Source: a virus
Length of the DNA: 64,000 bases
Direction: 5' to 3' (one strand)
IMG/VR virus record: IMGVR_UViG_3300018421_000015
Coordinates: 22,300 to 86,299 of that record
In this document: piece after piece, positions 1-64,000 of the stretch
Layout of the letters: each line of letters starts with the position of its first letter
Numbering within the stretch: the first letter of the stretch is position 1
Made by a program: the position numbers and the translations under genes
The notes under the pieces: generated by a model
Told to the model about the DNA's origin: nothing
Seen by the model: the letters and a program-made list of their open reading frames with translations, nothing else
The model's database searches: none

Positions 1-2
1 GC

Positions 3-692
3 TACTCTTGCATTCCTAGTAACAGTAACCAGGATACTAAATGCAGTGTTTGTTCAACTGTTGTTCCTGACCCAACCAAATATTCTGTAAATTCGTATTC
101 TGGCCACTATTTTTGCAATGGATGCTGGATAGTTGCTCCGCCCATAATTAAGAATTCTGAGTCTCATGAACTTCTTAAATGTGCTTGTGGTGAAGAATAT
201 TCTTTTGATGAAATGCAACTATATAAGAATGAACATTTTAACTTTAATTCTTATCCTAGTTCTTTCAATAAAACCCAAACGCATATCTTTAGTCAAGATG
301 ATGGTTATATCATACCTTCTGGTATGGAACCAGATCCTGATGAAGAAGATCCTGATTCTGTAAGCTACTCAGTTATGTATAAAGAAGAAGAACTGTTTGA
401 TAAAATAGTTCAATCTTTCTTTTTAGATTTACCTAATGGAAACTTTTCTTACCATTCAATTTTAGTAAAAACTTTATTCCTTTGTTCCAATTGCAGTGAT
501 CATATTGATGACATTGTAAACAAGCATAAGGCAAAAGATCCCTCTTCTGCTTGGTATCCTCCTCCTATCAGCACATATCTTTTCTTCAAAACTTATTCAG
601 AAGTTTTTGATTACGATAAAGATAAATTCATTTCATACTTAGCTAATTCTAATATTAGCTTTTCTTTTACCTATGGAATAAGTCCATTTTGA
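3..692 (+). CDS. Cys-rich (multi Zn-finger) hypothetical protein, 5'-truncated
   Basis: The frame of ORF 213..692 stays open back to nt 3 (CSVC, CNGC, CAC, later CSNC). The start lies outside the window. Confidence 0.75.
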   Translation, partial: YSCIPSNSNQDTKCSVCSTVVPDPTKYSVNSYSGHYFCNGCWIVAPPIIKNSESHELLKCACGEEYSFDEMQLYKNEHFNFNSYPSSFNKTQTHIFSQDDGYIIPSGMEPDPDEEDPDSVSYSVMYKEEELFDKIVQSFFLDLPNGNFSYHSILVKTLFLCSNCSDHIDDIVNKHKAKDPSSAWYPPPISTYLFFKTYSEVFDYDKDKFISYLANSNISFSFTYGISPF

Positions 693-738
693 GCATTCAG
701 AAACAAGGATCTAATACACTAAATATTATAGGAGTATA

Positions 739-2445
739 ATGTCAACTACAGCCACACAAGAGATCACTCTTGACGATCTCAATCACTTCTGGACTGCCGA
801 AGGACTTCCTGTCTTTTATGCAGACAGAGATGATATTTGCGATATTGTTGAGGGCATGGGATTTAGTATATACTACCTTCTTGCCGATTATCAAAAGAAG
901 GTAAATCCCCCTGCTAACAACAATAAGCATACCAACAACGGTAAGCCGCAAACCCCACCTGCGCCAACCTACACCCATGAAACGCAATGGTTCAAAGTTG
1001 TTAATAACTTTGTTGGCAGAAGTGTTTCCAAATGTGCTCCTTCTCTTCCTGATAATTTTATTTCTGTTGAAGAATTAGCCCATTACAAAATGCCTGCCAT
1101 TCCTCATGTTATTGTTGACAAGCTTGATCAGTTTTTCCGTCTTGTTGACGCTCAGCATGGTACTGAGTCAATTGTAATGCTAACATATGACATTACTAAA
1201 GAGGGCCCTGAAGGCTGGGGTATTCTTGTTCCAGATCAAGAGAACACAGCAGCTCACTGCAATTATGATCCTCACAGTATTGCAGAGATGAAGCCCGATG
1301 ATGTAATGATTGTTGGCTCTGTCCACAGTCATCCTCATATGGCAGCTTACGCATCTGGCACAGATCATGCTGATCAAGCTGACTTTGATGGTATTCACAT
1401 TACTTATGGTTGGCAGAAAAGTGTAAATAACGGAGCTACCCAGTATCACATAGAACTTCAAATGGCTGGTCAAGCTTATACACTTAAGCCTGAAGATGTT
1501 TTTGAAGATTTTGTGATACAAAAAGAGCCCGATCCTGACGTTGTTGAGTGGAGTTCTAAAGTAAAAAAAGAACTCCCCCTGCCAACAAAGGCGGGGGTCT
1601 ACACACCACAGGATCTGTCCGCCCCGCAAATTCTTCTGCAAGCTCCTATCAGTCTTGGTACGGGCCTACCAAAAGCTAACGATTATCAAGACCTTCCTTG
1701 GGTCAAGCACTTGAATAATATTTATTCAAGTTGTGATGTACCTGAAGGTTCTATACTGATTGCAGAAGTCGATGCACAAACTACTCAAAGCCAGTATTGT
1801 CCCTCTTGTGACACTTATCTTGACTACTATTGTATTTACGATGGTTTCTGTGACACTTGTTTTATTCCCATATCTGCTAAAGGTACGTCAAGACAAGAAG
1901 TAATGCAGCTTGCCAACATGTACGCTAAAAGCGTCAACATGTCTAATGACGTACCTGTGTATCTTGTTGGTTATGATTCTTATGAATCTGGTCGCCAGCT
2001 TTTTGTTATGGCTATTTGCGAAACAAGTCTTTTGTCTGAAATTCCTTCTTCAACTTCTTCTACCGATGAAGTTGACGAACAAGATCACGCAAATAGTTTT
2101 GATCCTGACTATCTTATTTGCTGTGGTGTCCACAAAGACGACTACGCATCGTGTTATTGCGATCATCAAATAACATACAATGATTATCTCGATTATGAAG
2201 CTCTTATCCAAACTGAAGATCAGAGCATTTATCTAGATAAAAACGTAAACTGCATTGGATGTGAACACTATTACTCTCCTGTTTGCAGCCAAATGCGTAG
2301 CCTACTTGTTGACTGGATCAAAGATCCCAAGAGCCATGTAGAGTTAATAGTCTCTGGTACAGTCAATAAGATAGATGGTCGTGGCTGTGAACAATTTGAA
2401 CAGTATTACGTACCACTAGATGAAAGTAGTTATTATTATGAGTAA
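739..2445 (+). CDS. JAB/JAMM (Prok-JAB) metallo-isopeptidase with Cys-rich C-terminal region
   Basis: JAMM motif E...HSHPHMAAYASGTD (HxH-x7-S-x2-D). C-terminal CPSC/CDTC/CCG/CYC/CIGC clusters. AGGAG RBS. Confidence 0.88.
   Translation: MSTTATQEITLDDLNHFWTAEGLPVFYADRDDICDIVEGMGFSIYYLLADYQKKVNPPANNNKHTNNGKPQTPPAPTYTHETQWFKVVNNFVGRSVSKCAPSLPDNFISVEELAHYKMPAIPHVIVDKLDQFFRLVDAQHGTESIVMLTYDITKEGPEGWGILVPDQENTAAHCNYDPHSIAEMKPDDVMIVGSVHSHPHMAAYASGTDHADQADFDGIHITYGWQKSVNNGATQYHIELQMAGQAYTLKPEDVFEDFVIQKEPDPDVVEWSSKVKKELPLPTKAGVYTPQDLSAPQILLQAPISLGTGLPKANDYQDLPWVKHLNNIYSSCDVPEGSILIAEVDAQTTQSQYCPSCDTYLDYYCIYDGFCDTCFIPISAKGTSRQEVMQLANMYAKSVNMSNDVPVYLVGYDSYESGRQLFVMAICETSLLSEIPSSTSSTDEVDEQDHANSFDPDYLICCGVHKDDYASCYCDHQITYNDYLDYEALIQTEDQSIYLDKNVNCIGCEHYYSPVCSQMRSLLVDWIKDPKSHVELIVSGTVNKIDGRGCEQFEQYYVPLDESSYYYE
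1550..1597 (+). promoter_or_regulatory. Putative -1 programmed ribosomal frameshift signal
   Basis: GGAG (1550-1553), in-frame slippery A_AAA_AAA (1563-1569), then a GC-rich stem-loop CCCCTGCC-aacaaa-GGCGGGGG (1576-1597). Confidence 0.55.
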
Positions 2446-3190
2446 ACGATTTGTAGTTGTAGGCGCTGGCGGTGTTGGTACCTGGCTATGCGCTGGTCTA
2501 GTACGCTTACTTGAGTGGAAGTATCCAGGCTCTGCTCTTATTATTGTAGATGGAGATACTTATGAAGAAAAGAATAAAGAGCGTCAAGACTTTACTAAAA
2601 TTGGAAACAAAGCCGTTGTCAAAGCAGCGGAACTCACTCCGCAATTCCCTAACACAACCATTATACCTGTGCCAAAGTGGGTGGTCGGAGACGACTTTAG
2701 TGGCGTCGCAGACGAAGATTCACCAAAGATAAAGGCCACTGATCTTATCCATGAAAACGACGTTGTTTTTGCGGTTGTTGATAACTTTGCTGCTCGTGCT
2801 ATACTTTTTGATGCCGCAAGGAAGCTCAATAACATTGACGTTTTTACAGGCGGTAATGATGATGAATTGTTTGGTTCTATTTATCATTATCAAAAGCGTG
2901 ATGGATTAGAAATCACTTGTCATCCAGAAGAGTTCCATCCTGAATATCTTAACCCACCAGATAAGAATCCAGGTGAACTCTCTTGTCAAGAACGATCAGA
3001 AATAGAAGGTGGCACTCAGCTACTAGCTACTAACATGGCGGTAGCTGCCTTCATTCTTGGTCGTGTACAAAAAACAATAGTGTCAAATCAAAACCCTGAT
3101 GAGACAGAGGTCTTCTTTGATCTCGGTCTTGGTAAGGCGGAGCCTTTCAATAGGACTCATGCTCATCTTAATGAACCATCATTAGTATAA
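2438..3190 (+). CDS. ThiF/E1-like Ubl-activating enzyme
   Basis: GAGGVG nucleotide loop, IVDGDTYEEKNKERQ, GNKA, AVVDNFAAR, and candidate catalytic Cys in LSCQE. The ATG overlaps the JAB stop. Confidence 0.9.
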   Translation: MSKRFVVVGAGGVGTWLCAGLVRLLEWKYPGSALIIVDGDTYEEKNKERQDFTKIGNKAVVKAAELTPQFPNTTIIPVPKWVVGDDFSGVADEDSPKIKATDLIHENDVVFAVVDNFAARAILFDAARKLNNIDVFTGGNDDELFGSIYHYQKRDGLEITCHPEEFHPEYLNPPDKNPGELSCQERSEIEGGTQLLATNMAVAAFILGRVQKTIVSNQNPDETEVFFDLGLGKAEPFNRTHAHLNEPSLV

Positions 3191-3202
3191 TAGGAGAATA
3201 CA

Positions 3203-3454
3203 GTGGAAGCTACAAGCAACAATTCACAGCCCACCCCTGCAACTGGTATGGCGAATCTTCGCTATGGCGTTTACAATCAGCCAAGCAACATCGCTGGTAA
3301 AACTGTCAAGGAAGTTCGTGATCAGTTCAGCAAGATTTGGGGTATCCCATCTGATGCTGTCGCATACTGCGGCAAGGAAAAGATGGATGAGAACGCCACA
3401 ATCGAGCCTGGTCAGAACATCGAGTTCCATCGCCGTGCTGGCGAGAAGGGCTGA
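3203..3454 (+). CDS. Ubiquitin-like beta-grasp protein (Prok_Ub/PRTRC protein C-like)
   Basis: 83 aa with GKTVKEVR..., and C-terminus IEFHRRAGEKG ending in Gly. Directly follows E1. AGGAG RBS with GTG start. Confidence 0.85.
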   Translation: MEATSNNSQPTPATGMANLRYGVYNQPSNIAGKTVKEVRDQFSKIWGIPSDAVAYCGKEKMDENATIEPGQNIEFHRRAGEKG

Positions 3455-3474
3455 GATTTCCTCCAACAGGGAAT

Positions 3475-3510
3475 TTAGGGGGGAGTAGGCTAATACCTGC
3501 TCCCCCCTAA
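3475..3510 (+). terminator. Strong stem-loop after the Ubl gene (attenuator or stabiliser)
   Basis: TTAGGGGGGAGTAGG-ctaata-CCTGCTCCCCCCTAA: 15-bp stem with one G:U pair and no U-tract. Confidence 0.6.
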
Positions 3511-3547
3511 CTAAACTCAAACCCAGATTATTAGATTGGTTATTATT

Positions 3548-5131
3548 ATGATTAACAAAATTAAGCTGGGACTACCGAATCTCTGGTTGCAAGATCCAGA
3601 TTTTATTCGCTCAATCGATATAATAGTTTCGGCGGTTCCTGACCGAAACTATTATTACATCGATAGCATTAAAGGCTTCTGTAAATATGTAGACAATGAG
3701 TGGAAGCCAGTACTCGTACAAAATCCTCGCTCTGACGAAGAAGGCGAAAGCGATTACATAACCACTGACCATCCAGAACTTGCTAACGATTACCTGGATA
3801 ATTCCGATGAGCTCAATGTAACTGTCTTCAAGTTTATTGCCGGTGTCGATGCCGAAAGACTTCAGTACAGAATACCTATGCTGTACGATGCCCTTTCTAG
3901 GTATCGCCAAGCATTTTGGTCAGATTCTAAAACCGATCTTCCTCAACAAGTTATTTACATTAGTCCCCAAGAATGTCCAGAACCTCTAACGCCCTGCTTT
4001 GAAGTTCTGGAAAGTGTTTATCCTAACCTGTCAGAACTTGCAACAGTTCTTACACACATTAAAGACCGTGCTCCTAATTCTTTTGATGAAAACAATATCA
4101 AAGAAATTGCTCGCGCAGGTCTAGGCTTTAGTGAAACCGAATTCATATTTGCATGCCTTAATGTCATCAGCGAAGAAAAAACTTTGACCGCTAAGCATGT
4201 TAATGATATTAAAATGTCTAATATTAAGTCTCGTGGTATTCTTGAAATTATCAACCCCAATATAACCTTCGACAACATTGGTGGTCTTGATAATATTAAA
4301 GATATCATTAGGCGCACTTCAGTTCTTCGCCAAAACCCTCAGCTTTCTGAGGACTACGGCATAACTCCTATCAGAAGAATGCTTATGGTTGGTGTTCCTG
4401 GTACTGGTAAATCAGCAATCTGTCAGGCAACTGCTGCTGAGCTTAATCTTGATCTTGCTCGTACTGGTATTGCACAAGTTATGAACAAGTATATTGGCCA
4501 GTCAGAAGCCAACATGCGCGCTGTATTTCAGCAGATCAAACTCATGAATCCTTTATGCGTTTGGATTGACGAGTTTGGCCGTGATCTTTCAGGTAGTGGA
4601 GACGGTGCCGACAGTGGCACCACTGACCGTGTTCATGGTGAGTTCTTAACAGGTCTTCAAGAACTTCCTGAAGAATCATTCCTTTTGTGCGCAGCTAATG
4701 AGCTTCATTCTCTTAAGCCAGAAATGTTACGCGCAGACCGATTTGACAAGATATTCTTTGTCGGTCTGCCATCACATTCCGAGCGTAGCCATATCTTTAA
4801 GATTCATCTTAGCTCAATCAAAAACCAAGAGTATGATTATGACGCGCTTGCTGAATCTTCTGCCTTTATGACCGGTGCAGAGATAGTTTCTCTTATCAAA
4901 GAAACTAAGTTCTATGTTGTTTCTGAACATGCTCGTCCAATCAATACCAACGATATTCTCCAACGCATTCCTACCATCCGTAATACTATCTGGCGTAAGC
5001 ATCCCGATACTGTTAAAAGCATGTATCAATATGCTCTTGAACAGTGGGATTGGGCCTCGACAGAACAGATGGAAGATGCTAAGATAATTCTTGGTAGAAA
5101 TAAGTCTTCAACTAAACTATCATTTGCGTGA
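3548..5131 (+). CDS. AAA+ ATPase (Ycf46/SpoVK/Cdc48-like)
   Basis: FDNIGGLDNIK, Walker A GVPGTGKS, pore loop KYIGQSE, Walker B VWIDE, SRH PEMLRADRFD. Confidence 0.92.
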   Translation: MINKIKLGLPNLWLQDPDFIRSIDIIVSAVPDRNYYYIDSIKGFCKYVDNEWKPVLVQNPRSDEEGESDYITTDHPELANDYLDNSDELNVTVFKFIAGVDAERLQYRIPMLYDALSRYRQAFWSDSKTDLPQQVIYISPQECPEPLTPCFEVLESVYPNLSELATVLTHIKDRAPNSFDENNIKEIARAGLGFSETEFIFACLNVISEEKTLTAKHVNDIKMSNIKSRGILEIINPNITFDNIGGLDNIKDIIRRTSVLRQNPQLSEDYGITPIRRMLMVGVPGTGKSAICQATAAELNLDLARTGIAQVMNKYIGQSEANMRAVFQQIKLMNPLCVWIDEFGRDLSGSGDGADSGTTDRVHGEFLTGLQELPEESFLLCAANELHSLKPEMLRADRFDKIFFVGLPSHSERSHIFKIHLSSIKNQEYDYDALAESSAFMTGAEIVSLIKETKFYVVSEHARPINTNDILQRIPTIRNTIWRKHPDTVKSMYQYALEQWDWASTEQMEDAKIILGRNKSSTKLSFA

Positions 5132-5138
5132 GGTGAGC

Positions 5139-5765
5139 ATGTCAGAAATATTAGATAACATTGACGATTTTATGAGTTCTTTAGATGAAGACTCAGTTCC
5201 CGTCAATAAAGATACCAAAGAATATCAAAGCGATCTTTATAAGAAGTGGTTTAGATCTAAATCTCAATCTGGATTCTTAGCTATTCGTCCTTGGTACGAA
5301 GCGCTAAAATTCAAAATTGATATTGGTAAAACTTCTTCTGATGGAAAACTTCTTAGCAGCACAAATGTTTTTGTTGATGCAATCGATTTCGGTGCCTACC
5401 TAAAGAGCATTGTTAGCGGCACCGCACAGAACAACTATCCTGCAAATGCTAAGATGGGTGTTCCAACTCCTGAAGGTTTTGTATCTTACGGAGGTGCCGT
5501 TGTAGATAACAAACCTGTCTCTAGAATATTTAAGGCGCATCACTGGCAATCAAACGATGAATATGATCCTAATTCATTCGTTTGGAAATGTGGTCATTTT
5601 GCTGCTCGCAAGTCTGACTCTGGCGCCTTTATTCCAGACATGAAGCAGCTTATATCAGCTGACATGATCAAGGTTACTCGTCAAGATGTTTGCTCAATAT
5701 CGTACATTGTCGATATGGCAATATCATCTTACGTTGCTAACAATACGGATTGGTACGAAAAATGA
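5139..5765 (+). CDS. hypothetical protein
   Basis: GAGGTG RBS, ATG at 5139, coupled to its neighbours. Confidence 0.75.
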   Translation: MSEILDNIDDFMSSLDEDSVPVNKDTKEYQSDLYKKWFRSKSQSGFLAIRPWYEALKFKIDIGKTSSDGKLLSSTNVFVDAIDFGAYLKSIVSGTAQNNYPANAKMGVPTPEGFVSYGGAVVDNKPVSRIFKAHHWQSNDEYDPNSFVWKCGHFAARKSDSGAFIPDMKQLISADMIKVTRQDVCSISYIVDMAISSYVANNTDWYEK

Positions 5766-6145
5766 CAGACATTCCCCAAATTGATGAGGCAACAGTTAAG
5801 GCTGTTATGTCTATTGTTGAAGAAGTAATCGGAAGTGCTGTTGTTAGATTTTCTGAAAAACTTCAAGAATTAGAAAATCGTATTAATTCTATTGATGAGC
5901 AAATTGCTACCTTGATCATTGGTTATGGCGAACAAGCTGTATTCATGGAAGCTCTTGTTGCACAAATGGCTTTTGCTACAGATCAGGAAAGAACTTCTTT
6001 CAACAATTCTCTTACAGAGGCTCGTAAGAAAATGCTGGAGGTGATGCGTGATGCCTCAGCAGCAAACCTGGCCGATGAAGATCCAAACCTTGCCTCAGCC
6101 GTTGAGGACCTGGTTAACCAAAAGCTACTTGACTCAAACGACTGA
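5762..6145 (+). CDS. hypothetical coiled-coil protein
   Basis: ATGA overlap with the upstream gene. Helical, heptad-like sequence. Confidence 0.75.
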   Translation: MTDIPQIDEATVKAVMSIVEEVIGSAVVRFSEKLQELENRINSIDEQIATLIIGYGEQAVFMEALVAQMAFATDQERTSFNNSLTEARKKMLEVMRDASAANLADEDPNLASAVEDLVNQKLLDSND

Positions 6146-6341
6146 TAGTTCTTGTGTTCTTTGTCTAGAAAAAGATAGCTATTTAATATTAGATAATTTT
6201 TCTTATCTGTCATTAATTTATTCTGCAGTGCATTCAATATATCCAGATGTAACTTCTTTGCATCTTGTTGAATCTCCGTTTGTTGAACTTTTAAAAACAG
6301 GAAAACTATCTCTAGATTCGCTAGAGGTACTAAGAGATTAG
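6129..6341 (+). CDS. small hypothetical protein
   Basis: Fills the gap between two ORFs. Start is uncertain (TTG 6129). Confidence 0.45.
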   Translation: MTQTTDSSCVLCLEKDSYLILDNFSYLSLIYSAVHSIYPDVTSLHLVESPFVELLKTGKLSLDSLEVLRD

Positions 6342-6351
6342 GTGTTTATAA

Positions 6352-6858
6352 ATGGTAATTTCAAAATTCAATGATCTAAATGATTTTATTTCTTACGTGA
6401 ATTCCAAAATTGAAACTCACTTTTTACCTCTTGATGTTCATGCGGATCCTGATCTCTTATTAACTATTCATACATGCGATATGGATTCTAACAATTATAG
6501 TTTTTATTACAAAGGCAGTAAAACTGACCTTAAAAATAATGTTTTTAATGATCTTCTTCCATCTCTAAGAGATTCTCTTTTGCAAGCTCTGATTACCAGA
6601 ATGCACACCATACATTCCCATTATCTTGTTCCTAATATAATTTCTTATTATGATATTTACAATGATCTAGAAAATGACGATGTTGATTACTCTAATTATT
6701 TTTCAGATATTAAATCCGTAATAAGCAAATTAGCTAATGACAATAAATTTTATAGAAAAAATATAGTTGATTTAAATGTAGAGATTGTTGAACTGCGCAA
6801 ACAAAACGCAGACCTACAACAGCAATTGCAAATTAAATCTATTTCTACTTGGGGATAA
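6352..6858 (+). CDS. hypothetical protein with C-terminal coiled coil
   Basis: ORF track. AGGTG RBS. Confidence 0.7.
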   Translation: MVISKFNDLNDFISYVNSKIETHFLPLDVHADPDLLLTIHTCDMDSNNYSFYYKGSKTDLKNNVFNDLLPSLRDSLLQALITRMHTIHSHYLVPNIISYYDIYNDLENDDVDYSNYFSDIKSVISKLANDNKFYRKNIVDLNVEIVELRKQNADLQQQLQIKSISTWG

Positions 6859-6860
6859 TT

Positions 6861-7823
6861 ATGTTTAAATATGATACAAGTTTCGATACAGACGAAACTT
6901 ATTCTATGCGTCAAAGCTCTACCTATAATCAAACCTATTTCACTGCTAACATATTTAGGGATAACCAATCTCTTAATGCAAATTTCTATCTTAACGAAAT
7001 GTCAGAACTTCCTGAAAATGTTTTGATATATGATTATTTTGGTTCTGGAGAAATGTATTATAGTCCCAATGGAATATCTTCTCCTATTGTTTCTGTATCC
7101 AAAAATTCTCTTGATTACATGTACAAGTGGGTTACCGAAACTTCATCCAATGCTAGCGAGTATGCAAATTCGGTATTATTTTTAGATAAAGATTATTCTG
7201 AAATATTAACTACAACATTTTCTCTTGAAATATTTTCTTGCTGGGTTAAGCCAGCATATGGATTTGAGAATTATCTTTTACTTCATTATATGCCCAATCT
7301 TTTTAATTATGAGTTAAACGATAACTCAGTTAACTCTTCTCCTCCTATTTGTTCTCACGTTACATATGTTTCTCCATCCAAAGAGTACATATCAGATCAT
7401 TATCAGTTTGCAAACATGATTGATGGATATCCTTCATGTTCTCATCCTTCTTTTGCTGACAAGCACATGCCTTGTCACTTCTTTGAAAATTTCTCTCTTT
7501 GTCCTATGCATGAATCTAAATCTGAAATTATTACTCAAGTTTCAGTAAATCATGCAAACACAGATAATTCTACTGTATTTTCTGTAAGAAAAATTCATCT
7601 TTCAAATATGGAATATTCTTATTCCGTATTTAACAATACAGAAAATCAAACTGTCTTTAATGTTACTGTTCCACCAGAAACACCTGAGCTAGAAGTTTCT
7701 TCTCATGTAACTCAACTTCTTGAAGAACTTCTTGATTCATACAAAGAAGACACCATTCAAGTTTTACCAGATAGTCTCCAGCCGGAAAGCAAACAACCTT
7801 TTATAGCCTCTGCATTAAGCTGA
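6861..7823 (+). CDS. hypothetical protein with Cys/His cluster
   Basis: CSH...CSHP...HMPCHF...CPMH, a possible metal-binding site. Confidence 0.7.
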   Translation: MFKYDTSFDTDETYSMRQSSTYNQTYFTANIFRDNQSLNANFYLNEMSELPENVLIYDYFGSGEMYYSPNGISSPIVSVSKNSLDYMYKWVTETSSNASEYANSVLFLDKDYSEILTTTFSLEIFSCWVKPAYGFENYLLLHYMPNLFNYELNDNSVNSSPPICSHVTYVSPSKEYISDHYQFANMIDGYPSCSHPSFADKHMPCHFFENFSLCPMHESKSEIITQVSVNHANTDNSTVFSVRKIHLSNMEYSYSVFNNTENQTVFNVTVPPETPELEVSSHVTQLLEELLDSYKEDTIQVLPDSLQPESKQPFIASALS

Positions 7824-7830
7824 GTTAACT

Positions 7831-9384
7831 ATGTCAAATTTTCCTAATTTTACAGTTCTTACTACAGATTCAGATAACAACCGCTATCAGAAAAACTCTT
7901 TTTACAATGTTTTTCTTCGTGAGAAAAATGATGTTTATTATTATCGCGACACTATAACTAACTCTATTGCAAAATATTTATCCAACCAGGATACTCAATT
8001 TCCTTTAGACTGTTATCCTATTGATGCAGAAAATCGACATGGTCTTACCATTCGTGAAATTATTTCTGGTAATTTTCTTACAGATTTACTTACTGATTCT
8101 TTGTATTTAAATTCGAAACAGAATCTTACCTCGATTCTCTCCAAGGCCTCGCACATTAATCTCACAAAATTACCTTTGTTTTTTAGCGTAGAGTTAAATC
8201 ATGGATATTCTTATGATTACCAAGATGTTATAACTCAATCTTTAAACTACAATAACAGCTTTGCCTTCAATGATTCGACAGACATAAATCCTACATCTTT
8301 AAGGTACTTTTCTTCAAATGGTACAATCTATGTAGAACGTCCTCCTTTTAAGGCTATAGTTAATTATAAGCCTGTTAGGGCTTCTGGTACAACAAAACAT
8401 ATTGAATCATATGAAATATGGGTTCCCTGGACTTTAACTAGAATTTCTACTTCAGAATATCACCATCTATCTGATAGATCTTTTAGGATATATTTTTCAT
8501 CTTCTCCATTAACTGATACTTCCGATGATCAGTATGTTCCTTGTATGTTTCCTAATTCTTATACTGATGGAACAATCTGTTTTTCAAATAGTCTTCAAGA
8601 AATACCTGATTTTGAATCCCAGTCTATTAGATATATATATTCTATGATGATAAATGAATATATATCTGGTGGATGGAATCTTGACCTTGGTCTTCCTGTT
8701 CTTCAAAATTCTGTTTTAAATCCTTCAGATACTTATAAAGAATATTGTAGACCTACTTACAATTCTCTTCTTGCTAGGTTTCCTGACTTAACTGACTCTA
8801 AGATTGCTACCTTAAAGTCACAATCTCTTTCTTCTTCTGGTTCTGCTCACTCAAAATATTTCTTCAAAATGATGTCTAGCTTTAATCTTGAAGAGACTTT
8901 AGATTTTTATAGTTCATTTGAACGTATGTCTTTTGATAAGATTAATTCTACGAATCAATCCTTATCTTTCTCCAATGATATAACTGGTTATATTCGTTCA
9001 AGGAATCATCATCACGAAGTTTTAGCAGGATACACTAATGTCTCTGAGTTAGACAAGAAAATATTTATTACTTGCTTTAACCATAATAATGAAGACTCTG
9101 TTTATAAAGATACTAATAAGTTTATTAGATCTATAAATAAAACAAAAATCTCTTCCACTTGGAACGATTCAGTAGATTATACTGATGAATTTTCTTCTAT
9201 TTTTCAAGAAGAACTTTCTAATATGATGAATATGGAACATAGTTTTATATATTTGTATTACGATAAATCATCTGGAGATTATGAAATTCATAACTCTTCA
9301 AATTCATCAATTGAGACAATTGTCAGTATGGATATTATTTCAGATATCCTTATTGATCAAAGTTTAAAAGAGATTTCAATATGA
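7831..9384 (+). CDS. Prokaryotic E2-like (Prok-E2_D/PRTRC-B-like) domain protein, paralogue 1
   Basis: YVERPP...IWVPW...MFPNSYTDGTICF...WNLDL. The PN-x4-G-x-IC pattern is typical of the E2 active-site Cys region. Confidence 0.65.
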   Translation: MSNFPNFTVLTTDSDNNRYQKNSFYNVFLREKNDVYYYRDTITNSIAKYLSNQDTQFPLDCYPIDAENRHGLTIREIISGNFLTDLLTDSLYLNSKQNLTSILSKASHINLTKLPLFFSVELNHGYSYDYQDVITQSLNYNNSFAFNDSTDINPTSLRYFSSNGTIYVERPPFKAIVNYKPVRASGTTKHIESYEIWVPWTLTRISTSEYHHLSDRSFRIYFSSSPLTDTSDDQYVPCMFPNSYTDGTICFSNSLQEIPDFESQSIRYIYSMMINEYISGGWNLDLGLPVLQNSVLNPSDTYKEYCRPTYNSLLARFPDLTDSKIATLKSQSLSSSGSAHSKYFFKMMSSFNLEETLDFYSSFERMSFDKINSTNQSLSFSNDITGYIRSRNHHHEVLAGYTNVSELDKKIFITCFNHNNEDSVYKDTNKFIRSINKTKISSTWNDSVDYTDEFSSIFQEELSNMMNMEHSFIYLYYDKSSGDYEIHNSSNSSIETIVSMDIISDILIDQSLKEISI

Positions 9385-10484
9385 TTGTTATAACACCAGA
9401 TATTCAAAATTCCTACTATGATAACCGCCTGTACAAAACTCCCGTAAAAGATAATCCTGCGGCTTATAGTAGGCTGAAGAATTTTATGAACTTATTTGAA
9501 TTTATTCCAAATACTTCTATTCTATCTGATACTCTTCTTCCTCCTGGAATACTTTACGCTGACAATTCTGTTGTTGTTTACGAAAAGCCTCCTTGTGTTA
9601 AAAATTATTTTCACATACATGCTCAAGTAGATTCTATTAACGAAGATAATATTGATGAACAATCTATATATTCTTTGCCCATTCCTTGGCAGGTTTATGT
9701 AGTAAAATACGGTTCTCATTCTGATGAAATGTACATAGAAGATGTATACATGTACTTTTCTAACTCAAGTATACAGTCTTTTGATCAGCCTGTATATCTT
9801 CCCCCTATAACTAATTTCTATGCTAACGGCAAGCTTTGCCGACCATATTTTGATAGCATGTCTGATGTTATTGTTCCTAACAATAATCTTCCTGGGCTTG
9901 TTGAACTTTCCTACAATTGGGTTTGGAATTCTGGCTACAACGCTGACCTTACAGAATCTGTTATGCAATCTTTTGTATGGGGCTATGCTAGATCTAAAAA
10001 GTTATTTCCCGATATTAGCAGTTCTATAAGGTACAATCCCTTAACAAATTATTATTGTTCAAACGAAGCTTCTCATAACTTTTTCCGTGCGTGGGAGAAA
10101 ATTTCTATCGACAATATTCTTTTTACAAACTGGTTTCCTCCTCATACCGCTGAAAGATATCACGTATATTACAACAATGTCTTTAATAACAATCGTGTTG
10201 ATTGGAGTCTTCATAATATGTCTGCTCTTTCTATTTCTGATGCATGTTGTGAAGACTGTCAGTATTACGACGAAGACGGAGATCCTGTAGAAGATACTTG
10301 TAGCTACGAAGATTGCTCTTGCCACTCTGAAGTTGTTTTTAACATTGATAATACTTATCAACTTCTTCGCGATTGTGGCGCCTTTGATTTCACTTCTTCC
10401 CTTAGGAAAATGATCTCTACTATTAATACTGGTTCTGTATCTCTTGATTTTAATTTCAGAGATCCTCTATTAATTGCCGGTTAA
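9381..10484 (+). CDS. Prokaryotic E2-like (Prok-E2_D/PRTRC-B-like) domain protein, paralogue 2
   Basis: VYEKPP...LPIPW...YLPPITNFYANGKLC...WNSGYNADL, plus an acidic Cys-rich tail. Confidence 0.72.
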   Translation: MIVITPDIQNSYYDNRLYKTPVKDNPAAYSRLKNFMNLFEFIPNTSILSDTLLPPGILYADNSVVVYEKPPCVKNYFHIHAQVDSINEDNIDEQSIYSLPIPWQVYVVKYGSHSDEMYIEDVYMYFSNSSIQSFDQPVYLPPITNFYANGKLCRPYFDSMSDVIVPNNNLPGLVELSYNWVWNSGYNADLTESVMQSFVWGYARSKKLFPDISSSIRYNPLTNYYCSNEASHNFFRAWEKISIDNILFTNWFPPHTAERYHVYYNNVFNNNRVDWSLHNMSALSISDACCEDCQYYDEDGDPVEDTCSYEDCSCHSEVVFNIDNTYQLLRDCGAFDFTSSLRKMISTINTGSVSLDFNFRDPLLIAG

Positions 10485-10487
10485 CAC

Positions 10488-10516
10488 TTGATTTAATACT
10501 TATTTTGTGCTACTAT
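10488..10516 (+). promoter_or_regulatory. sigma70/SigA-type promoter
   Basis: TTGATT-N17-TACTAT with a TGTG extension. Confidence 0.65.
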
Positions 10517-10549
10517 ATATTTATATAAACTTAAATAAGGGTAGATAAA

Positions 10550-10849
10550 ATGAGTAAAAATCAATACTCAGAACCTAGTTTTACTAGGTCTGAAGTCGCA
10601 GAAATACTCAATGTCACTACGTTGACTATTTCTAATAGAGAAAAAAATAACAAGTATCCTCCCCCAAGAAGAGATCTAAACAACTATAGAATATATACTT
10701 TGAATGATGTTTTTAATCTTCAACTTATAACATATAGTTCTATAGATCCAAAACCAATTATATCAATCTTATATGACAAAGGATATAACGACATCAAACA
10801 ACTTGGCAAAATGATAGACTTAGCACTATCTAAAAGAACAGGTGGTTGA
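10550..10849 (+). CDS. MerR-type HTH DNA-binding protein
   Basis: FTRSEVAEILNVTTLTISNREK...RDLNNYRIYTLNDV. Confidence 0.85.
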   Translation: MSKNQYSEPSFTRSEVAEILNVTTLTISNREKNNKYPPPRRDLNNYRIYTLNDVFNLQLITYSSIDPKPIISILYDKGYNDIKQLGKMIDLALSKRTGG

Positions 10850-10852
10850 TAA

Positions 10853-11089
10853 ATGGCGGAGCATACAAATACTAGTGATTCAGATTATAAACTAGTTGAA
10901 GATGTACCGGATATGGTATCTACTGACACTGTCACCGATATCAAGAATGGTATATATAATTTGTTTATAAATCTTTATCGCTCACAAATACCTCAATTTG
11001 GACCTGAAGGTGCAATGAGAGAATCAATAGAATTTTTAGAAGAAATAGCCTTTAACTTTAAGGCTGCAGTAGATAACAAGGAGACATAA
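10853..11089 (+). CDS. hypothetical protein
   Basis: ORF track. Operon-coupled. Confidence 0.7.
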   Translation: MAEHTNTSDSDYKLVEDVPDMVSTDTVTDIKNGIYNLFINLYRSQIPQFGPEGAMRESIEFLEEIAFNFKAAVDNKET

Positions 11090-11526
11090 TGCTTGATCCT
11101 CAAAATATGGTAAGCATTTCGGGTGGCTTAGTTGCTGATCCCGAAATGGTTGCTAGTGGTAAGATCATGAAATCACGTATTGGCGTTGACTATTCAGGTT
11201 CTGAGAAAGATTCAGATAACAACTCAGGCTATTTTGATGTTGTCTACTACCTCAAGGACAAAGATGGTTACACCTGCAAGAACGCAGGTTTTGTTGATAA
11301 TCAGATTTCTAGCGGCAAAATGAAGAAGGGTACCAGCGTTTCAATTGTTGGTCGCCTTGTTCAGGAGCGCTGGAAGCAAGATGGCAGCTCTCGCTCAAAG
11401 GTTGTTATTGTTATTGAGCACATGTCGTATGGTGCTCGTGCAGGTAAGTCCTCTGATTCCTCATCAGCTTCGTCTTCAAACAGTTCTTCAACTGATAACT
11501 CAGCTTCAATTCCTTCAAGCTTCTGA
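11089..11526 (+). CDS. ssb: single-stranded DNA-binding protein
   Basis: OB-fold signature: ISGGLVADPE, GYFDVV, KKGTSVSIVGRLVQERW...RSKV. Ser-rich tail ending in F. Confidence 0.9.
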   Translation: MLDPQNMVSISGGLVADPEMVASGKIMKSRIGVDYSGSEKDSDNNSGYFDVVYYLKDKDGYTCKNAGFVDNQISSGKMKKGTSVSIVGRLVQERWKQDGSSRSKVVIVIEHMSYGARAGKSSDSSSASSSNSSSTDNSASIPSSF

Positions 11527-12263
11527 TGGATGATGAATTTAACGAAGAAGAACTAGATAAACTTATAGAGTACGCTTTAGGTAAATCAGAATCAGCTAAT
11601 CCCTTTGTAAACTCAGGCTTACATTTGGGACTTGCTGAATCCGAAACCTTATCTAAACTCCATAATTCTTTATCTAAGAGATTCGTTGAATCTGAAGTAA
11701 ATGATATATTCCAAGAAGTTCGTGGTGAATTAAATAATTCTACTTTTAGACTTGATCTGAAATCAATACATACTGTTGCTAGAAATTGCAATAAATGTTC
11801 TATTTCAGCTCAAGCTGAACTTCCTAAATGGAATCTGCAAAACCCAGACATAGTTGTCGTAATAGATTCGCCATCACTACCTTCTGAAGCTATAGCTGTA
11901 ATGCTTAACGCTTTTAAAAATGCTGGCTTATCATCTGATCAACTATGTTTAACATATGTTAACAGATGTCCTGCACAAAGAAAATATGAACCGCAAGAAG
12001 TAATGAACTGCACTCCATATTTGCATTCAGAACTAATTGCTTTTAATCCTAAATTAATTCTTTGCTTGGGCGGAACTCCAACTACAGCTGTATTTGGAGC
12101 ACCCGCAAAGTCCCTTAAAGATTTTAGGGGACAAGTTACCTGGTTAGGTAGCTGGCCTATTATGGCAACCTATTCTCCCATGTACGTTTTACGAGCCGGT
12201 GAGTCTGCCCAGCAGGCGTTTGTTAATGACATAATTACATCCAGAAATTTTATAAATTCATAA
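11526..12263 (+). CDS. Uracil-DNA glycosylase family 4-like protein (degenerate active site)
   Basis: CNKC, YVNRCP, CTPYLHSEL, PKLILCLG, RGQ, ATYSP. The Fe-S cysteines are kept and the catalytic motifs are altered. Confidence 0.8.
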   Translation: MDDEFNEEELDKLIEYALGKSESANPFVNSGLHLGLAESETLSKLHNSLSKRFVESEVNDIFQEVRGELNNSTFRLDLKSIHTVARNCNKCSISAQAELPKWNLQNPDIVVVIDSPSLPSEAIAVMLNAFKNAGLSSDQLCLTYVNRCPAQRKYEPQEVMNCTPYLHSELIAFNPKLILCLGGTPTTAVFGAPAKSLKDFRGQVTWLGSWPIMATYSPMYVLRAGESAQQAFVNDIITSRNFINS

Positions 12264-12270
12264 GGAAATC

Positions 12271-12663
12271 ATGTCAACAGACGTTTGGACAAAAAACTAT
12301 ATCAGAGATTTATCTGAGGCAGAACTTGAAAAATTTCAAGAAATGGTTTCAGATAATGTTAAGGGCTCTTCTTCATCTGAAGAAAGAACTATCCTTAATA
12401 ACAACTTAGAGCTATGGCTTTATTGCCTACAAGTTATGAGACGAGATGTTGAGCTTAAGCTTTCTCGTTTCAAAACTAACTTTAAGATTAAACTTTCTCA
12501 GCTTCAAGAAGCAGGTTCTTCTCATAGGCACATAGAAGACATGCGAATCGCTGAAGAAAAGTGGCGCAGCAATGCCATGAAGTTTTTGAACTCCGTTGAA
12601 AAGAAAATGTTGTACGTCAAACTTATGTTGGACGAAGAAGAAATTATAGATGAAGAAGAATGA
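12271..12663 (+). CDS. hypothetical helical protein
   Basis: ORF track. AAGGA RBS. Confidence 0.7.
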   Translation: MSTDVWTKNYIRDLSEAELEKFQEMVSDNVKGSSSSEERTILNNNLELWLYCLQVMRRDVELKLSRFKTNFKIKLSQLQEAGSSHRHIEDMRIAEEKWRSNAMKFLNSVEKKMLYVKLMLDEEEIIDEEE

Positions 12664-13132
12664 AGATCATTTAATATACAATTTAGAAAATCTTCATATG
12701 ATTGAATCTACTCATGATGAAGAAGATTCATTCTACATATACAACAATTATCAAAATGTACATGAAAATTATCTAAATTATGTCTACCCCAAAATAGACA
12801 TTAGTATTGTTCAGTCTATATTTAATGACTATTGCTTATTCTACGGACGAATTCAAGAGACCTTAAATTCTCCGTCTCATAACTCACCTTTTCCTCTTGG
12901 CGTTATAAGATTTATGATCGATGCAGATCTCAACTGCAATAAATACTATACGCCCAAAAGAAAACCCGGCTGGGTTGTAGAGGGATACTTCTGGACAAAT
13001 GGTTTTGTCCGTAGAATAAGAGAAGACAAAACAAAAGATTTTCAAGTACATGAGATATCTTGTTTACTTCATCCTACTACAGCTCATTTTATGAACCTTT
13101 CTTTGCCGGAGAAATATGCAACAGCCAATTAA
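12650..13132 (+). CDS. hypothetical protein
   Basis: ORF track. Overlaps its neighbours. Confidence 0.65.
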   Translation: MKKNEDHLIYNLENLHMIESTHDEEDSFYIYNNYQNVHENYLNYVYPKIDISIVQSIFNDYCLFYGRIQETLNSPSHNSPFPLGVIRFMIDADLNCNKYYTPKRKPGWVVEGYFWTNGFVRRIREDKTKDFQVHEISCLLHPTTAHFMNLSLPEKYATAN

Positions 13133-13382
13133 AGATTACAAGTTTTTTAAAGCTGATTCTAGCTTTATAAAAGCCGTTATATGGAACATCAATACGGAAA
13201 CTTTAGCCGTTATATTTTCTAGCGGATCCATATGGGTATACTATAATGTGCCGGAAAATGTTTACGACGAACTAGAATCAGCTGAATCAACAGGAAAATA
13301 TTTTAATACTACCATCAGAGACGTTTACCAATCAGAAAAAGTAAACGATAAGCTGAAGAAAACTCAGACCGCTGATGGCTAA
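13116..13382 (+). CDS. KTSC domain protein
   Basis: SSFIKAVIW...LAVIFSSGSIWVYYNVPENVYDELESAESTGKYFNTTIR. Confidence 0.9.
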   Translation: MQQPIKDYKFFKADSSFIKAVIWNINTETLAVIFSSGSIWVYYNVPENVYDELESAESTGKYFNTTIRDVYQSEKVNDKLKKTQTADG

Positions 13383-13563
13383 GAAGAAAAAAAGGAATAA
13401 GAAAAGACATTACTTGTCCGAATGGGATGGACATTTCTTTGGAAACTCTTCATATGGCTATGGTGGATTCTCTCTTTACTCTACCAAGCCGGAAGATATT
13501 CACAAAATTGCCACAGAAGTTTTCGGACAAACTTACTATGTAGACTTCACTGAATCTTCCTGA
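13375..13563 (+). CDS. small hypothetical protein
   Basis: ORF track. Basic N-terminus. Confidence 0.6.
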   Translation: MAKKKKRNKKRHYLSEWDGHFFGNSSYGYGGFSLYSTKPEDIHKIATEVFGQTYYVDFTESS

Positions 13564-13569
13564 TATAAT
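13561..13569 (+). promoter_or_regulatory. extended -10 promoter, probably leaderless
   Basis: TGATATAAT lies 7 nt upstream of ATG 13577. Confidence 0.5.
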
Positions 13570-13576
13570 ATTGGGG

Positions 13577-13894
13577 ATGAAAAAAGTCGTATATTCCCCT
13601 TCTAATAAAAAAAATATTGTACATACAAAAAAAGATTCTTCTGTAACTAATAAGAAAATCTACACTATAGTATGGCGAGATGCCTATTCGAGCGAAGACA
13701 TATGGTATTCAGAAGATGAACACGATAATTCTGACTACTTAGTAGAAACAACAGGATACCTAATAGAATCTCCTGAATCTAATCCTAACTACTACACAAT
13801 AGCTTCTACCATAACTCAGTCTGGGAACTTTTGCTCTGTAATTAACATACCAAAAGATATGGTAGTCACAAAAACAAGACTAGTTAGGAATTGA
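13577..13894 (+). CDS. hypothetical phage protein
   Basis: IVWRDA...TTGYL...IPKDMV pattern. Confidence 0.7.
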   Translation: MKKVVYSPSNKKNIVHTKKDSSVTNKKIYTIVWRDAYSSEDIWYSEDEHDNSDYLVETTGYLIESPESNPNYYTIASTITQSGNFCSVINIPKDMVVTKTRLVRN

Positions 13895-13895
13895 C

Positions 13896-14117
13896 ATGAA
13901 CCAACCGTGTAATATAGAAGATGCTCTCGCACACGCAGTTCCAGGACCAGTAACATCTTATATTGTCGTTGCCGCTTACATAGATGAATACGGTGAAACA
14001 ATACTGTACGCCGATTCGCCAAACAACCAACCTATACATTCCTCAATGGGATTGTTAGAATTTGGAAAAATATACTTACATAATAAAGTATCAAGAATTA
14101 TTGATGATATTATATAA
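13896..14117 (+). CDS. hypothetical protein
   Basis: ORF track. Confidence 0.65.
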   Translation: MNQPCNIEDALAHAVPGPVTSYIVVAAYIDEYGETILYADSPNNQPIHSSMGLLEFGKIYLHNKVSRIIDDII

Positions 14118-14137
14118 GTATACATGTAGGAGTCCAA

Positions 14138-14563
14138 ATGAAAGAAACACTGACTTGCACTCAGTGCGAGAAACGATGGAGAAGAGAAAGATCTCGCGGA
14201 AGAAAACCGCATCTTTGCCCTAAATGCACAAAGGCTGCAGCCAATATACAACCAAAGAAAAAAGCTGTCGTTGAAGTAGCAGAAGTTTCAAAGAAGAAAA
14301 AATTCCGTAAGGTAGAACCTAAACGAATCGAAGTAAAAGCTTCTGATCAAAAAGATGATAGCCCACAAGAGCTTAGTGTTGGCAAAGTGCTTAGCTATTA
14401 TCACCCAACTGATGAGAAGCTTAGAGAGCAAACCAAAGGTGGATCTCAATGGAAATGTAGATGCGGCTACATCTTTGAAACTAAATTTTCTCTCACTGCT
14501 GTTCCTACACACAAGTGTACCGAGAACGGCAAATCAATACCAATGACCCGTACAGACAAATGA
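14138..14563 (+). CDS. basic Zn-ribbon protein
   Basis: CTQC...RGRKPHLCPKC and CRC...HKC. AGGAG RBS. Confidence 0.75.
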   Translation: MKETLTCTQCEKRWRRERSRGRKPHLCPKCTKAAANIQPKKKAVVEVAEVSKKKKFRKVEPKRIEVKASDQKDDSPQELSVGKVLSYYHPTDEKLREQTKGGSQWKCRCGYIFETKFSLTAVPTHKCTENGKSIPMTRTDK

Positions 14564-14775
14564 CATATATACAAAATACAATAATTGTATGTGACTTCTG
14601 CTGTCAAGAAGAAGTATTCGATGGCCTTACGCAAGGTCAAGCATTTAGGCTACTAGAACCACGAGGCTGGAAGTATTATCCAGACACTCAAAGCCACTAC
14701 TGTAGCCGTACATGCTCAGCTAATGACAGAACAGTCACATACAACGATTCCAATCAAATAACAACCCAACCATAG
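14560..14775 (+). CDS. small Zn-finger protein
   Basis: CDFC...GW...HYCSRTC. Confidence 0.65.
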   Translation: MTYIQNTIIVCDFCCQEEVFDGLTQGQAFRLLEPRGWKYYPDTQSHYCSRTCSANDRTVTYNDSNQITTQP

Positions 14776-14791
14776 TACATTAAGGATTACA

Positions 14792-15175
14792 ATGTCGTTC
14801 GGCAGACATACTAGATATAATGGTAATCACAACAACCTTAGCTTATCAATAGGTGCTATCAACACCGAAGAGCGTGAAAAAATACGCTCAATCAACATAA
14901 AGTACAACTCCAGACCTTACCTTATGTTGACATATGCCAAGATGAATGCACCAAACTATGTTTCCGTCGAAGACGCAATATCTATCAATCCAAATAAATT
15001 CAAAGGTCGAGACGCCGTACCCAGCGCAAAAAACAGGACACTAGAAAACCTGTACAAACACGGACTCATAGAAGAAAACCCCGACGACCCACAAGAATTT
15101 CGCATTACACACTTTGGAATAAAGTACCTTTACGCTAAACATTATTTTAGATATAGAAAAAAAACAAATGCTTAA
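14792..15175 (+). CDS. hypothetical protein (possible winged helix)
   Basis: LENLYKHGLI...FRITHFGIKYL resembles a wHTH wing. Confidence 0.6.
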   Translation: MSFGRHTRYNGNHNNLSLSIGAINTEEREKIRSINIKYNSRPYLMLTYAKMNAPNYVSVEDAISINPNKFKGRDAVPSAKNRTLENLYKHGLIEENPDDPQEFRITHFGIKYLYAKHYFRYRKKTNA

Positions 15176-15347
15176 CACATAAAGGAAACAATGCTGGCAA
15201 TAATCAGACAAAAACTTATATTATTTTTTAGATCTATTATTGTCAAAGTAAAGAGTTTCACCGAACTCCTAAGAGTATGCGAACAAGTTGCAACGCTACT
15301 TGTAATCCTCATAACCTATACTCTCAAACCCATTTAAGGAGACCATC

Positions 15348-15818
15348 ATGGGAATGGACGTCTACGGTAAAAACCCCACCTCAGAAAAAGGGGAATACTT
15401 CCGCAACAACGTATGGTGGTGGCGACCGCTATGGAACTATTGTTGTCTAGTTGATCCAGAGTTAGACCAAAAAGTACCATACGGTCACTCCAACGACGGA
15501 GACGGACTAGACTCCGAAGGCGCAAAAGAACTAGGGATAAAACTTCAAGCAGAGATCATCACAGGACGCGCCCTGACCTACGTAGAACAGTACGAAAAAG
15601 CACGCCAAGCCATACCAAAAGAAGACTGTAAATACTGCGACGAAAACGGTGAACGTACCTGGCAACAAGAAAACGGTGAACCCTACACCAAAATATGTAA
15701 CGCATGTAGCGGAACAAAAAAGGTAGATTCATGGGAAGTACACTACCCAATGAACCTAGAAAACATAAAAGAATTCTCAGAATTCCTACTAGAATCCGGA
15801 GGATTCCAAATATGTTAA
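15348..15818 (+). CDS. conserved-type hypothetical phage protein with Zn-finger insert
   Basis: MGMDVYG, YFRNNVWWWRPLW, CKYC/CNACSG, EFSEFLLESGGFQIC. Confidence 0.8.
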   Translation: MGMDVYGKNPTSEKGEYFRNNVWWWRPLWNYCCLVDPELDQKVPYGHSNDGDGLDSEGAKELGIKLQAEIITGRALTYVEQYEKARQAIPKEDCKYCDENGERTWQQENGEPYTKICNACSGTKKVDSWEVHYPMNLENIKEFSEFLLESGGFQIC

Positions 15819-16462
15819 GCTTCTTCGCAGCCACAACAACAAGTCTATGGCCTAGAATAAAAAAAATTTTACGCCGCGATTTTTCAAGGCATGATGTGGG
15901 TGAGCCGGAGAAGTTCAAACAGTTCAATGTCAAAGATGAACTCAAAGAACTTCCAGTAACATCAATACGTAGCTGGCAACAGGGTCATTCTATTCCTTAC
16001 TCTGTGGCCATGTACAATACGGTAAGAGATTTCAATCTAGCTTCAGTCATACGTAACGCTTCAGCGTTTGCCATCCAGGAAATAAATATTATAGGATGGA
16101 AAAAATATGATAAGCGTGGGGCTGTTGGTGCTTATAACTACGTTAAAATAAATCACTTTGTTGATTTTGACGCTTTCTCTCGTTATATCAGCCCTCACAA
16201 TCTTGTGGCTTTAGAGCTTCCAGAACACTACCCAAATGTTCCTGACGCAGCTTTTATGGAGCTTTCAAACTTTGAATGGCGTCCTGGCTACTGTTTATTA
16301 ATAGGCGAAGAGGGAGCCGGTATACCAGAAGATGATCTTCGCAAATGTTTTCATAAAGTAAAAATAACTATACCAGGATCAATGAGATCTTTAAATGCAG
16401 CTACTGCTGCTGGTATTGCAATGTACAGTGCAAGTCGATCAAACGTGAGGGAATATGTCTAG
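15812..16462 (+). CDS. SpoU/TrmH-family (SPOUT) RNA 2'-O-methyltransferase
   Basis: NLASVIRNA, IGEEGAGI, IPGSMRSLNAATAAGIAMY. GGAGGA RBS before ATG 15812. Confidence 0.9.
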   Translation: MLSFFAATTTSLWPRIKKILRRDFSRHDVGEPEKFKQFNVKDELKELPVTSIRSWQQGHSIPYSVAMYNTVRDFNLASVIRNASAFAIQEINIIGWKKYDKRGAVGAYNYVKINHFVDFDAFSRYISPHNLVALELPEHYPNVPDAAFMELSNFEWRPGYCLLIGEEGAGIPEDDLRKCFHKVKITIPGSMRSLNAATAAGIAMYSASRSNVREYV

Positions 16463-16700
16463 TCCACAGTATCAAAAACTTACTGATCAAGATAAAGATT
16501 GGAAGCTTAAATACTACTCTTTCTTAAAGGGCGCTAAAATAATCAATGTAGAAATATTTGAAGACGACCTTTTTACTGGCACTGATCAGAATTGGCCTGT
16601 AATCATTATAGAGAAAAATGGTCAAACATTTGAACTTCAGCTTTCTCGCGATGAAGAAGGCAATGGTCCAGGCTTTATGTTTGGTCTTCCCTATGTCTAG
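16455..16700 (+). CDS. hypothetical phage protein
   Basis: LSRDEEGNGPGF motif. Confidence 0.7.
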   Translation: MSSPQYQKLTDQDKDWKLKYYSFLKGAKIINVEIFEDDLFTGTDQNWPVIIIEKNGQTFELQLSRDEEGNGPGFMFGLPYV

Positions 16701-16890
16701 ATTCGATAAAACACCTACTAGAGCAGAAGAATATTTTGAACTTAAGGACTGGCTCCAATCTTCTGCTGAGCATGCGCGCTCTGTTCTTCGTGGAGATGAA
16801 CCTCTTGACAAAGAGGCTTATGAGAATCTATACTATGCTTTAATGGATTTAGCAGACTGGTACAGGATAGATCTCATATATGATACGTAA
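16693..16890 (+). CDS. hypothetical protein
   Basis: ATG 16693 overlaps the previous stop. Confidence 0.6.
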   Translation: MSRFDKTPTRAEEYFELKDWLQSSAEHARSVLRGDEPLDKEAYENLYYALMDLADWYRIDLIYDT

Positions 16891-17107
16891 AAACTACGGA
16901 GAACTTACTCCACATCAAGTAGACAAAGCTCGTGATGCGTGGCTTGATCCTGGTAATCTTTTTGATGAACAAGAACATCATGAAGACTGCGAAGATGAAG
17001 ACTGCGAAGGCGATTGTGTTGAAATTGGCGAACCAGACTGGGGCCAGATAATACAAGATCGAGAAGATTACGAGGCAGATAGGTGGCTAGATAATAATGG
17101 ATACTGA
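16880..17107 (+). CDS. small acidic protein
   Basis: HHEDCEDEDCEGDC, a possible metal site. Confidence 0.65.
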   Translation: MIRKNYGELTPHQVDKARDAWLDPGNLFDEQEHHEDCEDEDCEGDCVEIGEPDWGQIIQDREDYEADRWLDNNGY

Positions 17108-17267
17108 AGTTAATGATGAAAACTGGAATCATTTTTTCGTGACAGAAATTGATGACGCATACTGGGAAAGCCTGTTGCATTGGGTTGATCTCAATATAGA
17201 TTCTCTTGAGTACGCACTTTATGATGATTATCAAGAACCATTTAACGATAGACTGGAGGACTCATGA
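17097..17267 (+). CDS. small acidic hypothetical protein (not in ORF track)
   Basis: 56-aa ORF MDTEVNDENW...RLEDS, overlapping both neighbours. Confidence 0.55.
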   Translation: MDTEVNDENWNHFFVTEIDDAYWESLLHWVDLNIDSLEYALYDDYQEPFNDRLEDS

Positions 17268-17710
17268 AAGATAGGTTTAAAAAGACAAAACCTGATTCTT
17301 ACTCAGATGTAATTAAAACATCTCCCTACAAAAGCTCTTCTTATGATCCAAGAACTTTTGGTTCCAAAAACTACTCAGATACTTTTTTTAAAATGAAAAA
17401 GACTCCTTTAGAAGAAGTTATTGAACTTCGTGATATTTTAAGATCTGCCTATGCAAATAGGCCATCTGATGGTCATATAGAAAAAGTTCTTACTCACGCT
17501 CTTGCTGAAATCACTAATCTTGAAAAGAAGATTCAACGTCTTGAAAAAGATTTGGATGAAGCTAATAAAGATTTAATTGAAATACAAGTTGGTGACGAAA
17601 CTGTTGTTATAAATGGCGATCTAGCATCACAGGTTATTTCTTCTGGTGTTAAAAAATATATCACAGAAGCTTTGGAGGCTTATTGTGACTCTCAAACCGT
17701 TCAAGAATAA
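17264..17710 (+). CDS. hypothetical coiled-coil protein
   Basis: GGAGG RBS. ORF track. Confidence 0.7.
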   Translation: MKDRFKKTKPDSYSDVIKTSPYKSSSYDPRTFGSKNYSDTFFKMKKTPLEEVIELRDILRSAYANRPSDGHIEKVLTHALAEITNLEKKIQRLEKDLDEANKDLIEIQVGDETVVINGDLASQVISSGVKKYITEALEAYCDSQTVQE

Positions 17711-17909
17711 CATTGGTCCTTCTGGCGAAAAACCAGGTGACAGAATACAGCTAAGATTTACAAATGATCAGTACACCACCTTAAAACCTGGTGACAAAGG
17801 TACCGTAAACTTTGTAGATGATTACGGCACTGTACATATAAACTGGGATGAAGGATCTACATTAGGTCTTGTTCCTGATCACGATAAATGGATGGTTATA
17901 TCAAAATGA
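17685..17909 (+). CDS. DUF4314-like protein
   Basis: PGDRIQL..TND....PGDKGTVNFVDDYGTVHINWDEGSTLGLVP..D. Confidence 0.8.
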   Translation: MTLKPFKNNIGPSGEKPGDRIQLRFTNDQYTTLKPGDKGTVNFVDDYGTVHINWDEGSTLGLVPDHDKWMVISK

Positions 17910-18103
17910 TAGAGAACCTTATTTGCCCAAGGTGTGAGGGCCTAGTACCTAATAACGGCTCTCCTGGAGCATATCCGGGGGCTCTCAGCAGGACTGACAA
18001 CAATACAGAGATATGCTCTAGGTGTGGTGAAATGGAAGCCCTAGAAGAAATGATGTGGGGATCTCCCCTTCCTCAAACAGATTGGATTATTAACAATATA
18101 TGA
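17906..18103 (+). CDS. small Zn-ribbon phage protein
   Basis: CPRC...GALSRTDN.TEICSRCG..EALE. Confidence 0.75.
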   Translation: MIENLICPRCEGLVPNNGSPGAYPGALSRTDNNTEICSRCGEMEALEEMMWGSPLPQTDWIINNI

Positions 18104-18502
18104 TTACCATTCTGTACATCATGGCATTTATAACATTGTTATCTGTAATTGGTTTTCTCTCAGTTACAATAACACTTATATTACATGAAGCTTACCAGCA
18201 TACTATTTCTTTCTTTAGGCGTTATCGCTATAGGAAAACAAAATGAGGTTAAATAAAGGTCAACCTTTGTGGTTGCCAGAAATGATATGCCCGAAATGCC
18301 AGGTTGCTTGGTCTCCAACTTTAACGTTACTATGTTGGATATGCAATGAACAAGGAGTCCCTAAATGAAAATAATAGGATATACAGTATTGGTTTTTGCT
18401 TTCATATTGAGCATACCAGTCCTACTGTGGGCTGGCGCCTGATTTTTTTGTACATACAAAATATTATTTAATATGGTATTTTTTTTCAAATAGAGCCTTA
18501 GG

Positions 18503-18907
18503 TTACTGCCTATAGAAAATAGAGCCACTAGGTGTACCGGAATCTACTTCTACATAAATTCCATCCGGGCAGTAAATGCCGTTAGGTCCGAACCAGTGAC
18601 TGTCGTGGTCACCGTTAGGTGGCACAGCTCCAGCAATCAAGTCACCAGTTGCATCTGCTCCATTATAAATATGGATATGAACGTTACCTGAATCATCGTC
18701 ATTAACATCAAGTCCCATAAAGATCGCTGCACTAGAAACTACCTGCTCACTAGAACCACTCAAGGTAAATATTCTGCTAGCTTCCGTAAAATGACCTATT
18801 GGTCTTTCATGATCGTAAAGCTTAGGTGTAGTAGTGCTATTTTTTGATGGTGCTGGTTTTTGCGATGCCGGTCTTGCAGTGCTATTTGATGCATTTACTA
18901 ATGCCAT
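18503..18907 (-). CDS. hypothetical (probable virion/late) protein
   Basis: AGGAG RBS. Preceded by the TTACTATATA motif. beta-rich GIYCPDGIYV. Confidence 0.7.
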   Translation of the reverse strand: MALVNASNSTARPASQKPAPSKNSTTTPKLYDHERPIGHFTEASRIFTLSGSSEQVVSSAAIFMGLDVNDDDSGNVHIHIYNGADATGDLIAGAVPPNGDHDSHWFGPNGIYCPDGIYVEVDSGTPSGSIFYRQ

Positions 18908-18937
18908 ATTAATCTCCTTGAGTTTTAGGTGATATAA

Positions 18938-18947
18938 TATATAGTAA
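18938..18947 (-). promoter_or_regulatory. putative phage late-promoter motif TTACTATATA
   Basis: The motif recurs upstream of structural-type genes (also 24223, 28657, 57862, 61727, 63382). Confidence 0.55.
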
Positions 18948-19001
18948 CATCCATATTTCGGGTACTATAAATTCTGATAGTGAATAAAGTTTGGAGATTA
19001 A

Positions 19002-19358
19002 ATGGGAATGTTTGACTACGTCCGCACTAATTATAGATTGCCAAATATTGAAGTTAACGAAGATCTAACCCTAATATTTAATGCAGGTAATACCAGGCAT
19101 TTTGGATATGAAACAGAATTTCAAACAAAAGATTTTGAGCAGCAGTTTGATCAATATCTAATAACCTCCCATGGGATACTTTTTGTTAGGGAGGGAGTCA
19201 GTAACGTTGAAACCGATTACACTGGCAGCCTCAGCTTCGCTACAATCGTTCCACATCCTACTGGTGGAGGATATTACGTAGAATATCATTCAAGCTGGTT
19301 AGACGGCAAAATAGCTAGCATTGGCGGGGAATGCATTAGGGCCACAGGTGGGGCATGA
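19002..19358 (+). CDS. hypothetical phage protein (MGMFD...FQTKD type)
   Basis: MGMFDYV, EFQTKD, YTGSLSF. Confidence 0.75.
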   Translation: MGMFDYVRTNYRLPNIEVNEDLTLIFNAGNTRHFGYETEFQTKDFEQQFDQYLITSHGILFVREGVSNVETDYTGSLSFATIVPHPTGGGYYVEYHSSWLDGKIASIGGECIRATGGA

Positions 19359-19675
19359 TAGAAGAAGAGTTTGATATTAGGTTAGTAGATTTTAGTGAAT
19401 TATCAAACGAAGATGCTTTAGAACTATTAGAAGCCTCTAAAATAATAGCTCTTAAAGATTTATACTCGGGCCTTTTACTGTGGGGCATAATTGAGGTACA
19501 TAAGATTGAGAATCTAGATGAGTTGCATCATTTTCTCTTTGACCCCGAAAGCTTAGCTGCCGTTGAATATTATAATTCCTTTAAAGAATTAGGATACGAT
19601 AAAGCCTACTACAATATGAGGGATAGTTACGATAAGCTTACCTTTATTGAATCAGTAGTTAAAGAATTATCTTGA
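19355..19675 (+). CDS. hypothetical protein
   Basis: ATGA overlap. Confidence 0.65.
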   Translation: MIEEEFDIRLVDFSELSNEDALELLEASKIIALKDLYSGLLLWGIIEVHKIENLDELHHFLFDPESLAAVEYYNSFKELGYDKAYYNMRDSYDKLTFIESVVKELS

Positions 19676-20500
19676 CCACCTATTTGCTATCCATTCCAAC
19701 ATTCTAGAGAGCCAATTTCCTTTTCCATCTTTTTTTTCAAGAAGTTCATCTTTATCTCGCTGCTCTTTTTTGTATCTAGATTTTTGATTAATTGGAATAA
19801 ACGTAGATTTAAAACCACGCTGAGAAAGAAGATCGTATATACTACCGTCACCCCAAATGTAATTAATCCCTTTTTGCCTAGGAATAGGTACCACATGCTG
19901 CATAATTTCACCTATTTCTATAGTAAATTCTTTATCAGTCAATATGTTCAAAACTATATTTGCATGATGGTAATAATCGGTATTTACTAATGCTGGCAAA
20001 AGTGTATAGTTTGGATTAGGTTCCCAAAGTGGAGGAAGGAAAATGGAAGACCACCCTGGTGCCGTTTTAAATAGCCAGGGATTTATTATTTTAATATAAT
20101 TTGCTCTCTCAAGTTTTCTTACCCTAGTCACTGGGCATTCTCCACTTTGATGAAAACCAAAACCTTCAACATGAAATTCGTGATTACCAGCAATGTCAAA
20201 TCTACTTTCCCAAAATGAACCATCTGGAGATGGTCTGAAATGCAGTCTTGCCCACATCGGTATATTGAAACCAAGAGATATATAATCAGCTGTCCCAGAA
20301 CATCTTCTCAATGCACCATCTCCAGAATCTAAATCTTTCCACCAATCTGGCCAATTTCTCCAGTTATCAATTGGCATTACTTCAGGGTCATAGAGCATTT
20401 GTGTATTCGGAGTAATTAAAACCTCACCTGGTTTTACTTTTGGTATATTATAAAAAGAATTAGCTGTCTCTATTTTTAGTTCTCTCAATGGCTTCTCCAT
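19667..20500 (-). CDS. DUF6065-like protein
   Basis: RC...GF.IP, PWLFKTAPGWS, LPALVNTDYY. Parallels the motifs of 48458..49183. Confidence 0.65.
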   Translation of the reverse strand: MEKPLRELKIETANSFYNIPKVKPGEVLITPNTQMLYDPEVMPIDNWRNWPDWWKDLDSGDGALRRCSGTADYISLGFNIPMWARLHFRPSPDGSFWESRFDIAGNHEFHVEGFGFHQSGECPVTRVRKLERANYIKIINPWLFKTAPGWSSIFLPPLWEPNPNYTLLPALVNTDYYHHANIVLNILTDKEFTIEIGEIMQHVVPIPRQKGINYIWGDGSIYDLLSQRGFKSTFIPINQKSRYKKEQRDKDELLEKKDGKGNWLSRMLEWIANRWSR

Positions 20501-21968
20501 GATCTATCATCTTTAAATTAATTAGATTAGAATTTGTCTCGCTTAGATGTTGAGTTGCTATTCTTCTGGATAGGTGTGCATTCAGCGAAACCGTTGCGGA
20601 TTCACTATTTAGAACTCCTTGACCCTGGGCAACGTGCCAGAAATGAGGTATAAAGAAGAGCTCAAATCCATTAGCAGTTATATCATGATCTTCGGGAGGT
20701 CGTTCTGACCATATTTCCAAAAGCTTCTGTAGCATTAGAGGCTTAGGTCTATTTTGTTGATCTAACCACATCTTAGTGTCATTTCTGTCAGAAATATAAT
20801 GTAAACAAATCATACTCAAAGCATTTTCCATAACTTCATTCATTATCTTATTATATTCTCTTATGGAGAATTCTGTCTTTTCGTTAAAGTTTGCTATATA
20901 TGAGCATAGTAATCTGGCCTGCTGTATCCCTATTGATATGGTTGTAGCCTCTAAAGGTTCGATGAAGCTATACGATAGGCCTATTGATACACAGTTTTTT
21001 TGCCAAGGTTCGCTATAATAGCCGGGTCTGAACTTAATGAATCTAGGATTTTCTATTTCAATACCATGAAACTCTTCAGCCTCAATAATCGCCTCCTCTT
21101 CAGTTATATAAGAGGAAGAGAAAACATATCCATTACCTTTTCTTTCTTGAGTTGGTATTTCCCACATCCACCCAGCATTCATGCTGATAGCTCTTGTGTA
21201 TGGGTGAATCTTTCCAAATATGTCTTTATCAGTTTGAAAAACTAGAGCTGTATCACAAGGTAAGTATTCGCTAAATGAATTAAACTCCACATTCTGCATT
21301 TTACTGGACAGCACTCTTGCAAATCCTGTTGCATCTATAAAAAAATCTCCAGATATTTTACTATCGAAACCATTAACTTTTATATATTTTATATGACCAT
21401 TTGAACCCTTATTTACAGATTCAATTTCACCTTCAACAAATCTTATGCCCATGTTATTGGCAAAGTTCTTAAGATATTTGTTGAGAAGAAATGTATCAAA
21501 ATGATATTGATTTGTTCCAAGATGAGTTTTATCTGGCTCTGTATCATCTTCACTAATCCCATCTATAACCTGATCCTCAATCATGCCTTTCCAGGAAAGT
21601 GAATTTGTTAAAAGGATTTCATTTTCTAGCAAAAAGCTATAGGTTGCATAGAAGGAGTTTCGTTTAATTCCTGTACCAGAAACAGAATGGATATACTTTG
21701 GCGTATGATTATTCCATCCCTCAAACATGATTCCATATTTGTGGGTGACGCCTGCAAATTTAATCATATCATCTACATTTATTCCAACAAAATCCTGAAA
21801 CCATCTCCAATGTTCCGTAGACCCCTCTCCTACGCCTATAATAGGGCTTTTTTCGGAAAAGCATACGGTTATGTCATATAAGGGGAATGTTTTTTTTAGA
21901 ATTATTGCAGTTGTCAATCCCGATGTACCAGCTCCGGCGATGACGATATGTTTTTGATCTATCTTCAT
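20460..21968 (-). CDS. Flavin-dependent (tryptophan halogenase family) halogenase
   Basis: GAGTSG, IGVGEGS, catalytic-type Lys in THKYGI, FFIDATGF, GWMWEIP (WxWxIP), FIEPLEAT. Confidence 0.92.
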   Translation of the reverse strand: MKIDQKHIVIAGAGTSGLTTAIILKKTFPLYDITVCFSEKSPIIGVGEGSTEHWRWFQDFVGINVDDMIKFAGVTHKYGIMFEGWNNHTPKYIHSVSGTGIKRNSFYATYSFLLENEILLTNSLSWKGMIEDQVIDGISEDDTEPDKTHLGTNQYHFDTFLLNKYLKNFANNMGIRFVEGEIESVNKGSNGHIKYIKVNGFDSKISGDFFIDATGFARVLSSKMQNVEFNSFSEYLPCDTALVFQTDKDIFGKIHPYTRAISMNAGWMWEIPTQERKGNGYVFSSSYITEEEAIIEAEEFHGIEIENPRFIKFRPGYYSEPWQKNCVSIGLSYSFIEPLEATTISIGIQQARLLCSYIANFNEKTEFSIREYNKIMNEVMENALSMICLHYISDRNDTKMWLDQQNRPKPLMLQKLLEIWSERPPEDHDITANGFELFFIPHFWHVAQGQGVLNSESATVSLNAHLSRRIATQHLSETNSNLINLKMIDHGEAIERTKNRDS

Positions 21969-21969
21969 A

Positions 21970-22563
21970 TCATTTAAACCAGGTAACTAAAGAGTACTTC
22001 ACCGTTTCATCATCTGCACCAGCTGGTTTGGCTATATGCAAATACGGGAAATTGGATGGGAATAAGACACAGGATCCAGCTTGCGGCTTTATCTCAACAT
22101 CGAAATGAGGAAATACTAATTCGCCACCAGAGAAATCATCATTAAGAAAACAAACTAAGCTTAAAACTCTTTCATTATTTGGACCATGATCTTGATGAGC
22201 CCTATACTCTGCCCCTTTTCCATATCTTAATACTCTATAATTTTCGTCACCACTTAACTCCAATTCAAAGTCATCCCTATAGTCCCAGACGGTTTTATCT
22301 ATAGATTGGAAAATATCTATCCAAGTTGAATGCAATTCACTAATCCTCGAAGAGTGACCATCATAATTTGATAAAGGGGACAATTCACACGACATAGATG
22401 TTCGAACATCTGATATGTATCCATCACCCACTTGAGCTCTAACCCAATTAAGAAAAGACCACTCCTGAGAACACTCGCTTTCTAGTAGGTCTATAAATTT
22501 TTTACCAGAATCAAAAACATTAGTATATAACCTAATGCAAGTTCCTAAATCTTCTTTTTTCAT
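21970..22563 (-). CDS. 2OG-Fe(II) oxygenase, prolyl-4-hydroxylase-like
   Basis: HQD...LNDDFSGGELVF...H...KYSLVTW. Confidence 0.9.
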   Translation of the reverse strand: MKKEDLGTCIRLYTNVFDSGKKFIDLLESECSQEWSFLNWVRAQVGDGYISDVRTSMSCELSPLSNYDGHSSRISELHSTWIDIFQSIDKTVWDYRDDFELELSGDENYRVLRYGKGAEYRAHQDHGPNNERVLSLVCFLNDDFSGGELVFPHFDVEIKPQAGSCVLFPSNFPYLHIAKPAGADDETVKYSLVTWFK

Positions 22564-22564
22564 A

Positions 22565-23188
22565 TTAATACAAGCTTTCTCTATATTCTTGTTCTTTCTT
22601 CCTTATCACGGAGTGATGTGCCTGGCCTATCGTTTTACTCCAATGGTTACCGGGTACAAAGTGATAAAATATAACACTAACTTCATTAGTCTTGGGATTT
22701 GGAAAATCTGGTCTCCAATGATATTGATCTTCACCATAGTATATTATAGCATCATTAGGGTCAACCGTAAACTCCTTACCTTCAACAAAAAGGGGCCAGG
22801 CATCCTTGTGGTCGATAGAAACATCTATCGTATACGTACATGCGTTGTCATCTACATGCTCGAACAGTCTAGCCTTATAACCTCTGTAGGTAGAAAATAT
22901 AGCATAGGACGCCTCAATGGTATCGTCCAAAAAAAGTTCTTTAGCCAAAGGAACTAATTTTTCAAGCGACTCTCTGAGCATGCAATCAGGGCCGCTATTC
23001 TGGGTATGATAGGTTAGTCTACCGAAACCTTCGTCATAAATAAATAGGGGTCTATTATTATTCCTTAAGTTAAGTAAATAATCCTTTAGAGAATTAAAAT
23101 ATGATACATCAAATACCCCCTCATAGACGAAAGCATCAGGTCTTAGTGTTAGGTTTCTGCCTGTTCTTTTATCAAAATAAGTTTCCAA
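22565..23188 (-). CDS. 2OG-Fe(II) oxygenase-like
   Basis: HVD...HWR...IFYHF. Confidence 0.75.
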   Translation of the reverse strand: METYFDKRTGRNLTLRPDAFVYEGVFDVSYFNSLKDYLLNLRNNNRPLFIYDEGFGRLTYHTQNSGPDCMLRESLEKLVPLAKELFLDDTIEASYAIFSTYRGYKARLFEHVDDNACTYTIDVSIDHKDAWPLFVEGKEFTVDPNDAIIYYGEDQYHWRPDFPNPKTNEVSVIFYHFVPGNHWSKTIGQAHHSVIRKKEQEYRESLY

Positions 23189-23194
23189 AATATA

Positions 23195-23899
23195 TCACTT
23201 AGACTCCTTCTTAGCCTTTTCTTCTGGTGCATCATCTTTAACCTCTGGATCTTCTTGAATTGAACACAGGTAAAATGTGCTAATCATCCATTTATCACCG
23301 GATATTGGAGGATTTCCCTGGTGTGGATGTGTCCAATGCGCAGGAAAAATAGCTATGCTACCAGCTCGTGGCTTTACGCTTTGTTCGTATATTGGAAAAT
23401 ATGTCTCGCCCCCAACCTCTACATCGTTAAGGTATACTATTCCAGCTAAAACTCTTTTGCCTACAGAACCGGACAGAGGGTTAGGCGATGACCACGGAGT
23501 GCCATCAACATGCTGTCGATAATGCCCCCAATTAGTTCCATAATGTTGAAGCCTAAAACCAGTATCAGTAATTCCTGGCCAATGCCACAATTCATTATAT
23601 GTTTTTTGATAATAAGCGATACAGCCAAAAAGGGCTTGATTTATTGTCGACTCGGCGTTAGCAAAGATCATGGAATTTATCCCGAGTTCCTGAAGTGCAT
23701 ATGAACTAAAATTAAAATCCATACTAGATTTAACGAATGGATTAATCCCACCAATTGTCGGTCCAGGAGAAAACAAATCCTTGTAATACTTATTGCATTC
23801 CCCAATAAGCTCTGAACATAAATCTGGATCTATTGCGTTTTTTGCCTCTAGAATATAACTTTGCTTTCCACCAAGAAAGTTTAACTCTACATTTTTCAT
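23195..23899 (-). CDS. 2OG-Fe(II) oxygenase, P4H-like
   Basis: HVD...YLNDVEVGGETYF...HPHQG...GDKW. Confidence 0.9.
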   Translation of the reverse strand: MKNVELNFLGGKQSYILEAKNAIDPDLCSELIGECNKYYKDLFSPGPTIGGINPFVKSSMDFNFSSYALQELGINSMIFANAESTINQALFGCIAYYQKTYNELWHWPGITDTGFRLQHYGTNWGHYRQHVDGTPWSSPNPLSGSVGKRVLAGIVYLNDVEVGGETYFPIYEQSVKPRAGSIAIFPAHWTHPHQGNPPISGDKWMISTFYLCSIQEDPEVKDDAPEEKAKKESK

Positions 23900-23937
23900 T
23901 AATATCTCCTAAAGTAATCAGGAGATATTATATCACA
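23900..23937 (-). promoter_or_regulatory. extended -10 promoter overlapping an RBS-sequestering hairpin
   Basis: TGTGATATAAT (23937-23927). A perfect 11-bp inverted repeat 23900-23910/23920-23930 contains the AGGAG RBS. Confidence 0.65.
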
Positions 23938-23939
23938 AA

Positions 23940-24200
23940 CTACGAAGGCGTCGCTGCATTGAGTGAGTTTTCAGCTAAGAGCAGTGTTTCATATAACGAA
24001 ATTTGAATCATGAGCATCTCTTGGTTACTATTCTTATTCGAATCTTCATAATCAACTTCAACGTATTCTGAAGGAACAAAAGATTCAGGATTTATACCTA
24101 TTCTAAGGCAGCAGGTATACATCTGTTCTAGTACAAAAGTTTTCTGAGAGTCAACCAAATTCTGTCTAACTTCTAATGAAAGATCTGAAAATATGGACAT
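23940..24200 (-). CDS. small acidic hypothetical protein
   Basis: AGGAG RBS. TTACTATATA upstream. Confidence 0.75.
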   Translation of the reverse strand: MSIFSDLSLEVRQNLVDSQKTFVLEQMYTCCLRIGINPESFVPSEYVEVDYEDSNKNSNQEMLMIQISLYETLLLAENSLNAATPS

Positions 24201-24241
24201 TATTTCTCCTTAATAAGATATTTATATAGTAAAGCAAAAAG

Positions 24242-27200
24242 TTAAGCGTCTAATATTTTAGAGAAATTAGAATGCCCTATCTGATTCTGAACATTTCCGG
24301 AATCTCTAGAAACTATTAAAACACCACCCTGGTATCCTGGATCATACGTTGAAGGATCTGCGGTACCTCCAGCTCCTCCAGCTCCTCCAGCTCCACCAGT
24401 TCCGCCTAAGTATTCAAGGTTATCATAGGATTCATTATGGCCAGCATTATAGGGGTTTCCATGGTGAGGACCAGACGGAAGTGCCCCACCAGTAGCATGA
24501 TGTACATTATAGGATGGATGGTGATGGTATCCAGCTGTAAAAGTGGTTGGATTCTGAGATCCACCTGTTGACTGAACAAACCTCCTACCTATAAGCGGAA
24601 CACCAGGTACTAAAGCATGTGCCGCGAAGTTTACTCCATCATTCGTACCGACAAAGTGATAAATACCAGCTGCACCTACATGTGAACCCGGAGTATGACC
24701 TCTTAAATGCCTCGTCCCAGTATGGTTCTCGTCATTAAAGTCAGTAGTGTAAAGATACCTAACTGTTGGAGTTGTCGGATCATTTAATGGCGATATAGGT
24801 CCCGCAGTATGATCATGATTCCCTTCAGGCCAACTGCCAGAATGGTAATCGCCAGTGTGCCCATTGGCAGTTCCAGTATGAGTAACGGGAGTGTGGCCAG
24901 CAATATTTGCTGCCGTAGGAGCACCATGAATATTTAGCCCATTTATATCTCCATGAGGGTAATACCCTGCGTTGTGTAGATATTCCTTGTTTCCACTATG
25001 TCCAGAATAGTTAGTAGGAAGATTAGAATTTTGCCCATGATTCACATCGGGATTATGCCCTGGTGTATGGTGTACCCACTCTCCAGAATTCCACCCTTCA
25101 TTATAATGTGCGCTATGATTGTGGGTAGACCTCGGATAAAATGGTGCACTAGAGGGATGGCCATTGTAATTATTGTGATTATGATTATAGTCATGGTTAC
25201 CTGCGTTATGGCTATAGGTATTAGTGTGTTGATGAGGATTATTTGCCGGTAAGTTTGGTGAATTATAGTGACCAGAAGTATGGGGGTGAGTATGATTAGG
25301 ATTGTGTCCTGGATTATGATTTATGTGATCACCAGCATTAAATGATAAAAAGGTATAAGCATTACCATTGTACACCTGATTAGCTGGAACACCAAGCGCC
25401 GGATTAGCATGGGGAGCAGAGTTATGGTTGCTGTTACCCGAAACAGCAGGGCCATTTCCCGACCCAGGGTTTACTCTATGCCAGTAAGTCTGAATGCCAG
25501 TTAGTGGTCCAGTATAATGATTTTGATGGCTTCCACTATGGTTATGATTATTTGTGGGCCATATCGGAGAATTGCTAGGAAGGATCTGCAAGTGATGTGG
25601 TTTAGTGGAGTAATAAGTGGTATGGCTTCTGCTGTGTGTATTGTGAGATCCATAATTATGTGAATTATAGCCGGAGCTGTGCCAGGGTGTCACGTTACCT
25701 GTATGACCTACAGGATTATCATTTGTTGAATTATATGTACCATGGCCAAGACTGATAGCAGGTGAGGGTATAGATGGGCCAACGTTTGCATGATTACCTG
25801 CGTTGTGGGGGTGCTCGCTCTTTGTATGAAACTCGGTACCCGCTATATGATAATGGCCTGCAGGATGGGTGGCATTTGATGGATTGCCCGGCAAAGTACC
25901 GGCACTGTGGGGATGATTACCAGGATGATAACCATGCCCGTGCTGATTATGTACGGTAGCAGTGTGGCCATTATGCCCGGTGGGAAGATTAACTGATGGC
26001 GTATGATGCTGGTTTGCAGGAAAAACAGGTGCATGAGCGTCATCGAAAGTGGTATGCGAGGGCCACGATCCATCTCCTGCATGAGGATGTGTAAGCTGCT
26101 GATGAAAAGGTGTACCTGGGATTGTTCCAGGAGTATGGTGATGATACATGTTTCCCGCATTACTTGGAGCGGCAACAGTTGAGGGAAGATGTATGTTGGC
26201 ATTGGTGCCAGTTGAATTATGCGCGTGAGATATCTCACTACCCAAAAAAGGATATGAAGAATTAACACCAGCCGGATGATCATGATACCCCGGATTATGA
26301 CCCTGTGGGTCATAAATAGCGTTATGGTTTGAAACATTTGGTCTTTGATTTGCTGGTAGTCCACTAAAAGCTGGATAGTTTGTTGGGGCTATACTTACTG
26401 CCGGATGAGGATGTTCACCCTCATTTATTCCCTGGTTAAAAAAAGTTGCATCAGTGGGAAATGGATTAGCGTTCCTTATATCATATAAGTCTGAAATGTC
26501 ATATAAATTACCATGGTTATGAGTAGAGGGATTAAAAGTACCACCAGAAGTAGTAGCGTTATGACTTAACTTGCCCCCTGTTGCTGCAAAAATTGATCCG
26601 GTTCCTGATCCATGAGGGTGATTTCCTGCCGATACATGATGGTAACCCTGATTTACGCCAGAATCGTAAGGGCTACCTAAGTTAGCAAATGAGTCTATGT
26701 TTGGTGCAGGGTTGCCTGGGTTGCCATCTACGCCATCCAATCCCTGGGAAGGGCTACTCTCTGAAGTGGAAGATGTTCCTCTTGATTCAATTATTCCAGA
26801 ACCATCTATAGTTTTAGCTACTATAAGAACAACTCCACCACCAGAACCCCTTTGCCCACCACTACCTCTTGCAGCAGCGTTTCCATCTTGACCTGGGTTG
26901 CCTGGGTTGCCAGGGCCACCAGGAGATCCTGGTGGTAGTGATATAAATGCACCAGGGTTACCCGGCTGTCCAGGTTGACCTTCACCGGGATCTTCTAGGT
27001 CACCAACTTGTTGATCACCAGGTTGGCCACCAGAAACGGCGTGTATATTTCCATCAGCGGAGACTAGAAAACCATTAACAGCTACATCTAGGTCTTTAAC
27101 AATATTTTCAGATAAAGCTTCATTAGCAGATCCTTCACCCCAAGCATAACTCTTAACTACATCAGATCTCCTAGAAACAGTAGAAGCATTGGCTGTTTCT

Positions 27201-27466
27201 AAGATATTATTAGGCATTCCTATAGTGCCATTATTGGTTAGAGTACCATTAACCAATATTCTAAACCCATTGGTAAATAATGTTGCACCGGATTGAATTG
27301 TTAAATCTTGGTAATACATATCTGATGATAGGTATATTGTTTGACCAGAAGAAATGGTCAAACTCCCATCTGACCCGTCTCCGAACATCTCATCTACACC
27401 GGCAGTCATAGTCTGCTCGGCCTTAGTCAGGCTAAATTTATTGTTTACTCTTCTTACTCTAGCCAT
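24242..27466 (-). CDS. Gly-rich virion-type protein with collagen-like segment and ~740-aa His/Asn/Gly/Pro-rich insert
   Basis: N-terminal FGDGSDG...LTIQSG..L.TNGFR shared with 27468..28247. GQPGNPG repeats. About 100 His by hand count. Confidence 0.85.
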   Translation of the reverse strand: MARVRRVNNKFSLTKAEQTMTAGVDEMFGDGSDGSLTISSGQTIYLSSDMYYQDLTIQSGATLFTNGFRILVNGTLTNNGTIGMPNNILETANASTVSRRSDVVKSYAWGEGSANEALSENIVKDLDVAVNGFLVSADGNIHAVSGGQPGDQQVGDLEDPGEGQPGQPGNPGAFISLPPGSPGGPGNPGNPGQDGNAAARGSGGQRGSGGGVVLIVAKTIDGSGIIESRGTSSTSESSPSQGLDGVDGNPGNPAPNIDSFANLGSPYDSGVNQGYHHVSAGNHPHGSGTGSIFAATGGKLSHNATTSGGTFNPSTHNHGNLYDISDLYDIRNANPFPTDATFFNQGINEGEHPHPAVSIAPTNYPAFSGLPANQRPNVSNHNAIYDPQGHNPGYHDHPAGVNSSYPFLGSEISHAHNSTGTNANIHLPSTVAAPSNAGNMYHHHTPGTIPGTPFHQQLTHPHAGDGSWPSHTTFDDAHAPVFPANQHHTPSVNLPTGHNGHTATVHNQHGHGYHPGNHPHSAGTLPGNPSNATHPAGHYHIAGTEFHTKSEHPHNAGNHANVGPSIPSPAISLGHGTYNSTNDNPVGHTGNVTPWHSSGYNSHNYGSHNTHSRSHTTYYSTKPHHLQILPSNSPIWPTNNHNHSGSHQNHYTGPLTGIQTYWHRVNPGSGNGPAVSGNSNHNSAPHANPALGVPANQVYNGNAYTFLSFNAGDHINHNPGHNPNHTHPHTSGHYNSPNLPANNPHQHTNTYSHNAGNHDYNHNHNNYNGHPSSAPFYPRSTHNHSAHYNEGWNSGEWVHHTPGHNPDVNHGQNSNLPTNYSGHSGNKEYLHNAGYYPHGDINGLNIHGAPTAANIAGHTPVTHTGTANGHTGDYHSGSWPEGNHDHTAGPISPLNDPTTPTVRYLYTTDFNDENHTGTRHLRGHTPGSHVGAAGIYHFVGTNDGVNFAAHALVPGVPLIGRRFVQSTGGSQNPTTFTAGYHHHPSYNVHHATGGALPSGPHHGNPYNAGHNESYDNLEYLGGTGGAGGAGGAGGTADPSTYDPGYQGGVLIVSRDSGNVQNQIGHSNFSKILDA

Positions 27467-27467
27467 A

Positions 27468-28247
27468 TCAAGAAACCTGACAATAAACTACTCTTCCGTT
27501 AGCTCCGCCTGTGCCACCGCTAACATCCGTTGTTACACTACTATTTAGTACATCATTAGAAGAAACAACAACAACTACACCACCGCCACCACCACCGGAA
27601 CCGGAATCACCTGGAGCGCTAAAATAGGCTGTTCCTGATTTGACAACAATATATCTAGCAGCGATTATCACAACTCCACCACCTGCACCAGTTTGACCAC
27701 CAGCACCACCCCTAAGAAAGACTGGTGCACCAATACCTGCAGTAATTGAATAGCCACGAGCAGCATTTAAGGGTTGATTGTAAAAGTTTGCACCACCTTC
27801 TTCTGGAGTAGGTTCTGTTGCTGATCTATATGTGGTTGATCCACCAAGGCTATGCGTCACTGCTTCGGCTTGAGCTCCACCCTGTCTTATTGATCCATCT
27901 GTTGAGAATCCAGAAGTAAAACCTATCCTAGAGTTAGAGTTAAGGATTAAAGTATTCCTAACGAATAATCTATAACCACTTGTTTTAAGATGAATTCCTG
28001 AATTTATGGTTAAATTATGGAAAAACAAATCTCGGTTCATACTATAAACATTAGAGGAAGGCGACATACCAAGGACAGAGGAACTTCCATCAAGAGTTGC
28101 ACTTCCGTCAGCTGCTGAACCAAAAAGGGCATTAGCAACATCTAGATTATTTAAAAAAGCTAATGTCTCATCTTCCAGTGAAGATGATGAATCAAAATAG
28201 CTCTTTCCTACACCAAATCTGTTATTCCTTCTAAATCCAGTCATCAA
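27468..28247 (-). CDS. Gly-rich virion-type protein (short paralogue of the His-rich protein)
   Basis: FGSAADGS...NLTINSG..LKTSGYRLFV, GGGVVIIAAR, GGGGGGVVVV. Confidence 0.8.
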   Translation of the reverse strand: MMTGFRRNNRFGVGKSYFDSSSSLEDETLAFLNNLDVANALFGSAADGSATLDGSSSVLGMSPSSNVYSMNRDLFFHNLTINSGIHLKTSGYRLFVRNTLILNSNSRIGFTSGFSTDGSIRQGGAQAEAVTHSLGGSTTYRSATEPTPEEGGANFYNQPLNAARGYSITAGIGAPVFLRGGAGGQTGAGGGVVIIAARYIVVKSGTAYFSAPGDSGSGGGGGGVVVVVSSNDVLNSSVTTDVSGGTGGANGRVVYCQVS

Positions 28248-28603
28248 CTTTCCTCTATTCCATTAATAATTAAATTCACAGAGGCACCGGCGTCGCAAAC
28301 TGCTACTATTTGATCAGAATTAGAAGCGCCCGCTGTTGAACCATTATTATTAAGGACTAGAGAAGTAGAAAGTGATAAAGTTTCATCTGCAGATATTGAT
28401 ATATCGCTGAAAAATATATGAGAACTGGATAATGTCTCTCCAGCTGGCTTACAATACAATTTAACAGTTCTTGTACTCGCAGAATAATTACAAAGTATTA
28501 TTTCTTTTATTATAGTCACAGTATTCTGTGGAACCGTGTAATAATCTGCATTTGACGCAGTTAATGTAGAAGGTCCAACAAGACGCTTTTGAATGAGGGG
28601 CAT
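28244..28603 (-). CDS. small beta-rich putative virion protein
   Basis: YTVP..T.TIIKEIILCN...SVNLIINGIE. Confidence 0.7.
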   Translation of the reverse strand: MPLIQKRLVGPSTLTASNADYYTVPQNTVTIIKEIILCNYSASTRTVKLYCKPAGETLSSSHIFFSDISISADETLSLSTSLVLNNNGSTAGASNSDQIVAVCDAGASVNLIINGIEES

Positions 28604-28697
28604 GCTAACTCCTAAATATAGTTAAAGTATTTTAGCACATGGCGAATCAATCTTTCAATATAGTAATCGATTTATCCACTAACACTTAAAACCTTTA

Positions 28698-28708
28698 TGT
28701 GGTATAGT
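28698..28708 (+). promoter_or_regulatory. extended -10 promoter, leaderless
   Basis: TGTGGTATAGT lies 7 nt upstream of ATG 28716 and there is no SD. Confidence 0.6.
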
Positions 28709-28715
28709 ATAGCTT

Positions 28716-29141
28716 ATGAATGAGTATATGTATTTAGAAAAATTGACATTTGCTACTGCTGTTTCTTACACTGTAGCTGAAACTATTTATAAAATCAAGG
28801 AAAACAGATTTACTCAGCCTAAAAATGTTAAAAAATGGCAAATGGTAATCAGTGATGCACTTCATCATTTTCAATACGACTTATCTGCAGTGGTGGAACA
28901 AAAAGGGTATCAATTTACAAAAATACCATTTGCATACTGCCACGTAGATTCAAGAACATTGATAAGTAATCGATACAGTGGATGTGATGCAAGAATATAT
29001 CTAAACATTGGACCTGGTACAATAAACCTACCAATGGATTTAGAAGTTGGTGATGCGATGATCACGACAACAAGAGAAAACACATTTTACTCAAAACCAC
29101 AAAGTATAGTTTTTTATAGAGATTTAGTAAAAAATGACTAA
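28716..29141 (+). CDS. hypothetical protein (possibly degenerate DSBH oxygenase)
   Basis: Contains HVD but no clear distal His. Co-oriented with the P450. Confidence 0.6.
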   Translation: MNEYMYLEKLTFATAVSYTVAETIYKIKENRFTQPKNVKKWQMVISDALHHFQYDLSAVVEQKGYQFTKIPFAYCHVDSRTLISNRYSGCDARIYLNIGPGTINLPMDLEVGDAMITTTRENTFYSKPQSIVFYRDLVKND

Positions 29142-30357
29142 GGATGCAATAAGTGATCAATGGATACTTGACCTATCTGTTGATCACCATGATCGCGAAA
29201 TAAGATCCTCAATCTTTAAAGCGTATACTGAATTAAGAAAACCCGTATGGTTTAATGACCATAAAAGGCCAGATGTAAACTATTTATCAGTTTTTACCTG
29301 GGATGACGTAAGCTTAGTTAGTTCAAAATCAGATATTTTTCACTCTAAGGAGGGTTATCTTATAAATGACAACTTTGACAGAATGTCTTTTGATGGCTCA
29401 CTCTTGTCAATGAATGGGGAAGAGCACAAGAACATGAGGGCAATTGTTTCTTTCATATTTACAAATAAAATGGTCCAAGAACTGGAGCCTATGATAAGAA
29501 GAATAGCCAAAAAAGCCTTTGAGCAGGTTTTGTCACAAAATGATAAAATTGATATATTTAAAACTGTATGTACAGATATACCTTTAAATATAAATGCAGA
29601 AATGATGGGCATGCCGGAAGAGTTGAAGTATGAAATTTTAAATTTAACAAAATTTATAGTTGTAAATGATGATCCCGACTATGGGAATAGTAAACCACTA
29701 AAATGGCTCCAAGCGACAAAAAGAATGAAAAACCATGCCCTGTCTATTGGTGAGTTAAACAAAAATTCTCAAAACACTAATATGACGACTATGCTCCTAA
29801 ATTCCATGGATAACTCCAAGAATCTTACCTTAGAAGAATACTCTCAATTTTTCATGCTATTAGTCATTGCGGGCATGGAAACAACTACTCATTCCCTGGC
29901 TCATGGAATAAAGTTGTTGTATCAAAATCCGGATCAACTTGATTTACTTAAAAATAATTTCGACACCTATATAGAAACAGCTTGCGAAGAAATACTAAGA
30001 GTTGAACCAACAGTGCTACACTTCAGAAGAACTGCGACTATTGATACCGAAATATCTGGTGTACCAGTAAAAAAGGGTGACAGAATACTTACCTGGTACA
30101 ATTGTGCGAATAACGATTCGGAAAAATTTAATAACCCCTATGAATTTGACATAACAAGGCCCAAAAGACCTCCCCATACAACCTTCGGTGGACCTGGCAT
30201 ACACCATTGCCTGGGGGCCGGACTAGCTAGACTTGAAATGAAAATATTTTACGAATATTTATTTGAATATATTCCTGAAATAAAGTTAGACCTTGATAAC
30301 ATTAAATATGTTAAAACACGCTGGGCAAATGGTTACAAATCAATGCCACTAAAATAA
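29134..30357 (+). CDS. Cytochrome P450 (CYP125/124-like signature)
   Basis: I-helix AGMETT, ExxR (EEILR), heme motif FGGPGIHHCLGAGLARLE. Confidence 0.95.
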   Translation: MTKDAISDQWILDLSVDHHDREIRSSIFKAYTELRKPVWFNDHKRPDVNYLSVFTWDDVSLVSSKSDIFHSKEGYLINDNFDRMSFDGSLLSMNGEEHKNMRAIVSFIFTNKMVQELEPMIRRIAKKAFEQVLSQNDKIDIFKTVCTDIPLNINAEMMGMPEELKYEILNLTKFIVVNDDPDYGNSKPLKWLQATKRMKNHALSIGELNKNSQNTNMTTMLLNSMDNSKNLTLEEYSQFFMLLVIAGMETTTHSLAHGIKLLYQNPDQLDLLKNNFDTYIETACEEILRVEPTVLHFRRTATIDTEISGVPVKKGDRILTWYNCANNDSEKFNNPYEFDITRPKRPPHTTFGGPGIHHCLGAGLARLEMKIFYEYLFEYIPEIKLDLDNIKYVKTRWANGYKSMPLK

Positions 30358-30430
30358 AAAACCCTATAGGGACAAAAAATAGGAAAAAATTTTAAGGCCC
30401 TTTTTTGTTTTACAGTTTTTTAAATAATTT
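30355..30430. repeat. Non-coding ~75-bp element, copy 1 (palindrome CCCTATAGGG plus A-tracts and T-tracts)
   Basis: AAAAACCCTATAGGG..AAAAATAGG.AAAAATTTT...TTTTTGTTTT, similar to 32604..32678. Confidence 0.75.
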
Positions 30431-30445
30431 GAAAACTATACATAA

Positions 30446-31426
30446 TTAAAGGTTGAAATTGTTACCATTATAATTCCTAAAAAAAATTCTATCATACTTT
30501 ATATCGTATAATAAATTTAGAATTTCGTGAGCGGAGACCCAAAAATTTTCTCCATGCTTCCAGTTGTGTAAATCTAAAGTAACAGCTTCACCTTGATGTG
30601 GACCGTCACCGGTAAATACGCCTACAGTATTAAAACCAGCTTTAATTATCTGTTCTATCTTTTCTTGTAATTCTTCTTCGTTTTTAGATTCAGCTTTTAG
30701 CTCATAATAATAGTCTTTGTAGTCAGTTTCATACTGAATATACGATCTAGTGAAATACTTTTCCCCACCAGAAACCAGTCCTACGGCGTGGAAGTAGGGA
30801 TTTCTATTTGGAAATTCTGGATAAAGAGGAGATCCTGATGGAAATACTATGAGATCACCTTTTACAGGTTTATAAGGAATAATGCTATCGTCATGATAAA
30901 ATATAATCTCCCCACCCTCATAGTCATCATTAATGTAAAGATTAGCGGTCAATAAAAACTGACGAGACTCCAAAAACCATTTACCAATTTCATAATCTGT
31001 GTGAAACTGCATGGCTAAACCGCCCCATCTTGAATCCCTAGTGTCATCAAGCCATTCGGCTCTAATGTATTTAGCTATATTAGGACTAGTGATTATATGA
31101 TTATCGGGAATGTTTACTTTTTTCAGGTCAACATAATGGTCGATACAGTTTTTGGTAGCATTGCTGATTACTTCTACAATTTCTCTTTCTGCTAAAGCTA
31201 CGGGATTGTCAGGATTTTTTTCAACAATGTCATCATAGTCAGCATATTTAACACCTGTTAAAATATTCGTATACGTCCCGAAAACAAACCACTGAGACCA
31301 CTCTTCTAAAATAAACTCCCCATGACTATTATTCTCACTGTATTTAATCTTGTCCAGCAAAGAGTCAATGTCATCTACAGAATTTTTATATACAATTATT
31401 GATGGGTGTATTTCTTCGAAATCCAT
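30446..31426 (-). CDS. 2OG-Fe(II) oxygenase, P4H-like
   Basis: HTD...YINDDYEGGEI...FHAV...GEKY. Confidence 0.9.
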   Translation of the reverse strand: MDFEEIHPSIIVYKNSVDDIDSLLDKIKYSENNSHGEFILEEWSQWFVFGTYTNILTGVKYADYDDIVEKNPDNPVALAEREIVEVISNATKNCIDHYVDLKKVNIPDNHIITSPNIAKYIRAEWLDDTRDSRWGGLAMQFHTDYEIGKWFLESRQFLLTANLYINDDYEGGEIIFYHDDSIIPYKPVKGDLIVFPSGSPLYPEFPNRNPYFHAVGLVSGGEKYFTRSYIQYETDYKDYYYELKAESKNEEELQEKIEQIIKAGFNTVGVFTGDGPHQGEAVTLDLHNWKHGENFWVSAHEILNLLYDIKYDRIFFRNYNGNNFNL

Positions 31427-31437
31427 ATAAATCTATA

Positions 31438-32025
31438 TCAATTAGGGCTTCTAAAGTTTGCGTAATGATCAATATCTATTACTGTTGGATCGACCCACCA
31501 ATCTTCATGTATGTCTTTAAACAAGAGCGTATAGCCCAAACAGTCTAATATCTCTCTTTGGGAATCGCGCATTCCTGCATTTCTAAAATACATATTAGTG
31601 TCATGCTCGAAAGTAATAACATTAAATCTATACTTACTTAACGGTAAACTAATTAGTCCTAACAAAGTTGTATAATGATTACCAAAAGGTCTTTGAGCGG
31701 GATCATAACCGGCATCTATATCTACCTGCAAAAAATCTATTTGATTGGGAAAATTGTTTTCTTCAAAGTAGCACAGGTAATCAAAACTAAGGGCATCTCC
31801 CAAACACGGGTTTGATCTATTGGAAATAAACTCCTGTCTTCTTTCATCTTCAATTTCAAAAGAAACACCCTTCCAATCAAAATCTCTTTCAAGATAATAG
31901 GTATTACTGCCATGAGTCGAATGAAATGCTCCCAGTTCAACGTAATATCCATTTTTTTTATATTTATTAATATCTAATACAAACTTTTCCTGTCTGCTAT
32001 TTCCATTATAATTCATTGTTTTCAC
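31438..32025 (-). CDS. FkbM-family SAM methyltransferase
   Basis: GYYVELGA...SNTY.LE...WKGV, IDFLQVDID, VITFEHD. Confidence 0.85.
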   Translation of the reverse strand: MKTMNYNGNSRQEKFVLDINKYKKNGYYVELGAFHSTHGSNTYYLERDFDWKGVSFEIEDERRQEFISNRSNPCLGDALSFDYLCYFEENNFPNQIDFLQVDIDAGYDPAQRPFGNHYTTLLGLISLPLSKYRFNVITFEHDTNMYFRNAGMRDSQREILDCLGYTLLFKDIHEDWWVDPTVIDIDHYANFRSPN

Positions 32026-32552
32026 TCAACTTCCCAAAAATAGTTTACTGATATTTTTTGACCTTCTATAACTTCCATTGAACCGTGCAGCAGCTTTGCA
32101 TCAAAAGCTACCATTCTATTTCTTTTAGAATCTATTTTTATATCTAAATCTGGAAAATATAGCTCCCCACCTTCTCTCGGCTGCTCCACAAAGTGAACAG
32201 CTGAGAACACATGTATATCATGATTAACACCATCACCATCTTTATGGTAATTATCTACATGATACCCCTTACTTCCACCTACTGGATATATTATAGCACT
32301 AATGTGGCTTTTTCTTTTTAATTTAGAAAGAAAAATACCCTCAACGTATCCCTGAATAGTGCCACAATAGTCTTCTATGAGCTTGCCCATTTTATGATCA
32401 TGATGAGATGTAAACATATTGGCTCTGTCGCCAGAATGATACTCGTAGCTATCGGGATAGCTTTTAATATACGATTCAACTTGATCTATGTTGTCATACA
32501 TATCATCAATTACAAATATTTTTTCATTTACCTTCTCAATATACTTTAACAT
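32022..32552 (-). CDS. 2OG-Fe(II) oxygenase
   Basis: HVD...EGGELYFP...LHG...GQKIS. Confidence 0.85.
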   Translation of the reverse strand: MLKYIEKVNEKIFVIDDMYDNIDQVESYIKSYPDSYEYHSGDRANMFTSHHDHKMGKLIEDYCGTIQGYVEGIFLSKLKRKSHISAIIYPVGGSKGYHVDNYHKDGDGVNHDIHVFSAVHFVEQPREGGELYFPDLDIKIDSKRNRMVAFDAKLLHGSMEVIEGQKISVNYFWEVE

Positions 32553-32603
32553 AACTATCACAACCTTAAACGCATTTTACCATTTCTGATGGAATCTATC
32601 AAG

Positions 32604-32678
32604 TAAAAACCCTATAGGGTTAAAAATAGGGAAAAATTTTATAAGGGGTTTTTGTTTTTAAACTTTTTTTCTAAATTT
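32604..32678. repeat. Non-coding ~75-bp element, copy 2
   Basis: 14-bp palindrome AACCCTATAGGGTT (32608-32621) followed by the same A/T-tract pattern as copy 1. Confidence 0.75.
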
Positions 32679-32683
32679 GGTTT

Positions 32684-33601
32684 TTACAGAAAATCTATCC
32701 ATTCCCTGTTGTAATCTAAGGTGGATAAAAAGTTTTCCTCCATACTTATATCCAATAGGCTTTCAGTATAATGCAAGTGATGATGTAGTCCTGGATGAGC
32801 TTGAGTATCTACAGCCGAGTCCCAGAAATATTTTAGATGATCTGGAATATCGTAGGCGTGTTTGCCGCAGGGGGCTTCAAATGACCAATGTGTATCTTCA
32901 TAATTAAAACAGCCTGTTGAATCAAGACCTTTTATGTATCCAAGATTATAGAAAATATTTTGAGTGTACAAATCCCATGATGATACTGTCACCTCTACTC
33001 CCAGACTCTTACAGATGGCTAAACATAGTTCTAAAGTTTTTATAGTGTCATGAAGCTTGTATTCAACCGATGGAAAATATTTCTTTAAATATGTATCATT
33101 TAACCAAGCTATACGCTTATTATTTATAGTAAAACCCGCTTTAGGATTGAACTCTAAATGTTTCGTATGCATTGTTTTCAGATCGGTAATCTGCGTCCTA
33201 AAAATATCTGGCATGAGGATATAGACCTGTTTCGGTGTTGCTAAATCTTTACAAGAAAGATAGCCCACCAATAGCTCTAGTATAGAAATAATATTAAGGC
33301 CCGGTTGTGCAACAACATTAACTTTATTGCCAGTAATTTGCTGAAGCATATAAGGCCAAGTTAACTGATGGGGAATTCCGACAGAAGCAGTAACTGAACA
33401 GCCAAGCGCAACAACTTCAGCATCGCATGCTATATCTTCTCCTACTATATTAAGGGAATTTTTTTGGTAGGGAAAATCACCGTATACCACTTTATCAATA
33501 TTACCGTATTGTTTAAAGAAAAAATCTACTGACTCGGATTCATGATCCACTGCCAGAACCCTTGCCTCTATTAAAATATTATCTATGTTTATACTTCTCA
33601 T
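32684..33601 (-). CDS. SGNH/GDSL-like protein
   Basis: ALGCSVT block I, WP, and C-terminal D..HPG..HH. Confidence 0.7.
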   Translation of the reverse strand: MRSINIDNILIEARVLAVDHESESVDFFFKQYGNIDKVVYGDFPYQKNSLNIVGEDIACDAEVVALGCSVTASVGIPHQLTWPYMLQQITGNKVNVVAQPGLNIISILELLVGYLSCKDLATPKQVYILMPDIFRTQITDLKTMHTKHLEFNPKAGFTINNKRIAWLNDTYLKKYFPSVEYKLHDTIKTLELCLAICKSLGVEVTVSSWDLYTQNIFYNLGYIKGLDSTGCFNYEDTHWSFEAPCGKHAYDIPDHLKYFWDSAVDTQAHPGLHHHLHYTESLLDISMEENFLSTLDYNREWIDFL

Positions 33602-33609
33602 TACTACTC

Positions 33610-35052
33610 TTAGACTATTCTTACGTGTGGATTAACTTTTTTCCATCTTATTACATCTTTTTCAGAATTTATAAGTGGTTCACCTTTTATGTTTAAACTG
33701 GTATTCAATAATATGGGTATTCCGGTATGATTTTCCCATTCTTTTAAAGTGTGATACAGCCCGGGATGCTGTTGTTCGTTAACTGTTTGAACCCTAGATG
33801 TCCCGTCAACATGTACAACAGACGGTATTTCTTCAGGTCTTTTACACCTGACTGCATATTGCATGTATGGAGAAGGTTTATCAAGATCAAACCAATCACT
33901 AAAAGCATCTTCGGTAACTACGGGTGCAAAAGGTCTAAACATTTCCCTCTTCTTTACCGTGTTCACCTTATCCTTTATGCCTGGATCTCTCGGATCAGCA
34001 AGTATGCTTCTATTACCCAATGCCCTAGGGCCAAACTCTGCCCTACCTGAAGCTACAGCTACGACTGACTTAGATTTAAGCTCTGCTAATATTTTTTCAA
34101 CTGGATACTCTCCAGGAATGTTATGCCCAAGATAAGGACCATTCCAGTTAACATGCTTTTGATCATAGAGCAGAGCTGCACCCAGGCTTGAACCAGCATC
34201 ACCTGGGTTTGGCATAATCCATATATCGTTCCAGTGTTGAATTAATTTTGCATTGGCTGAGCAGTTGAGTGCGCAGCCACCCATATAAACAAGGTTCTTG
34301 CAGCCTGTTAAATTTCTAGCAAACGACATAAATTCTATTAACCTATTCTCAAATACCACCTGAACAGCGGCTGCTATATCAAACTTATCTTGATCTGACC
34401 TTATTTTAAACGGGAAATTATTAACTCCAATGTGAAAGTTTTGAGATTGACTATCAAAAGATGGGAAACTATCGTTTATGTATGAAAAATATCTCCCAGG
34501 ACTGCCAAACCCAGCCATTCCCATAAGAATATATTCCTCTGTTCCAGGAACAAGTCCAAGGAGTTGAGTGTACGCACTATAAAACAGTCCAAAACTAGCG
34601 GGATAATTTATAGAGTATTTTTTTTCTATACTAAAACCATTAGCGTACCAAATGGTAGCAGTTTCAAATTCCCCTATAGCGTCTATGACGACCACTGTTG
34701 CTTCATTAAAGGGGCTTGTATAGTACCCGGCGCACGCATGAGAAAGGTGATGATCTGATTGATACTCCCTTATACCTTTTAGTGAATCAATATTTTTTTT
34801 ATATAATTTATTATATTCACCATTTATTCCACCATATATAAGTCTTCTAATTCTTTTGCTAATTCTGTTTTCATAGTAAGCTATAAAATCTGGAGTACCA
34901 TACGTAAGAGCATCGTTGATCAAGCCATTGCTTATCTGCCAGTCATTTTTAACTCTAGAGTACCTTTCGGAATGACCAGCAAAAAGTATATCAGAGTCAT
35001 GTATCAAAGCAATAGCGGCGTCGTGGCTACAGTCGTTTATCCCCAGTATCAT
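33610..35052 (-). CDS. Carbamoyltransferase (NodU/CmcH/TobZ family)
   Basis: HDAAIAL, ERYSRVK, HHLSHA, GGCALNC, PGDAGSSLG, EFGPRALGNRS, FRPFAP, HVDGTSRVQT, LNTSLN. Confidence 0.95.
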   Translation of the reverse strand: MILGINDCSHDAAIALIHDSDILFAGHSERYSRVKNDWQISNGLINDALTYGTPDFIAYYENRISKRIRRLIYGGINGEYNKLYKKNIDSLKGIREYQSDHHLSHACAGYYTSPFNEATVVVIDAIGEFETATIWYANGFSIEKKYSINYPASFGLFYSAYTQLLGLVPGTEEYILMGMAGFGSPGRYFSYINDSFPSFDSQSQNFHIGVNNFPFKIRSDQDKFDIAAAVQVVFENRLIEFMSFARNLTGCKNLVYMGGCALNCSANAKLIQHWNDIWIMPNPGDAGSSLGAALLYDQKHVNWNGPYLGHNIPGEYPVEKILAELKSKSVVAVASGRAEFGPRALGNRSILADPRDPGIKDKVNTVKKREMFRPFAPVVTEDAFSDWFDLDKPSPYMQYAVRCKRPEEIPSVVHVDGTSRVQTVNEQQHPGLYHTLKEWENHTGIPILLNTSLNIKGEPLINSEKDVIRWKKVNPHVRIV

Positions 35053-35076
35053 ACGGGCATCCAATCATTAAATCTT

Positions 35077-35190
35077 TTAGTATATAAACCTATTTGGTTC
35101 TTTATACTTTTTATTTTTTGTTATGAGAAACATTATTTTTTTAAAACTTTTTTTAATTCTAAATTTAATTAGATTATAAGAAATATTCAC
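35077..35190 (-). CDS. 37-aa basic peptide ending RFIY (not in ORF track)
   Basis: GAGGT RBS, GTG start, MNISYNLIKFRIKKSFKKIMFLITKNKKYKEPNRFIY*. Fills the gap before the carbamoyltransferase. Confidence 0.6.
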   Translation of the reverse strand: MNISYNLIKFRIKKSFKKIMFLITKNKKYKEPNRFIY

Positions 35191-35192
35191 AG

Positions 35193-36305
35193 TTATTTAC
35201 CTCTTTCATTACTAGGTTTGCGAACGACTTTAACATCTGGGAGTGGTTCAGATATTATACTTAAAACTCTTTCAGAAATAGGTCTTTTTAGAAATCTTTC
35301 AGCGTAATGTAATTGTGCATGTATACCGGGATGTGATTTATCAGCTGCTATAGACCAGTAGTTGTGACCAGACATGGGGTGATGTAGGTGGCAATTTTCA
35401 TTGTCAATCTTATCCACAAACCAATGAACTGTATTCATATATGAGTCTAGCTCATCGAGAGAGTCAAAATCCTCGATAGTTTTTACCACTTCTGATTCAC
35501 TCTTATAAATATCATTACACAAAGCTTCATCCGAAATACACAATTTAAGAACCTCGTTGGTAATCATGTCCCATGAAGATACTTTAAGTTCTATACCCAT
35601 GTTACGACATAGTGACTCAATTCTGCATAGTTCAGATATATTCTGCAGTATACCTGATTCAATCGGGTAACTATATCTTTTACCATACAGACCTCTGTAG
35701 GTGTGTGGACCAAGATTCATGTTAGTGGAATAGTCTTTAAAATCTGTAAACCAACTAAAAGACTTTGTGTTAAAAACGTAGTTATCTTTAGAGATAGGAT
35801 CAATTTCCATAACTTTTAATCTAAAAATATCTGGAGAAAGTAAGAACACTTTTTCTGGCTTACCATATAAATCTATATATTTATAAAAACTGTCTAGGCA
35901 GTACGCAATACCCTTTCCTGGATTAGCTAAGACATTGATTGGGTAACCAAGTTCTTTAGATAATATGTAAGGCCATGTCCATTTATGCCAAAGCCCGCAC
36001 CCAGCAGTTACAGAGCAACCAAGTGCTAAGGCAGGGGCTCCCTCTACGAAATCTTCTCCGGGTATACCCAAATTGTTAACTCTATAAAACATATCCTCAA
36101 CGGGAGGATGCCAATGTGAGCCATCAGCATAGAAGGGGGTATCTCCCGCTCTTAAGTAATTAACGTCCCACAAATACTCTGTAATTTGACCATTATCAGA
36201 TGGATCCTTTATTATTCCAACTATCTGAGGTATATCAGAAATTTTGATATTTAAATTTTGAATTGATTTTCTTTTAAAAAAATTCCACATACTAAAACTC
36301 ATCAT
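35193..36305 (-). CDS. SGNH/GDSL-like protein (paralogue of 32684..33601)
   Basis: ALGCSVTAGCG, TWPY.L, PDIFR, VSSWD, DKSHPGIHAQLHY. Confidence 0.72.
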   Translation of the reverse strand: MMSFSMWNFFKRKSIQNLNIKISDIPQIVGIIKDPSDNGQITEYLWDVNYLRAGDTPFYADGSHWHPPVEDMFYRVNNLGIPGEDFVEGAPALALGCSVTAGCGLWHKWTWPYILSKELGYPINVLANPGKGIAYCLDSFYKYIDLYGKPEKVFLLSPDIFRLKVMEIDPISKDNYVFNTKSFSWFTDFKDYSTNMNLGPHTYRGLYGKRYSYPIESGILQNISELCRIESLCRNMGIELKVSSWDMITNEVLKLCISDEALCNDIYKSESEVVKTIEDFDSLDELDSYMNTVHWFVDKIDNENCHLHHPMSGHNYWSIAADKSHPGIHAQLHYAERFLKRPISERVLSIISEPLPDVKVVRKPSNERGK

Positions 36306-37329
36306 CTATATCTACTAGCACATCTTTTAGCTTTATCCCAACTTTATTCTGAAAATCCTTAAAACTTTCTTCATCTGGTGCACCCCAATATCCTATCTCT
36401 TTTCCGGTAAGGATCCTATGTAGTCTAGAAGAAGACCTATTCATCGGATCGTCCGTTTTTATTTCATTATAGAAAAACTTTTCTCTTCTTCTATCAGTTA
36501 AACGACGCCAAGAAATATCGCCATCTTCATAATTAAATCCATTTTCATCGAACTCTTTACCTTTATGATAAAAGTAATTTAAATCAGGAACAAAAATTCT
36601 ATAGCCCCTAGATACAGCCCTTAAAGAAATGGCCTCTTCTTCTCCATAAAAGAATATTTCAGGATCCCATACACACTCAGATAAAAAAGATGTCTTTGCA
36701 AACAAAAAGTTACCAGAAATTATATGGTGCTCCACAACTCCAGAAACCCTTCTATCTACAGTGGTATGAACTTTATTGATATAGTCATAGTTATCATAAA
36801 CTATAGAATCCTCATACATAACATCATTAATAATGATACTACGATACAGAATGTCATCATAGCTAGTATTAAATTGCAACCCTAAGCCTAATGTTGATCT
36901 TGCAAAAGAATAATTATCTTTAATAATTTCATTATTTTTACCTCTACTAAAATTAGGTATCCTATAACTTATAATAGGCTTATCTGCATATCCAAGCAGT
37001 TTCTTAAAGTACTCGACAATATATGTATCCCAGCCCTCATCGAAGATAGTATGAGCATCGACAGCAAGGCAATATTCTTCACCATTGTTTAGATAGTAGG
37101 CGTTGATTCTTGCTAGTCCGGTACCCAACAAGTCTTCTGTTAACACCTTAACGTGTTTTACGTTATCAAACTTGCTAAAATCTGTAAATTTATTATCTGT
37201 TCTTTGTTCATATATCCCAAAAAATAATCTATCCGGATCATCCGCGTTCTCGATAGCTGATTCTACTGTCGTAAATATCTCTTTTTCATCGAATCCATTC
37301 AAGGGAATAAATATACTATCTTTCTGCAC
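36292..37329 (-). CDS. GT60-like glycosyltransferase (Skp1 hydroxyproline GlcNAc-transferase family)
   Basis: A..PDRLFFGIYEQ, G.GLAR, EEYCLAVDAHTIFDEGWD, SGNFLFA, WDPEIFFYGEE..ISLRA..RGY.IFVP. Confidence 0.8.
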   Translation of the reverse strand: MQKDSIFIPLNGFDEKEIFTTVESAIENADDPDRLFFGIYEQRTDNKFTDFSKFDNVKHVKVLTEDLLGTGLARINAYYLNNGEEYCLAVDAHTIFDEGWDTYIVEYFKKLLGYADKPIISYRIPNFSRGKNNEIIKDNYSFARSTLGLGLQFNTSYDDILYRSIIINDVMYEDSIVYDNYDYINKVHTTVDRRVSGVVEHHIISGNFLFAKTSFLSECVWDPEIFFYGEEEAISLRAVSRGYRIFVPDLNYFYHKGKEFDENGFNYEDGDISWRRLTDRRREKFFYNEIKTDDPMNRSSSRLHRILTGKEIGYWGAPDEESFKDFQNKVGIKLKDVLVDIDDEF

Positions 37330-37331
37330 TG

Positions 37332-37961
37332 CTAGACTTCCTGGGTAATAATTGGCCTATCCCAATACACAGACCAATCAGCGTTGGGAGATTTGTTCGG
37401 AGTTACTGGACCCCAATTCATACTAACCACTAAACGAGATTCTTCTGACTGGTTTCTGGAAGTCATATGCTGTATAAAAGAATTAAAGATAACCAGTGTA
37501 CCAACCTCTGGTTTGATACTCTTTACTCCATTTATTATACCACAATAATTATAGGTGAAGACCAGTTCCGCTGAACCTTCTGGAACCTGTGGATAATATG
37601 TTACACTGTAATACTCAGACGGATCTAAATGGAGATTTGAGTGATGAGTATGTGATATTACACTTTGATTTTTAACCAGATCAACAGCCCACGTATCATT
37701 TAATTGATATTCTTTTCCGAATAAAAATTTAAGCCTGTCTGCCACAGTTGATTCAAGTTTTGAAATTTCAGGAGTTACGGGCATAACCAGATCTTCAAAC
37801 TGAACAAAACCCCTTGAAACCACACCGTAATCTGGGCAGTCTTGGTCTATTGTTTTAGAATACTTTTTAATATCATTAGATATAATTTCTGGATCAACCT
37901 CATCAAGCTTATCGGTCCAAATGCAAAGATCTATTAATGGGATTTGATTAATCTTATTCAT
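37332..37961 (-). CDS. 2OG-Fe(II) oxygenase (TIGR02466-like)
   Basis: WAV...SHTH...SVTYY...LVIFNS...H...RLVVSMN. Confidence 0.8.
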   Translation of the reverse strand: MNKINQIPLIDLCIWTDKLDEVDPEIISNDIKKYSKTIDQDCPDYGVVSRGFVQFEDLVMPVTPEISKLESTVADRLKFLFGKEYQLNDTWAVDLVKNQSVISHTHHSNLHLDPSEYYSVTYYPQVPEGSAELVFTYNYCGIINGVKSIKPEVGTLVIFNSFIQHMTSRNQSEESRLVVSMNWGPVTPNKSPNADWSVYWDRPIITQEV

Positions 37962-38640
37962 AATAAAAATCCCCAGTTGAAAGAGCAGAAGGTGGACTAT
38001 CCTTATGCCACACATTGACAACCATTACTTGCCTAATGCCAGAATTGGTTACAGTAGTTTCATGCAACCTTCTACCGGCATCAAAGCATATCAACCTGTT
38101 AGGGACATAGGCCAATCTTTCTCTTTTTTCTGGCGGAGATGTTAGTCTATCAACATTCTCTCTCTCCAGAGCGTCTTCTGGACTTCCCTCTATCCATCCC
38201 TCATGAAGTTCTAGAAAGCCAGGATCTACACTTTCTTCAAAGCCATACCAAACACAACCATATGCTGGAGCATTGAAGCGTCGCTCCTTCTGGTACGCAA
38301 AAGTATCTTCGTCTACATGGATCCTTAGATACTGCCCTTGCATAAAAGTTCTAGTCCAGTATTCAAATCCACATATTTCCGAAAGTGGGAAAGGAAGAAA
38401 AGATTCATTACCCCATATTTCTTGGACAACTTTCTTACGTAAAGTATCGGCCTCAGAATTCCACCAACCATCCCAAAACATATATGGGGCGTAGCAGTCG
38501 GCGGCTTCATCGTGGAAATGGTTATTAGTTTCACCTATATTATAAACATCACCCATTGTCTCAGGAAAAAAGGTTTTATCATTTTTAATTGAATTGATTA
38601 GATTAGCATCTTTGATAAAATTATCTATAACTATCATCAT
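37954..38640 (-). CDS. 2OG-Fe(II) oxygenase-like
   Basis: GFEYW, HVDED, PNRLICFD...LHET...RQVMVVNVW. Confidence 0.8.
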   Translation of the reverse strand: MMIVIDNFIKDANLINSIKNDKTFFPETMGDVYNIGETNNHFHDEAADCYAPYMFWDGWWNSEADTLRKKVVQEIWGNESFLPFPLSEICGFEYWTRTFMQGQYLRIHVDEDTFAYQKERRFNAPAYGCVWYGFEESVDPGFLELHEGWIEGSPEDALERENVDRLTSPPEKRERLAYVPNRLICFDAGRRLHETTVTNSGIRQVMVVNVWHKDSPPSALSTGDFYYE

Positions 38641-39464
38641 GCCTCACTCATTATGCTAAATGTATACTCATCGTGTTTGAACCCCCATCTTCCAGTAAAC
38701 TTTCTGTCTTCGGAAGAAAAACCACCTAAGACAGCATGGTAGCAGCAGAACGTATCAACAAAGACTAAATCACCTTGACTCCATGATAGGTAGTGAATCA
38801 CTTCAGGGTAGTCGTCCTGCACGGCATCTGACACACCTGGAATATCATCAAAGAATCTTTCTTCCTTTGCGGTCGGCTTTTTGCCATCAACGGAATGAAG
38901 ACAGTCACCCCCTCTTGGGCTAAGCCTTAAGCACATGTCGCCTGTTACCGGATGTTCTGCTATAGCAGATCTGATTTCGCTTGAAAAGGAATTTCCCTTT
39001 TCATCTGGATCACTAGATTTTACTTTAACTTCACATTTCTTTAAAAAATTTAATTGATCCGCTGATAGTAGATTAAGAATGTCGGCACTATCTATAAAAA
39101 TTGTTCTACCACTAGTGGTTTCGCATGAAAAGCTATGCATGTTCCAGCTTCCAATCACAGGAGGAGTACTAGACTGAATATGTTCTAGGTGCCAATCTAT
39201 TAAAAGTATATTAGGTTCATTTATTTTTTTAGAGGTAACGTGAGAATGATCTTCATCATAAGAGAAATCTAATATCTTGTTGTGCTCTGGTGCCGGAAAA
39301 TATCCCAGTCTGGAATGGAACTGTTGAGATATTAGCCTGTGCTGATCTTCTGTAATGTTTATTTTCTTGAACTGTAAAACTTTGTTTTGTTTAAATAAAT
39401 CTATATAATAATCTATATTTGACTCTAACTCATCATAAGATGTATCTATCTGAACTATGCGCAT
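38637..39464 (-). CDS. TauD/TfdA-family dioxygenase
   Basis: WHLE, GRTIFID, HPVTG, WSQGDLVFVD...YH...R. Confidence 0.85.
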   Translation of the reverse strand: MRIVQIDTSYDELESNIDYYIDLFKQNKVLQFKKINITEDQHRLISQQFHSRLGYFPAPEHNKILDFSYDEDHSHVTSKKINEPNILLIDWHLEHIQSSTPPVIGSWNMHSFSCETTSGRTIFIDSADILNLLSADQLNFLKKCEVKVKSSDPDEKGNSFSSEIRSAIAEHPVTGDMCLRLSPRGGDCLHSVDGKKPTAKEERFFDDIPGVSDAVQDDYPEVIHYLSWSQGDLVFVDTFCCYHAVLGGFSSEDRKFTGRWGFKHDEYTFSIMSEA

Positions 39465-40543
39465 GTTGTACTATATTCCTTTAAGGCTGTAACAATTCTT
39501 TTTACCTGATAAGTTTCAAGAGAAGGATATCCAGGTATACTAACCACTTCCTCGCAGCAGGCGCTGGTATTCTTTAGATGTATTTTATCATTATACCAAG
39601 CTGGCTGCAAATAATCTGGAGTAGGGTAATGGATAGCTGTACTGACACCCGCCTCACTCATGTAATGACAAAAGTCTATTCTATTTTTGACTCTTAAAAC
39701 ACTTAAATGAAATATACTAGTGGCGATGTTGCCAACCCAGGGTAAGTTGGGTAAAGAATTTTGATAAATCTCATTTAGTATTTTTCTTTTAGTATTATTG
39801 TTATCTAGTAACTGCAATTTTTCTACTAAACATGCGGCCTGAAACTCATCCATTCTTGAGTTTATTCCATCTTTGGTAGAAGCAACAAATCTATTAACCC
39901 ATCCATACTGTCTTAGGATTCTTACTTTTTCGGCTATTCCATAATCCGAAGTGCAAACTGCCCCTGCGTCACCATTTGATCCAAGATTTTTTGTTGGATA
40001 AAAACTGAAGGCTGAGCAGTCCCCCATAGAGCCAGCCCTTACTCCGTTAATTTCTGAACCGTGAGCTTGTGCACAGTCTTCTATTATCATGATATTACCT
40101 GGAAGATTTTTCCTAATTGCTTCCACGTCAACACATTGACCATATAAGTGAGTTATGATAATAGCTTTAGTTTTATCTGTTAAACTTAAATTAATCATCT
40201 CGGGTTCGATAAGGCAGTGTTCATCAACATCTATATAAATAGGAGTTGCTCCCAGCCTGGATATAGCTAAACTTGAATACCCCCCAGCGTTTGCTACGGT
40301 CATAACTTCATCGCCAGCAGTAACGCCACATGCAGCTAGACATATTTGAATGGCATCTGTTCCATTTGCTAACCCGCAACAGTATTTAGTTCCAATATAA
40401 TCAGAAAACATAGATTCAAATTGATATACATATTTAGAATTTAAATATAATCCTGAATCTATAATATTAAATATGTTAATCTTTATCTTATCTTCTACGG
40501 ATTGAAAATCTTTCCTAGGATTATGTAACGGTATCAACTCCAT
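39455..40543 (-). CDS. DegT/DnrJ/EryC1/StrS PLP-dependent sugar aminotransferase
   Basis: ANGTDA, HLYGQ, IEDCAQAHG, SFYPTKNLG..GDAG, NSRMDEFQAA. Start set at ATG 40543. Confidence 0.93.
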   Translation of the reverse strand: MELIPLHNPRKDFQSVEDKIKINIFNIIDSGLYLNSKYVYQFESMFSDYIGTKYCCGLANGTDAIQICLAACGVTAGDEVMTVANAGGYSSLAISRLGATPIYIDVDEHCLIEPEMINLSLTDKTKAIIITHLYGQCVDVEAIRKNLPGNIMIIEDCAQAHGSEINGVRAGSMGDCSAFSFYPTKNLGSNGDAGAVCTSDYGIAEKVRILRQYGWVNRFVASTKDGINSRMDEFQAACLVEKLQLLDNNNTKRKILNEIYQNSLPNLPWVGNIATSIFHLSVLRVKNRIDFCHYMSEAGVSTAIHYPTPDYLQPAWYNDKIHLKNTSACCEEVVSIPGYPSLETYQVKRIVTALKEYSTTCA

Positions 40544-40547
40544 ATAT

Positions 40548-41366
40548 TTAAAGGTTACCCCATTTGTGGTGGGGCACTGTGAATCCGCCCTGAAGCCTAG
40601 TAAAGACTCTTTCGCCATCTTTCCACCCGGAAGAATATGTGTGCAATAAGTTTGTATTATCCCATATGATAGCTTTACCTTCTTGCCATTCCCAGGTGAT
40701 CCAATTTGAATTGTCATGAAAGTAGTCATCGATAAACTCTTCATACTCTGACTCCAAGGACATATCTTCAGCAATAACCTTGTGTTTATAGCTAGTGAAA
40801 GCAAAGTTATCTATTCCGGTAACTGGGTGACTTATTATTCCTGGCATGTTTCTTAGGGGCCATCTTTTTCCACCCCAGTCTATACCGTTAACTCCACCAG
40901 TATCTTTTTCACCGATTAAGCCTACGACATGTATTTGCTTCATCCATTCCCTTATATGATCTGGAGTTTGCTGTAACATTTTTTCTCTGTCTAAGAAAAA
41001 AGTTTTACCATACTCACCTGAACACGTGAAGACGTCCATGACCATGCCTATCAATCGACATACTGCCAGGTTAGGGTTAGCTACTTCAGCGATATCGGAG
41101 TGAATGTTATACCAAATAAAATCTTTATGTTCGTTTTCGTAACCTTCAGGAGCAATCCTCTCTTGTCCATTGTGCTGATTATTTGGACTGACGACAACCT
41201 GATTTGCTTCGCAATCTGCCATGTGCATTATTAAGGTATTTAATCCAACTTCATTAAATACACTAAATTTGTTGAAGCCAATTATTTTTTCCTCGATAAA
41301 TAAGTTCCTAAGATAATCTATCTTATGAGGTATGTCATCATCTTTTAATTCATCTAAAACTATCAT
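40548..41366 (-). CDS. TauD/TfdA-family dioxygenase
   Basis: HSD, GKTFFLD, HPVTG, WQEG..IIWDN...H...R. Confidence 0.85.
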   Translation of the reverse strand: MIVLDELKDDDIPHKIDYLRNLFIEEKIIGFNKFSVFNEVGLNTLIMHMADCEANQVVVSPNNQHNGQERIAPEGYENEHKDFIWYNIHSDIAEVANPNLAVCRLIGMVMDVFTCSGEYGKTFFLDREKMLQQTPDHIREWMKQIHVVGLIGEKDTGGVNGIDWGGKRWPLRNMPGIISHPVTGIDNFAFTSYKHKVIAEDMSLESEYEEFIDDYFHDNSNWITWEWQEGKAIIWDNTNLLHTYSSGWKDGERVFTRLQGGFTVPHHKWGNL

Positions 41367-42139
41367 AACTCTTTAAGACCAACTTTCTGAGAGTCAGATA
41401 TTAGGTCTGGCATCCAGATCTTATACGGATTGTCTGATCCTATATATTCCTGATCGTTAGAGAAATCGACACCATAACATGCCATAGTTAAAAATGCATA
41501 TCGGGCCCCTTCAGTCACGGGGAACACTTCATGTCTTCCAATATAGTTAGAAGGATATATTAAAACAGTTCCAGCCTTAGGCGCATAGACTGTTCCTATA
41601 TTGGGGAAGTGCATTTCTCCACCCTGGTAATCTTCGCCACAGTTATTCAGATACAAATTGACACTAGTACTATTGTGCATGGAAACTTGATTTTGTGGAC
41701 GAGTGCCCCAATCCCATGGTACCTGATCATCACAATGCGGACCTATATGTTGACCATCCTCGTAGCCAGCAATATGGCCTCTGGGTCTCCACCAGGCAGT
41801 CGTAGCAGCGTCGGGGAAATAAGCGCAGTACTCAACCAGGGCATCATAAATTGCGTCTTCGCATTGCTGAACAAACTCCACCCATTCAGGTTTAGGTTCA
41901 CGGCCTACTTGCTCACCTTTTAGATCTAAAAATCTTTGAGGTGCTAACTGAACATCGTCTACCTTAAACTTGAATCCAGTCTTATTCTTGGCATATTTGA
42001 TACCGTCTTCTTCATAGTAAGTAAAACTATCTTCCTCATTTTTCTTAAGCCAAGATGTATACTCCATAAGTAGGTTGTTGTCTATTTTTATAACGTCTTC
42101 GCATGCGACGATTCCCATTCCTAAGTGTTCTGATTTCAC
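41363..42139 (-). CDS. 2OG-Fe(II) oxygenase (tandem paralogue 4)
   Basis: WWRPRGH...HCD...GGE..F...HEV...R. Confidence 0.9.
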   Translation of the reverse strand: MKSEHLGMGIVACEDVIKIDNNLLMEYTSWLKKNEEDSFTYYEEDGIKYAKNKTGFKFKVDDVQLAPQRFLDLKGEQVGREPKPEWVEFVQQCEDAIYDALVEYCAYFPDAATTAWWRPRGHIAGYEDGQHIGPHCDDQVPWDWGTRPQNQVSMHNSTSVNLYLNNCGEDYQGGEMHFPNIGTVYAPKAGTVLIYPSNYIGRHEVFPVTEGARYAFLTMACYGVDFSNDQEYIGSDNPYKIWMPDLISDSQKVGLKEL

Positions 42140-42148
42140 AATATTCCT

Positions 42149-43030
42149 TTACGTATTTAAATTTGTTACCTTATATTGATCTGAACTTGTGTCATAGCCC
42201 TTTTCTTGCAGGTAAGATCTGTAATCTTCTCTCAAAGTAGGTAGGTAAACATTGGTACTAATTCTACCCAACTCTGGCTCTTTAACTGGGTCACATACAG
42301 CTTCATACACATCTGAATTAGGTGTACCTTGACTATACCACCCCAAGTAACTGACCCTATGCCCTTTCCCTACTGGCTTAACCTCGTGTGCAGCCATATA
42401 ATTTGAAGGAAACATCATAATATCTCCGGCCTGCGGTTTATAGTCTATATTTAAATAGTTGAAGTAATGATGACCTTCGGTAAAGTTATTCTCGCTTAAT
42501 TCATCTTCTGAATCAACAGAATCATTTACATATACTATGCAAGATATCACATTGCGTAAAGCTAACTCATTAGATGTTTGGTGGACTCCGTAAATATACT
42601 CTGCACTTATATCAGAATGCGAACCCAGGTAAACGCCATCCTTGTACGATACAACATGACCCTTGACCTTCCACCATACACAGTTGTATGCTAGGGGAAA
42701 TAGTTCAAAATATTTAAGTAAGTATCTATCTTTAGACTGCTCTAAAAAATCAAATAATGTATGAACTTCCTCCCTACCATCTTGATGCATCATAGATGCT
42801 CTTCTGGGCATTGCGTCAACTGACTGCTTACTAAACAGGTAGCCACTCTTATTTATGTAAGCTTCCTCACCAGTCTCGGGATCAATAGTTAACTTATACA
42901 TATCGGCGTGCTCTTCATCAAGAGCCCTACAGAATATCTCGTAGGTCCAGTCATAATCATAGCTTACAGCCCCCCTAAATATGACTACACCTCCACCAAG
43001 ATGCTCCGCATCTACATCATTGAAAATCAA
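42149..43030 (-). CDS. 2OG-Fe(II) oxygenase (tandem paralogue 3)
   Basis: WWKVKGH...HSD...FPSNYMAAHEV...R. Confidence 0.9.
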   Translation of the reverse strand: MIFNDVDAEHLGGGVVIFRGAVSYDYDWTYEIFCRALDEEHADMYKLTIDPETGEEAYINKSGYLFSKQSVDAMPRRASMMHQDGREEVHTLFDFLEQSKDRYLLKYFELFPLAYNCVWWKVKGHVVSYKDGVYLGSHSDISAEYIYGVHQTSNELALRNVISCIVYVNDSVDSEDELSENNFTEGHHYFNYLNIDYKPQAGDIMMFPSNYMAAHEVKPVGKGHRVSYLGWYSQGTPNSDVYEAVCDPVKEPELGRISTNVYLPTLREDYRSYLQEKGYDTSSDQYKVTNLNT

Positions 43031-43914
43031 CTGCTTACCTCTTCTTTTGTATTGGAACTATGAAAAATTCTATTTACAGGGAGAAGTTTATGTTCATCAT
43101 AATTTTCTCCATAGTATTCTATCACATAATTCTTATAGTCGCTAAATAGGTTTGGCATCCAGGTTTGACCACTAGTTTTACCTGGACTAGGTTCGGAAAC
43201 ATTCACACCCCTATCTGGATCAGATGACCCCTGACCAAAGTATTCTAGAAAAGCATACCTATTGCCTAGAGAAACACCAGCTACTTGATGAGTGCACATA
43301 TAATTTGCTGGAAACATAAGGATATCACCCTTACTTGGAACATATGTTACTCCAGCGTAGGGGAAGTGTATCTCTCCACCAACAAAGTTGTTTCCTTCAA
43401 TTGTATTTTTTGAAGAATTAAAATATGTAATAGCGGCTAACACATGCCTAATACCAAGTTGAAAATCTGGTTCAAATCCAGGAGAAAAGTTGATATCATT
43501 ATCGCAATGAAGCCCTAAGTCTGAGCCGGGCCCATAAGCTAAAACATGACCGTGAGTTTTCCACCATAAACATGGAAGAACCATAGGATATATTGATGCA
43601 TACTCGATCATAGATTGATATATTGCTAGTTCACATTCCCTAAAGAAAGAAGTCTGCCAATCTTCAGTGCAAGATGAGTAGAAATCTGTGATTCTACTAC
43701 AATTTTTATCTATATCCTCAAGCTTAAACCTATGACCGCTTTTATTTGTAGCATAGAGAACATGACCTTCGTCATCATAAACGTACGAATAGTGTTTTTT
43801 TCTCGCCTCTTTTTTTAGAGACAAAAGAAAATCTGCTAGTCCATCAGGTACATTGATTTTATTTTTAAATAAAACTATACCAGAACCCAGTAGCTCTGCG
43901 CCTATGGGTAACAT
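43027..43914 (-). CDS. 2OG-Fe(II) oxygenase (tandem paralogue 2)
   Basis: WWKTHGH...HCD...FPANYMCTHQV...R. Confidence 0.9.
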   Translation of the reverse strand: MLPIGAELLGSGIVLFKNKINVPDGLADFLLSLKKEARKKHYSYVYDDEGHVLYATNKSGHRFKLEDIDKNCSRITDFYSSCTEDWQTSFFRECELAIYQSMIEYASIYPMVLPCLWWKTHGHVLAYGPGSDLGLHCDNDINFSPGFEPDFQLGIRHVLAAITYFNSSKNTIEGNNFVGGEIHFPYAGVTYVPSKGDILMFPANYMCTHQVAGVSLGNRYAFLEYFGQGSSDPDRGVNVSEPSPGKTSGQTWMPNLFSDYKNYVIEYYGENYDEHKLLPVNRIFHSSNTKEEVSS

Positions 43915-43916
43915 GA

Positions 43917-45032
43917 TTACCCCTGATCTATAGCTACTGGATCAGTTCCACAGTTTGCTGAATCACCTGTGTCCAAAGACTCCGCTTCGTGTGTTTCTCC
44001 GTACTGAGCTACGCATCTGCCTTGATAAACCGGGTTAAGACCTATGTAAGTTTCCTCTCCCGTAGTAAACCTAGAGTATTCCGATTTACAATATCTCTCA
44101 TAATCATCATATATTGTATTCATCCACATAGCTGGGCACCACTGTATCGAATCTTGTGGTTCGACTATCTGGATATTTGCTTCTGCGTGACCGGAGCCCT
44201 GACCGAAGAAAGATAGATAACTATAACGAACACCTCCGGTCATTCTGTCAACCTCATGTGAAGCCATATAATTAGTTGGAAAAAATACTATATCACCTTT
44301 TTGTGGCTTGTATTCAACATCTAGGTGGAAAAATCTAAGATGACCACCCATAAAAGTATTTCTACCATCCATCTCTTCTTCTGTGTCTACACAATCATTG
44401 AGGTAAACTAACGCACCACATGTTTGTCTAGCAGCCATTTGGCCTCTTGGCATGTATCGAACGCCTTCGGTCACTTTATAGTTTGTATCATTATCGCAGT
44501 GTGCTCCAAGGACACCATCACCCTCGTATCTTAATATATGGCCACGATTTCTCCACCACAAGCAGCCGACTATTAAAGGATAATAATCAGTGTATTTAAT
44601 CAGGCACTTGTAAATCGTATCTTCCATATTGTAAAAGAAGTCACGAACAACGTCTGGGGTTTCATCATGAATAGGATGAAGAATTCTTACCGGAGTTGCA
44701 GGAATATCTTCTGGTCTATACCTAAACCCATCTTCATTGATACCATAGGTTTCACCATCTTCAGCCTCAATATATTCCCACCTATGATGATGAGATATAG
44801 AAGCCATGTGGTCTAAATAATCAAAAACTGGTTCTCTATCGAACTTAAGAACATCTTTAAACACTAGAATACCCGGACCAATTACATCAACTTTGTAGCC
44901 TGATATTTCCTTAATATCTTCATCGGTTAATTTTGGTGTGTCAGGAAAAGCTGTATTAGCAACGTATCTTTTACCGACTTCATTTTCACTGGCTGGATCA
45001 AAAGTCTGATCCTCTAAAACATCATTAGACAT
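43917..45032 (-). CDS. 2OG-Fe(II) oxygenase (tandem paralogue 1)
   Basis: WWRNRGH...HCD...FPTNYMASHEV...R. Confidence 0.9.
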   Translation of the reverse strand: MSNDVLEDQTFDPASENEVGKRYVANTAFPDTPKLTDEDIKEISGYKVDVIGPGILVFKDVLKFDREPVFDYLDHMASISHHHRWEYIEAEDGETYGINEDGFRYRPEDIPATPVRILHPIHDETPDVVRDFFYNMEDTIYKCLIKYTDYYPLIVGCLWWRNRGHILRYEGDGVLGAHCDNDTNYKVTEGVRYMPRGQMAARQTCGALVYLNDCVDTEEEMDGRNTFMGGHLRFFHLDVEYKPQKGDIVFFPTNYMASHEVDRMTGGVRYSYLSFFGQGSGHAEANIQIVEPQDSIQWCPAMWMNTIYDDYERYCKSEYSRFTTGEETYIGLNPVYQGRCVAQYGETHEAESLDTGDSANCGTDPVAIDQG

Positions 45033-45055
45033 TATAACCTCTTTCTACATTAAAC

Positions 45056-45066
45056 ATTATACCACA
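45056..45066 (-). promoter_or_regulatory. extended -10 promoter
   Basis: TGTGGTATAAT upstream of 45032 (GAGGT RBS). Confidence 0.65.
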
Positions 45067-45081
45067 CAGAAAAGTAGCTAT

Positions 45082-45828
45082 CTATTTCTTTATGCAGATT
45101 TGATACCCAATACCATTAGGCATGTGGTAGGTTGTTATGTCATTTCTTCCTAAAATGGTTTCAAAAATTTCAACTATTGGCTCCACATAAAAGTCATCGG
45201 TATATAATCTACCTGACTCATTAGCGTAGGCAACATACAGAACTCCACCCGGGTTTAATCTATCTATGTAGGCATTTAGCAATTCATCGTCATTAACTAT
45301 AAAATAAGTTGGAACTATTACCATATCATATGTCCCAGAAAAGCTTTGATCCAATATGTCGCTGGAGTCGACAGTGCTATATGGGTATGTGGGTGTGTGC
45401 GAACTAGCATCTCTGACAAAACTCTCATAGTAGTATAGCGCTTCATTGTTTATGAATGTTATATTAGCGCCCCTATCAGCAAGAAGCGCTGAAACCTTGA
45501 AGTAGGCATCGGCTTCACAAATTAGGACCTCAGATGGATTAAGCATATCTATTACCATTTCTGCGTATATGCCCATAGCTAACTCCATATGATCTTTCCA
45601 TCCATCTACATTTGGAGAAAATATATCCCATAGATTTATTCTTGGCTCCGCACCTGTTGCTATAACTCTTCTATCAATATTTGATGAAGCTACAAATTCT
45701 GAAACAGATCTTGCGACGTCTTGTATAACCTCCCAAGGGTCATAGTCCAAAGAGGAAGAAGAGTTTTTCTTTAGCTGATTAGTGACAGCAGCCATCATTA
45801 AGAATTTATTATTTAATACTTCACGCAT
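45082..45828 (-). CDS. Rossmann-fold methyltransferase-like protein (degenerate)
   Basis: YDMVIV...LNPGGVLYV. No clear GxG motif I. Confidence 0.6.
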   Translation of the reverse strand: MREVLNNKFLMMAAVTNQLKKNSSSSLDYDPWEVIQDVARSVSEFVASSNIDRRVIATGAEPRINLWDIFSPNVDGWKDHMELAMGIYAEMVIDMLNPSEVLICEADAYFKVSALLADRGANITFINNEALYYYESFVRDASSHTPTYPYSTVDSSDILDQSFSGTYDMVIVPTYFIVNDDELLNAYIDRLNPGGVLYVAYANESGRLYTDDFYVEPIVEIFETILGRNDITTYHMPNGIGYQICIKK

Positions 45829-46144
45829 TATCTCTAACCGCCTTAGCTACATTGTACCTATACCAATGCCTTCTTGCACTGGAGACCAACCTAATATTCA
45901 AGGCATTAAGTTCTGTGCCCCCAGCAGTAATAGTGTAGACACCATTATCCATATCTAACCTAGTAAAAGGTATGGTACCTCTTACGCCTGCGACTATTTC
46001 ATCTATGGTAAGCTCTGAAATATCTACATCTGACATACCTATGTAGGCAAGTATTTCGTATATTTTATCTTCACAATAGGAAATTTCTGCATCAGCGTTA
46101 TAGGTGTTAGTGGGACTTGCGGGATCGTAGGATCTTAATGTCAC
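45821..46144 (-). CDS. hypothetical protein
   Basis: ORF track. Coupled. Confidence 0.7.
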   Translation of the reverse strand: MTLRSYDPASPTNTYNADAEISYCEDKIYEILAYIGMSDVDISELTIDEIVAGVRGTIPFTRLDMDNGVYTITAGGTELNALNIRLVSSARRHWYRYNVAKAVRDNA

Positions 46145-46398
46145 AGGAATCTCCTATCATCTATAGTTTCTTTGTCATCTATAACTTCCCCAGAATCAAA
46201 TCTTACACAGTTAAAGAAGCTTGAGTCATCAGTTACCCAGGCTAAATTGCTTGGATTAAATCTTATAGTTCTGTTTTGTAGTTCGTTTTTATCTATTGGA
46301 TCCATAGAGTTTTCTGACTGACCGTACAACTCTTCACTCGCCCCACTTGCTCTAGCCATAGACTCTAATGTGTAGTTTGTCTTAAGTATCTTTTCCAT
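46141..46398 (-). CDS. hypothetical protein
   Basis: ORF track. Coupled. Confidence 0.7.
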   Translation of the reverse strand: MEKILKTNYTLESMARASGASEELYGQSENSMDPIDKNELQNRTIRFNPSNLAWVTDDSSFFNCVRFDSGEVIDDKETIDDRRFL

Positions 46399-46402
46399 TA
46401 TA

Positions 46403-46603
46403 TCAAACCAATAAAGATTGCAGATTATTGTACATAGAGACTAAAGAAACATAAGCCTTGTAGTCTAAATGATCTTCCGTAACCGGTATCTCGTAATCGG
46501 AACCAAGTTCTTCGGCGCTTACACCTAGCGCCATACGCAATGAAGAAATTGATACCTCTAATAGATCAATACTCTTCTGTCTAGATTTATCTGAAATAGC
46601 CAT
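46403..46603 (-). CDS. small hypothetical protein
   Basis: AGGAG RBS before ATG 46603. Confidence 0.7.
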   Translation of the reverse strand: MAISDKSRQKSIDLLEVSISSLRMALGVSAEELGSDYEIPVTEDHLDYKAYVSLVSMYNNLQSLLV

Positions 46604-46619
46604 TAAAACTCCTTTATAA

Positions 46620-47531
46620 TTATAATCTAGATAATACAGCCTTGTAATCATGGGCAAATGTGATTAATTCCATTATACCCTTGCACCAAGCAGTGAATTC
46701 TGCGGGACACTCTGGCTCTTCTACATTTATCTGACAATCGCCAGTTTTAATCTGCTGAGCTAAAGATTGATCCGGTAAAGACATCAACGCACCAACTACC
46801 TCATCGGTTGATTCGTTTAAATAATTTAAGCCTAGCGCATTTAAAAAATCATTAGCCATAACAGCCATATACTCATCATAACCATGCTCATTGTAAGCCC
46901 ATTGCCACTCAAGGAGAGTTTTAAATAACTCATGCATAGTCGGGTTTACACAATATGGAGAAGATGTAATCATGGTTTCATAATAATGTCTAGAATCAAA
47001 GTCCATAAAGGGTCTACTTATATTTGTATAAATTAATGAACCTATTCCACGTACATCAAGATAAGATTCATGCTCAGTTATAACTGCTAGTATATTTTCT
47101 TCTACATCTTTTCCAGAAGTGTGATCAAGATTATTGTCAACAAAATAATCACCAGGAGTATAAGAATCAAGACCATCAACCCTATAAACTTCAGAGATCA
47201 TATTCTGATAGAAGCCTTCATCTACATCGCATGACATAAAATCTCTATTGTTCTGCAGTGTCCAAAGATTACTCTCAACACCTACAGGGCTAGACTTAAA
47301 AAATCTTACCTCTTTTTTAAATCTATCCCCATCTTTTACCGGATTAATGGTATCACTTCCACGAGTCATAAACAAAGAAGATGTAATCATTGGATACAGC
47401 AGAGGTGTTTCTGATCCTTCTGGAGCAATAAACCAAGCTGGATCTATGCCTTTTAAAGCGCATGAATCTAATATTTTATTTTTAAGAACATCTATCTTAC
47501 TGGTTAGAAGTTTTGTGGCTAACGTTGACAT
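46620..47531 (-). CDS. hypothetical protein
   Basis: GGAGG RBS. TTACTAGTATA variant motif upstream. Confidence 0.75.
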   Translation of the reverse strand: MSTLATKLLTSKIDVLKNKILDSCALKGIDPAWFIAPEGSETPLLYPMITSSLFMTRGSDTINPVKDGDRFKKEVRFFKSSPVGVESNLWTLQNNRDFMSCDVDEGFYQNMISEVYRVDGLDSYTPGDYFVDNNLDHTSGKDVEENILAVITEHESYLDVRGIGSLIYTNISRPFMDFDSRHYYETMITSSPYCVNPTMHELFKTLLEWQWAYNEHGYDEYMAVMANDFLNALGLNYLNESTDEVVGALMSLPDQSLAQQIKTGDCQINVEEPECPAEFTAWCKGIMELITFAHDYKAVLSRL

Positions 47532-47560
47532 GATTACCTCCATGTATACTAGTAACTTAA

Positions 47561-48181
47561 TTAGCCCAATATCTCATTTATGCACTCTCTAACTGTCCAG
47601 CTTTCACCGGTTGTAAGAGGCACTGTATCGAGTGGCATTGATTGCCAATTAAATCTTCCAATCATAGTTCCTGATCTACCGACAACAAACATCTCCCAGG
47701 CATGAGGTATTCTAGCCAGGGCTGCACCTTCCTGATTCCATCCATCTTGCGCTTCCTGAGAGTTGTCGGCCATGTTGTCAGACTTGTTTCTTAGAGCTTT
47801 ACCCTTCAATAGGGAATAAACTTCACATTCATCTGGCCCATTAACATCAACCTTTTCAGCTATAGGAAAAGTAACGAAAGGATATGTTTCTTTCATGAAG
47901 GAACTTATCTCCTCATTTGTACCAGTTTCCATTAGACCCTGAACAAACTGATTACAGGGAAATGCAACTACGCTAAACCCTCTATTCTCAAACTCTTCTT
48001 GTAGCTTTTGCAGCTGCCAGAAATGCCTAACAGATCTTGCGTATGACCAGAAGGTGGAGCACTGTGGTGTGTAGTTATACTTAGAAACTGTATTAACTAT
48101 AAGAGTAACTTTACCCTTGAATTGCTCCATAAAATTATCTTCGCCATCTATTGACTTAACTGGCACATCGTAAATAGACAT
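47561..48181 (-). CDS. Glutathione peroxidase-family protein (atypical)
   Basis: GKVTLIVN, GFSVVAFPCNQF, TFPI..KVDVNG. The canonical Cys position reads Tyr. Confidence 0.88.
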   Translation of the reverse strand: MSIYDVPVKSIDGEDNFMEQFKGKVTLIVNTVSKYNYTPQCSTFWSYARSVRHFWQLQKLQEEFENRGFSVVAFPCNQFVQGLMETGTNEEISSFMKETYPFVTFPIAEKVDVNGPDECEVYSLLKGKALRNKSDNMADNSQEAQDGWNQEGAALARIPHAWEMFVVGRSGTMIGRFNWQSMPLDTVPLTTGESWTVRECINEILG

Positions 48182-48465
48182 TATATTACCTCACACTTTG
48201 CTTCAATATATACCTGTTCCAAAAGTGGATCTTCCACCTTTATTACACTGCTATCGCTACCTAGGGAAAAGATTAACCTACAATCAAAAGGAACGGTCAG
48301 ATCCCCTTCTGCCAACAAGCCCTTTTCATCATTAAAAACTATATTTAAATCTGCAGAACCTTTAAATATAGATAAGGTTAACTCAGTATCACTTTTCTTC
48401 TCAATAGAAAACTCTTCATCACCAAGCGGCGTAACTACTTTCATCTTAGATGGGATGCTATCCAT
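48181..48465 (-). CDS. hypothetical protein
   Basis: ORF track. GAGGT RBS. Confidence 0.65.
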   Translation of the reverse strand: MDSIPSKMKVVTPLGDEEFSIEKKSDTELTLSIFKGSADLNIVFNDEKGLLAEGDLTVPFDCRLIFSLGSDSSVIKVEDPLLEQVYIEAKCEVI

Positions 48466-49183
48466 TGTATTCAACCTCTTTCATTTCTGGTTCTTGCAGG
48501 TCGGGTAGACCATCATGTCTAGGACCTATTCTTTCACCTTTTTCATTTAATCCTGTGCGTATTCCGTTCATCCACGTCCAGGGCTCATCACGAAGCTTTT
48601 TCATCTTGGCCTCGCTGTAGGACATTCTTTCATCCATAAGATCTGGTTTATCCCAAAGGTATTCAACCTCAACTTCCATTTCTGGCATCAAGTTAGAGGG
48701 GTATACTGAAAAGAATATGAACGGCATCCCTGCAGGAAATACCACTGGCTCATTAACCTTAGTTATCTTCCAACCAGCTTGAACCTCATCTGGCCACCAA
48801 TCAGAGGGGATGCTAGCCGTAAGTGGTACAGCGCCATCAATAAAATAGTTTGGTGAACCACTAATCCATGTATGATATCCAGGCTCTGTCTTAAAAGCCC
48901 ATCCAATATGAAAATCGATCATACCTATCTTATTGCAATTCGCAATAGTTCTACCACGGTAGACATCACCTTCAACGATTTTAGGGACACTGTTGCCACC
49001 TTCCCAAGTGACAACAATGTCCTGCTGCAAAATGGCTTCCCAACCATTTACATTTGCAGCACTGAGTGGAAGACATCTATAAGCATGTTTGTTATAGGTG
49101 TCATCCATCCAGTCTCTTTTCAGTCTCGACTGCTTTATTTCAGGCGAGATCTGATGTGTTCTTATTAAGGTAAGCTTTGACAT
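48458..49183 (-). CDS. DUF6065-family protein
   Basis: RDWMD.T..KHAYRCLPL..AN..GW, FKTEPG...GSPN, PL...I.SDW, F..G.PF. Confidence 0.8.
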   Translation of the reverse strand: MSKLTLIRTHQISPEIKQSRLKRDWMDDTYNKHAYRCLPLSAANVNGWEAILQQDIVVTWEGGNSVPKIVEGDVYRGRTIANCNKIGMIDFHIGWAFKTEPGYHTWISGSPNYFIDGAVPLTASIPSDWWPDEVQAGWKITKVNEPVVFPAGMPFIFFSVYPSNLMPEMEVEVEYLWDKPDLMDERMSYSEAKMKKLRDEPWTWMNGIRTGLNEKGERIGPRHDGLPDLQEPEMKEVEYNG

Positions 49184-50070
49184 TATTTAGCGCCTGCCAC
49201 ATATTGTTGATATTGACCCATATTAGCCATGTCCCCACCATGGGTTTGCCACTGCCTATAGCTTTCCATCGCATACTTTTGGATCTCTTCTAGTATTATC
49301 TCCCTAAGTCTAACCTCATCCATGTTGATCGGCTCATTACCCTTCTTAAGGGTCGCTGACCCACCAGACTTTACCACCGGCACTTCGTCAGCATTAAAAG
49401 AAGGTTTCTCTGGCTGCGAATACGACTGACCAAAATCTCTGGAGAATCCACCATGCTGATGAGCGTCATCATTATAATCAAACATTGTTACAGCACTATA
49501 CTTTATACCTGAAGTAACTGGTTTTGAAGCGTGGGCAAACAAAAAGGTTGACGGGAAAAAAACGCTGTCTCCAGCTTTAGGATAGTATGTTAAGTCCAGG
49601 TAAGGAAAATACAACTCTCCACCTTCGTAGTCATCGTTCAGATATGTAACACAAGACACTGTGCATATGTAGGAGAACCCATGATCAGTATGGGTACTGA
49701 AGTGCTCGTTTACGCCGTATCTGACAAAGTTAATAGCCTCCATATAGTTCATTGTTATACCATATGCCGAGCAGTAATCTTTTAAGCATTCCTTTTGTGC
49801 TCCGGCTACCGATGTATAAACATCAATAATATCAGAAAACTCTTCTGGAGTACCAGATATATACTTATCATCCATCTTAAAATCGACACAGTCCCTATAG
49901 TCTGGCATCTTTACGCCTTCGCCAACAAGAGAATCATGCCACTTAAAATAGTCATGAGTACTATCACGAAGAGCTGTCTCCAATCTAATTGGAACATTAA
50001 CTTCTGGTGATACAGAATCATTATATACTACTATCCCCATTTTGGGATCTCCTAGGTATTCTTTTTTCAC
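49183..50070 (-). CDS. 2OG-Fe(II) oxygenase, P4H-like
   Basis: HTD...YLNDDYEGGELYF...FAHAS.PV.SG.KY. Confidence 0.92.
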   Translation of the reverse strand: MKKEYLGDPKMGIVVYNDSVSPEVNVPIRLETALRDSTHDYFKWHDSLVGEGVKMPDYRDCVDFKMDDKYISGTPEEFSDIIDVYTSVAGAQKECLKDYCSAYGITMNYMEAINFVRYGVNEHFSTHTDHGFSYICTVSCVTYLNDDYEGGELYFPYLDLTYYPKAGDSVFFPSTFLFAHASKPVTSGIKYSAVTMFDYNDDAHQHGGFSRDFGQSYSQPEKPSFNADEVPVVKSGGSATLKKGNEPINMDEVRLREIILEEIQKYAMESYRQWQTHGGDMANMGQYQQYVAGAK

Positions 50071-50639
50071 TTTGTCTCCTTATTTAGTATGTGCCAAAAT
50101 CCAGTACATGCTGATCTATCTCCAGATTCTACCTCAATAACGGTATGCATGTGGTCTTCATCTGAGGGAAAGTATATTGCTGAACCAGCCAATGGCTGTA
50201 TTTCAATATCCAAGTCTGGGAACACTAAACTACCTCCCTCAAAATTCTCTGTCAAATAAAGTATAGAGCTTATATCTCTGCTTGGGAGCCCACTGTATGT
50301 AGGTAAATCAGACCAGCAATCTGCATGATATTCGAGAACCCATCCGGGAGTATATCTAACAACAGTACCAATACCCTCTTCACCCACTGTGCAGTTAAAA
50401 TCTTTTTCTATATTTTCTTTTATTATTTTATTTTTTTCCTCTAGAATCAAGGAGGCCATACAACAACTGCTTCCCTCCCCAAGAATCTCTCCTTGTTCTC
50501 CCACTTCGAAAAACTGATTGTCACTAAGCTCATCTTTGTTCCAGACAGCTTCACCTATACAATCGTGTACAGTCTTTAATTCTTCATGAGTAAATAAGCT
50601 AGCAATAATATATATATCTTTTATCTTAATTTTTCTCAT
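50067..50639 (-). CDS. 2OG-Fe(II) oxygenase, P4H-like
   Basis: HAD...FEGG.LVF...HMHTV..V.SG.R. Confidence 0.9.
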   Translation of the reverse strand: MRKIKIKDIYIIASLFTHEELKTVHDCIGEAVWNKDELSDNQFFEVGEQGEILGEGSSCCMASLILEEKNKIIKENIEKDFNCTVGEEGIGTVVRYTPGWVLEYHADCWSDLPTYSGLPSRDISSILYLTENFEGGSLVFPDLDIEIQPLAGSAIYFPSDEDHMHTVIEVESGDRSACTGFWHILNKETK

Positions 50640-51259
50640 AGAAGCTCCGTGATGGTATAAAAAGAGGGTGTAGTCCATCTTTCACCCTGAATCACAGGCT
50701 TAACACCATGCAGGTAGTGAATATCACCTGGATGAGCAACAGCTAGACCCGGTTTTATCTTTAGCTCAATGTCAAACTCTGGGTAATAGAATTCTCCACC
50801 CTCAAAGTCTTCATTCCAGTATATTATGGAATTAATATCATAAGTAGGAAATGGATTTGGTGATCCATCATTCAACTGTTTATCAGCATGAGGTTGCTGC
50901 TCGTTACCCGGTAACCATCTAATTAAAACTGGCGGTCTCTGATATAACTTCACTTTAAATTTATCTTCAAGCGCTCTTTGCATCTTGACAATATATGAAT
51001 CGATGAGATTATATATATCAGGATTTAATTCACCTATTATTCTTCCAGAACACATTCTGTCCCACCAATACGATGCGTCGTAGGTGCAAGTACCATCTTC
51101 GTTGAACTCATCTTCCATAGGATTCTCCCACTTATCTATAGTTGGAAAGAAGTCCTGAAGGATTTTGAGATCAGACGGCTCCACGAAGTCTTCAATAATA
51201 AGTATATTATCTAAAGAGTCACCAAAATGACCAGGCTGAATTAAAGATTTTTCTTCCAT
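50636..51259 (-). CDS. 2OG-Fe(II) oxygenase, P4H-like
   Basis: HAD...DFEGGEFYYP...YLHGV.PV..GER. ATG at 51259. Confidence 0.92.
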   Translation of the reverse strand: MEEKSLIQPGHFGDSLDNILIIEDFVEPSDLKILQDFFPTIDKWENPMEDEFNEDGTCTYDASYWWDRMCSGRIIGELNPDIYNLIDSYIVKMQRALEDKFKVKLYQRPPVLIRWLPGNEQQPHADKQLNDGSPNPFPTYDINSIIYWNEDFEGGEFYYPEFDIELKIKPGLAVAHPGDIHYLHGVKPVIQGERWTTPSFYTITELL

Positions 51260-51265
51260 AAAAAC

Positions 51266-51276
51266 AGTATACCACA
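51266..51276 (-). promoter_or_regulatory. extended -10 promoter, leaderless
   Basis: TGTGGTATACT lies 6 nt upstream of ATG 51259 and there is no SD. Confidence 0.6.
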
Positions 51277-51308
51277 ACCTACCCCGGACTATCAATCCGG
51301 GGTAGGTT
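51276..51308 (-). terminator. intrinsic terminator-like hairpin after the FN3/PPFF gene
   Basis: Perfect 13-bp stem AACCTACCCCGGA/TCCGGGGTAGGTT with a 7-nt loop. Confidence 0.75.
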
Positions 51309-51314
51309 TACTTC

Positions 51315-53471
51315 TCACTTAAATGATGGTGGGAAGAATGGCGGGAAGAATGGTGGGAAGAATGGCGGGAAGAATGGCGGGAAATAAGGTGGGAAGTAAG
51401 GCGGGAAGAACGGTGGGAAGAACGGTGGGAAATAGGGTGGGAAGAACGGTGGGAAGAACGGTGGGAAGTAAGGCGGGAAGAACGGCGGGAAGAACGGTGG
51501 GAAGTAAGGCGGGAAAAACGGCGGGAAGAATGGTGGGAAATATGGTGGGAAGAATGGTGGGAAGAACGGTGGGAAGTAAGGCGGGAAGAACGGTGGGAAA
51601 TATGGCGGGAAGAATGGCGTAATAGTTGTACCATCACCAGACCTTTCGTAATACCCATTCCAAGGATTAACAGAAATAAACCACTCTCTATTATCCAAAC
51701 CTGATATAGTACCACTCCAAGTATTAGCAGCATTGGGGATGATAGCCTTCAATGTAAAAACACTACTCCCAGTTAGTGGCGTTGGAGATGCATATATTTT
51801 GTAATTATTCGGCGCGTAACTAGACCCACCGAATCCTCCACCAGTCCAGCTAACAGTAACCTGACCTTCAGTAGCGGTGTTAGTTAAGGTAACATTACTA
51901 ATGTCCCCCGGTACACCAGCTGACTGAACCTCTGTTGTACTTGTTCTCCAACCAGAGCTTGCCACATCATTATTTGATCTAACCCTATATTCGTATATAG
52001 ATCCTTGTGTGGTACTATGGGTATACGACGTGCTAGAAGTAGTAGTTACAGTTGACCATGAGCCAGAATTGTTTACATTTGCCTGCAATGTATAGGTAAT
52101 GCTTGAGTCACCAGCACCATCAGAAGCTGACCAGCTAATATTAATCTTATTACCATAGCTAGTGCTATCTCCAATGACATGACCCTGACCAGTAATCGTT
52201 TCCCCAACAGTATCTACACCACCATCGCCAGTAGCCTCATGTGAATATGAAATACTCGCTGGTGTTGAAGGAGTTCCGAAAACTAAAATACTAGCTGAAG
52301 CTGAATAATTAGAACCGGTATTAGTGTTATTATTGAACGTTTTTAATCTTACATAATATGTAGTATTAGAAGATAATCCACTTAAGGACGAAGATGTGCC
52401 GATGGTTGATGTAGAATAAAGCCAAGTTGCATTGTCGGTTGAATAATATACGTCAGTAACTATGTTACCTGCAGCTGCGCCGCCATAGTTTCCTGTTTTC
52501 GTCCAAGAAATATATATAGATCCAGAACTTAATCTTGACAAAGAAGGAGTACCCGGTGCACCAGGCTCATCGTAAGCTGTGGCCGAAGCACTAGAGCTGT
52601 ATGATGAACTGCCAACAGAGTTATTTGTTCTAACTCTAAAGTAATACACTTGACTTGCACTAGTATCATCAGGGACATCGTACCCAAGTGTAGCACTGGT
52701 TCCAGTCACACCTGTTGAAAGATTAAACCACGTGGCATTATCTGTAGAGTATTGAACGTCGTAAGTTCTATTAGCAGTGGTGTCTCCACCTAAAGAGGTA
52801 ACATGAGACCACGAAACAGTTAGCGTAGCTGGATCTGCGGTAGTGGTTGCTGAGGCAGAAATGGAAGGAGCAGAAGGAGTAGTAAGTGGGGTAGCAGTGG
52901 ATCCACCCTGAACATAAGAGGATTGATATAAACTATTTTCAGTTCTAACACGATAATAATAGGCGGTGCCGTTAGTTAGAGATGTTATAGTCTTAGAGTT
53001 TGTTCCAAAAGCAACTGTTCCAGCACTTGTCCAAGTAGAACCATTTGTAGAATACTCTACCCTGTAAACAGTGTTTGCATTTGTGTCTCCACCGGTATCG
53101 CCTGCCGACCAAGAAACTGTAATCTGACCGTTGCCTACTGATGCACTAAGTGAAGAAGGAGCTCCAGGTGTTGTTATGAAAGATAATAATGAAACAGGCG
53201 TATAGGCTTCACTGACTACGCCAGAATCAGTAGTAGCAACAACAGTGATAGCGGGGGTAGTACCTGCAGATATGTCGCTAGAGGTAAAAGTAATTACGTT
53301 GCTTGTTGAAGACTTTTCGACAACACCATTTGAAGCCTTATAAGTGATTGCATCTTCCCCGTCTCTACCGGCATACTCCAGGGTTACGGTTACTACAAAA
53401 TTACCATCACTGTTTGCTAAAGAAACATCACTAATTATTGGTTGCTTACCACCATAATCTTTAACTGCCAT
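51315..53471 (-). CDS. Multi-fibronectin type III virion-type protein with C-terminal (PP[F/Y]F)n tail
   Basis: About five FN3 repeats (P.AP...I.VSW...Y.V.YS...W...L...T.YY.RVR..N) followed by a Pro/aromatic repeat. Confidence 0.88.
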   Translation of the reverse strand: MAVKDYGGKQPIISDVSLANSDGNFVVTVTLEYAGRDGEDAITYKASNGVVEKSSTSNVITFTSSDISAGTTPAITVVATTDSGVVSEAYTPVSLLSFITTPGAPSSLSASVGNGQITVSWSAGDTGGDTNANTVYRVEYSTNGSTWTSAGTVAFGTNSKTITSLTNGTAYYYRVRTENSLYQSSYVQGGSTATPLTTPSAPSISASATTTADPATLTVSWSHVTSLGGDTTANRTYDVQYSTDNATWFNLSTGVTGTSATLGYDVPDDTSASQVYYFRVRTNNSVGSSSYSSSASATAYDEPGAPGTPSLSRLSSGSIYISWTKTGNYGGAAAGNIVTDVYYSTDNATWLYSTSTIGTSSSLSGLSSNTTYYVRLKTFNNNTNTGSNYSASASILVFGTPSTPASISYSHEATGDGGVDTVGETITGQGHVIGDSTSYGNKINISWSASDGAGDSSITYTLQANVNNSGSWSTVTTTSSTSYTHSTTQGSIYEYRVRSNNDVASSGWRTSTTEVQSAGVPGDISNVTLTNTATEGQVTVSWTGGGFGGSSYAPNNYKIYASPTPLTGSSVFTLKAIIPNAANTWSGTISGLDNREWFISVNPWNGYYERSGDGTTITPFFPPYFPPFFPPYFPPFFPPFFPPYFPPFFPPFFPPYFPPFFPPFFPPYFPPFFPPFFPPYFPPFFPPFFPPYFPPYFPPFFPPFFPPFFPPFFPPSFK
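51321..51617 (-). repeat. 12-bp coding tandem repeat: PFF + 24 x PP(F/Y/S)F
   Basis: Direct translation. Higher-order PPYF-PPFF-PPFF (36-nt) period. Variation is mostly synonymous. Confidence 0.95.
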
Positions 53472-53504
53472 TTTCTACACCTATCTTAAATTTAAACCTA
53501 AACA

Positions 53505-53513
53505 ATTATAACA
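53505..53513 (-). promoter_or_regulatory. extended -10 promoter
   Basis: TGTTATAAT upstream of 53471. Confidence 0.45.
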
Positions 53514-53521
53514 TTTTTTAG

Positions 53522-56500
53522 CTATGCCGACAAGTCGCCGGTAACTATCCAGGTATCTGAACCCCTCTTAATCAACGTGGCCATAGAATACTGATCTCTT
53601 AACTTCAAGCCTGGCGTTGCATGAGCAGAAACTCCAGAACCAGCAGCTATAGTAGTTTGACCAGCATTGGTTTGAAGAACCATAATTTGCGTACCAATTG
53701 GGAAGTTTACACTCGACTCAGGTGGTATGGTTAAGGTATTGGTGCTCGTGTGGCTCATCTCAATCATCTTATCTTTATCAGATAATGCTAAAGTATATGA
53801 AGCTGTCTGCTGATTAAACTTAACTAGTGAAGAACTAAATTCTATTTCGTCAGTACCATTACCAACAACAATCTTGTCCTCGGTTGTATCCCAAGCAATC
53901 CTTCCATCTGTAGATGAAGTTGTTGTCGACAAAGTTAACTCTGGCGTATTTACTACGGGTGAAGTCAAAGTTTTATTAGTCAAAGTCTCAGTACCGGCGA
54001 CAGTCGCTGCAGTCCCTGAAGCTGGAAGTGTAATGCTAGATCCGGAGGCATCAGCCGTAAATGTTACATTCCCAGTGTTAAGGGTAATTGTTCTACCCGC
54101 ATTGTTCACACCTGTGCCGCCATAAGCAGAGTCTATTACAGTTGCGTTCCATGTGCCGGATGTAAGAGTTCCTACTCCGGTAATCTGAGTTTGACTTGCA
54201 TTAACTGAAAATTCTGTACCAGTTAAAGTTAATCCAGTTCCAGCAGTGAATGCTCCTGCACCAGAGAACTGAATAAACGTAACATCACTTGATCCAACAC
54301 TTGTTACTGGCTCAGACAAAACCCATCCAGTATCAGCGTAAGAAGACCCATGGGTAACAAATATAAAGTCACCACCAGCCATTTCCGTAGGTGTATCGAA
54401 ATCATCTGCACGCGTCAAAACTGTTGTTGAAGTAACAACGTAAACACCATTGTGTGCAGATGTAGACTCACCTGCAATAAGAACTCTATCATCAGTTGTG
54501 AGATCAGTATCTCCGTCAATGTCACCACCAGATAAATCAAGAGCGGTTGAAAGCGTTAATGTTGCACCAACTCCATCAGTTCCATTGTCATAAGTTACCG
54601 TATCTCCAGTAATAGTGGCCAAAGATGTTGTTGTTATCGCATGAACCTGCTCGTGAACGTGTAAACCTTCCGAGACAGCATCAACGTAGCCCTTGGTTGC
54701 GGCATCCGTTGACTGCGTTGGAGTAGACAGATTAGTAATCTTGTTGCTATTGGCATCTATATCTCCACCGGCTTGAATGGTACTACTAAACACTGCTGCA
54801 CCAGTTACATCCAAAGTCCCAGTTACGGTAAGATTATCATCAACAGTGGTCTCTCCGCTAGCAGAATCAAGTGTTAGACCATCAGAAGATGTATCAATTT
54901 CGTTGTCTCCAGTGACCCCGACCTGAATATTACCAAGTGTTCCACCAGCAAACGTAGGACTGTCTCCAGTTGCCACAGACTGACCAATAGCAACTGTCGT
55001 TGCTGCACCTTCTCCGGTGCCAGAAGTAACTGTTACACCAGTACCAGCTGTAATTGATTCAATATAGTCTCCTGTAGTATCAGTACCCAGGGCAACGCTG
55101 TCTGCTGCAACTGTAGCCGTTAGTGTTACATCTGCTGAGCCATTTACTGATACAGAACCAGTTAAATCACCGGCCAATGTAATAGTTCTTGCTGTTGCCC
55201 AAGTTGATGCGGTGCTTGCATTTCCTGTAACATCCCCAGTTAAGTTAGCAGTAACGGTATTAAACGTAACATTTGAGGTGGTTTCAACTGCTTGACCTAT
55301 GGAAACTGTTGGGGTTTGACCCTCTCCAGTATCTACGGAAACTGCGATACCTGTTCCAGCTACCAGGTTCTGAACATAATCCCCTGTAGTATCGGTTCCC
55401 AAAGCAACACTGTTGGCAGATATTGTTGTGCTAATCGAAACATCTGCTGATCCATCTATTAAAACGTCGCCTGTGACATCACCTGTAAGCGCTATCTGCC
55501 TAGAAGTGGCCCAAGTTGATGCTGTGTCAGCGTTACCAGTGACATCACCCGTGACATCTCCAGTGACATCTCCAGTGACATTTCCAGTTACGTTGCCAGT
55601 AAGATTGCCAGTGACATTACCTGTTACATCACCCGTGACGTCACCAGTAACATTTCCGATAAGGTTACCGCTAACATCACCAGTAACATCACCAGTAACA
55701 TCTCCAGTTAGATTCCCCGTAACATTACCTGTAAGATTACCCGTGACATCTCCGGTGATGTCACCAGTGACGTTACCAGTAACATTACCGGTAATATCAC
55801 CAGTGACATCTCCGGTAAAAGTTTTGTTTAATGAGTCTACTATTTTTACTGGGGTAGCATCCTGAGAGTAAACATCTCCTGTTAGATCACCATCAACATT
55901 ACCGGTTAGGTTACCGGTCACATTACCGGTCACATTCCCAGTTAGGTCTCCGGTTACATCTCCAGTTAAGTCACCAGCGACATTACCGTTAACACTTCCC
56001 GTTACATCACCTGTAACATCTCCAGTTAAATTACCAGTAACATTACCGGTTAAATTACCCGTAACATCACCGGTTACATCACCGGTAACATCACCTGTAA
56101 CATTTCCAGTTACGTTTCCAGTTACATTGCCCGTAACGTTACCGGTCAAATCACCAGTAACACCACCAGTAAATGAAGCGTTTGTGCCATCTGTTCCGCT
56201 ATGTAATACTCGTGACGTTCCGTTAGATGCGTAAACATCTCCGATCACATTACCGGTCACATTACCAGTCACATTACCTGTCACATTACCAGTCACATTA
56301 CCAGTTAGGTCTCCGGTTACATCTCCAGTTAAATCACCAGTGACATTACCGGTAACGTTACCGTTCAAGTCACCAGTAACATCACCGGTAAATGAAGCGT
56401 CTGTACCATCTGTTCCGCTATCTAATATTTGTGATCCATTACTCGAATAAACATCTCCCGTTACATTACCGGTCACATTACCGGTTACATTACCTGCAAC

Positions 56501-57826
56501 GTCACCAGTTACATCACCTGTCAGATCACCAGTAAATGATGTCGAAGTTACGGAAGATAAACCCGTTAATGATGAATCTAAATTGATTGTATTATCAGAT
56601 TTCGATAGATTATCTCCAGCTGTTAATGTATTAGTTCCAGTAAACTGTGTATATGTAATACTATCTGTGCCTAGCACATGCACATTGTTTGTACCAGAAC
56701 CATAAGAAACTATAATAAAACCCTGATTACCATTTAATGTTCCAGCAGTAGCAAAAACGGCATCGCCGGTATTAATCGATTCAGGTGAGCCATCAGCATC
56801 TGTTGCCCTTGTCAATTCCCAGGTCGTAGTTGACGAACCCTGATCTGTTACTTCGTATATACCATTCTGTGACGCAGTTGACTGATTCTTAATCAGAACC
56901 CTATCACCCGTAGTAGCATTTGATCCATCTATAGATAACCTACCATTAGTAGTTGCAGAAAGTGTAGCACCTACGCCACTAGTACCGTTATCATATGAGG
57001 GGCTATTTGACAGGGCACCAGCTGAAGCATACCTGACGGCTTCGTGCCAGTGCACACCGGCTGCAATAGAGTCAGCATAGGCTTTGGTAGCTATTTCACC
57101 AGTGTTAACTGCTATAGTAGGGGTTGAGTTTTCTCCAGAATTATTAGTTAAACTAATACCGGTGCCTGCAACAAGTGAGGCTACATAATCACCAGTTGTA
57201 TTGGTTCCAAGCTCAATGCTATCAGCCTGAATTGTGGCAGTTATGTTTATATCTGTTGAGCCATTAAACGAAGCTGAACCTGCAACATCACCAGATATTT
57301 GAATAGTACGAGAGTTCGCAAGCGTAGTAGCAGTACCAGCATTCCCGCTTACATTACCAGTTACATCACCAGTAACATCACCAGTAAGATCACCAGTAAC
57401 GTTGCCGGTAACATTACCAGTAACATTGCCGGTTACGTTGCCACTTAAATCGCCAGTAATATCGGCGGTAACGGTATTAAAAGTAACATCTGAGGTTGTT
57501 TCAACAGCTTGACCAATTGCAACTGTAGGGGTGGCATTTTCGCCAGAATTGTCGGTAAGAGTTATGCCCGTACCGGCAACAAGTGACTGAACATAGCTTC
57601 CAACAGTGTCTGTTGCCAAATCTACTGGATCATTAATCCAATTAGATCCATTATGCCTAAGAAAGTCGCCACTTGCGACATCTTCAATTACAACATCACC
57701 GATACTATTAATACTATCAGCTATAGTTACTTCTCTTATCCACGCGGTTCCATTCCATATCCAAGATGCTCCATCTACAGAATATGTGTCATTGACCGAA
57801 GGATTGTCAGGAAAATTTAAAGCCAT
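53522..57826 (-). CDS. Long tail fibre-like protein with G(N/D)(V/L)T tetrapeptide arrays
   Basis: Extensive GNVT/GDVT/GDLT runs, four T.T.G.Y..SL.AGTG modules, a duplicated DRVL...NG.Y.V...LTRA.D domain and a C-terminal YTL..D...QYS.ATLIKR..DTW domain. Confidence 0.85.
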   Translation of the reverse strand: MALNFPDNPSVNDTYSVDGASWIWNGTAWIREVTIADSINSIGDVVIEDVASGDFLRHNGSNWINDPVDLATDTVGSYVQSLVAGTGITLTDNSGENATPTVAIGQAVETTSDVTFNTVTADITGDLSGNVTGNVTGNVTGNVTGDLTGDVTGDVTGNVSGNAGTATTLANSRTIQISGDVAGSASFNGSTDINITATIQADSIELGTNTTGDYVASLVAGTGISLTNNSGENSTPTIAVNTGEIATKAYADSIAAGVHWHEAVRYASAGALSNSPSYDNGTSGVGATLSATTNGRLSIDGSNATTGDRVLIKNQSTASQNGIYEVTDQGSSTTTWELTRATDADGSPESINTGDAVFATAGTLNGNQGFIIVSYGSGTNNVHVLGTDSITYTQFTGTNTLTAGDNLSKSDNTINLDSSLTGLSSVTSTSFTGDLTGDVTGDVAGNVTGNVTGNVTGDVYSSNGSQILDSGTDGTDASFTGDVTGDLNGNVTGNVTGDLTGDVTGDLTGNVTGNVTGNVTGNVTGNVIGDVYASNGTSRVLHSGTDGTNASFTGGVTGDLTGNVTGNVTGNVTGNVTGDVTGDVTGDVTGNLTGNVTGNLTGDVTGDVTGSVNGNVAGDLTGDVTGDLTGNVTGNVTGNLTGNVDGDLTGDVYSQDATPVKIVDSLNKTFTGDVTGDITGNVTGNVTGDITGDVTGNLTGNVTGNLTGDVTGDVTGDVSGNLIGNVTGDVTGDVTGNVTGNLTGNVTGNVTGDVTGDVTGDVTGNADTASTWATSRQIALTGDVTGDVLIDGSADVSISTTISANSVALGTDTTGDYVQNLVAGTGIAVSVDTGEGQTPTVSIGQAVETTSNVTFNTVTANLTGDVTGNASTASTWATARTITLAGDLTGSVSVNGSADVTLTATVAADSVALGTDTTGDYIESITAGTGVTVTSGTGEGAATTVAIGQSVATGDSPTFAGGTLGNIQVGVTGDNEIDTSSDGLTLDSASGETTVDDNLTVTGTLDVTGAAVFSSTIQAGGDIDANSNKITNLSTPTQSTDAATKGYVDAVSEGLHVHEQVHAITTTSLATITGDTVTYDNGTDGVGATLTLSTALDLSGGDIDGDTDLTTDDRVLIAGESTSAHNGVYVVTSTTVLTRADDFDTPTEMAGGDFIFVTHGSSYADTGWVLSEPVTSVGSSDVTFIQFSGAGAFTAGTGLTLTGTEFSVNASQTQITGVGTLTSGTWNATVIDSAYGGTGVNNAGRTITLNTGNVTFTADASGSSITLPASGTAATVAGTETLTNKTLTSPVVNTPELTLSTTTSSTDGRIAWDTTEDKIVVGNGTDEIEFSSSLVKFNQQTASYTLALSDKDKMIEMSHTSTNTLTIPPESSVNFPIGTQIMVLQTNAGQTTIAAGSGVSAHATPGLKLRDQYSMATLIKRGSDTWIVTGDLSA

Positions 57827-57914
57827 GGTTACCTCATAGAATAGCTATACTTGGTCTCTACTAAATAGTAACAAGATTGTGCTATAACACAATAGATAAG
57901 TTTGGGCAATATAC

Positions 57915-58955
57915 TTACTGTAGAGAGTCTGACATCATGTTCAAATTATTAGAAAATCTTTCATTATCTGGCTCTAATAAAAGAGCCGCTTTACAGTACT
58001 TTATCGCTAATTCATGCATTCCGAGATTCCAAGATGCTATTGTTGCCATATCATATGGGTGTGAACCCCAAGCTTCCGCCTCACATAGATATTCTAAAGG
58101 TTTCTCTTTAATAACTAAAGCACTCTCTACGGCAGACAGGCACTCTATCCACCTAGAATTTACATAATAATATCCAGCTAACTCAATCCAAGGCTCTCTC
58201 CTGTCGGGAGACTCTGCACACGCTTTTAATAGCCAGGGATATCTTTCCCCGCTTACTCTAGACAAATACCTCATTGCGGTAGCTCTTTCGGGCTTCCATT
58301 TAGATATTTCTAAGTACTTTAGAAATTGCTCTTCAGCCTGATTATTCAATCCGGCGAACATATATTCTCTGCCTAAGTAAAATCTATTTCTGTCATCACT
58401 TGGATCTTCCCTAATTGACAATTCTAACAGTGGGAGATACTGAGATCTTGACTTAGTGGAATCTGGATAGTGGTGAATCTCTAAATCTATCCAACCCTGA
58501 TTTTCTTCTATGGAAGGCTTTAAAACTTCGTGAACAGGATGCTTCCATCTGTACCCATTCCTGGAATGAATTTTGTCACCAGAATACACAAGACCTTCTG
58601 ATGAATCCTCGTTCCAAGACCAAACATATTTATACCTGGGACGAGTAACTAATGGGTCAACACGCTCTAAATGGTCGCGCCAACCTTTTGTTAAAATTTC
58701 GTCTGCATCTAAAGCTATACAGTAATCGTAATCAGAAGGAATCAAAGACAATGCTACGTTCCTGGCATCATCAAACCGCCAAGGCATCACTGATGCTGAG
58801 TGTACGGTACATCCTGCCAGTAGAGCTTTCTCTACTGTTCCATCAGACGAACCAGTATCTAGTATCAACCTGAGATCGGCTTCTGCACAAGATTCTGCCC
58901 AGCGTTCAATAAACTTCTCTTCATTTTTTGCAATTGTATAGACAGCTATTTTCAT
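57915..58955 (-). CDS. GT2 glycosyltransferase with TPR domain
   Basis: IAKNEE, LDTGSSDGT, FDDARN, LDADE, VHE, followed by TPR-like helices. Confidence 0.9.
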   Translation of the reverse strand: MKIAVYTIAKNEEKFIERWAESCAEADLRLILDTGSSDGTVEKALLAGCTVHSASVMPWRFDDARNVALSLIPSDYDYCIALDADEILTKGWRDHLERVDPLVTRPRYKYVWSWNEDSSEGLVYSGDKIHSRNGYRWKHPVHEVLKPSIEENQGWIDLEIHHYPDSTKSRSQYLPLLELSIREDPSDDRNRFYLGREYMFAGLNNQAEEQFLKYLEISKWKPERATAMRYLSRVSGERYPWLLKACAESPDRREPWIELAGYYYVNSRWIECLSAVESALVIKEKPLEYLCEAEAWGSHPYDMATIASWNLGMHELAIKYCKAALLLEPDNERFSNNLNMMSDSLQ

Positions 58956-58958
58956 TTA

Positions 58959-59519
58959 TTACACAGAATTCCAAGTACTTCCATCATAAACATTTAATGT
59001 TCCACTAGAAGTATTATACCACAATTGACCAGTCTGTGGATTGGAAGGCTGTGAAGCAGCAACATCTGCTAACTGAGCTGGACCAGTAGGCCCGGTGGGA
59101 CCTTGGGTTCCCCTTCTACCTGATATCTCCACCCAGTAGGAATCGTAGTATGAAAATAAACTTGCACTTGAAGAATCGAACCAAAGATCACCAGAGTTAG
59201 GTGATGAAGGAGCTGTATCAGAAACAGATAATCTGTCCGGTCCAGTGGGACCAGTGGGACCAATTGGCCCAGATATCTCAACCCAGGTAGAATCATAGTA
59301 TACGAAAAGCCTACCAACAGAAGAGTCAAACCACATATCTCCACTAGAAGGAGAGGAAGGCTCAGAATCCGATACTTCAGGTGCCCCAGATGCTACAGAT
59401 GCTGCGACGAACTTAGTTCCATTAAAGGTTAAAACCTGATCAGTACTTGCCCCAGATAGATCTAATTCAATACCTTGTATAACAATAGAGTTTTTAACTT
59501 TGAAACTATTATCTGCCAT
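58959..59519 (-). CDS. short collagen-like fibre protein
   Basis: GPTGPT triplets and three GD/Q.WF/YDS...L..YYD..W modules. Confidence 0.8.
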   Translation of the reverse strand: MADNSFKVKNSIVIQGIELDLSGASTDQVLTFNGTKFVAASVASGAPEVSDSEPSSPSSGDMWFDSSVGRLFVYYDSTWVEISGPIGPTGPTGPDRLSVSDTAPSSPNSGDLWFDSSSASLFSYYDSYWVEISGRRGTQGPTGPTGPAQLADVAASQPSNPQTGQLWYNTSSGTLNVYDGSTWNSV

Positions 59520-59561
59520 CAGTTCACTGTCCCTTTAGGCTTTTTAAATTATATTATATTA

Positions 59562-61688
59562 TTATAGCAGAACTGTTCTAAGAACTCTACATGTTACGGT
59601 TGAAGTATTTGCATCAGTTACAGTAACCTGCAACTCTATATTTGTACTATTAAGAGCAGCCTCGACAGCAACACCGGCCATATCACTTGAACCAGTTTCA
59701 ATAATGCCATACTCTGTATAATCAACTACACCGGTTCCAGAATTATAATGAGCCAGAACCTTTGATGTACGCATCTTCATGCCAGTCGAAGTGCCCTGCA
59801 TAAGTGAAACTGTGTACTCAATTGTTTGGACACCAGAAGCTGCTATTGTATCAACAGCTGTCGCAGTAGCTGCAGTTAAAGAATATGCTGTACCCTCAAC
59901 CTTTGCGGTATCGGTATTGCTATCCTTAAGGGTAATGACGCCATTAACATTAAGGGCTGACAATGTTCCTAAGCTTGTAAGGCTTGAATAAAGAACATTT
60001 GAGGCAATGGTGTCGCCGGTCAAATCACCTGCCGCACCAGTCGGAACCTCTGCCCATGAAGCATCTGTGCCATCAGACTTTAAGTAGTATCCGCTTGCAC
60101 TTCCCTGTGCAGGAAGAAGGTTATTCAACGCACCATTTGCAGTTGTTGAACCAGTTCCACCATAAGAAACTCCTATGGTTGTTCCATTCCATGTACCGGT
60201 AGAGATTGTGACAAGAGTTGTTGTAGAAGTACTGCCAGTATATGTTTCTGCTGCAACATCGTCCAAGACCGAATCATACGCCTGCACATCAGAACCGATT
60301 GCAACACCAAGATTTGTTCTGGCGTCAGCAGCTGTGCTTGCGCCCGTACCACCATGAGATATAGCAACATCTGTTGCCTCCCATGTACCGGTTGCAATTG
60401 TGCCCACAGCTGTTAAGCTAGAGGAGGTAACTCCAGAGCCAAGCGTTGAAGCATTTAGTACGCTAGTGCCATTTATGTAGAAGGCTTTACCCGAAGCTAA
60501 ATCCATATGCTCCGAAGATGTCCAGGCATCAGTTGAGTCTACCCAGTTAAAGGTCTTATCTGAAGTACCTTTAACCGTAATACCTGCACCATCTGCTGCG
60601 GCATCTGATGGGCTTTCTGTTGAAGCAAGTTCGATATTCTTATCGTCAACAGTTAATGTTGTAGAGTTAATTGAAGTTGTTGTACCATTGACGACCAAGT
60701 CACCCTGGACTGTAAGATCATTATTAACTGTAACTGTTCCACCTTCTGAAGAACCCAAGTTAACATCAGTTGTAGAACCAGATGCTCCACCTGTACCAAT
60801 ATTAACTGTCTTAGTATTGCCACTTCCAGTAGCTCCTGTTGAAACATTTGTTGTTGAATCAGCAGTACCGGTATAACCAACAGTAAGGGCATCTGAGCTT
60901 GCAAAAGCTCCAAATGTTGCTCCACCATCAATACTAGTTGTAAACGTCGGTGCGGTACCAAAAACTAAAGCGCCTGATCCAGTTTCATCTGAGATGACAC
61001 CAGCGAGTTCAGCAGAAGTTGTTGATGAAAGGTCTGCAAGATTGTTACCAGTGTAAAGAACTGTACCACCAGCACCAAAAGCAACTGATGAAGAATCTGT
61101 TCCAGTAAATGTTAAAGTATTGCTTACGGTAGCTGTTTTACCATTGGCAATTGTCAAGGTACCAGTGCTGCTACTGATTGTAAGACCGTTAATTGATGTG
61201 GCTGTCGCCGCACCGATTGCTGGTGTGGTTAAAGTTGGGCTTGTTGCCAGGACAACATTGCCAGAACCAGTCGTCGCAGTGACGCTCAGTGTGCCATCTC
61301 CACCCGAGGTGGTAACAATACCATTGGAGGTTAGGCTGCCAAGCTTTTTATTGGTAAGCGACTCAGCACCGGCTAAAGTGGCTAAGGTTCCAGAGGCTGG
61401 TAAAGTAATGGAAGTATTACCACTAGTTGCAAAAGCGACTGTGTGCGTACTTGAACCAATCGTTGTTGCACCAGAAGTGACAAGATTACCGCCAACAGTA
61501 ATCGTTGAGGAGCCATTATTAATTCCTGTACCACCCTTAGAGGCAACGAGTACGCCAGTAATATCTGAAGACGGAACTGTAGCAGATGTTGTAACAGCAG
61601 ATCCTGCCGTGGAAACCTTTACGTATCCAGTACTTGTAAGGTCTCCAATAATAAGACCCTTTTTAACTTTGAAATCTTTCTCAGCCAT
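59562..61688 (-). CDS. tail fibre-like protein
   Basis: Thr/Gly/Ser-rich, with GDLVVNGTTT...TVDDKNIEL and GGTG motifs. C-terminal domain shared with 61742..63340. Confidence 0.82.
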   Translation of the reverse strand: MAEKDFKVKKGLIIGDLTSTGYVKVSTAGSAVTTSATVPSSDITGVLVASKGGTGINNGSSTITVGGNLVTSGATTIGSSTHTVAFATSGNTSITLPASGTLATLAGAESLTNKKLGSLTSNGIVTTSGGDGTLSVTATTGSGNVVLATSPTLTTPAIGAATATSINGLTISSSTGTLTIANGKTATVSNTLTFTGTDSSSVAFGAGGTVLYTGNNLADLSSTTSAELAGVISDETGSGALVFGTAPTFTTSIDGGATFGAFASSDALTVGYTGTADSTTNVSTGATGSGNTKTVNIGTGGASGSTTDVNLGSSEGGTVTVNNDLTVQGDLVVNGTTTSINSTTLTVDDKNIELASTESPSDAAADGAGITVKGTSDKTFNWVDSTDAWTSSEHMDLASGKAFYINGTSVLNASTLGSGVTSSSLTAVGTIATGTWEATDVAISHGGTGASTAADARTNLGVAIGSDVQAYDSVLDDVAAETYTGSTSTTTLVTISTGTWNGTTIGVSYGGTGSTTANGALNNLLPAQGSASGYYLKSDGTDASWAEVPTGAAGDLTGDTIASNVLYSSLTSLGTLSALNVNGVITLKDSNTDTAKVEGTAYSLTAATATAVDTIAASGVQTIEYTVSLMQGTSTGMKMRTSKVLAHYNSGTGVVDYTEYGIIETGSSDMAGVAVEAALNSTNIELQVTVTDANTSTVTCRVLRTVLL

Positions 61689-61741
61689 TTAATATGCCTT
61701 CCTTTAAAACAGTGTGGTAACTGTTATATATAGTAATAATC

Positions 61742-63340
61742 TTAAACTTTAATAGCAGTCTTGTTTACTGTAACTTTTGCAGTGGTTGAGGCACCGTCGG
61801 TGACTGTTACGTATAGCAGTCCGTTAATTCCACTGGTCGAAACATCTACTGAAACTCCAGATATTGAACCATTCAATTCGAGGACCCCGTATTCTGTTTT
61901 GTCGATACTTGACCCATCAGTAATGACATGAACTTTGGAACAGCGAACCTTGCTGCCCTGTTTAATTTGCACAAAATACTCTACACTTGGATAATTGGAC
62001 ATTACAAAAGAATCAATAAGTGTTTGAGTGTTACTATTAATATTTACAGTAATTGACTCCACTATAGAATTACTAAGGTCCAGGTAACCAGATACAAGAG
62101 CATCACCCACAACGTGGAGATCGTGAGAGGGGGAAGTGGTTCCTATTCCAACTCTATTGTTATCTGAGTCAACGTGGAGGGTGCTAGTGTCAACGGTAAA
62201 ATCTCCATCTATAGATGATATTGGTGGCATACTCAGGCTCGTACCGTCAGAAGTAATTTGTACCCCTCCAAGATTTATGCTATTTCCACTTAAATAAAGA
62301 TCCCTAAAACGATAAGTAGAAGAACCAAGATCATAAGCCTCATTAGTATCTGGTATTAAAGAACCACCAACAGACCTTGATCCATCAGCTAGCAAATATT
62401 GAGTATGGTCATCGTCAGAGAGACCTGTCATAGATCCATGATCACTAGTGGGGATTGTTGCATTAACCCATCCTGAACCAGAGTACTTAAGAAACTCACC
62501 CGAAGTAGCGCTTGTTATTGATACGTCAGATAAGTCATCTAGCGCTCCAGCAACACCACTTGCACCGGTAGGGCCAGTTGGTCCAGTTGAACCAGTTAAA
62601 CCCGTTGGACCCGTTGGCCCCGTTGGACCATCTTGACCAATAGATCCAGTGGGTCCAGTAGGACCAGATAAACCTGTGGGTCCTGTCGGTCCAGTAGGTC
62701 CAATTGCCCCTGAAATTTCTACCCAAGTTGAATCGTAATATGAAAAAAGCCTAGCACTAGATGAGTCAAACCACAGATCACCTGAAGCAACAGGGGAAGG
62801 AGCGCTATCTGAAACTTGCAATCTATCTGGACCAGTTGGACCAGTAGGTCCAATTGCCCCTGAAATTTCTACCCAAGTTGAATCGTAATACGAAAAAAGC
62901 CTACCCTGATTAGAATTAAACCACAGATCGCCAACATTAGATGACGAGGGCGCTGAGTCTGAGACGGATAATCTATCCGGACCAGTAGGTCCAGTAGGTC
63001 CAGTAGGTGCTGGAGCTGGAGCAAACTTTGTACCATCAAAGGCTAACACGTAGTCTGTGGTTGCACCACTAGTATTTAATTCAATATTGTCGACAAAGAG
63101 GGAAGAAATGTATACAGAATTCGGTAATGAAAAAGTAAACTCACCAGAAGATTCTGAAACATTTATCTCATTTGAAGTACCACTTATAGACCTAACTAAC
63201 TTTGTCGTAACAATATCTTCTACAGAATCTTTATAAAAAAGATTTCCATCATTATAGTTTAGAGCTATTTCACCATACTCTAAAGATGAAGGGGTATTAG
63301 TAGCTGTACCTGAATTTTTAATTTTAACGACATTAGCCAT
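61742..63340 (-). CDS. collagen-like tail fibre protein
   Basis: N-terminal P..L.YGEIALN...G.LF, GPT collagen runs, [24 protein letters not shown]...LHV.G. Confidence 0.85.
62691..62903. repeat. 63-bp near-perfect direct repeat, 150 bp apart
   Basis: 62691-62753 versus 62841-62903, one mismatch. Confidence 0.9.
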
Positions 63341-63451
63341 AAAAGCCTCAAGGATTAGTGCACATTTTCAGAGATCTTTAATTAATAGTAATCATTTTAT
63401 ACCCACGTAACACATCTTCTATTACTATTCTATATATGGAATGGAGGAAAA

Positions 63452-64000
63452 TTGAGACCACTTATAAAAGTACTGCCGATGATTATTGCCTTTATGGCAT
63501 TTTTTGTGCCGGGTATAGCCAACGCAACTTCCTACACGGTCACCGAGGAATCCGACTGGTACTTTGAAGTAGAGCAAGACAACACCGATGTTGTCATCTA
63601 TGGTAACTCAAACTCTGCGTGCGCTGGTAGTTTTGCTGATCCGTATCTTTGGGTATACGACCTATCCGGTAATACTCTAGCCCAGAATGATGATGGTAAT
63701 CACAACAGTACGGACCAATGCGTGTCGTCAAAGATTGACACCACGTTGGACGCTGGTGTTTATCGCCTTAGAGCAGGATACTGCTGTAGTTCGTATGGTT
63801 TAGGCTCTAACCCCAGTGGTAACAACTACGAACTTGTTACTAATCTAACACTTGCAACGAACTTCAGCACATACAACGGTGTCAGGTTCTCTTATGTTCC
63901 TGCGTACATTGAGCAGACGATTGACGTTTCTTCGTATGCGGGAGAAATTGATGCAATCATTGTCACTCCGCTTGTAAGGCGTTCTGGCGATGTAAATGAT
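63452..64000 (+). CDS. Secreted protein with signal peptide and PPC-like domain, 3'-truncated (not in ORF track)
   Basis: GGAGG RBS, TTG start, MRPLIKVLPMIIAFMAFFVPGIANA|TS..., DPYLWVYD..G..LAQNDDG. Open to the end of the window. Confidence 0.75.
   Translation, partial: MRPLIKVLPMIIAFMAFFVPGIANATSYTVTEESDWYFEVEQDNTDVVIYGNSNSACAGSFADPYLWVYDLSGNTLAQNDDGNHNSTDQCVSSKIDTTLDAGVYRLRAGYCCSSYGLGSNPSGNNYELVTNLTLATNFSTYNGVRFSYVPAYIEQTIDVSSYAGEIDAIIVTPLVRRSGDVND

Follow-up and report, generated by a model that had tools for sequence, protein, structure and literature searches.

A GT60-like glycosyltransferase gene tied to prolyl-hydroxylase-like genes in phages and marine bacteria: a possible route to hydroxyproline glycosylation

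Results

The glycosyltransferase gene and its family

The DNA analysed here, called the window, is a stretch of 64,000 nt covering positions 22,300-86,299 of the virus record IMGVR_UViG_3300018421_000015, a contig of 86.3 kb that comes from a large uncultured phage and is 41% complete. A minus-strand island of the window contains a glycosyltransferase (GT) gene, oxygenase genes, a carbamoyltransferase gene and a gene for a protein of the tail-fibre region (Table 1). The GT gene is tightly packed: only 2 nt separate the stop codon of the preceding PF13759-type gene from its start, its own stop is overlapped or abutted by the next gene, and 7 nt ahead of the start there is a Shine-Dalgarno-like hexamer, AGGAAG. 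Counts of promoter-like sites (70, compared to 70.3 expected) and terminator-like sites (10, compared to 12.0 expected) were uninformative.

Table 1. Genes of the window considered in this study. GT, glycosyltransferase; P4H, prolyl 4-hydroxylase; 2OG, 2-oxoglutarate.
Feature	Position	Strand	Remarks
Protein without family match	32684..33601	-	29% identical to the product of 35193..36305; the two genes flank the carbamoyltransferase gene
NodU/CmcH-type carbamoyltransferase	33610..35064	-	Within block 32684..36305
Protein without family match	35193..36305	-	Paralogue of the product of 32684..33601
GT60-like (PF11397) soluble GT-A glycosyltransferase	36292..37329	-	345 aa; GTG start; D91-A-H93
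2OG-Fe(II) oxygenase, PF13759 type	37332..38021	-	33.1 bits; adjoins GT
228-aa protein, no family match	37954..38640	-	64% identity in L006
TauD-like / DegT-type aminotransferase / TauD-like block	38637..41366	-	Pfam
DegT-type aminotransferase	39455..40804	-	Pfam match from residue 108
Four tandem prolyl-hydroxylase-like 2OG oxygenase genes	41363..45032	-	PF13640
Glutathione-peroxidase-family gene	47561..48181	-	Family match
DUF6065 protein	48458..49183	-	Pfam PF19541
P4H-like gene, block downstream of the PPxF-tail gene	49183..50070	-	PF13640, above cut-off
P4H-like gene, block downstream of the PPxF-tail gene	50067..50678	-	PF13640, above cut-off
P4H-like gene, block downstream of the PPxF-tail gene	50636..51295	-	PF13640, 22.9 bits, below cut-off
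718-aa tail-fibre-region protein, candidate acceptor	51315..53471	-	24 tandem PPxF units, residues 622-717
Further GT	57915..58955		PHROG 13126 'beta-1,4-glycosyltransferase'
532-aa tail-fibre protein	61742..63340	-	Collagen-like run (mostly G-P-T), residues 211-267

A preliminary description of this DNA had taken the ORF for a GT60-type enzyme on account of a motif set that includes DAH, and both points held when the profile search was run. The ORF is real, and its product matched the Pfam family PF11397, 'Glycosyltransferase (GlcNAc)', with 94.9 bits (E 9.2e-27) compared to a curated cut-off of 21, as well as PHROG 24687, 'glycosyltransferase' (E 2e-23). We take PF11397 as equivalent to CAZy GT60. 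When the contig was searched in six frames with PF11397, the same single gene was returned, and the family was present in all of the 49 metagenome homologues. Because all 23 aligned homologues, and all 15 sequences of a second set, have D91 and H93, the DAH tripeptide at residues 91-93 is a conserved family motif and not a chance occurrence. We assume that this DxH motif binds a metal, a role carried over from GT27. PF11397 is the sole Pfam family in the protein; a C-terminal ricin-type lectin domain is absent, and the N-terminus has no hydrophobic segment, the first strand beginning at residue 6. In the available part of one account, GT60 enzymes are described as being without the ricin-type lectin domain of GT27, and as including both Hyp-type and Ser/Thr-type enzymes (PMC8724618).

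Relatives in the databases were distant. A megablast search of positions 30000-45000 against phage records found no close phage relative; tblastn with the GT against phage records matched only Xanthomonas phage XacN1 (24.6% identity), and the helicase and fibre protein of the window had only distant matches there. With the single GT protein as the query, the PDB yielded no solved GT60 structure at E up to 10, and a profile of the GT gave only a spurious match (E 1.8).

The fold was therefore approached with an AlphaFold model (pLDDT 83.7). The best 28 PDB entries for this model were all GT27 polypeptide GalNAc-transferases, with Z scores of 19.4-22.2 and rmsd of 3.0-4.1 A across 252-282 residues at an identity of 10-16%, compared to Z scores of at most 19 for generic GT-A enzymes; Foldseek returned E values down to 2.7e-11. 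The protein is not itself a GT27 member, for it has no sequence match to that family in the PDB, no lectin domain and no membrane anchor. The profile match and the predicted fold identify the product as a GT-A glycosyltransferase of the PF11397/GT60 family that is soluble and cytoplasmic.

Oxygenases and other genes of the island

The co-location with prolyl-hydroxylase-like genes, also reported in the preliminary description, was confirmed. PF13640 gave 10 matches on the 86.3-kb contig, 9 of which were above the cut-off and all of which fell within the window, and a PF13759-type and two TauD-type oxygenases lie near the GT. The best PDB matches of a profile of the P4H-like genes were to the P4H of B. 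anthracis (E about 4e-20), prolyl 3-hydroxylase 1 (E 2e-17) and the P4H of chlorovirus PBCV-1 (PDB 5c5t, E 1.3e-13); the profile also matched an EF-Tu-type hydroxylase entry (4iw3) and PHD2 entries and, weakly, Tet-like dioxygenases, with E values of 1.5e-4 and 2.5e-4. The residues of the HxD...H iron triad, H127, D129 and H180, were invariant in 18 of 18 P4H-like sequences. By these residues the PF13640 genes of the window encode HxD...H 2OG-Fe(II) oxygenases of the double-stranded beta-helix type, with a predicted specificity for prolyl residues.

The gene for the 228-aa protein is kept beside the GT in its closest relatives, and in L006 it stands directly upstream of the GT. The preliminary description had suggested that DegT may supply an unusual amino sugar. 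L005 and L029 have homologues of the DegT gene two genes upstream of the GT, a synteny limited to the 4 closest loci. Because its Pfam match begins so far into the protein, the true start of DegT may be further in; comparison with PseC, ArnB and DesI models gave partial matches, all far below the cut-offs. The carbamoyltransferase follows the GT in the window and in L011, L017 and L028, and the gene order GT - DUF6065 - paralogue - carbamoyltransferase was also present in these three loci. The two proteins flanking the carbamoyltransferase had no Pfam or NCBIfam match; the possibility that they are divergent GT60 paralogues was rejected (hhalign probability 0.1-0.9%), and they are paralogues of each other.

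In related phages, the genes most often found directly beside a GT60-like gene were those of DUF6065 and DUF6065-like proteins. In the window DUF6065 is 11 kb from the GT and the PPxF-tail gene 14 kb. A low-confidence model of DUF6065 (pLDDT 64.3) resembles dUTPases (Z 10-10.9). With this model and an hhalign probability of about 0.1%, the idea that DUF6065 and DUF6065-like proteins are cryptic P4H-type oxygenases was rejected on present evidence. Thiol-peroxidase domains of the AhpC/TSA type are fused to some GT60+P4H proteins elsewhere.

Linkage of the two enzymes in phages, bacteria and fusion proteins

The comparison set comprised 79 related phage loci, reaching as far as 10 kb to either side of the GT and containing 56 distinct GT sequences. 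A P4H-like ORF was present in 22 of the 79 loci, at a distance of 1 kb or less from the GT in 14 and of 100 bp or less in 7, counts that are inflated because of near-identical contigs and shared ancestry. When counted on the 56 distinct GT sequences, the corresponding numbers were 19, 12 and 6. The order of the two genes varies among phage lineages, and in 2 of the 3 complete phage genomes with both genes they are at least 33 kb apart.

The association extends to bacteria. Among 38 bacterial loci that contain a GT ORF, 12 also had a P4H-like ORF, in 10 cases within 50 bp. Nine divergent P4H-like/GT pairs belonged to SAR86/Gammaproteobacteria and were located amid housekeeping genes, and no repeat-protein gene was found beside the bacterial pairs. 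In addition, in 11 of 194 family proteins examined, one to five GT60-like domains were naturally fused to a P4H-like domain; these fusions derive from metagenome contigs and were examined at the protein level. In three of the four fusion proteins submitted to Pfam, PF11397 and PF13640 were both above the cut-off. Phage synteny, bacterial gene pairs and PF11397+PF13640 fusions thus provide genomic evidence for the functional tie between the GT and prolyl-hydroxylase-like enzymes that had been proposed from the window.

Candidate acceptor proteins

The preliminary description had named two kinds of repeat as likely acceptors, and only one of them gained support. Three P4H-like genes and DUF6065 follow immediately downstream of the gene for the (PPxF)24 tail. 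Tandem tracts of proline and aromatic residues were found in 9 of the 79 loci, in each case at 296-3042 bp from the GT, and they also occurred in further lineages. In the tail, the native hydroxyls are those of Tyr only, save for a single Ser in the final unit (PPSF), and therefore Hyp would supply acceptor sites. Collagen-like GPT/GNP repeats, on the other hand, obtained no comparative support: runs of at least 6 GXY triplets occurred in 6 of the 79 loci, 752-8777 bp from the GT and never adjacent to it.

In these data, the composition of the tails followed the presence of P4H. Phe-type tails with P4H in the locus were found in the window, L061, L017, L051, L148, L159 and L162, and one more in L015, a truncated locus with no P4H; Tyr-type tails occurred with no P4H in L014, L130, L032/L134, L013 and L012. 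This pattern is a lead only, because all of the Tyr-type loci are in one clade, and the correlation may reflect a single evolutionary event. In that well-supported clade, the GT and a DUF6065-like gene stand beside Tyr-rich tails (YYAAPQ, YHAP, YYAPPV). Since the clade keeps the GT without P4H, the GT is not universally in need of Hyp.

Discussion

The genetic ties described above suggest that the phage may hydroxylate, and then coat with sugar, one of its own fibre proteins. In the scheme we propose, the P4H-like 2OG oxygenases of the minus-strand island would first hydroxylate prolines of a phage structural protein, and the best candidate stretch is the (PPxF)24 tail at the C-terminus of the 718-aa fibre-region protein. 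The GT, which most likely acts after one or more of these enzymes, would bind a nucleotide-HexNAc donor at the D91-x-H93 metal site, by analogy with its structural relatives, and transfer the sugar to the new hydroxyl of the polypeptide. The NodU-type carbamoyltransferase encoded downstream may next O-carbamoylate the sugar. These steps would all take place within the infected cell, ahead of virion assembly. As a whole, with hydroxylation of the fibre-tail prolines, glycosylation by the GT60-type enzyme and possible O-carbamoylation, we give this scheme nearly an even chance. Besides the points raised for the rival readings below, the distances of the GT from DUF6065 and from the PPxF-tail gene in the window speak against it, as does the wide separation of GT and P4H-like genes in two complete phage genomes.

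The closest parallel is the Skp1 pathway of Dictyostelium and Toxoplasma, in which the prolyl 4-hydroxylase PhyA acts before Gnt1 (CAZy GT60). In both systems the GT belongs to the same Pfam family, is soluble and cytoplasmic, and has genetic ties to a P4H-type 2OG oxygenase, and the order from Pro to Hyp to sugar-O-Hyp would be the same, as far as the phage side can be predicted from its genes. However, the acceptor of the protist pathway is a single Pro in Skp1, whereas that of the phage would be a repetitive tail of a virion protein, and the phage has at least 10 oxygenase paralogues compared to one in the Skp1 pathway. In that pathway, GTs of the PgtA/AgtA type extend the Hyp-GlcNAc of Skp1, with a pentasaccharide as the end product; the phage enzymes are accompanied by DUF6065, carbamoyltransferase and peroxidase instead, and only one other GT was seen in the window. 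We know of no Skp1 in bacteria or phages, and no PF01466 match was found in the contig (41% complete), with control genomes equally silent.

Other systems share parts of the scheme. The chlorovirus PBCV-1 also encodes a P4H with a Pro-rich tandem-repeat viral protein as its likely substrate, but its host is a eukaryotic alga and the phage repeats are Pro-aromatic; to our knowledge, the PBCV-1 enzyme has no GT60 partner. In the Mimivirus, a collagen-like protein carries glucosylated hydroxylysine, and BclA of B. anthracis has Thr-linked glycans on (GPT)n. In these cases too, a repeat fibre on the surface of a virus or spore is modified by a dedicated hydroxylase and/or GT, but the acceptors are Lys or Thr, the GTs are of other families, and collagen-like runs were not associated with the GT in the loci we examined. 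In plants and green algae, P4H hydroxylates the Pro-rich repeats of extensins and AGPs and the Hyp is then glycosylated, according to the available part of the source (PMC8724618). These proteins differ from the phage system in that other GT families, Ara/Gal sugars and the secretory pathway are involved.

The main competitor is that the GT is a mucin-type O-HexNAc transferase acting on Ser/Thr (or Tyr), either in the Ser/Thr modules of the fibre or in the G-P-T fibre, so that Hyp is unneeded and the oxygenases do something else. The animal GT27 ppGalNAc-Ts, whose catalytic domains are the best structural matches (Z about 22), are specific for Ser/Thr, and they share the fold and the DxH motif with the phage GT, as do the mucin-type alpha-GlcNAc-transferases of T. 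cruzi and Dictyostelium. These last show that GT60 includes pp-GlcNAc-transferases for Ser/Thr, and they have in common with the phage GT the absence of a lectin domain, both as far as the available part of the source goes (PMC8724618). Apart from its tail, the 718-aa protein has a very high content of Ser/Thr. PF13640 was absent in 55 of the 79 related phage records, including one of six that were at least 90% complete; one complete genome of 108 kb and one 83%-complete record were among those without it. The clade with the GT beside Tyr-rich tails also favours acceptors of this kind. The protist and animal enzymes reside in the Golgi membrane, while the phage GT is unanchored and travels with hydroxylases. 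Against an acceptor of this kind, pairs and fusions of P4H and GT recur in bacteria and metagenome proteins; Ser/Thr are almost absent from the tail of the window itself; and the rarity of collagen-like runs near the GT disfavours the G-P-T fibre. We regard an acceptor of this type as unlikely, though with a substantial chance.

Alternatively, the GT might act in one pathway with DegT, TauD, the carbamoyltransferase, P450 and the halogenase to build or modify an amino-sugar metabolite or a host surface polysaccharide, with no protein involved. The immediate neighbours of the GT (the PF13759 oxygenase, TauD, DegT and carbamoyltransferase) would fit small-molecule or glycan chemistry as well, a P450 and a tryptophan-halogenase homologue share the island, and GT2 and GT-D-like genes accompany the GT60-like gene in 24 related loci. 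Against this, the fold match is specific to polypeptide transferases and exceeds that to generic GT-A enzymes, no sugar-nucleotide dehydratase, flippase or polymerase was found among the scanned ORFs of the window, the SAR86 pair lies amid housekeeping genes outside any polysaccharide cluster, and in many phages the GT is inside the tail-fibre module. Such a role appears improbable to us.

A target in the host is quite improbable. The P4H-like/GT pair might act on a cytoplasmic protein such as a ribosomal protein or a translation factor, for takeover or for oxygen-linked regulation like the chromosomal pair of SAR86. The setting of the bacterial pairs, with housekeeping genes and no repeat protein around them, the profile matches to the EF-Tu-type hydroxylase and PHD2 entries, and a fusion protein named 'Rps23 Pro-64 dihydroxylase Tpa1-like' by its source are in line with this. 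The phage module, however, is within the tail-fibre gene block beside repeat tails, and its 10 or more paralogous oxygenases are more easily reconciled with a repetitive substrate than with one site. Glycosylation of hydroxylated DNA bases, with some of the oxygenases being TET/JBP-like, is highly improbable: the weak Tet-like matches and a UDG-superfamily gene in the window would agree with it, but prolyl hydroxylases scored at least 10 orders of magnitude above the Tet enzymes, the GT is closest to polypeptide transferases, and the scanned ORFs included no hydroxymethylase.

Hydroxylation and glycosylation of fibre-tail prolines may be one case of a wider system. Tailed phages and some marine bacteria, SAR86 and others, would own a P4H/GT60 machinery for Hyp-O-glycosylation, often with a thiol peroxidase and DUF6065 of dUTPase fold, which in phages decorates Pro-aromatic fibre tails; such a system would have no precedent beyond eukaryotes, and the PhyA/Gnt1 pathway of Skp1 could plausibly be its evolutionary relative or derive from it. 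We advance this broader reading tentatively, as somewhat less likely than not. As far as we know, hydroxyproline glycosylation has been described only in eukaryotes, in plant cell walls and on protist Skp1. Our literature search, which did not reach supplementary files, found no paper on a phage or bacterial GT60-P4H system, and viral GT60 appeared only as a passing dbCAN label in the accessible parts of two preprints.

The hypothesis is directly testable with the fusion proteins and the gene pair of SAR86. If it is true, a P4H and a soluble GT would make a compact set, expressible in E. coli, for the production of Hyp-glycopeptides. The chemistry of Hyp glycosylation would be extended to prokaryotes and their viruses, and the expansions of 2OG-Fe(II) oxygenases in large aquatic phages, which have long been puzzling, would have a possible explanation. 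Fibre tips that are chemically decorated would then be a variable in host recognition.

Glycosyltransferase gene and its predicted fold

The window runs from base 22300 to base 86299 of a viral contig that is 86.3 kb long and has an estimated completeness of 41%. The gene of the GT60-like glycosyltransferase (hereafter GT) lies in a succession of 12 same-strand ORFs, from 45828 down to 35193, that overlap or are separated by gaps of at most 50 bp. An AGGAAG hexamer is located 7 nt upstream of its start, the preceding gene has its stop codon 2 nt before that start, and the gene downstream overlaps the GT stop or directly adjoins it. Simple scans for promoter and terminator sites gave the same result as for shuffled sequence.

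Features of the window discussed in the text
Feature	Position	Strand	Remark
JAB (PF14464), ThiF/E1-like (PF00899) and AAA ATPase genes	739-5131	+	consecutive; prokaryotic JAB
UDG-superfamily protein	11526-12263	+	
SpoU-type RNA methyltransferase homologue	15731-16462	+	
Tryptophan-halogenase homologue	20460-21968	-	PHROG 2928, E 8e-94
PF13640 gene	21970..22563	same as GT	
PF13640 gene	23195..23899	same as GT	
Cytochrome P450	29134-30357	+	PF00067, 92.6 bits; same island as oxygenases
PF13640 gene	30446..31426	same as GT	
PF13640 gene	32022..32561	same as GT	
GT	36292..37329	-	345 aa, start codon GTG
PF13759 oxygenase	37332..38021	-	
TauD-like oxygenase	38637..39464	-	
TauD-like oxygenase	40548..41366	-	
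Four PF13640 genes	41363..45032	-	
Glutathione-peroxidase-family gene	47561-48181	-	present too in closest relatives
DUF6065 protein	48458-49183	-	
Two PF13640 genes	49183..50678	-	
Weak PF13640 match	50636..51295	-	
718-aa protein	51315..53471	-	tail-fibre and minor-tail PHROG matches
Tail-fibre-like genes	51315..63340		

Judging from its gene content, the plus-strand set at 739-5131 looks like a phage system for ubiquitin-like conjugation or deconjugation.

The preliminary description had called the GT a GT60-type enzyme with a DAH motif, and this family assignment is secure. Its sole Pfam family was PF11397 ('Glycosyltransferase (GlcNAc)'; E 9.2e-27, 94.9 bits, cut-off 21), and it matched PHROG 24687 ('glycosyltransferase') at 2e-23; NCBIfam gave no match. 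All 49 homologues found by a word-indexed search carried PF11397, one of them being 98% identical to the GT, one 72%, one 55% and the remainder at most 39%. D91 and H93 of the DAH motif were among 21 invariant columns in an alignment of 23 homologues. Clustered at 50% identity, PF11397 had 4856 representatives at E 1e-3, 3383 at 1e-10 and 1073 at 1e-30. Of the 30 ESM Atlas clusters nearest to the GT, 27 belonged to PF11397, mostly viral, and IMG/VR held at least 249 relatives; among cultured phages, XacN1 was the sole match (24.6% identity).

An AlphaFold model of the GT, with the 23-sequence alignment as input, reached a pLDDT of 83.7 and a pTM of 0.86. Foldseek against the PDB placed GT27 polypeptide GalNAc-transferases (ppGalNAc-Ts) on top, with E from 2.7e-11. 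After re-alignment with VIA-align, the top 28 entries were ppGalNAc-Ts (T1, T2, T4, T7, T10, T12, PGANT9 and TgGalNAc-T3; Z 19.4-22.2, rmsd 3.0-4.1 A over 252-282 residues), and generic GT-A enzymes ranked next with Z of at most 19. No PDB chain was matched by sequence. The GT has neither an N-terminal hydrophobic segment nor a lectin domain. Because of the PF11397 match, the ppGalNAc-T-like fold and the absence of these two elements, we consider the GT60 observation confirmed; from sequence and model, the GT is best described as a candidate soluble polypeptide-type HexNAc-transferase. A review (PMC8724618) presents GT60 enzymes as pp-alpha-GlcNAc-transferases, kin of the ppGalNAc-Ts but devoid of the ricin-like domain, with Ser/Thr-type and hydroxyproline (Hyp)-type (Skp1) members.

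Association with prolyl-hydroxylase-like genes

In 79 IMG/VR phage loci, the ORFs up to 4 kb from the GT were clustered and then searched by profile. A prolyl-hydroxylase-like (P4H-like) ORF was present in 22 of the 79; its distance from the GT was at most 1 kb in 14 loci and at most 100 bp in 7, but these co-occurrence counts, like the bacterial ones, include near-identical contigs and related lineages and are therefore not independent events. Over the 56 distinct GT sequences, the corresponding numbers were 19, 12 and 6. Searches of whole records placed PF13640 in 24 of the 79; six of the 79 records were at least 90% complete, and five of those six had the family. A recurrent gene order was tail-fibre-like, repeat-tail, P4H-like, DUF6065 and GT (L010, L011, L017, L028, L051 and L061), sometimes extended past the GT by P4H-like, DUF6065, a paralogue of no known family and a carbamoyltransferase. 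Most of the island in the window is common to its closest relatives (L003-L006 and L029), with different orders and orientations.

Co-location with prolyl-hydroxylase-like genes, as first described, held up in a six-frame search of the contig, which gave 10 PF13640 matches, 9 of them above the cut-off. A profile of the PF13640 genes in the window and their phage homologues had an invariant H, D, H. Its best solved structures were the P4H of B. anthracis (~4e-20), P3H1 (2e-17) and the PBCV-1 P4H (1e-13), followed by collagen P4H alpha-2, a Chlamydomonas P4H and PHD2; Tet-like enzymes reached ~1e-4 at most.

In bacteria, with each species represented by one genome, a scan yielded 39 GT60-like loci, chiefly from SAR86 and other Gammaproteobacteria. 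A GT ORF was called in 38 of them; twelve of these had a P4H-like ORF, which was within 50 bp in 10. Nine pairs, in SAR86/Gammaproteobacteria, were divergent and one (L110) was on the same strand; in an additional locus, a 1.4-kb fragment, the P4H-like gene was directly upstream. The pair in L113 (PF13640 63.7 bits, PF11397 150.7 bits) sits among UvrD, an RpiR-type regulator and MazG, and not within a polysaccharide cluster. This MazG-type pyrophosphohydrolase directly follows the GT60-like gene (L113:9035-9451), and an equivalent ORF occurs in L098, L105 and L116 (SAR86).

Fusions were surveyed in 194 proteins (150 best representatives plus earlier matches). As judged from the protein sequences, 11 fusions joined one to five GT60-like domains to a P4H-like domain, and one (P0063) joined a GT60-like to a DUF6065-like domain. 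Four of the GT60-P4H fusions were searched against Pfam: three (P0051, P0113 and P0128) had PF11397 and PF13640 above cut-off, and the fourth (P0120) gave no families but PF11397 and AhpC/TSA; P0051 also had an AhpC/TSA peroxiredoxin domain. One fusion cluster contained three members of 911-913 aa, on 24-45 kb contigs, and one of 494 aa. In P0051-P0058 and other very large metagenome proteins, which reach 2461 aa, PF11397 domains occurred in tandem, two to five per protein, and some of these proteins had P4H and peroxiredoxin domains as well.

Phage synteny, bacterial pairs and natural fusions bear out the proposed tie between the GT and prolyl-hydroxylase-like enzymes and argue for a functional partnership of GT60-like and P4H-like proteins in phages and bacteria, which we regard as well supported at the sequence level. 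Our literature search found no account of a GT60-P4H system for phages or bacteria.

Other genes of the island

No other gene type was seen directly beside phage GT60-like genes as often as DUF6065 and DUF6065-like genes (e.g. L014:11046-11759 and L052:9300-9998): 29 of the 79 loci had one, in 25 cases no more than 1 kb and in 20 no more than 100 bp from the GT. By hhalign, the two groups are related to each other (probability 97.1%, E 6e-11). A low-confidence model of DUF6065 (pLDDT 64.3) resembled trimeric dUTPases (Z 10-10.9); the protein might handle nucleotides or nucleotide sugars, or serve as a scaffold. The glutathione-peroxidase-family gene in the island and the AhpC/TSA domains fused to GT60 or GT60-P4H proteins (P0051 and P0120) indicate that thiol peroxidases recur with the GT60-P4H system, where they perhaps clear peroxide from uncoupled 2OG-oxygenase turnover. 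The island also includes the P450, the tryptophan-halogenase homologue, a NodU-like carbamoyltransferase flanked by two mutual paralogues without family match, and an aminotransferase of the DegT type, which partially matched the PseC, ArnB and DesI models at scores far under their cut-offs.

Candidate acceptors and the proposed pathway

At the C-terminal end of the 718-aa protein, residues 622-717 form 24 PPxF units in tandem (PPYF, PPFF and a last PPSF); the gene of this protein is directly followed by three P4H-like genes and DUF6065. Under a strict periodicity test, nine of the 79 loci had tandem Pro-plus-aromatic tracts, in 9 ORFs altogether; these lay 296-3042 bp away from the GT in every case, in loci spanning at most 10 kb on each side. 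A further scan, focused on this clade, brought in more tail lineages, with the units PPSFPI, PPFF, PPTFTA and YAAPEYY. Some lineages (L031:157-2421, L037, L039-L041 and L062) have just upstream of the GT a protein in which the repeat tail is replaced by an end with a weak intein/Hint-type match, under the Pfam cut-off; one of these proteins has PASTA domains.

In the proposed pathway, the PPxF tail would be hydroxylated, the GT would add HexNAc to the resulting Hyp, and carbamoylation could be the last step. We hold this full chain in the window phage tentatively, at somewhat less than an even chance. The main rival is Hyp-independent glycosylation of Ser, Thr or Tyr in fibre proteins. To our knowledge, apart from Gnt1, the Skp1 Hyp GlcNAc-transferase of Dictyostelium, the relatives characterised by structure or biochemistry are only Ser/Thr-acceptor GT60 and GT27 enzymes. 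Several observations also argue against the Hyp reading: a PF13640 gene is missing from 55 of the 79 related phage records, two other GT clades are accompanied by GT2/GT-D-like or GT1-like genes, of three complete genomes with both genes whose coordinates were checked, two have GT and PF13640 at least 33 kb apart, and in the window the GT is most closely flanked by oxygenases other than P4H, by DegT and by the carbamoyltransferase.

Of the acceptors first suggested, collagen-like repeats gained no comparative support: such runs occurred in 6 of the 79 loci, none adjoining the GT. The Pro of the G-P-T run in the window has no Gly after it. The PPxF suggestion gained support: the PPxF tail lies beside P4H-like genes and Pro-plus-aromatic tracts lie near the GT. 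Lineages with Tyr-type tails (YYAAPQ, YYAPPV, YHAP and APTPTYF), including one 83%-complete record, lack P4H-like genes. Their Tyr-rich tails occur with a GT60-like and a DUF6065-like gene (L012-L014, L026, L032, L130 and L134). P4H-like genes are in the locus with the Phe-type tails of the window, L061, L017, L051, L148, L159 and L162 (units PPFF, PFFPFF, PPVFT and PPSFPI); L015, also Phe-type, has none, and its contig ends 0.9 kb past the GT. Since the Tyr-type loci all fall in one supported clade, this pattern may reflect a single historical event. It fits a GT that would need a hydroxyl group on its acceptor, either native to Tyr or Thr or made by a P4H-like partner.

Follow-up and report, generated by a model that had tools for sequence, protein, structure and literature searches.

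A PPxF-repeat tail on a fibronectin type III protein in an uncultured phage's tail-fibre locus as a candidate substrate of adjoining prolyl-hydroxylase-like genes

Genes of the tail-fibre locus

We have analyzed a 64,000-nucleotide stretch of viral DNA, referred to here as the window, which comprises positions 22,300 to 86,299 of IMG/VR record IMGVR_UViG_3300018421_000015. The source record is 86 kb in length and is estimated to be 41% complete; the complete relatives range between 202 kb and 268 kb. The tail gene and its neighbours between 47561 and 57826 described below are encoded on the minus strand, with downstream towards lower coordinates. A tail-fibre-like protein of 1434 aa (53522..57826), identified by ORF prediction, PHROG and Tandem Repeats Finder (TRF), contains long GxVTGxxT-type 12-nt repeats (TRF period-12 arrays) and matches tail fibre, head decoration and baseplate families in PHROG. 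The gene directly downstream (51315..53471) encodes a 718-aa protein in which three stretches match Pfam fn3 (E 6.7e-17) ahead of a Pro/aromatic tail. PHROG matches to 'central tail fiber J' (1.9e-17) and 'minor tail protein' (5.7e-11) agree with its annotation as a fibre-locus surface protein. Five genes follow: three oxygenases, a DUF6065 gene and a glutathione-peroxidase-like (GSHPx) gene. Elsewhere the window encodes collagen-like GPT runs, a His-rich 1074-aa protein, further Pro-bearing fibre proteins and a tryptophan halogenase (20460-21968; PHROG 8.2e-94).

The proline/aromatic tail

ORF translation and repeat analysis resolve the C-terminal tail (51318..51617, minus strand) into PFF, 24 copies of PPxF and a terminal Lys. 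Residues 619-717 (nt 51321-51617), 99 in all, comprise 49 Pro, 41 Phe, 8 Tyr and 1 Ser, after which come the single Lys (51318-51320) and a TGA stop (51315-51317). Counted from the first PP, the 24 four-residue units are 15 PPFF, 8 PPYF and 1 PPSF, confirming the composition and unit number given in a first-pass annotation of this DNA. The PPxF reading frame runs on unbroken from the FN3 ORF, and two further open frames across the repeat (51308..51733 on the minus strand and 51323..51622 on the plus strand) are by-products of it. Within the 12-nt unit, codon positions 1 and 2 are constant across 24/24 units except at nt 8, which switches between Phe, Tyr and Ser. The remaining DNA variation is confined to third codon positions, with Pro encoded by CCA (23), CCG (19), CCT (5) and CCC (1). 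Since only third positions vary besides the F/Y/S switch, the repeat is maintained at the protein level, as that annotation had also concluded.

TRF reports the tract both with period 12 (24.3 copies, 82% matches) and with period 36 (7.5 copies, 87% matches, score 391). Tyr is carried by units 1, 3, 6, 9, 12, 15, 18 and 19. The spacing of Tyr at every third unit that had been described earlier is therefore mostly seen in the window, but it is not general in homologues, where Tyr is irregular or gathered in blocks at the start or end of the tail. On these grounds we rejected the spacing as a general rule for one face of a polyproline-II helix. Because of the 36-nt super-repeat, and because the pattern is not general in homologues, it is more likely the trace of a 36-nt unit duplication than a structural rule. 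The tail contains no Gly at all and hence not the Gly at every third residue of a collagen-like triple helix. The signature of extensins is likewise missing: Pro occurs only as PP pairs, there is one Ser, and neither a Ser-Pro(n) block nor YxY is present.

Downstream oxygenases and accompanying genes

The first-pass annotation placed three prolyl-hydroxylase-like genes directly downstream of the tail on the same strand, and this assignment stands, by PF13640 and sequence for all three and by fold also for oxyA. The first of them, oxyA (50636..51259, minus strand), a 2OG-Fe(II) oxygenase, is the most conserved neighbour of the tail. Taken alone it scores 23.1 bits against Pfam PF13640, under the 27-bit cut-off, while a profile of 39 oxyA orthologues matches P3H1 at 4.2e-8 and B. 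anthracis P4H at 5.5e-6. Residues H124, D126, H184 and R194, which correspond to the HxD...H iron triad and a basic 2OG-binding residue (HxD...H...R), are invariant in these 39 orthologues. The AF2 model of oxyA (pLDDT 92.7), a double-stranded beta-helix, has as its top fold match the PBCV-1 collagen prolyl hydroxylase (vCPH, 5c5t; E 2.1e-10, TM 0.57-0.65), with which it shares just 15-18% sequence identity; the matches to 5c5t, P3H1 8k0m, PHD2, B. anthracis P4H, LH3 and Cr-P4H each have E <= 4e-8. The other two 2OG-Fe(II) oxygenases, oxyB (50067..50678) and oxyC (49183..50070), both on the minus strand, exceed the PF13640 cut-off of 27 bits with 47.4 and 45 bits, and their closest solved relatives are prolyl 3-hydroxylase 1 (5e-7) and Bacillus anthracis prolyl 4-hydroxylase (1.4e-7), respectively. 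A 100-aa C-terminal extension is found on oxyC. Candidate iron motifs, picked by eye in the unaligned sequences, are YHAD...HMH in oxyB and THTD...AHAS in oxyC. Prolyl 3- or 4-hydroxylases are the best matches of all three proteins, which by sequence are assigned to the protein prolyl/lysyl-hydroxylase type. Relatives of oxyA are encoded in at least 598 viral stretches.

The next gene (48458..49183, minus strand) encodes a DUF6065 protein (PF19541, E 6e-41) in which C37 is invariant among 33 orthologues. Its AF2 model (pLDDT 87) matches the dUTPase fold by Foldseek (E 6.6e-5) and VIA (Z 10.6); a sequence profile gave nothing significant against the PDB. The fold search thus suggests only 'dUTPase-like' and gives no function, and no mention of DUF6065 was found in the literature searched. 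The conserved block is closed by the GSHPx gene (47561..48181, minus strand; Pfam GSHPx, E 1.1e-24), a homologue of which is present in 78/195 related loci. Within flanks of up to 10 kb from the tail or oxyA, the window's glycosyltransferase (57918-58955) recurs in 1/195 related loci and its GT60-like gene in 10/195; glycosylation, which had been suggested earlier for the tail, is not upheld as a conserved feature by these numbers. Neither a protease nor a macrocyclase was found among the five downstream genes or among the genes conserved across the 195 loci.

PPxF tails in related phages

No cultured relatives of the locus were found by megablast and tblastn against phage records. Among 50,697 phage records, neither megablast of positions 49000-54000 nor tblastn of the window's DUF6065 found a match. 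With the 718-aa protein, tblastn returned just FN3 matches in three Microbacterium phages, the low-complexity filter hiding the tail. With oxyA it returned four matches, all weak and partial, in S-SKS1 and two marine single-cell viruses; the genes of the S-SKS1 region are arranged differently, and a scan of that locus for Pro/aromatic tracts detected none. PF07068 (Gp23) has a match neither in G000 nor in the four complete relatives, nor in the control genomes, so that its absence says nothing about a T4-like affiliation.

Uncultured relatives, on the other hand, are numerous. A degenerate DNA pattern of four units matched at least 117 viral contigs, and PPxF runs are present in 41/120 homologues among the matches listed. 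The strict four-unit pattern was found in one contig among 185,579 bacterial species genomes, a MAG contig of 22.6 kb whose content looks like phage fibre genes and offers no clue to the host. The heads that precede the tail in relatives are FN3 or PASTA domains, and the tails themselves are about 25 to 172 residues long. In 80/124 distinct ORFs the protein ends PPxF-K-stop, the Lys following a non-aromatic 'cap' unit; in other ORFs the tail is followed by a self-cleaving S74 chaperone, a Hint domain or a Cys-rich knot. A second lineage, in which oxyA is about 40% identical, has FN3-linker-Hint or Cys-knot proteins. PPxF tails are a large, undescribed, length-variable family carried on swappable adhesion-type heads and normally forming the mature C-terminus. 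No description of phage PPxF tails was found in the literature searched, outside of which lay subscription journals and supplementary files.

The window's own 718-aa protein lacks an S74 domain, its sequence ending with Lys718. In some relatives (L051, L105, L138 and L145) Peptidase_S74 comes right after '...PPxFK' and has the S-x4-K dyad spacing; in L051 the PF13884 match (E 1e-11) has its first residue directly after '...PPAFK'. According to the portion of the source available (PMC8326128), the S74 intramolecular chaperone of endosialidase endoNF and of the T5 L-shaped fibre assembles trimers and then cleaves itself off. The likeness to such fibres and spikes lies in these relatives, for which it implies trimer assembly and self-release; known S74 domains, as far as that source describes them, follow a triple beta-helix or a coiled coil, whereas those of the relatives follow a Pro/aromatic repeat. 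This placement is consistent with a fibre-like protein whose mature form ends in the tail. Cleavage by S74 or Hint would fall at the C-terminal boundary of the tract and would not free peptides from it.

Linkage between tails and oxygenases

Linkage was counted over distinct ORFs, for which duplicates were dropped by identical ORF sequence only, so that related and partly overlapping contigs remain in the numbers below; ORFs of less than 60 aa from stop to stop were excluded from locus and linkage counts. Among loci selected by the tail, 48/57 distinct ORFs with 3 kb or more of flank have an oxygenase within 3 kb on the downstream side and 0/35 have one within 3 kb upstream; for flanks of 8 kb or more the counts are 20/21 downstream and 2/15 upstream. 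When loci were picked by oxyA similarity alone, an ORF with at least four PPxF units was present in 66 of the 78 new loci, and after removal of duplicates an oxygenase was downstream in 42/45 and upstream in 0/31. In the second lineage the corresponding counts for distinct ORFs are 111/122 and 7/92. Taken by locus, that lineage has a tract ORF in 153/155 and an oxygenase within 3 kb downstream in 135/139, compared with 2/104 upstream, the median gap being 193 bp; 49 of its 50 records contain PF13640, and DUF6065 accompanies the oxygenases in 137/155 of its loci. The first-pass annotation had held that the association would fall if homologous tails were commonly found without oxygenases, and the link survived this search.

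Each of the four complete genomes has one tail locus, and 28 of their 31 PF13640 hits are located 1.2-16.5 kb downstream of the tail. The PF13640 genes (6-15 per phage; 6-10 hits per complete relative) are grouped in one island beside the fibre genes. The adjacency is kept despite head swaps and the inversion of oxyA in many loci, and the far end of the island carries a second tract gene in several loci. Exceptions occur in both directions. L192 lacks the expected tail gene and has a fibre gene followed directly by inverted oxyA, and the oxyA-centred locus L128 also has no tail gene where one was expected; both retain oxyA, oxyC and DUF6065. The 51-kb record of L025 has the tail and no oxyA match. 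Overall the linkage between tail and oxygenases is strong and directional and extends over hundreds of related phage fragments from two lineages. The counts are not independent events, and conserved gene order among related phages alone could yield them.

Comparison with known systems

The locus resembles chlorovirus PBCV-1 (vCPH, 5c5t) in that a virus has its own small P4H-type 2OG oxygenase along with its own proline-rich repeat ORFs. It differs in having a bacterial host, a PPxF repeat without Ala/Lys units, and three or more different oxygenases, and in that enzyme and candidate substrate are adjoining genes. The PBCV-1 P4H is said, in work attributed to Eriksson et al. 1999, to hydroxylate (Pro-Ala-Pro-Lys)n-type peptides. 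Known P4H substrates are X-Pro-Gly, Ser-Pro(n) and PAPK, and PPxF differs from all of these.

Extensins and other hydroxyproline-rich glycoproteins have Pro/Tyr-rich repeats that are thought to form extended polyproline-II rods and are modified by P4H-type enzymes; their motifs are Ser-Pro(3-5) blocks and the Tyr cross-links YxY and VYK. The tail has neither Ser-Pro(3-5) nor YxY, offers no Ser/Thr for O-glycans, is 50% Phe/Tyr and, across the 195 loci, has no conserved glycosyltransferases beside it. The analogy with extensins drawn in the first-pass annotation therefore holds for function only and does not extend to the Ser-Pro(n) and YxY motifs.

Oxygenase arrays have been noted in phages before. 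Iyer, Abhiman, de Souza and Aravind (2010) proposed that Syn9-type dioxygenase arrays serve secondary-metabolite synthesis, and the available portion of their paper (PMC2938197) names no protein substrate for the phage arrays. To the extent that this portion describes such arrays, the likeness consists of tandem, non-identical 2OG dioxygenases after tail-fibre genes, accompanied by a tryptophan halogenase and by a dUTPase-fold protein that has a conserved Cys, the latter being DUF6065 here; the window has three oxygenases, the halogenase, and a DUF6065 protein with a predicted dUTPase fold and the invariant C37. The relation to the Syn9-type array is a distant one, since the window's DUF6065 is without a tblastn match in the phage records. 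No Pro/aromatic tract was found in 40 kb around the dioxygenase/halogenase array of Syn9, and because that array follows fibre genes without such a tract, arrays of this kind can work without such tails. Phage 2OG oxygenases have also been proposed to act in the control of 2OG levels or in DNA repair (Sullivan et al. 2010, in the part available from PMC3037559).

Possible modification of the tail

With moderate confidence, we interpret the tract as the C-terminal tail of a virion surface protein that is encoded in the tail-fibre locus of an uncultured phage and would be hydroxylated by the adjoining oxygenases. We infer that the tail would take an extended, polyproline-II-like rod form, probably in a trimeric assembly, and that as the substrate of oxyA, oxyB and oxyC it would be hydroxylated after translation to give hydroxyproline, with the DUF6065 protein as a possible accessory. 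Once hydroxylated, the otherwise extremely hydrophobic Pro/Phe polymer would be a stiffer stalk of higher polarity. The sequence comparisons make the tail a candidate substrate of the adjoining hydroxylase-like genes, and one that can be tested. More tentatively, the large oxygenase islands of uncultured aquatic phages may be virion-protein tailoring systems, with PPxF tails, a new class of polymer, as their primary substrate, rather than metabolic or DNA-repair genes; several different hydroxylases acting on one tail might make it rich in hydroxyproline, perhaps with further oxidations, and so a rigid or adhesive rod. Bacterial viruses would then have their own equivalent of collagen, extensin and mussel-foot chemistry. 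Marine and freshwater phages encode many 2OG-Fe(II) oxygenases of unknown substrate, for which the tail offers a concrete one that can be assayed with synthetic peptides. Should the tail prove to be hydroxylated, bacteriophages would have in it their first structural polymer of the hydroxyproline type, none having been found in the literature searched, as well as a new sequence class for polyproline-type rods and a possible determinant of phage attachment to cells. Should it not, the family is still an undescribed, widespread and length-variable module of phage surface proteins.

Synteny without any enzyme-substrate relation is the strongest competing explanation, although we consider it rather unlikely. 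The tail gene would then simply be the one that closes the fibre module, its product a hydrophobic spacer or anchor that stays unmodified, and the oxygenases would act elsewhere: on other fibre proteins (the GPT runs or the His-rich 1074-aa protein), on small molecules or on host proteins. The oxygenases are many and clustered, and since their island adjoins the fibre genes, the last fibre-module gene would neighbour an oxygenase anyway. The same order, fibre genes and then dioxygenases, occurs in Syn9 without a Pro/aromatic tract; L192 and L128 have the enzymes without an adjoining tail gene; and the window supplies other possible targets in its GPT runs and Pro-bearing fibre proteins. The secondary-metabolite role proposed for such arrays in the portion of Iyer et al. 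2010 that is available (PMC2938197) points the same way. Synteny accounts less readily for an oxygenase that is one-sided and very close to the tail across head swaps, oxyA inversion and two lineages, for second tail genes that bracket the island, and for adjoining enzymes that specifically resemble protein prolyl hydroxylases. The GPT runs, moreover, have Pro in the X position, and Pro in X of a collagen-like GPT is not a canonical P4H site.

It is improbable that the tail is modified in a way other than, or additional to, prolyl hydroxylation, namely at the aromatic ring or beta-carbon of Phe/Tyr or at the terminal Lys, to form a tip that is sticky or can be cross-linked. The presence of three to ten non-identical oxygenases after the tail, the lysyl hydroxylase LH3 among the fold matches of oxyA, the conserved terminal Lys after a non-aromatic cap and the peroxidase-like gene at the end of the block are all consistent with such chemistry. 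The best matches of oxyA, oxyB and oxyC are nevertheless prolyl hydroxylases, and no result here favours aromatic hydroxylation. Very improbable is the repeat-type RiPP precursor raised in the first-pass annotation, with PPFF/PPYF excised and cyclised (cf. antamanide and cyclolinopeptide) and FN3 as carrier: just the resemblance of PPFF to those cores and the tailoring-type enzymes of the window (the halogenase) speak for it, whereas the units are contiguous and have no leader, recognition or cleavage motifs, the conserved block is without a protease or macrocyclase, the tail is fused to virion-type FN3/PASTA heads in fibre loci, its length range is like that of a structural spacer, and S74 or Hint, where present, act solely at the C-terminal end of the tract.

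Intergenic features and RNA-library contigs

The 55-nt gap between the stop of the tail gene and the start of oxyA contains a stem-loop with a perfect 11-bp stem (51278..51306, minus strand), whose predicted RNA fold has an energy of -26.9 kcal/mol (z -5.6 against shuffles). A sigma-70-like TTGATA-18-TATACT at 51295..51266 overlaps the stem-loop; such sites are not commoner here than in shuffles. The RNA evidence consists of assembled RNA-library contigs, which possibly include DNA and cannot prove a single transcript; they reveal neither expression level nor strand nor transcript ends, and the parts they do not cover are uninformative. One of them (X2 record 9) covers 51182-51389 and runs from the 3'-terminal part of the tail gene through the hairpin into the beginning of oxyA, and near-identical RNA-library contigs map to the 718-aa ORF.

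The tail protein and its repeat

The source record, an IMG/VR virus of 86.3 kb with an estimated completeness of 41%, of which the window covers bases 22300-86299, encodes on the minus strand an ORF of 718 aa (53471 to 51315). Fibronectin type III repeats occupy three stretches of its first ~615 residues (Pfam fn3, E 6.7e-17), and this part also matches 'central tail fiber J' and 'minor tail protein', both PHROG tail families. Residues 619-717 comprise 49 P, 41 F, 8 Y and 1 S and are followed by one Lys and the stop codon. Counted from the first PP, this tail consists of 24 four-residue units: 15 PPFF, 8 PPYF and a final PPSF. Tandem Repeats Finder resolves the corresponding DNA as period 12 x 24.3 or, slightly better, period 36 x 7.5. 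Within the 12-nt unit, codon positions 1 and 2 are invariant with the sole exception of the base that switches F/Y/S, and the remaining differences are synonymous and fall only at third codon positions. Because variation is synonymous apart from that one base, the repeat is maintained at the protein level. The first-pass annotation, which had described 99 residues of P, F and Y with one S and synonymous divergence, was correct in all details.

The tail as a family

Four successive units (PPFF-PPYF-PPFF-PPFF), sought with a degenerate DNA pattern, were matched in at least 117 viral contigs and only once among 185,579 species genomes, in a phage-like MAG contig. Since this 22.6 kb GTDB contig (L354) encodes a PASTA-type PPxF-K protein along with fibre genes, it looks like phage DNA that was binned with a bacterial MAG. 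Residues 560-718, used in a word-seeded protein search, gave 134 matches, with PPxF runs in 41 among the 120 listed. The heads of the tail proteins vary, being FN3 arrays of differing length or small PASTA-domain proteins (Pfam E 1.9e-7 to 8.6e-10), and tail length ranges from about 25 to 172 residues. One homolog, P0001, has 7 units versus 24 in the window's protein, at 96% identity over the part aligned by BLASTP (57% of residues 560-718).

In lineage 1, the window's kin, PPxF-K-stop is the exact ending of 80 out of 124 distinct tail ORFs; the x of this last unit is mostly a small residue or a basic one (S 18, A 17, R 16, G 12). PPYF is the first unit in 88 of the 124. Three more ORFs carry a Peptidase_S74 domain directly after the Lys, profile position 1 being the next residue (SDVRDK). 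Domains of this type, as described in PMC8326128, bring the upstream part together as a trimer before excising themselves with a Ser-Lys dyad, and the dyad of the tail relatives has the same spacing. Since S74 follows the Lys directly, assembles trimers and cuts itself, we infer that maturation would give these proteins the same '...PPxFK' end, and that the family resembles fibres and is probably trimeric. Lineage 2 comprises relatives whose tract continues into a Hint domain (PT-HINT E 7.8e-7), Cys-rich knots or short tails. In four FN3 proteins (P0003, P0004, P0006 and P0023) a Pro/aromatic linker, with variants including PFF/PYF and FPPGFGP, runs directly into the Hint domain at a Cys; Hint self-cleavage would leave the linker as the C-terminus, possibly carrying an adduct.

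Neighbouring genes

Fibre genes lie upstream on the same strand: a 1434-aa fibre-like protein (53522-57826, minus) that consists largely of GxVTGxxT-type repeats, their period being 12 nt and one array exceeding 50 copies, and collagen-like and tail-fibre-like proteins, with a glycosyltransferase-like gene (57915-58955, minus; PHROG beta-1,4-glycosyltransferase, 4.4e-108) between fibre genes. Downstream, after a gap of 55 nt, are three minus-strand PF13640 oxygenase genes, oxyA (50636-51259, just below the cut-off), oxyB (50067-50678) and oxyC (49183-50070), followed by a DUF6065 gene (48458-49183, minus), a 97-aa ORF and a glutathione-peroxidase-like gene (47561-48181, minus). The gap is filled by a perfect 11-bp stem-loop (51278-51306, minus; -26.9 kcal/mol, z -5.6), which could be an attenuator or transcript-stability element governing how much structural protein is made relative to enzyme. 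A promoter-like TTGATA-18-TATACT overlaps it.

Short contigs from four metatranscriptome libraries (X1-X4), which carry the label salt marsh metagenome, fall on the tail gene, oxyA, oxyC and DUF6065, and 15 of 17 such pieces are at least 99% alike. A 208-nt contig from X2 spans 51182-51389 with zero differences, reaching from the 5' end of oxyA across the hairpin into the end of the tail; it fits read-through across the junction, although RNA libraries can hold DNA and such contigs are no proof of a transcript.

The best solved relative by sequence is prolyl 3-hydroxylase 1 for both oxyA (4e-5 alone, 4.2e-8 as a 39-sequence profile) and oxyB (5e-7), and Bacillus anthracis prolyl 4-hydroxylase for oxyC (1.4e-7). 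Residues H124, D126, H184 and R194 are invariant in oxyA, whose model (pLDDT 92.7) matches best the PBCV-1 viral collagen prolyl hydroxylase 5c5t, followed by P3H1, PHD2, B. anthracis P4H, lysyl hydroxylase LH3 and algal P4H. These relatives, catalytic residues and fold thus make the earlier label 'prolyl-hydroxylase-like' a fair one for the three genes. The DUF6065 protein is not an oxygenase; its model (pLDDT 87) has a dUTPase-like fold (Foldseek E 6.6e-5; VIA Z 10.6, rmsd 5.4 over 130 residues). It has one invariant Cys (C37). In both lineages it belongs to the tail-oxygenase block as its third fixed member, and in lineage 2 it usually stands third in order. Its Atlas clusters are for the most part viral.

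Linkage of tail and oxygenase genes

The first-pass annotation had proposed a search of the neighbours of homologous tails, and this bore out the association. Counting distinct ORF sequences with sufficient flank, an oxygenase lies within 3 kb downstream in 48/57 lineage 1 loci selected by tail pattern (upstream 0/35), in 42/45 selected by oxyA similarity (upstream 0/31) and in 111/122 FN3-linker-Hint relatives of lineage 2 (upstream 7/92). With 8 kb of flank, the tail-selected set gives 20/21 downstream and 2/15 upstream. Where the locus had no oxygenase, 18 whole records were searched: 9 have an oxyA match elsewhere, and the 9 without any are eight fragments of 5-14 kb and one of 51 kb. Relatives of oxyA are encoded in at least 598 viral stretches, and an ORF with four or more PPxF units is present in 66 of 78 new loci for which similarity to oxyA was the sole criterion. 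Four complete genomes of 202-268 kb have one tail locus each, and 28 of their 31 PF13640 matches sit 1.2-16.5 kb downstream of it.

The complete records of lineage 2 are 105-154 kb and their oxyA is ~40% identical. A tract ORF is present in 153/155 loci and PF13640 genes in 49/50 records; per locus, an oxygenase lies within 3 kb downstream in 135/139 (median gap 193 bp) and upstream in 2/104. The order of tail and oxygenases is kept despite oxyA inversion, inserted genes and head swaps. Six lineage 2 loci (L213, L214, L222, L230, L235 and L277) have a second, shorter tract-Hint gene ~1.1 kb past the last oxygenase, so that tract genes bracket the oxygenases.

Candidate function of the tail

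The reading we favour, with somewhat better than even confidence, is that the surface protein of the fibre locus ends, when mature, in the tail as an extended stalk of polyproline-II-like form, which the adjacent prolyl-hydroxylase-like enzymes hydroxylate. Hydroxylation would lend polarity and stiffness to a polymer that is otherwise very hydrophobic. The glycan that had been suggested alongside hydroxyproline finds no support as a conserved feature within the flanks examined, where just 1 of 195 related loci shares the glycosyltransferase-like gene.

A possible, though rather less probable, explanation is conserved synteny, the oxygenases acting on other substrates. All loci belong to related phages, so the linkage counts are not independent events; moreover, the oxygenases form one island beside the fibre module, and the last fibre gene would therefore adjoin an oxygenase anyway. 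Two oxyA-centred exceptions also count against an enzyme-substrate relationship: in L192 (3139-4670), a natural tail-less variant, a fibre gene leads directly into inverted oxyA, oxyC and DUF6065 without an intervening tail gene, and in L128 an unrelated ORF precedes oxyA and the tail is missing from its expected place. To our knowledge, PPxF does not resemble the substrates on which characterised P4Hs act. The Synechococcus phage Syn9 array, according to Iyer et al. 2010 (PMC2938197), comprises halogenases, ten dioxygenases and a dUTPase-fold protein; like the window's block it follows fibre genes, but the 40 kb scanned at the array contain no Pro/aromatic tract, which also weighs against the favoured reading.

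Modification of the tail at its aromatic residues or terminal Lys instead seems improbable. The RiPP precursor entertained by the first-pass annotation is scarcely credible: only the letters PPFF speak for it, whereas the tract is without leader or recognition sequences, the conserved block without protease or cyclase, the heads are of virion type and tail length varies as in a spacer.

We class the tail and oxygenases as a putative viral prolyl-hydroxylase system that comes with a proline-rich repeat protein of its own. Our literature search, with supplements and subscription journals outside its scope, found no paper describing the tail family or its pairing with the enzymes. The enzyme side is already known in outline, from the viral P4H of the fold match and from the Syn9-type arrays of PMC2938197. 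A tryptophan-halogenase-like gene in the same minus-strand block (20460-21968, minus; PHROG 8.2e-94) corresponds to the halogenase part of those arrays.
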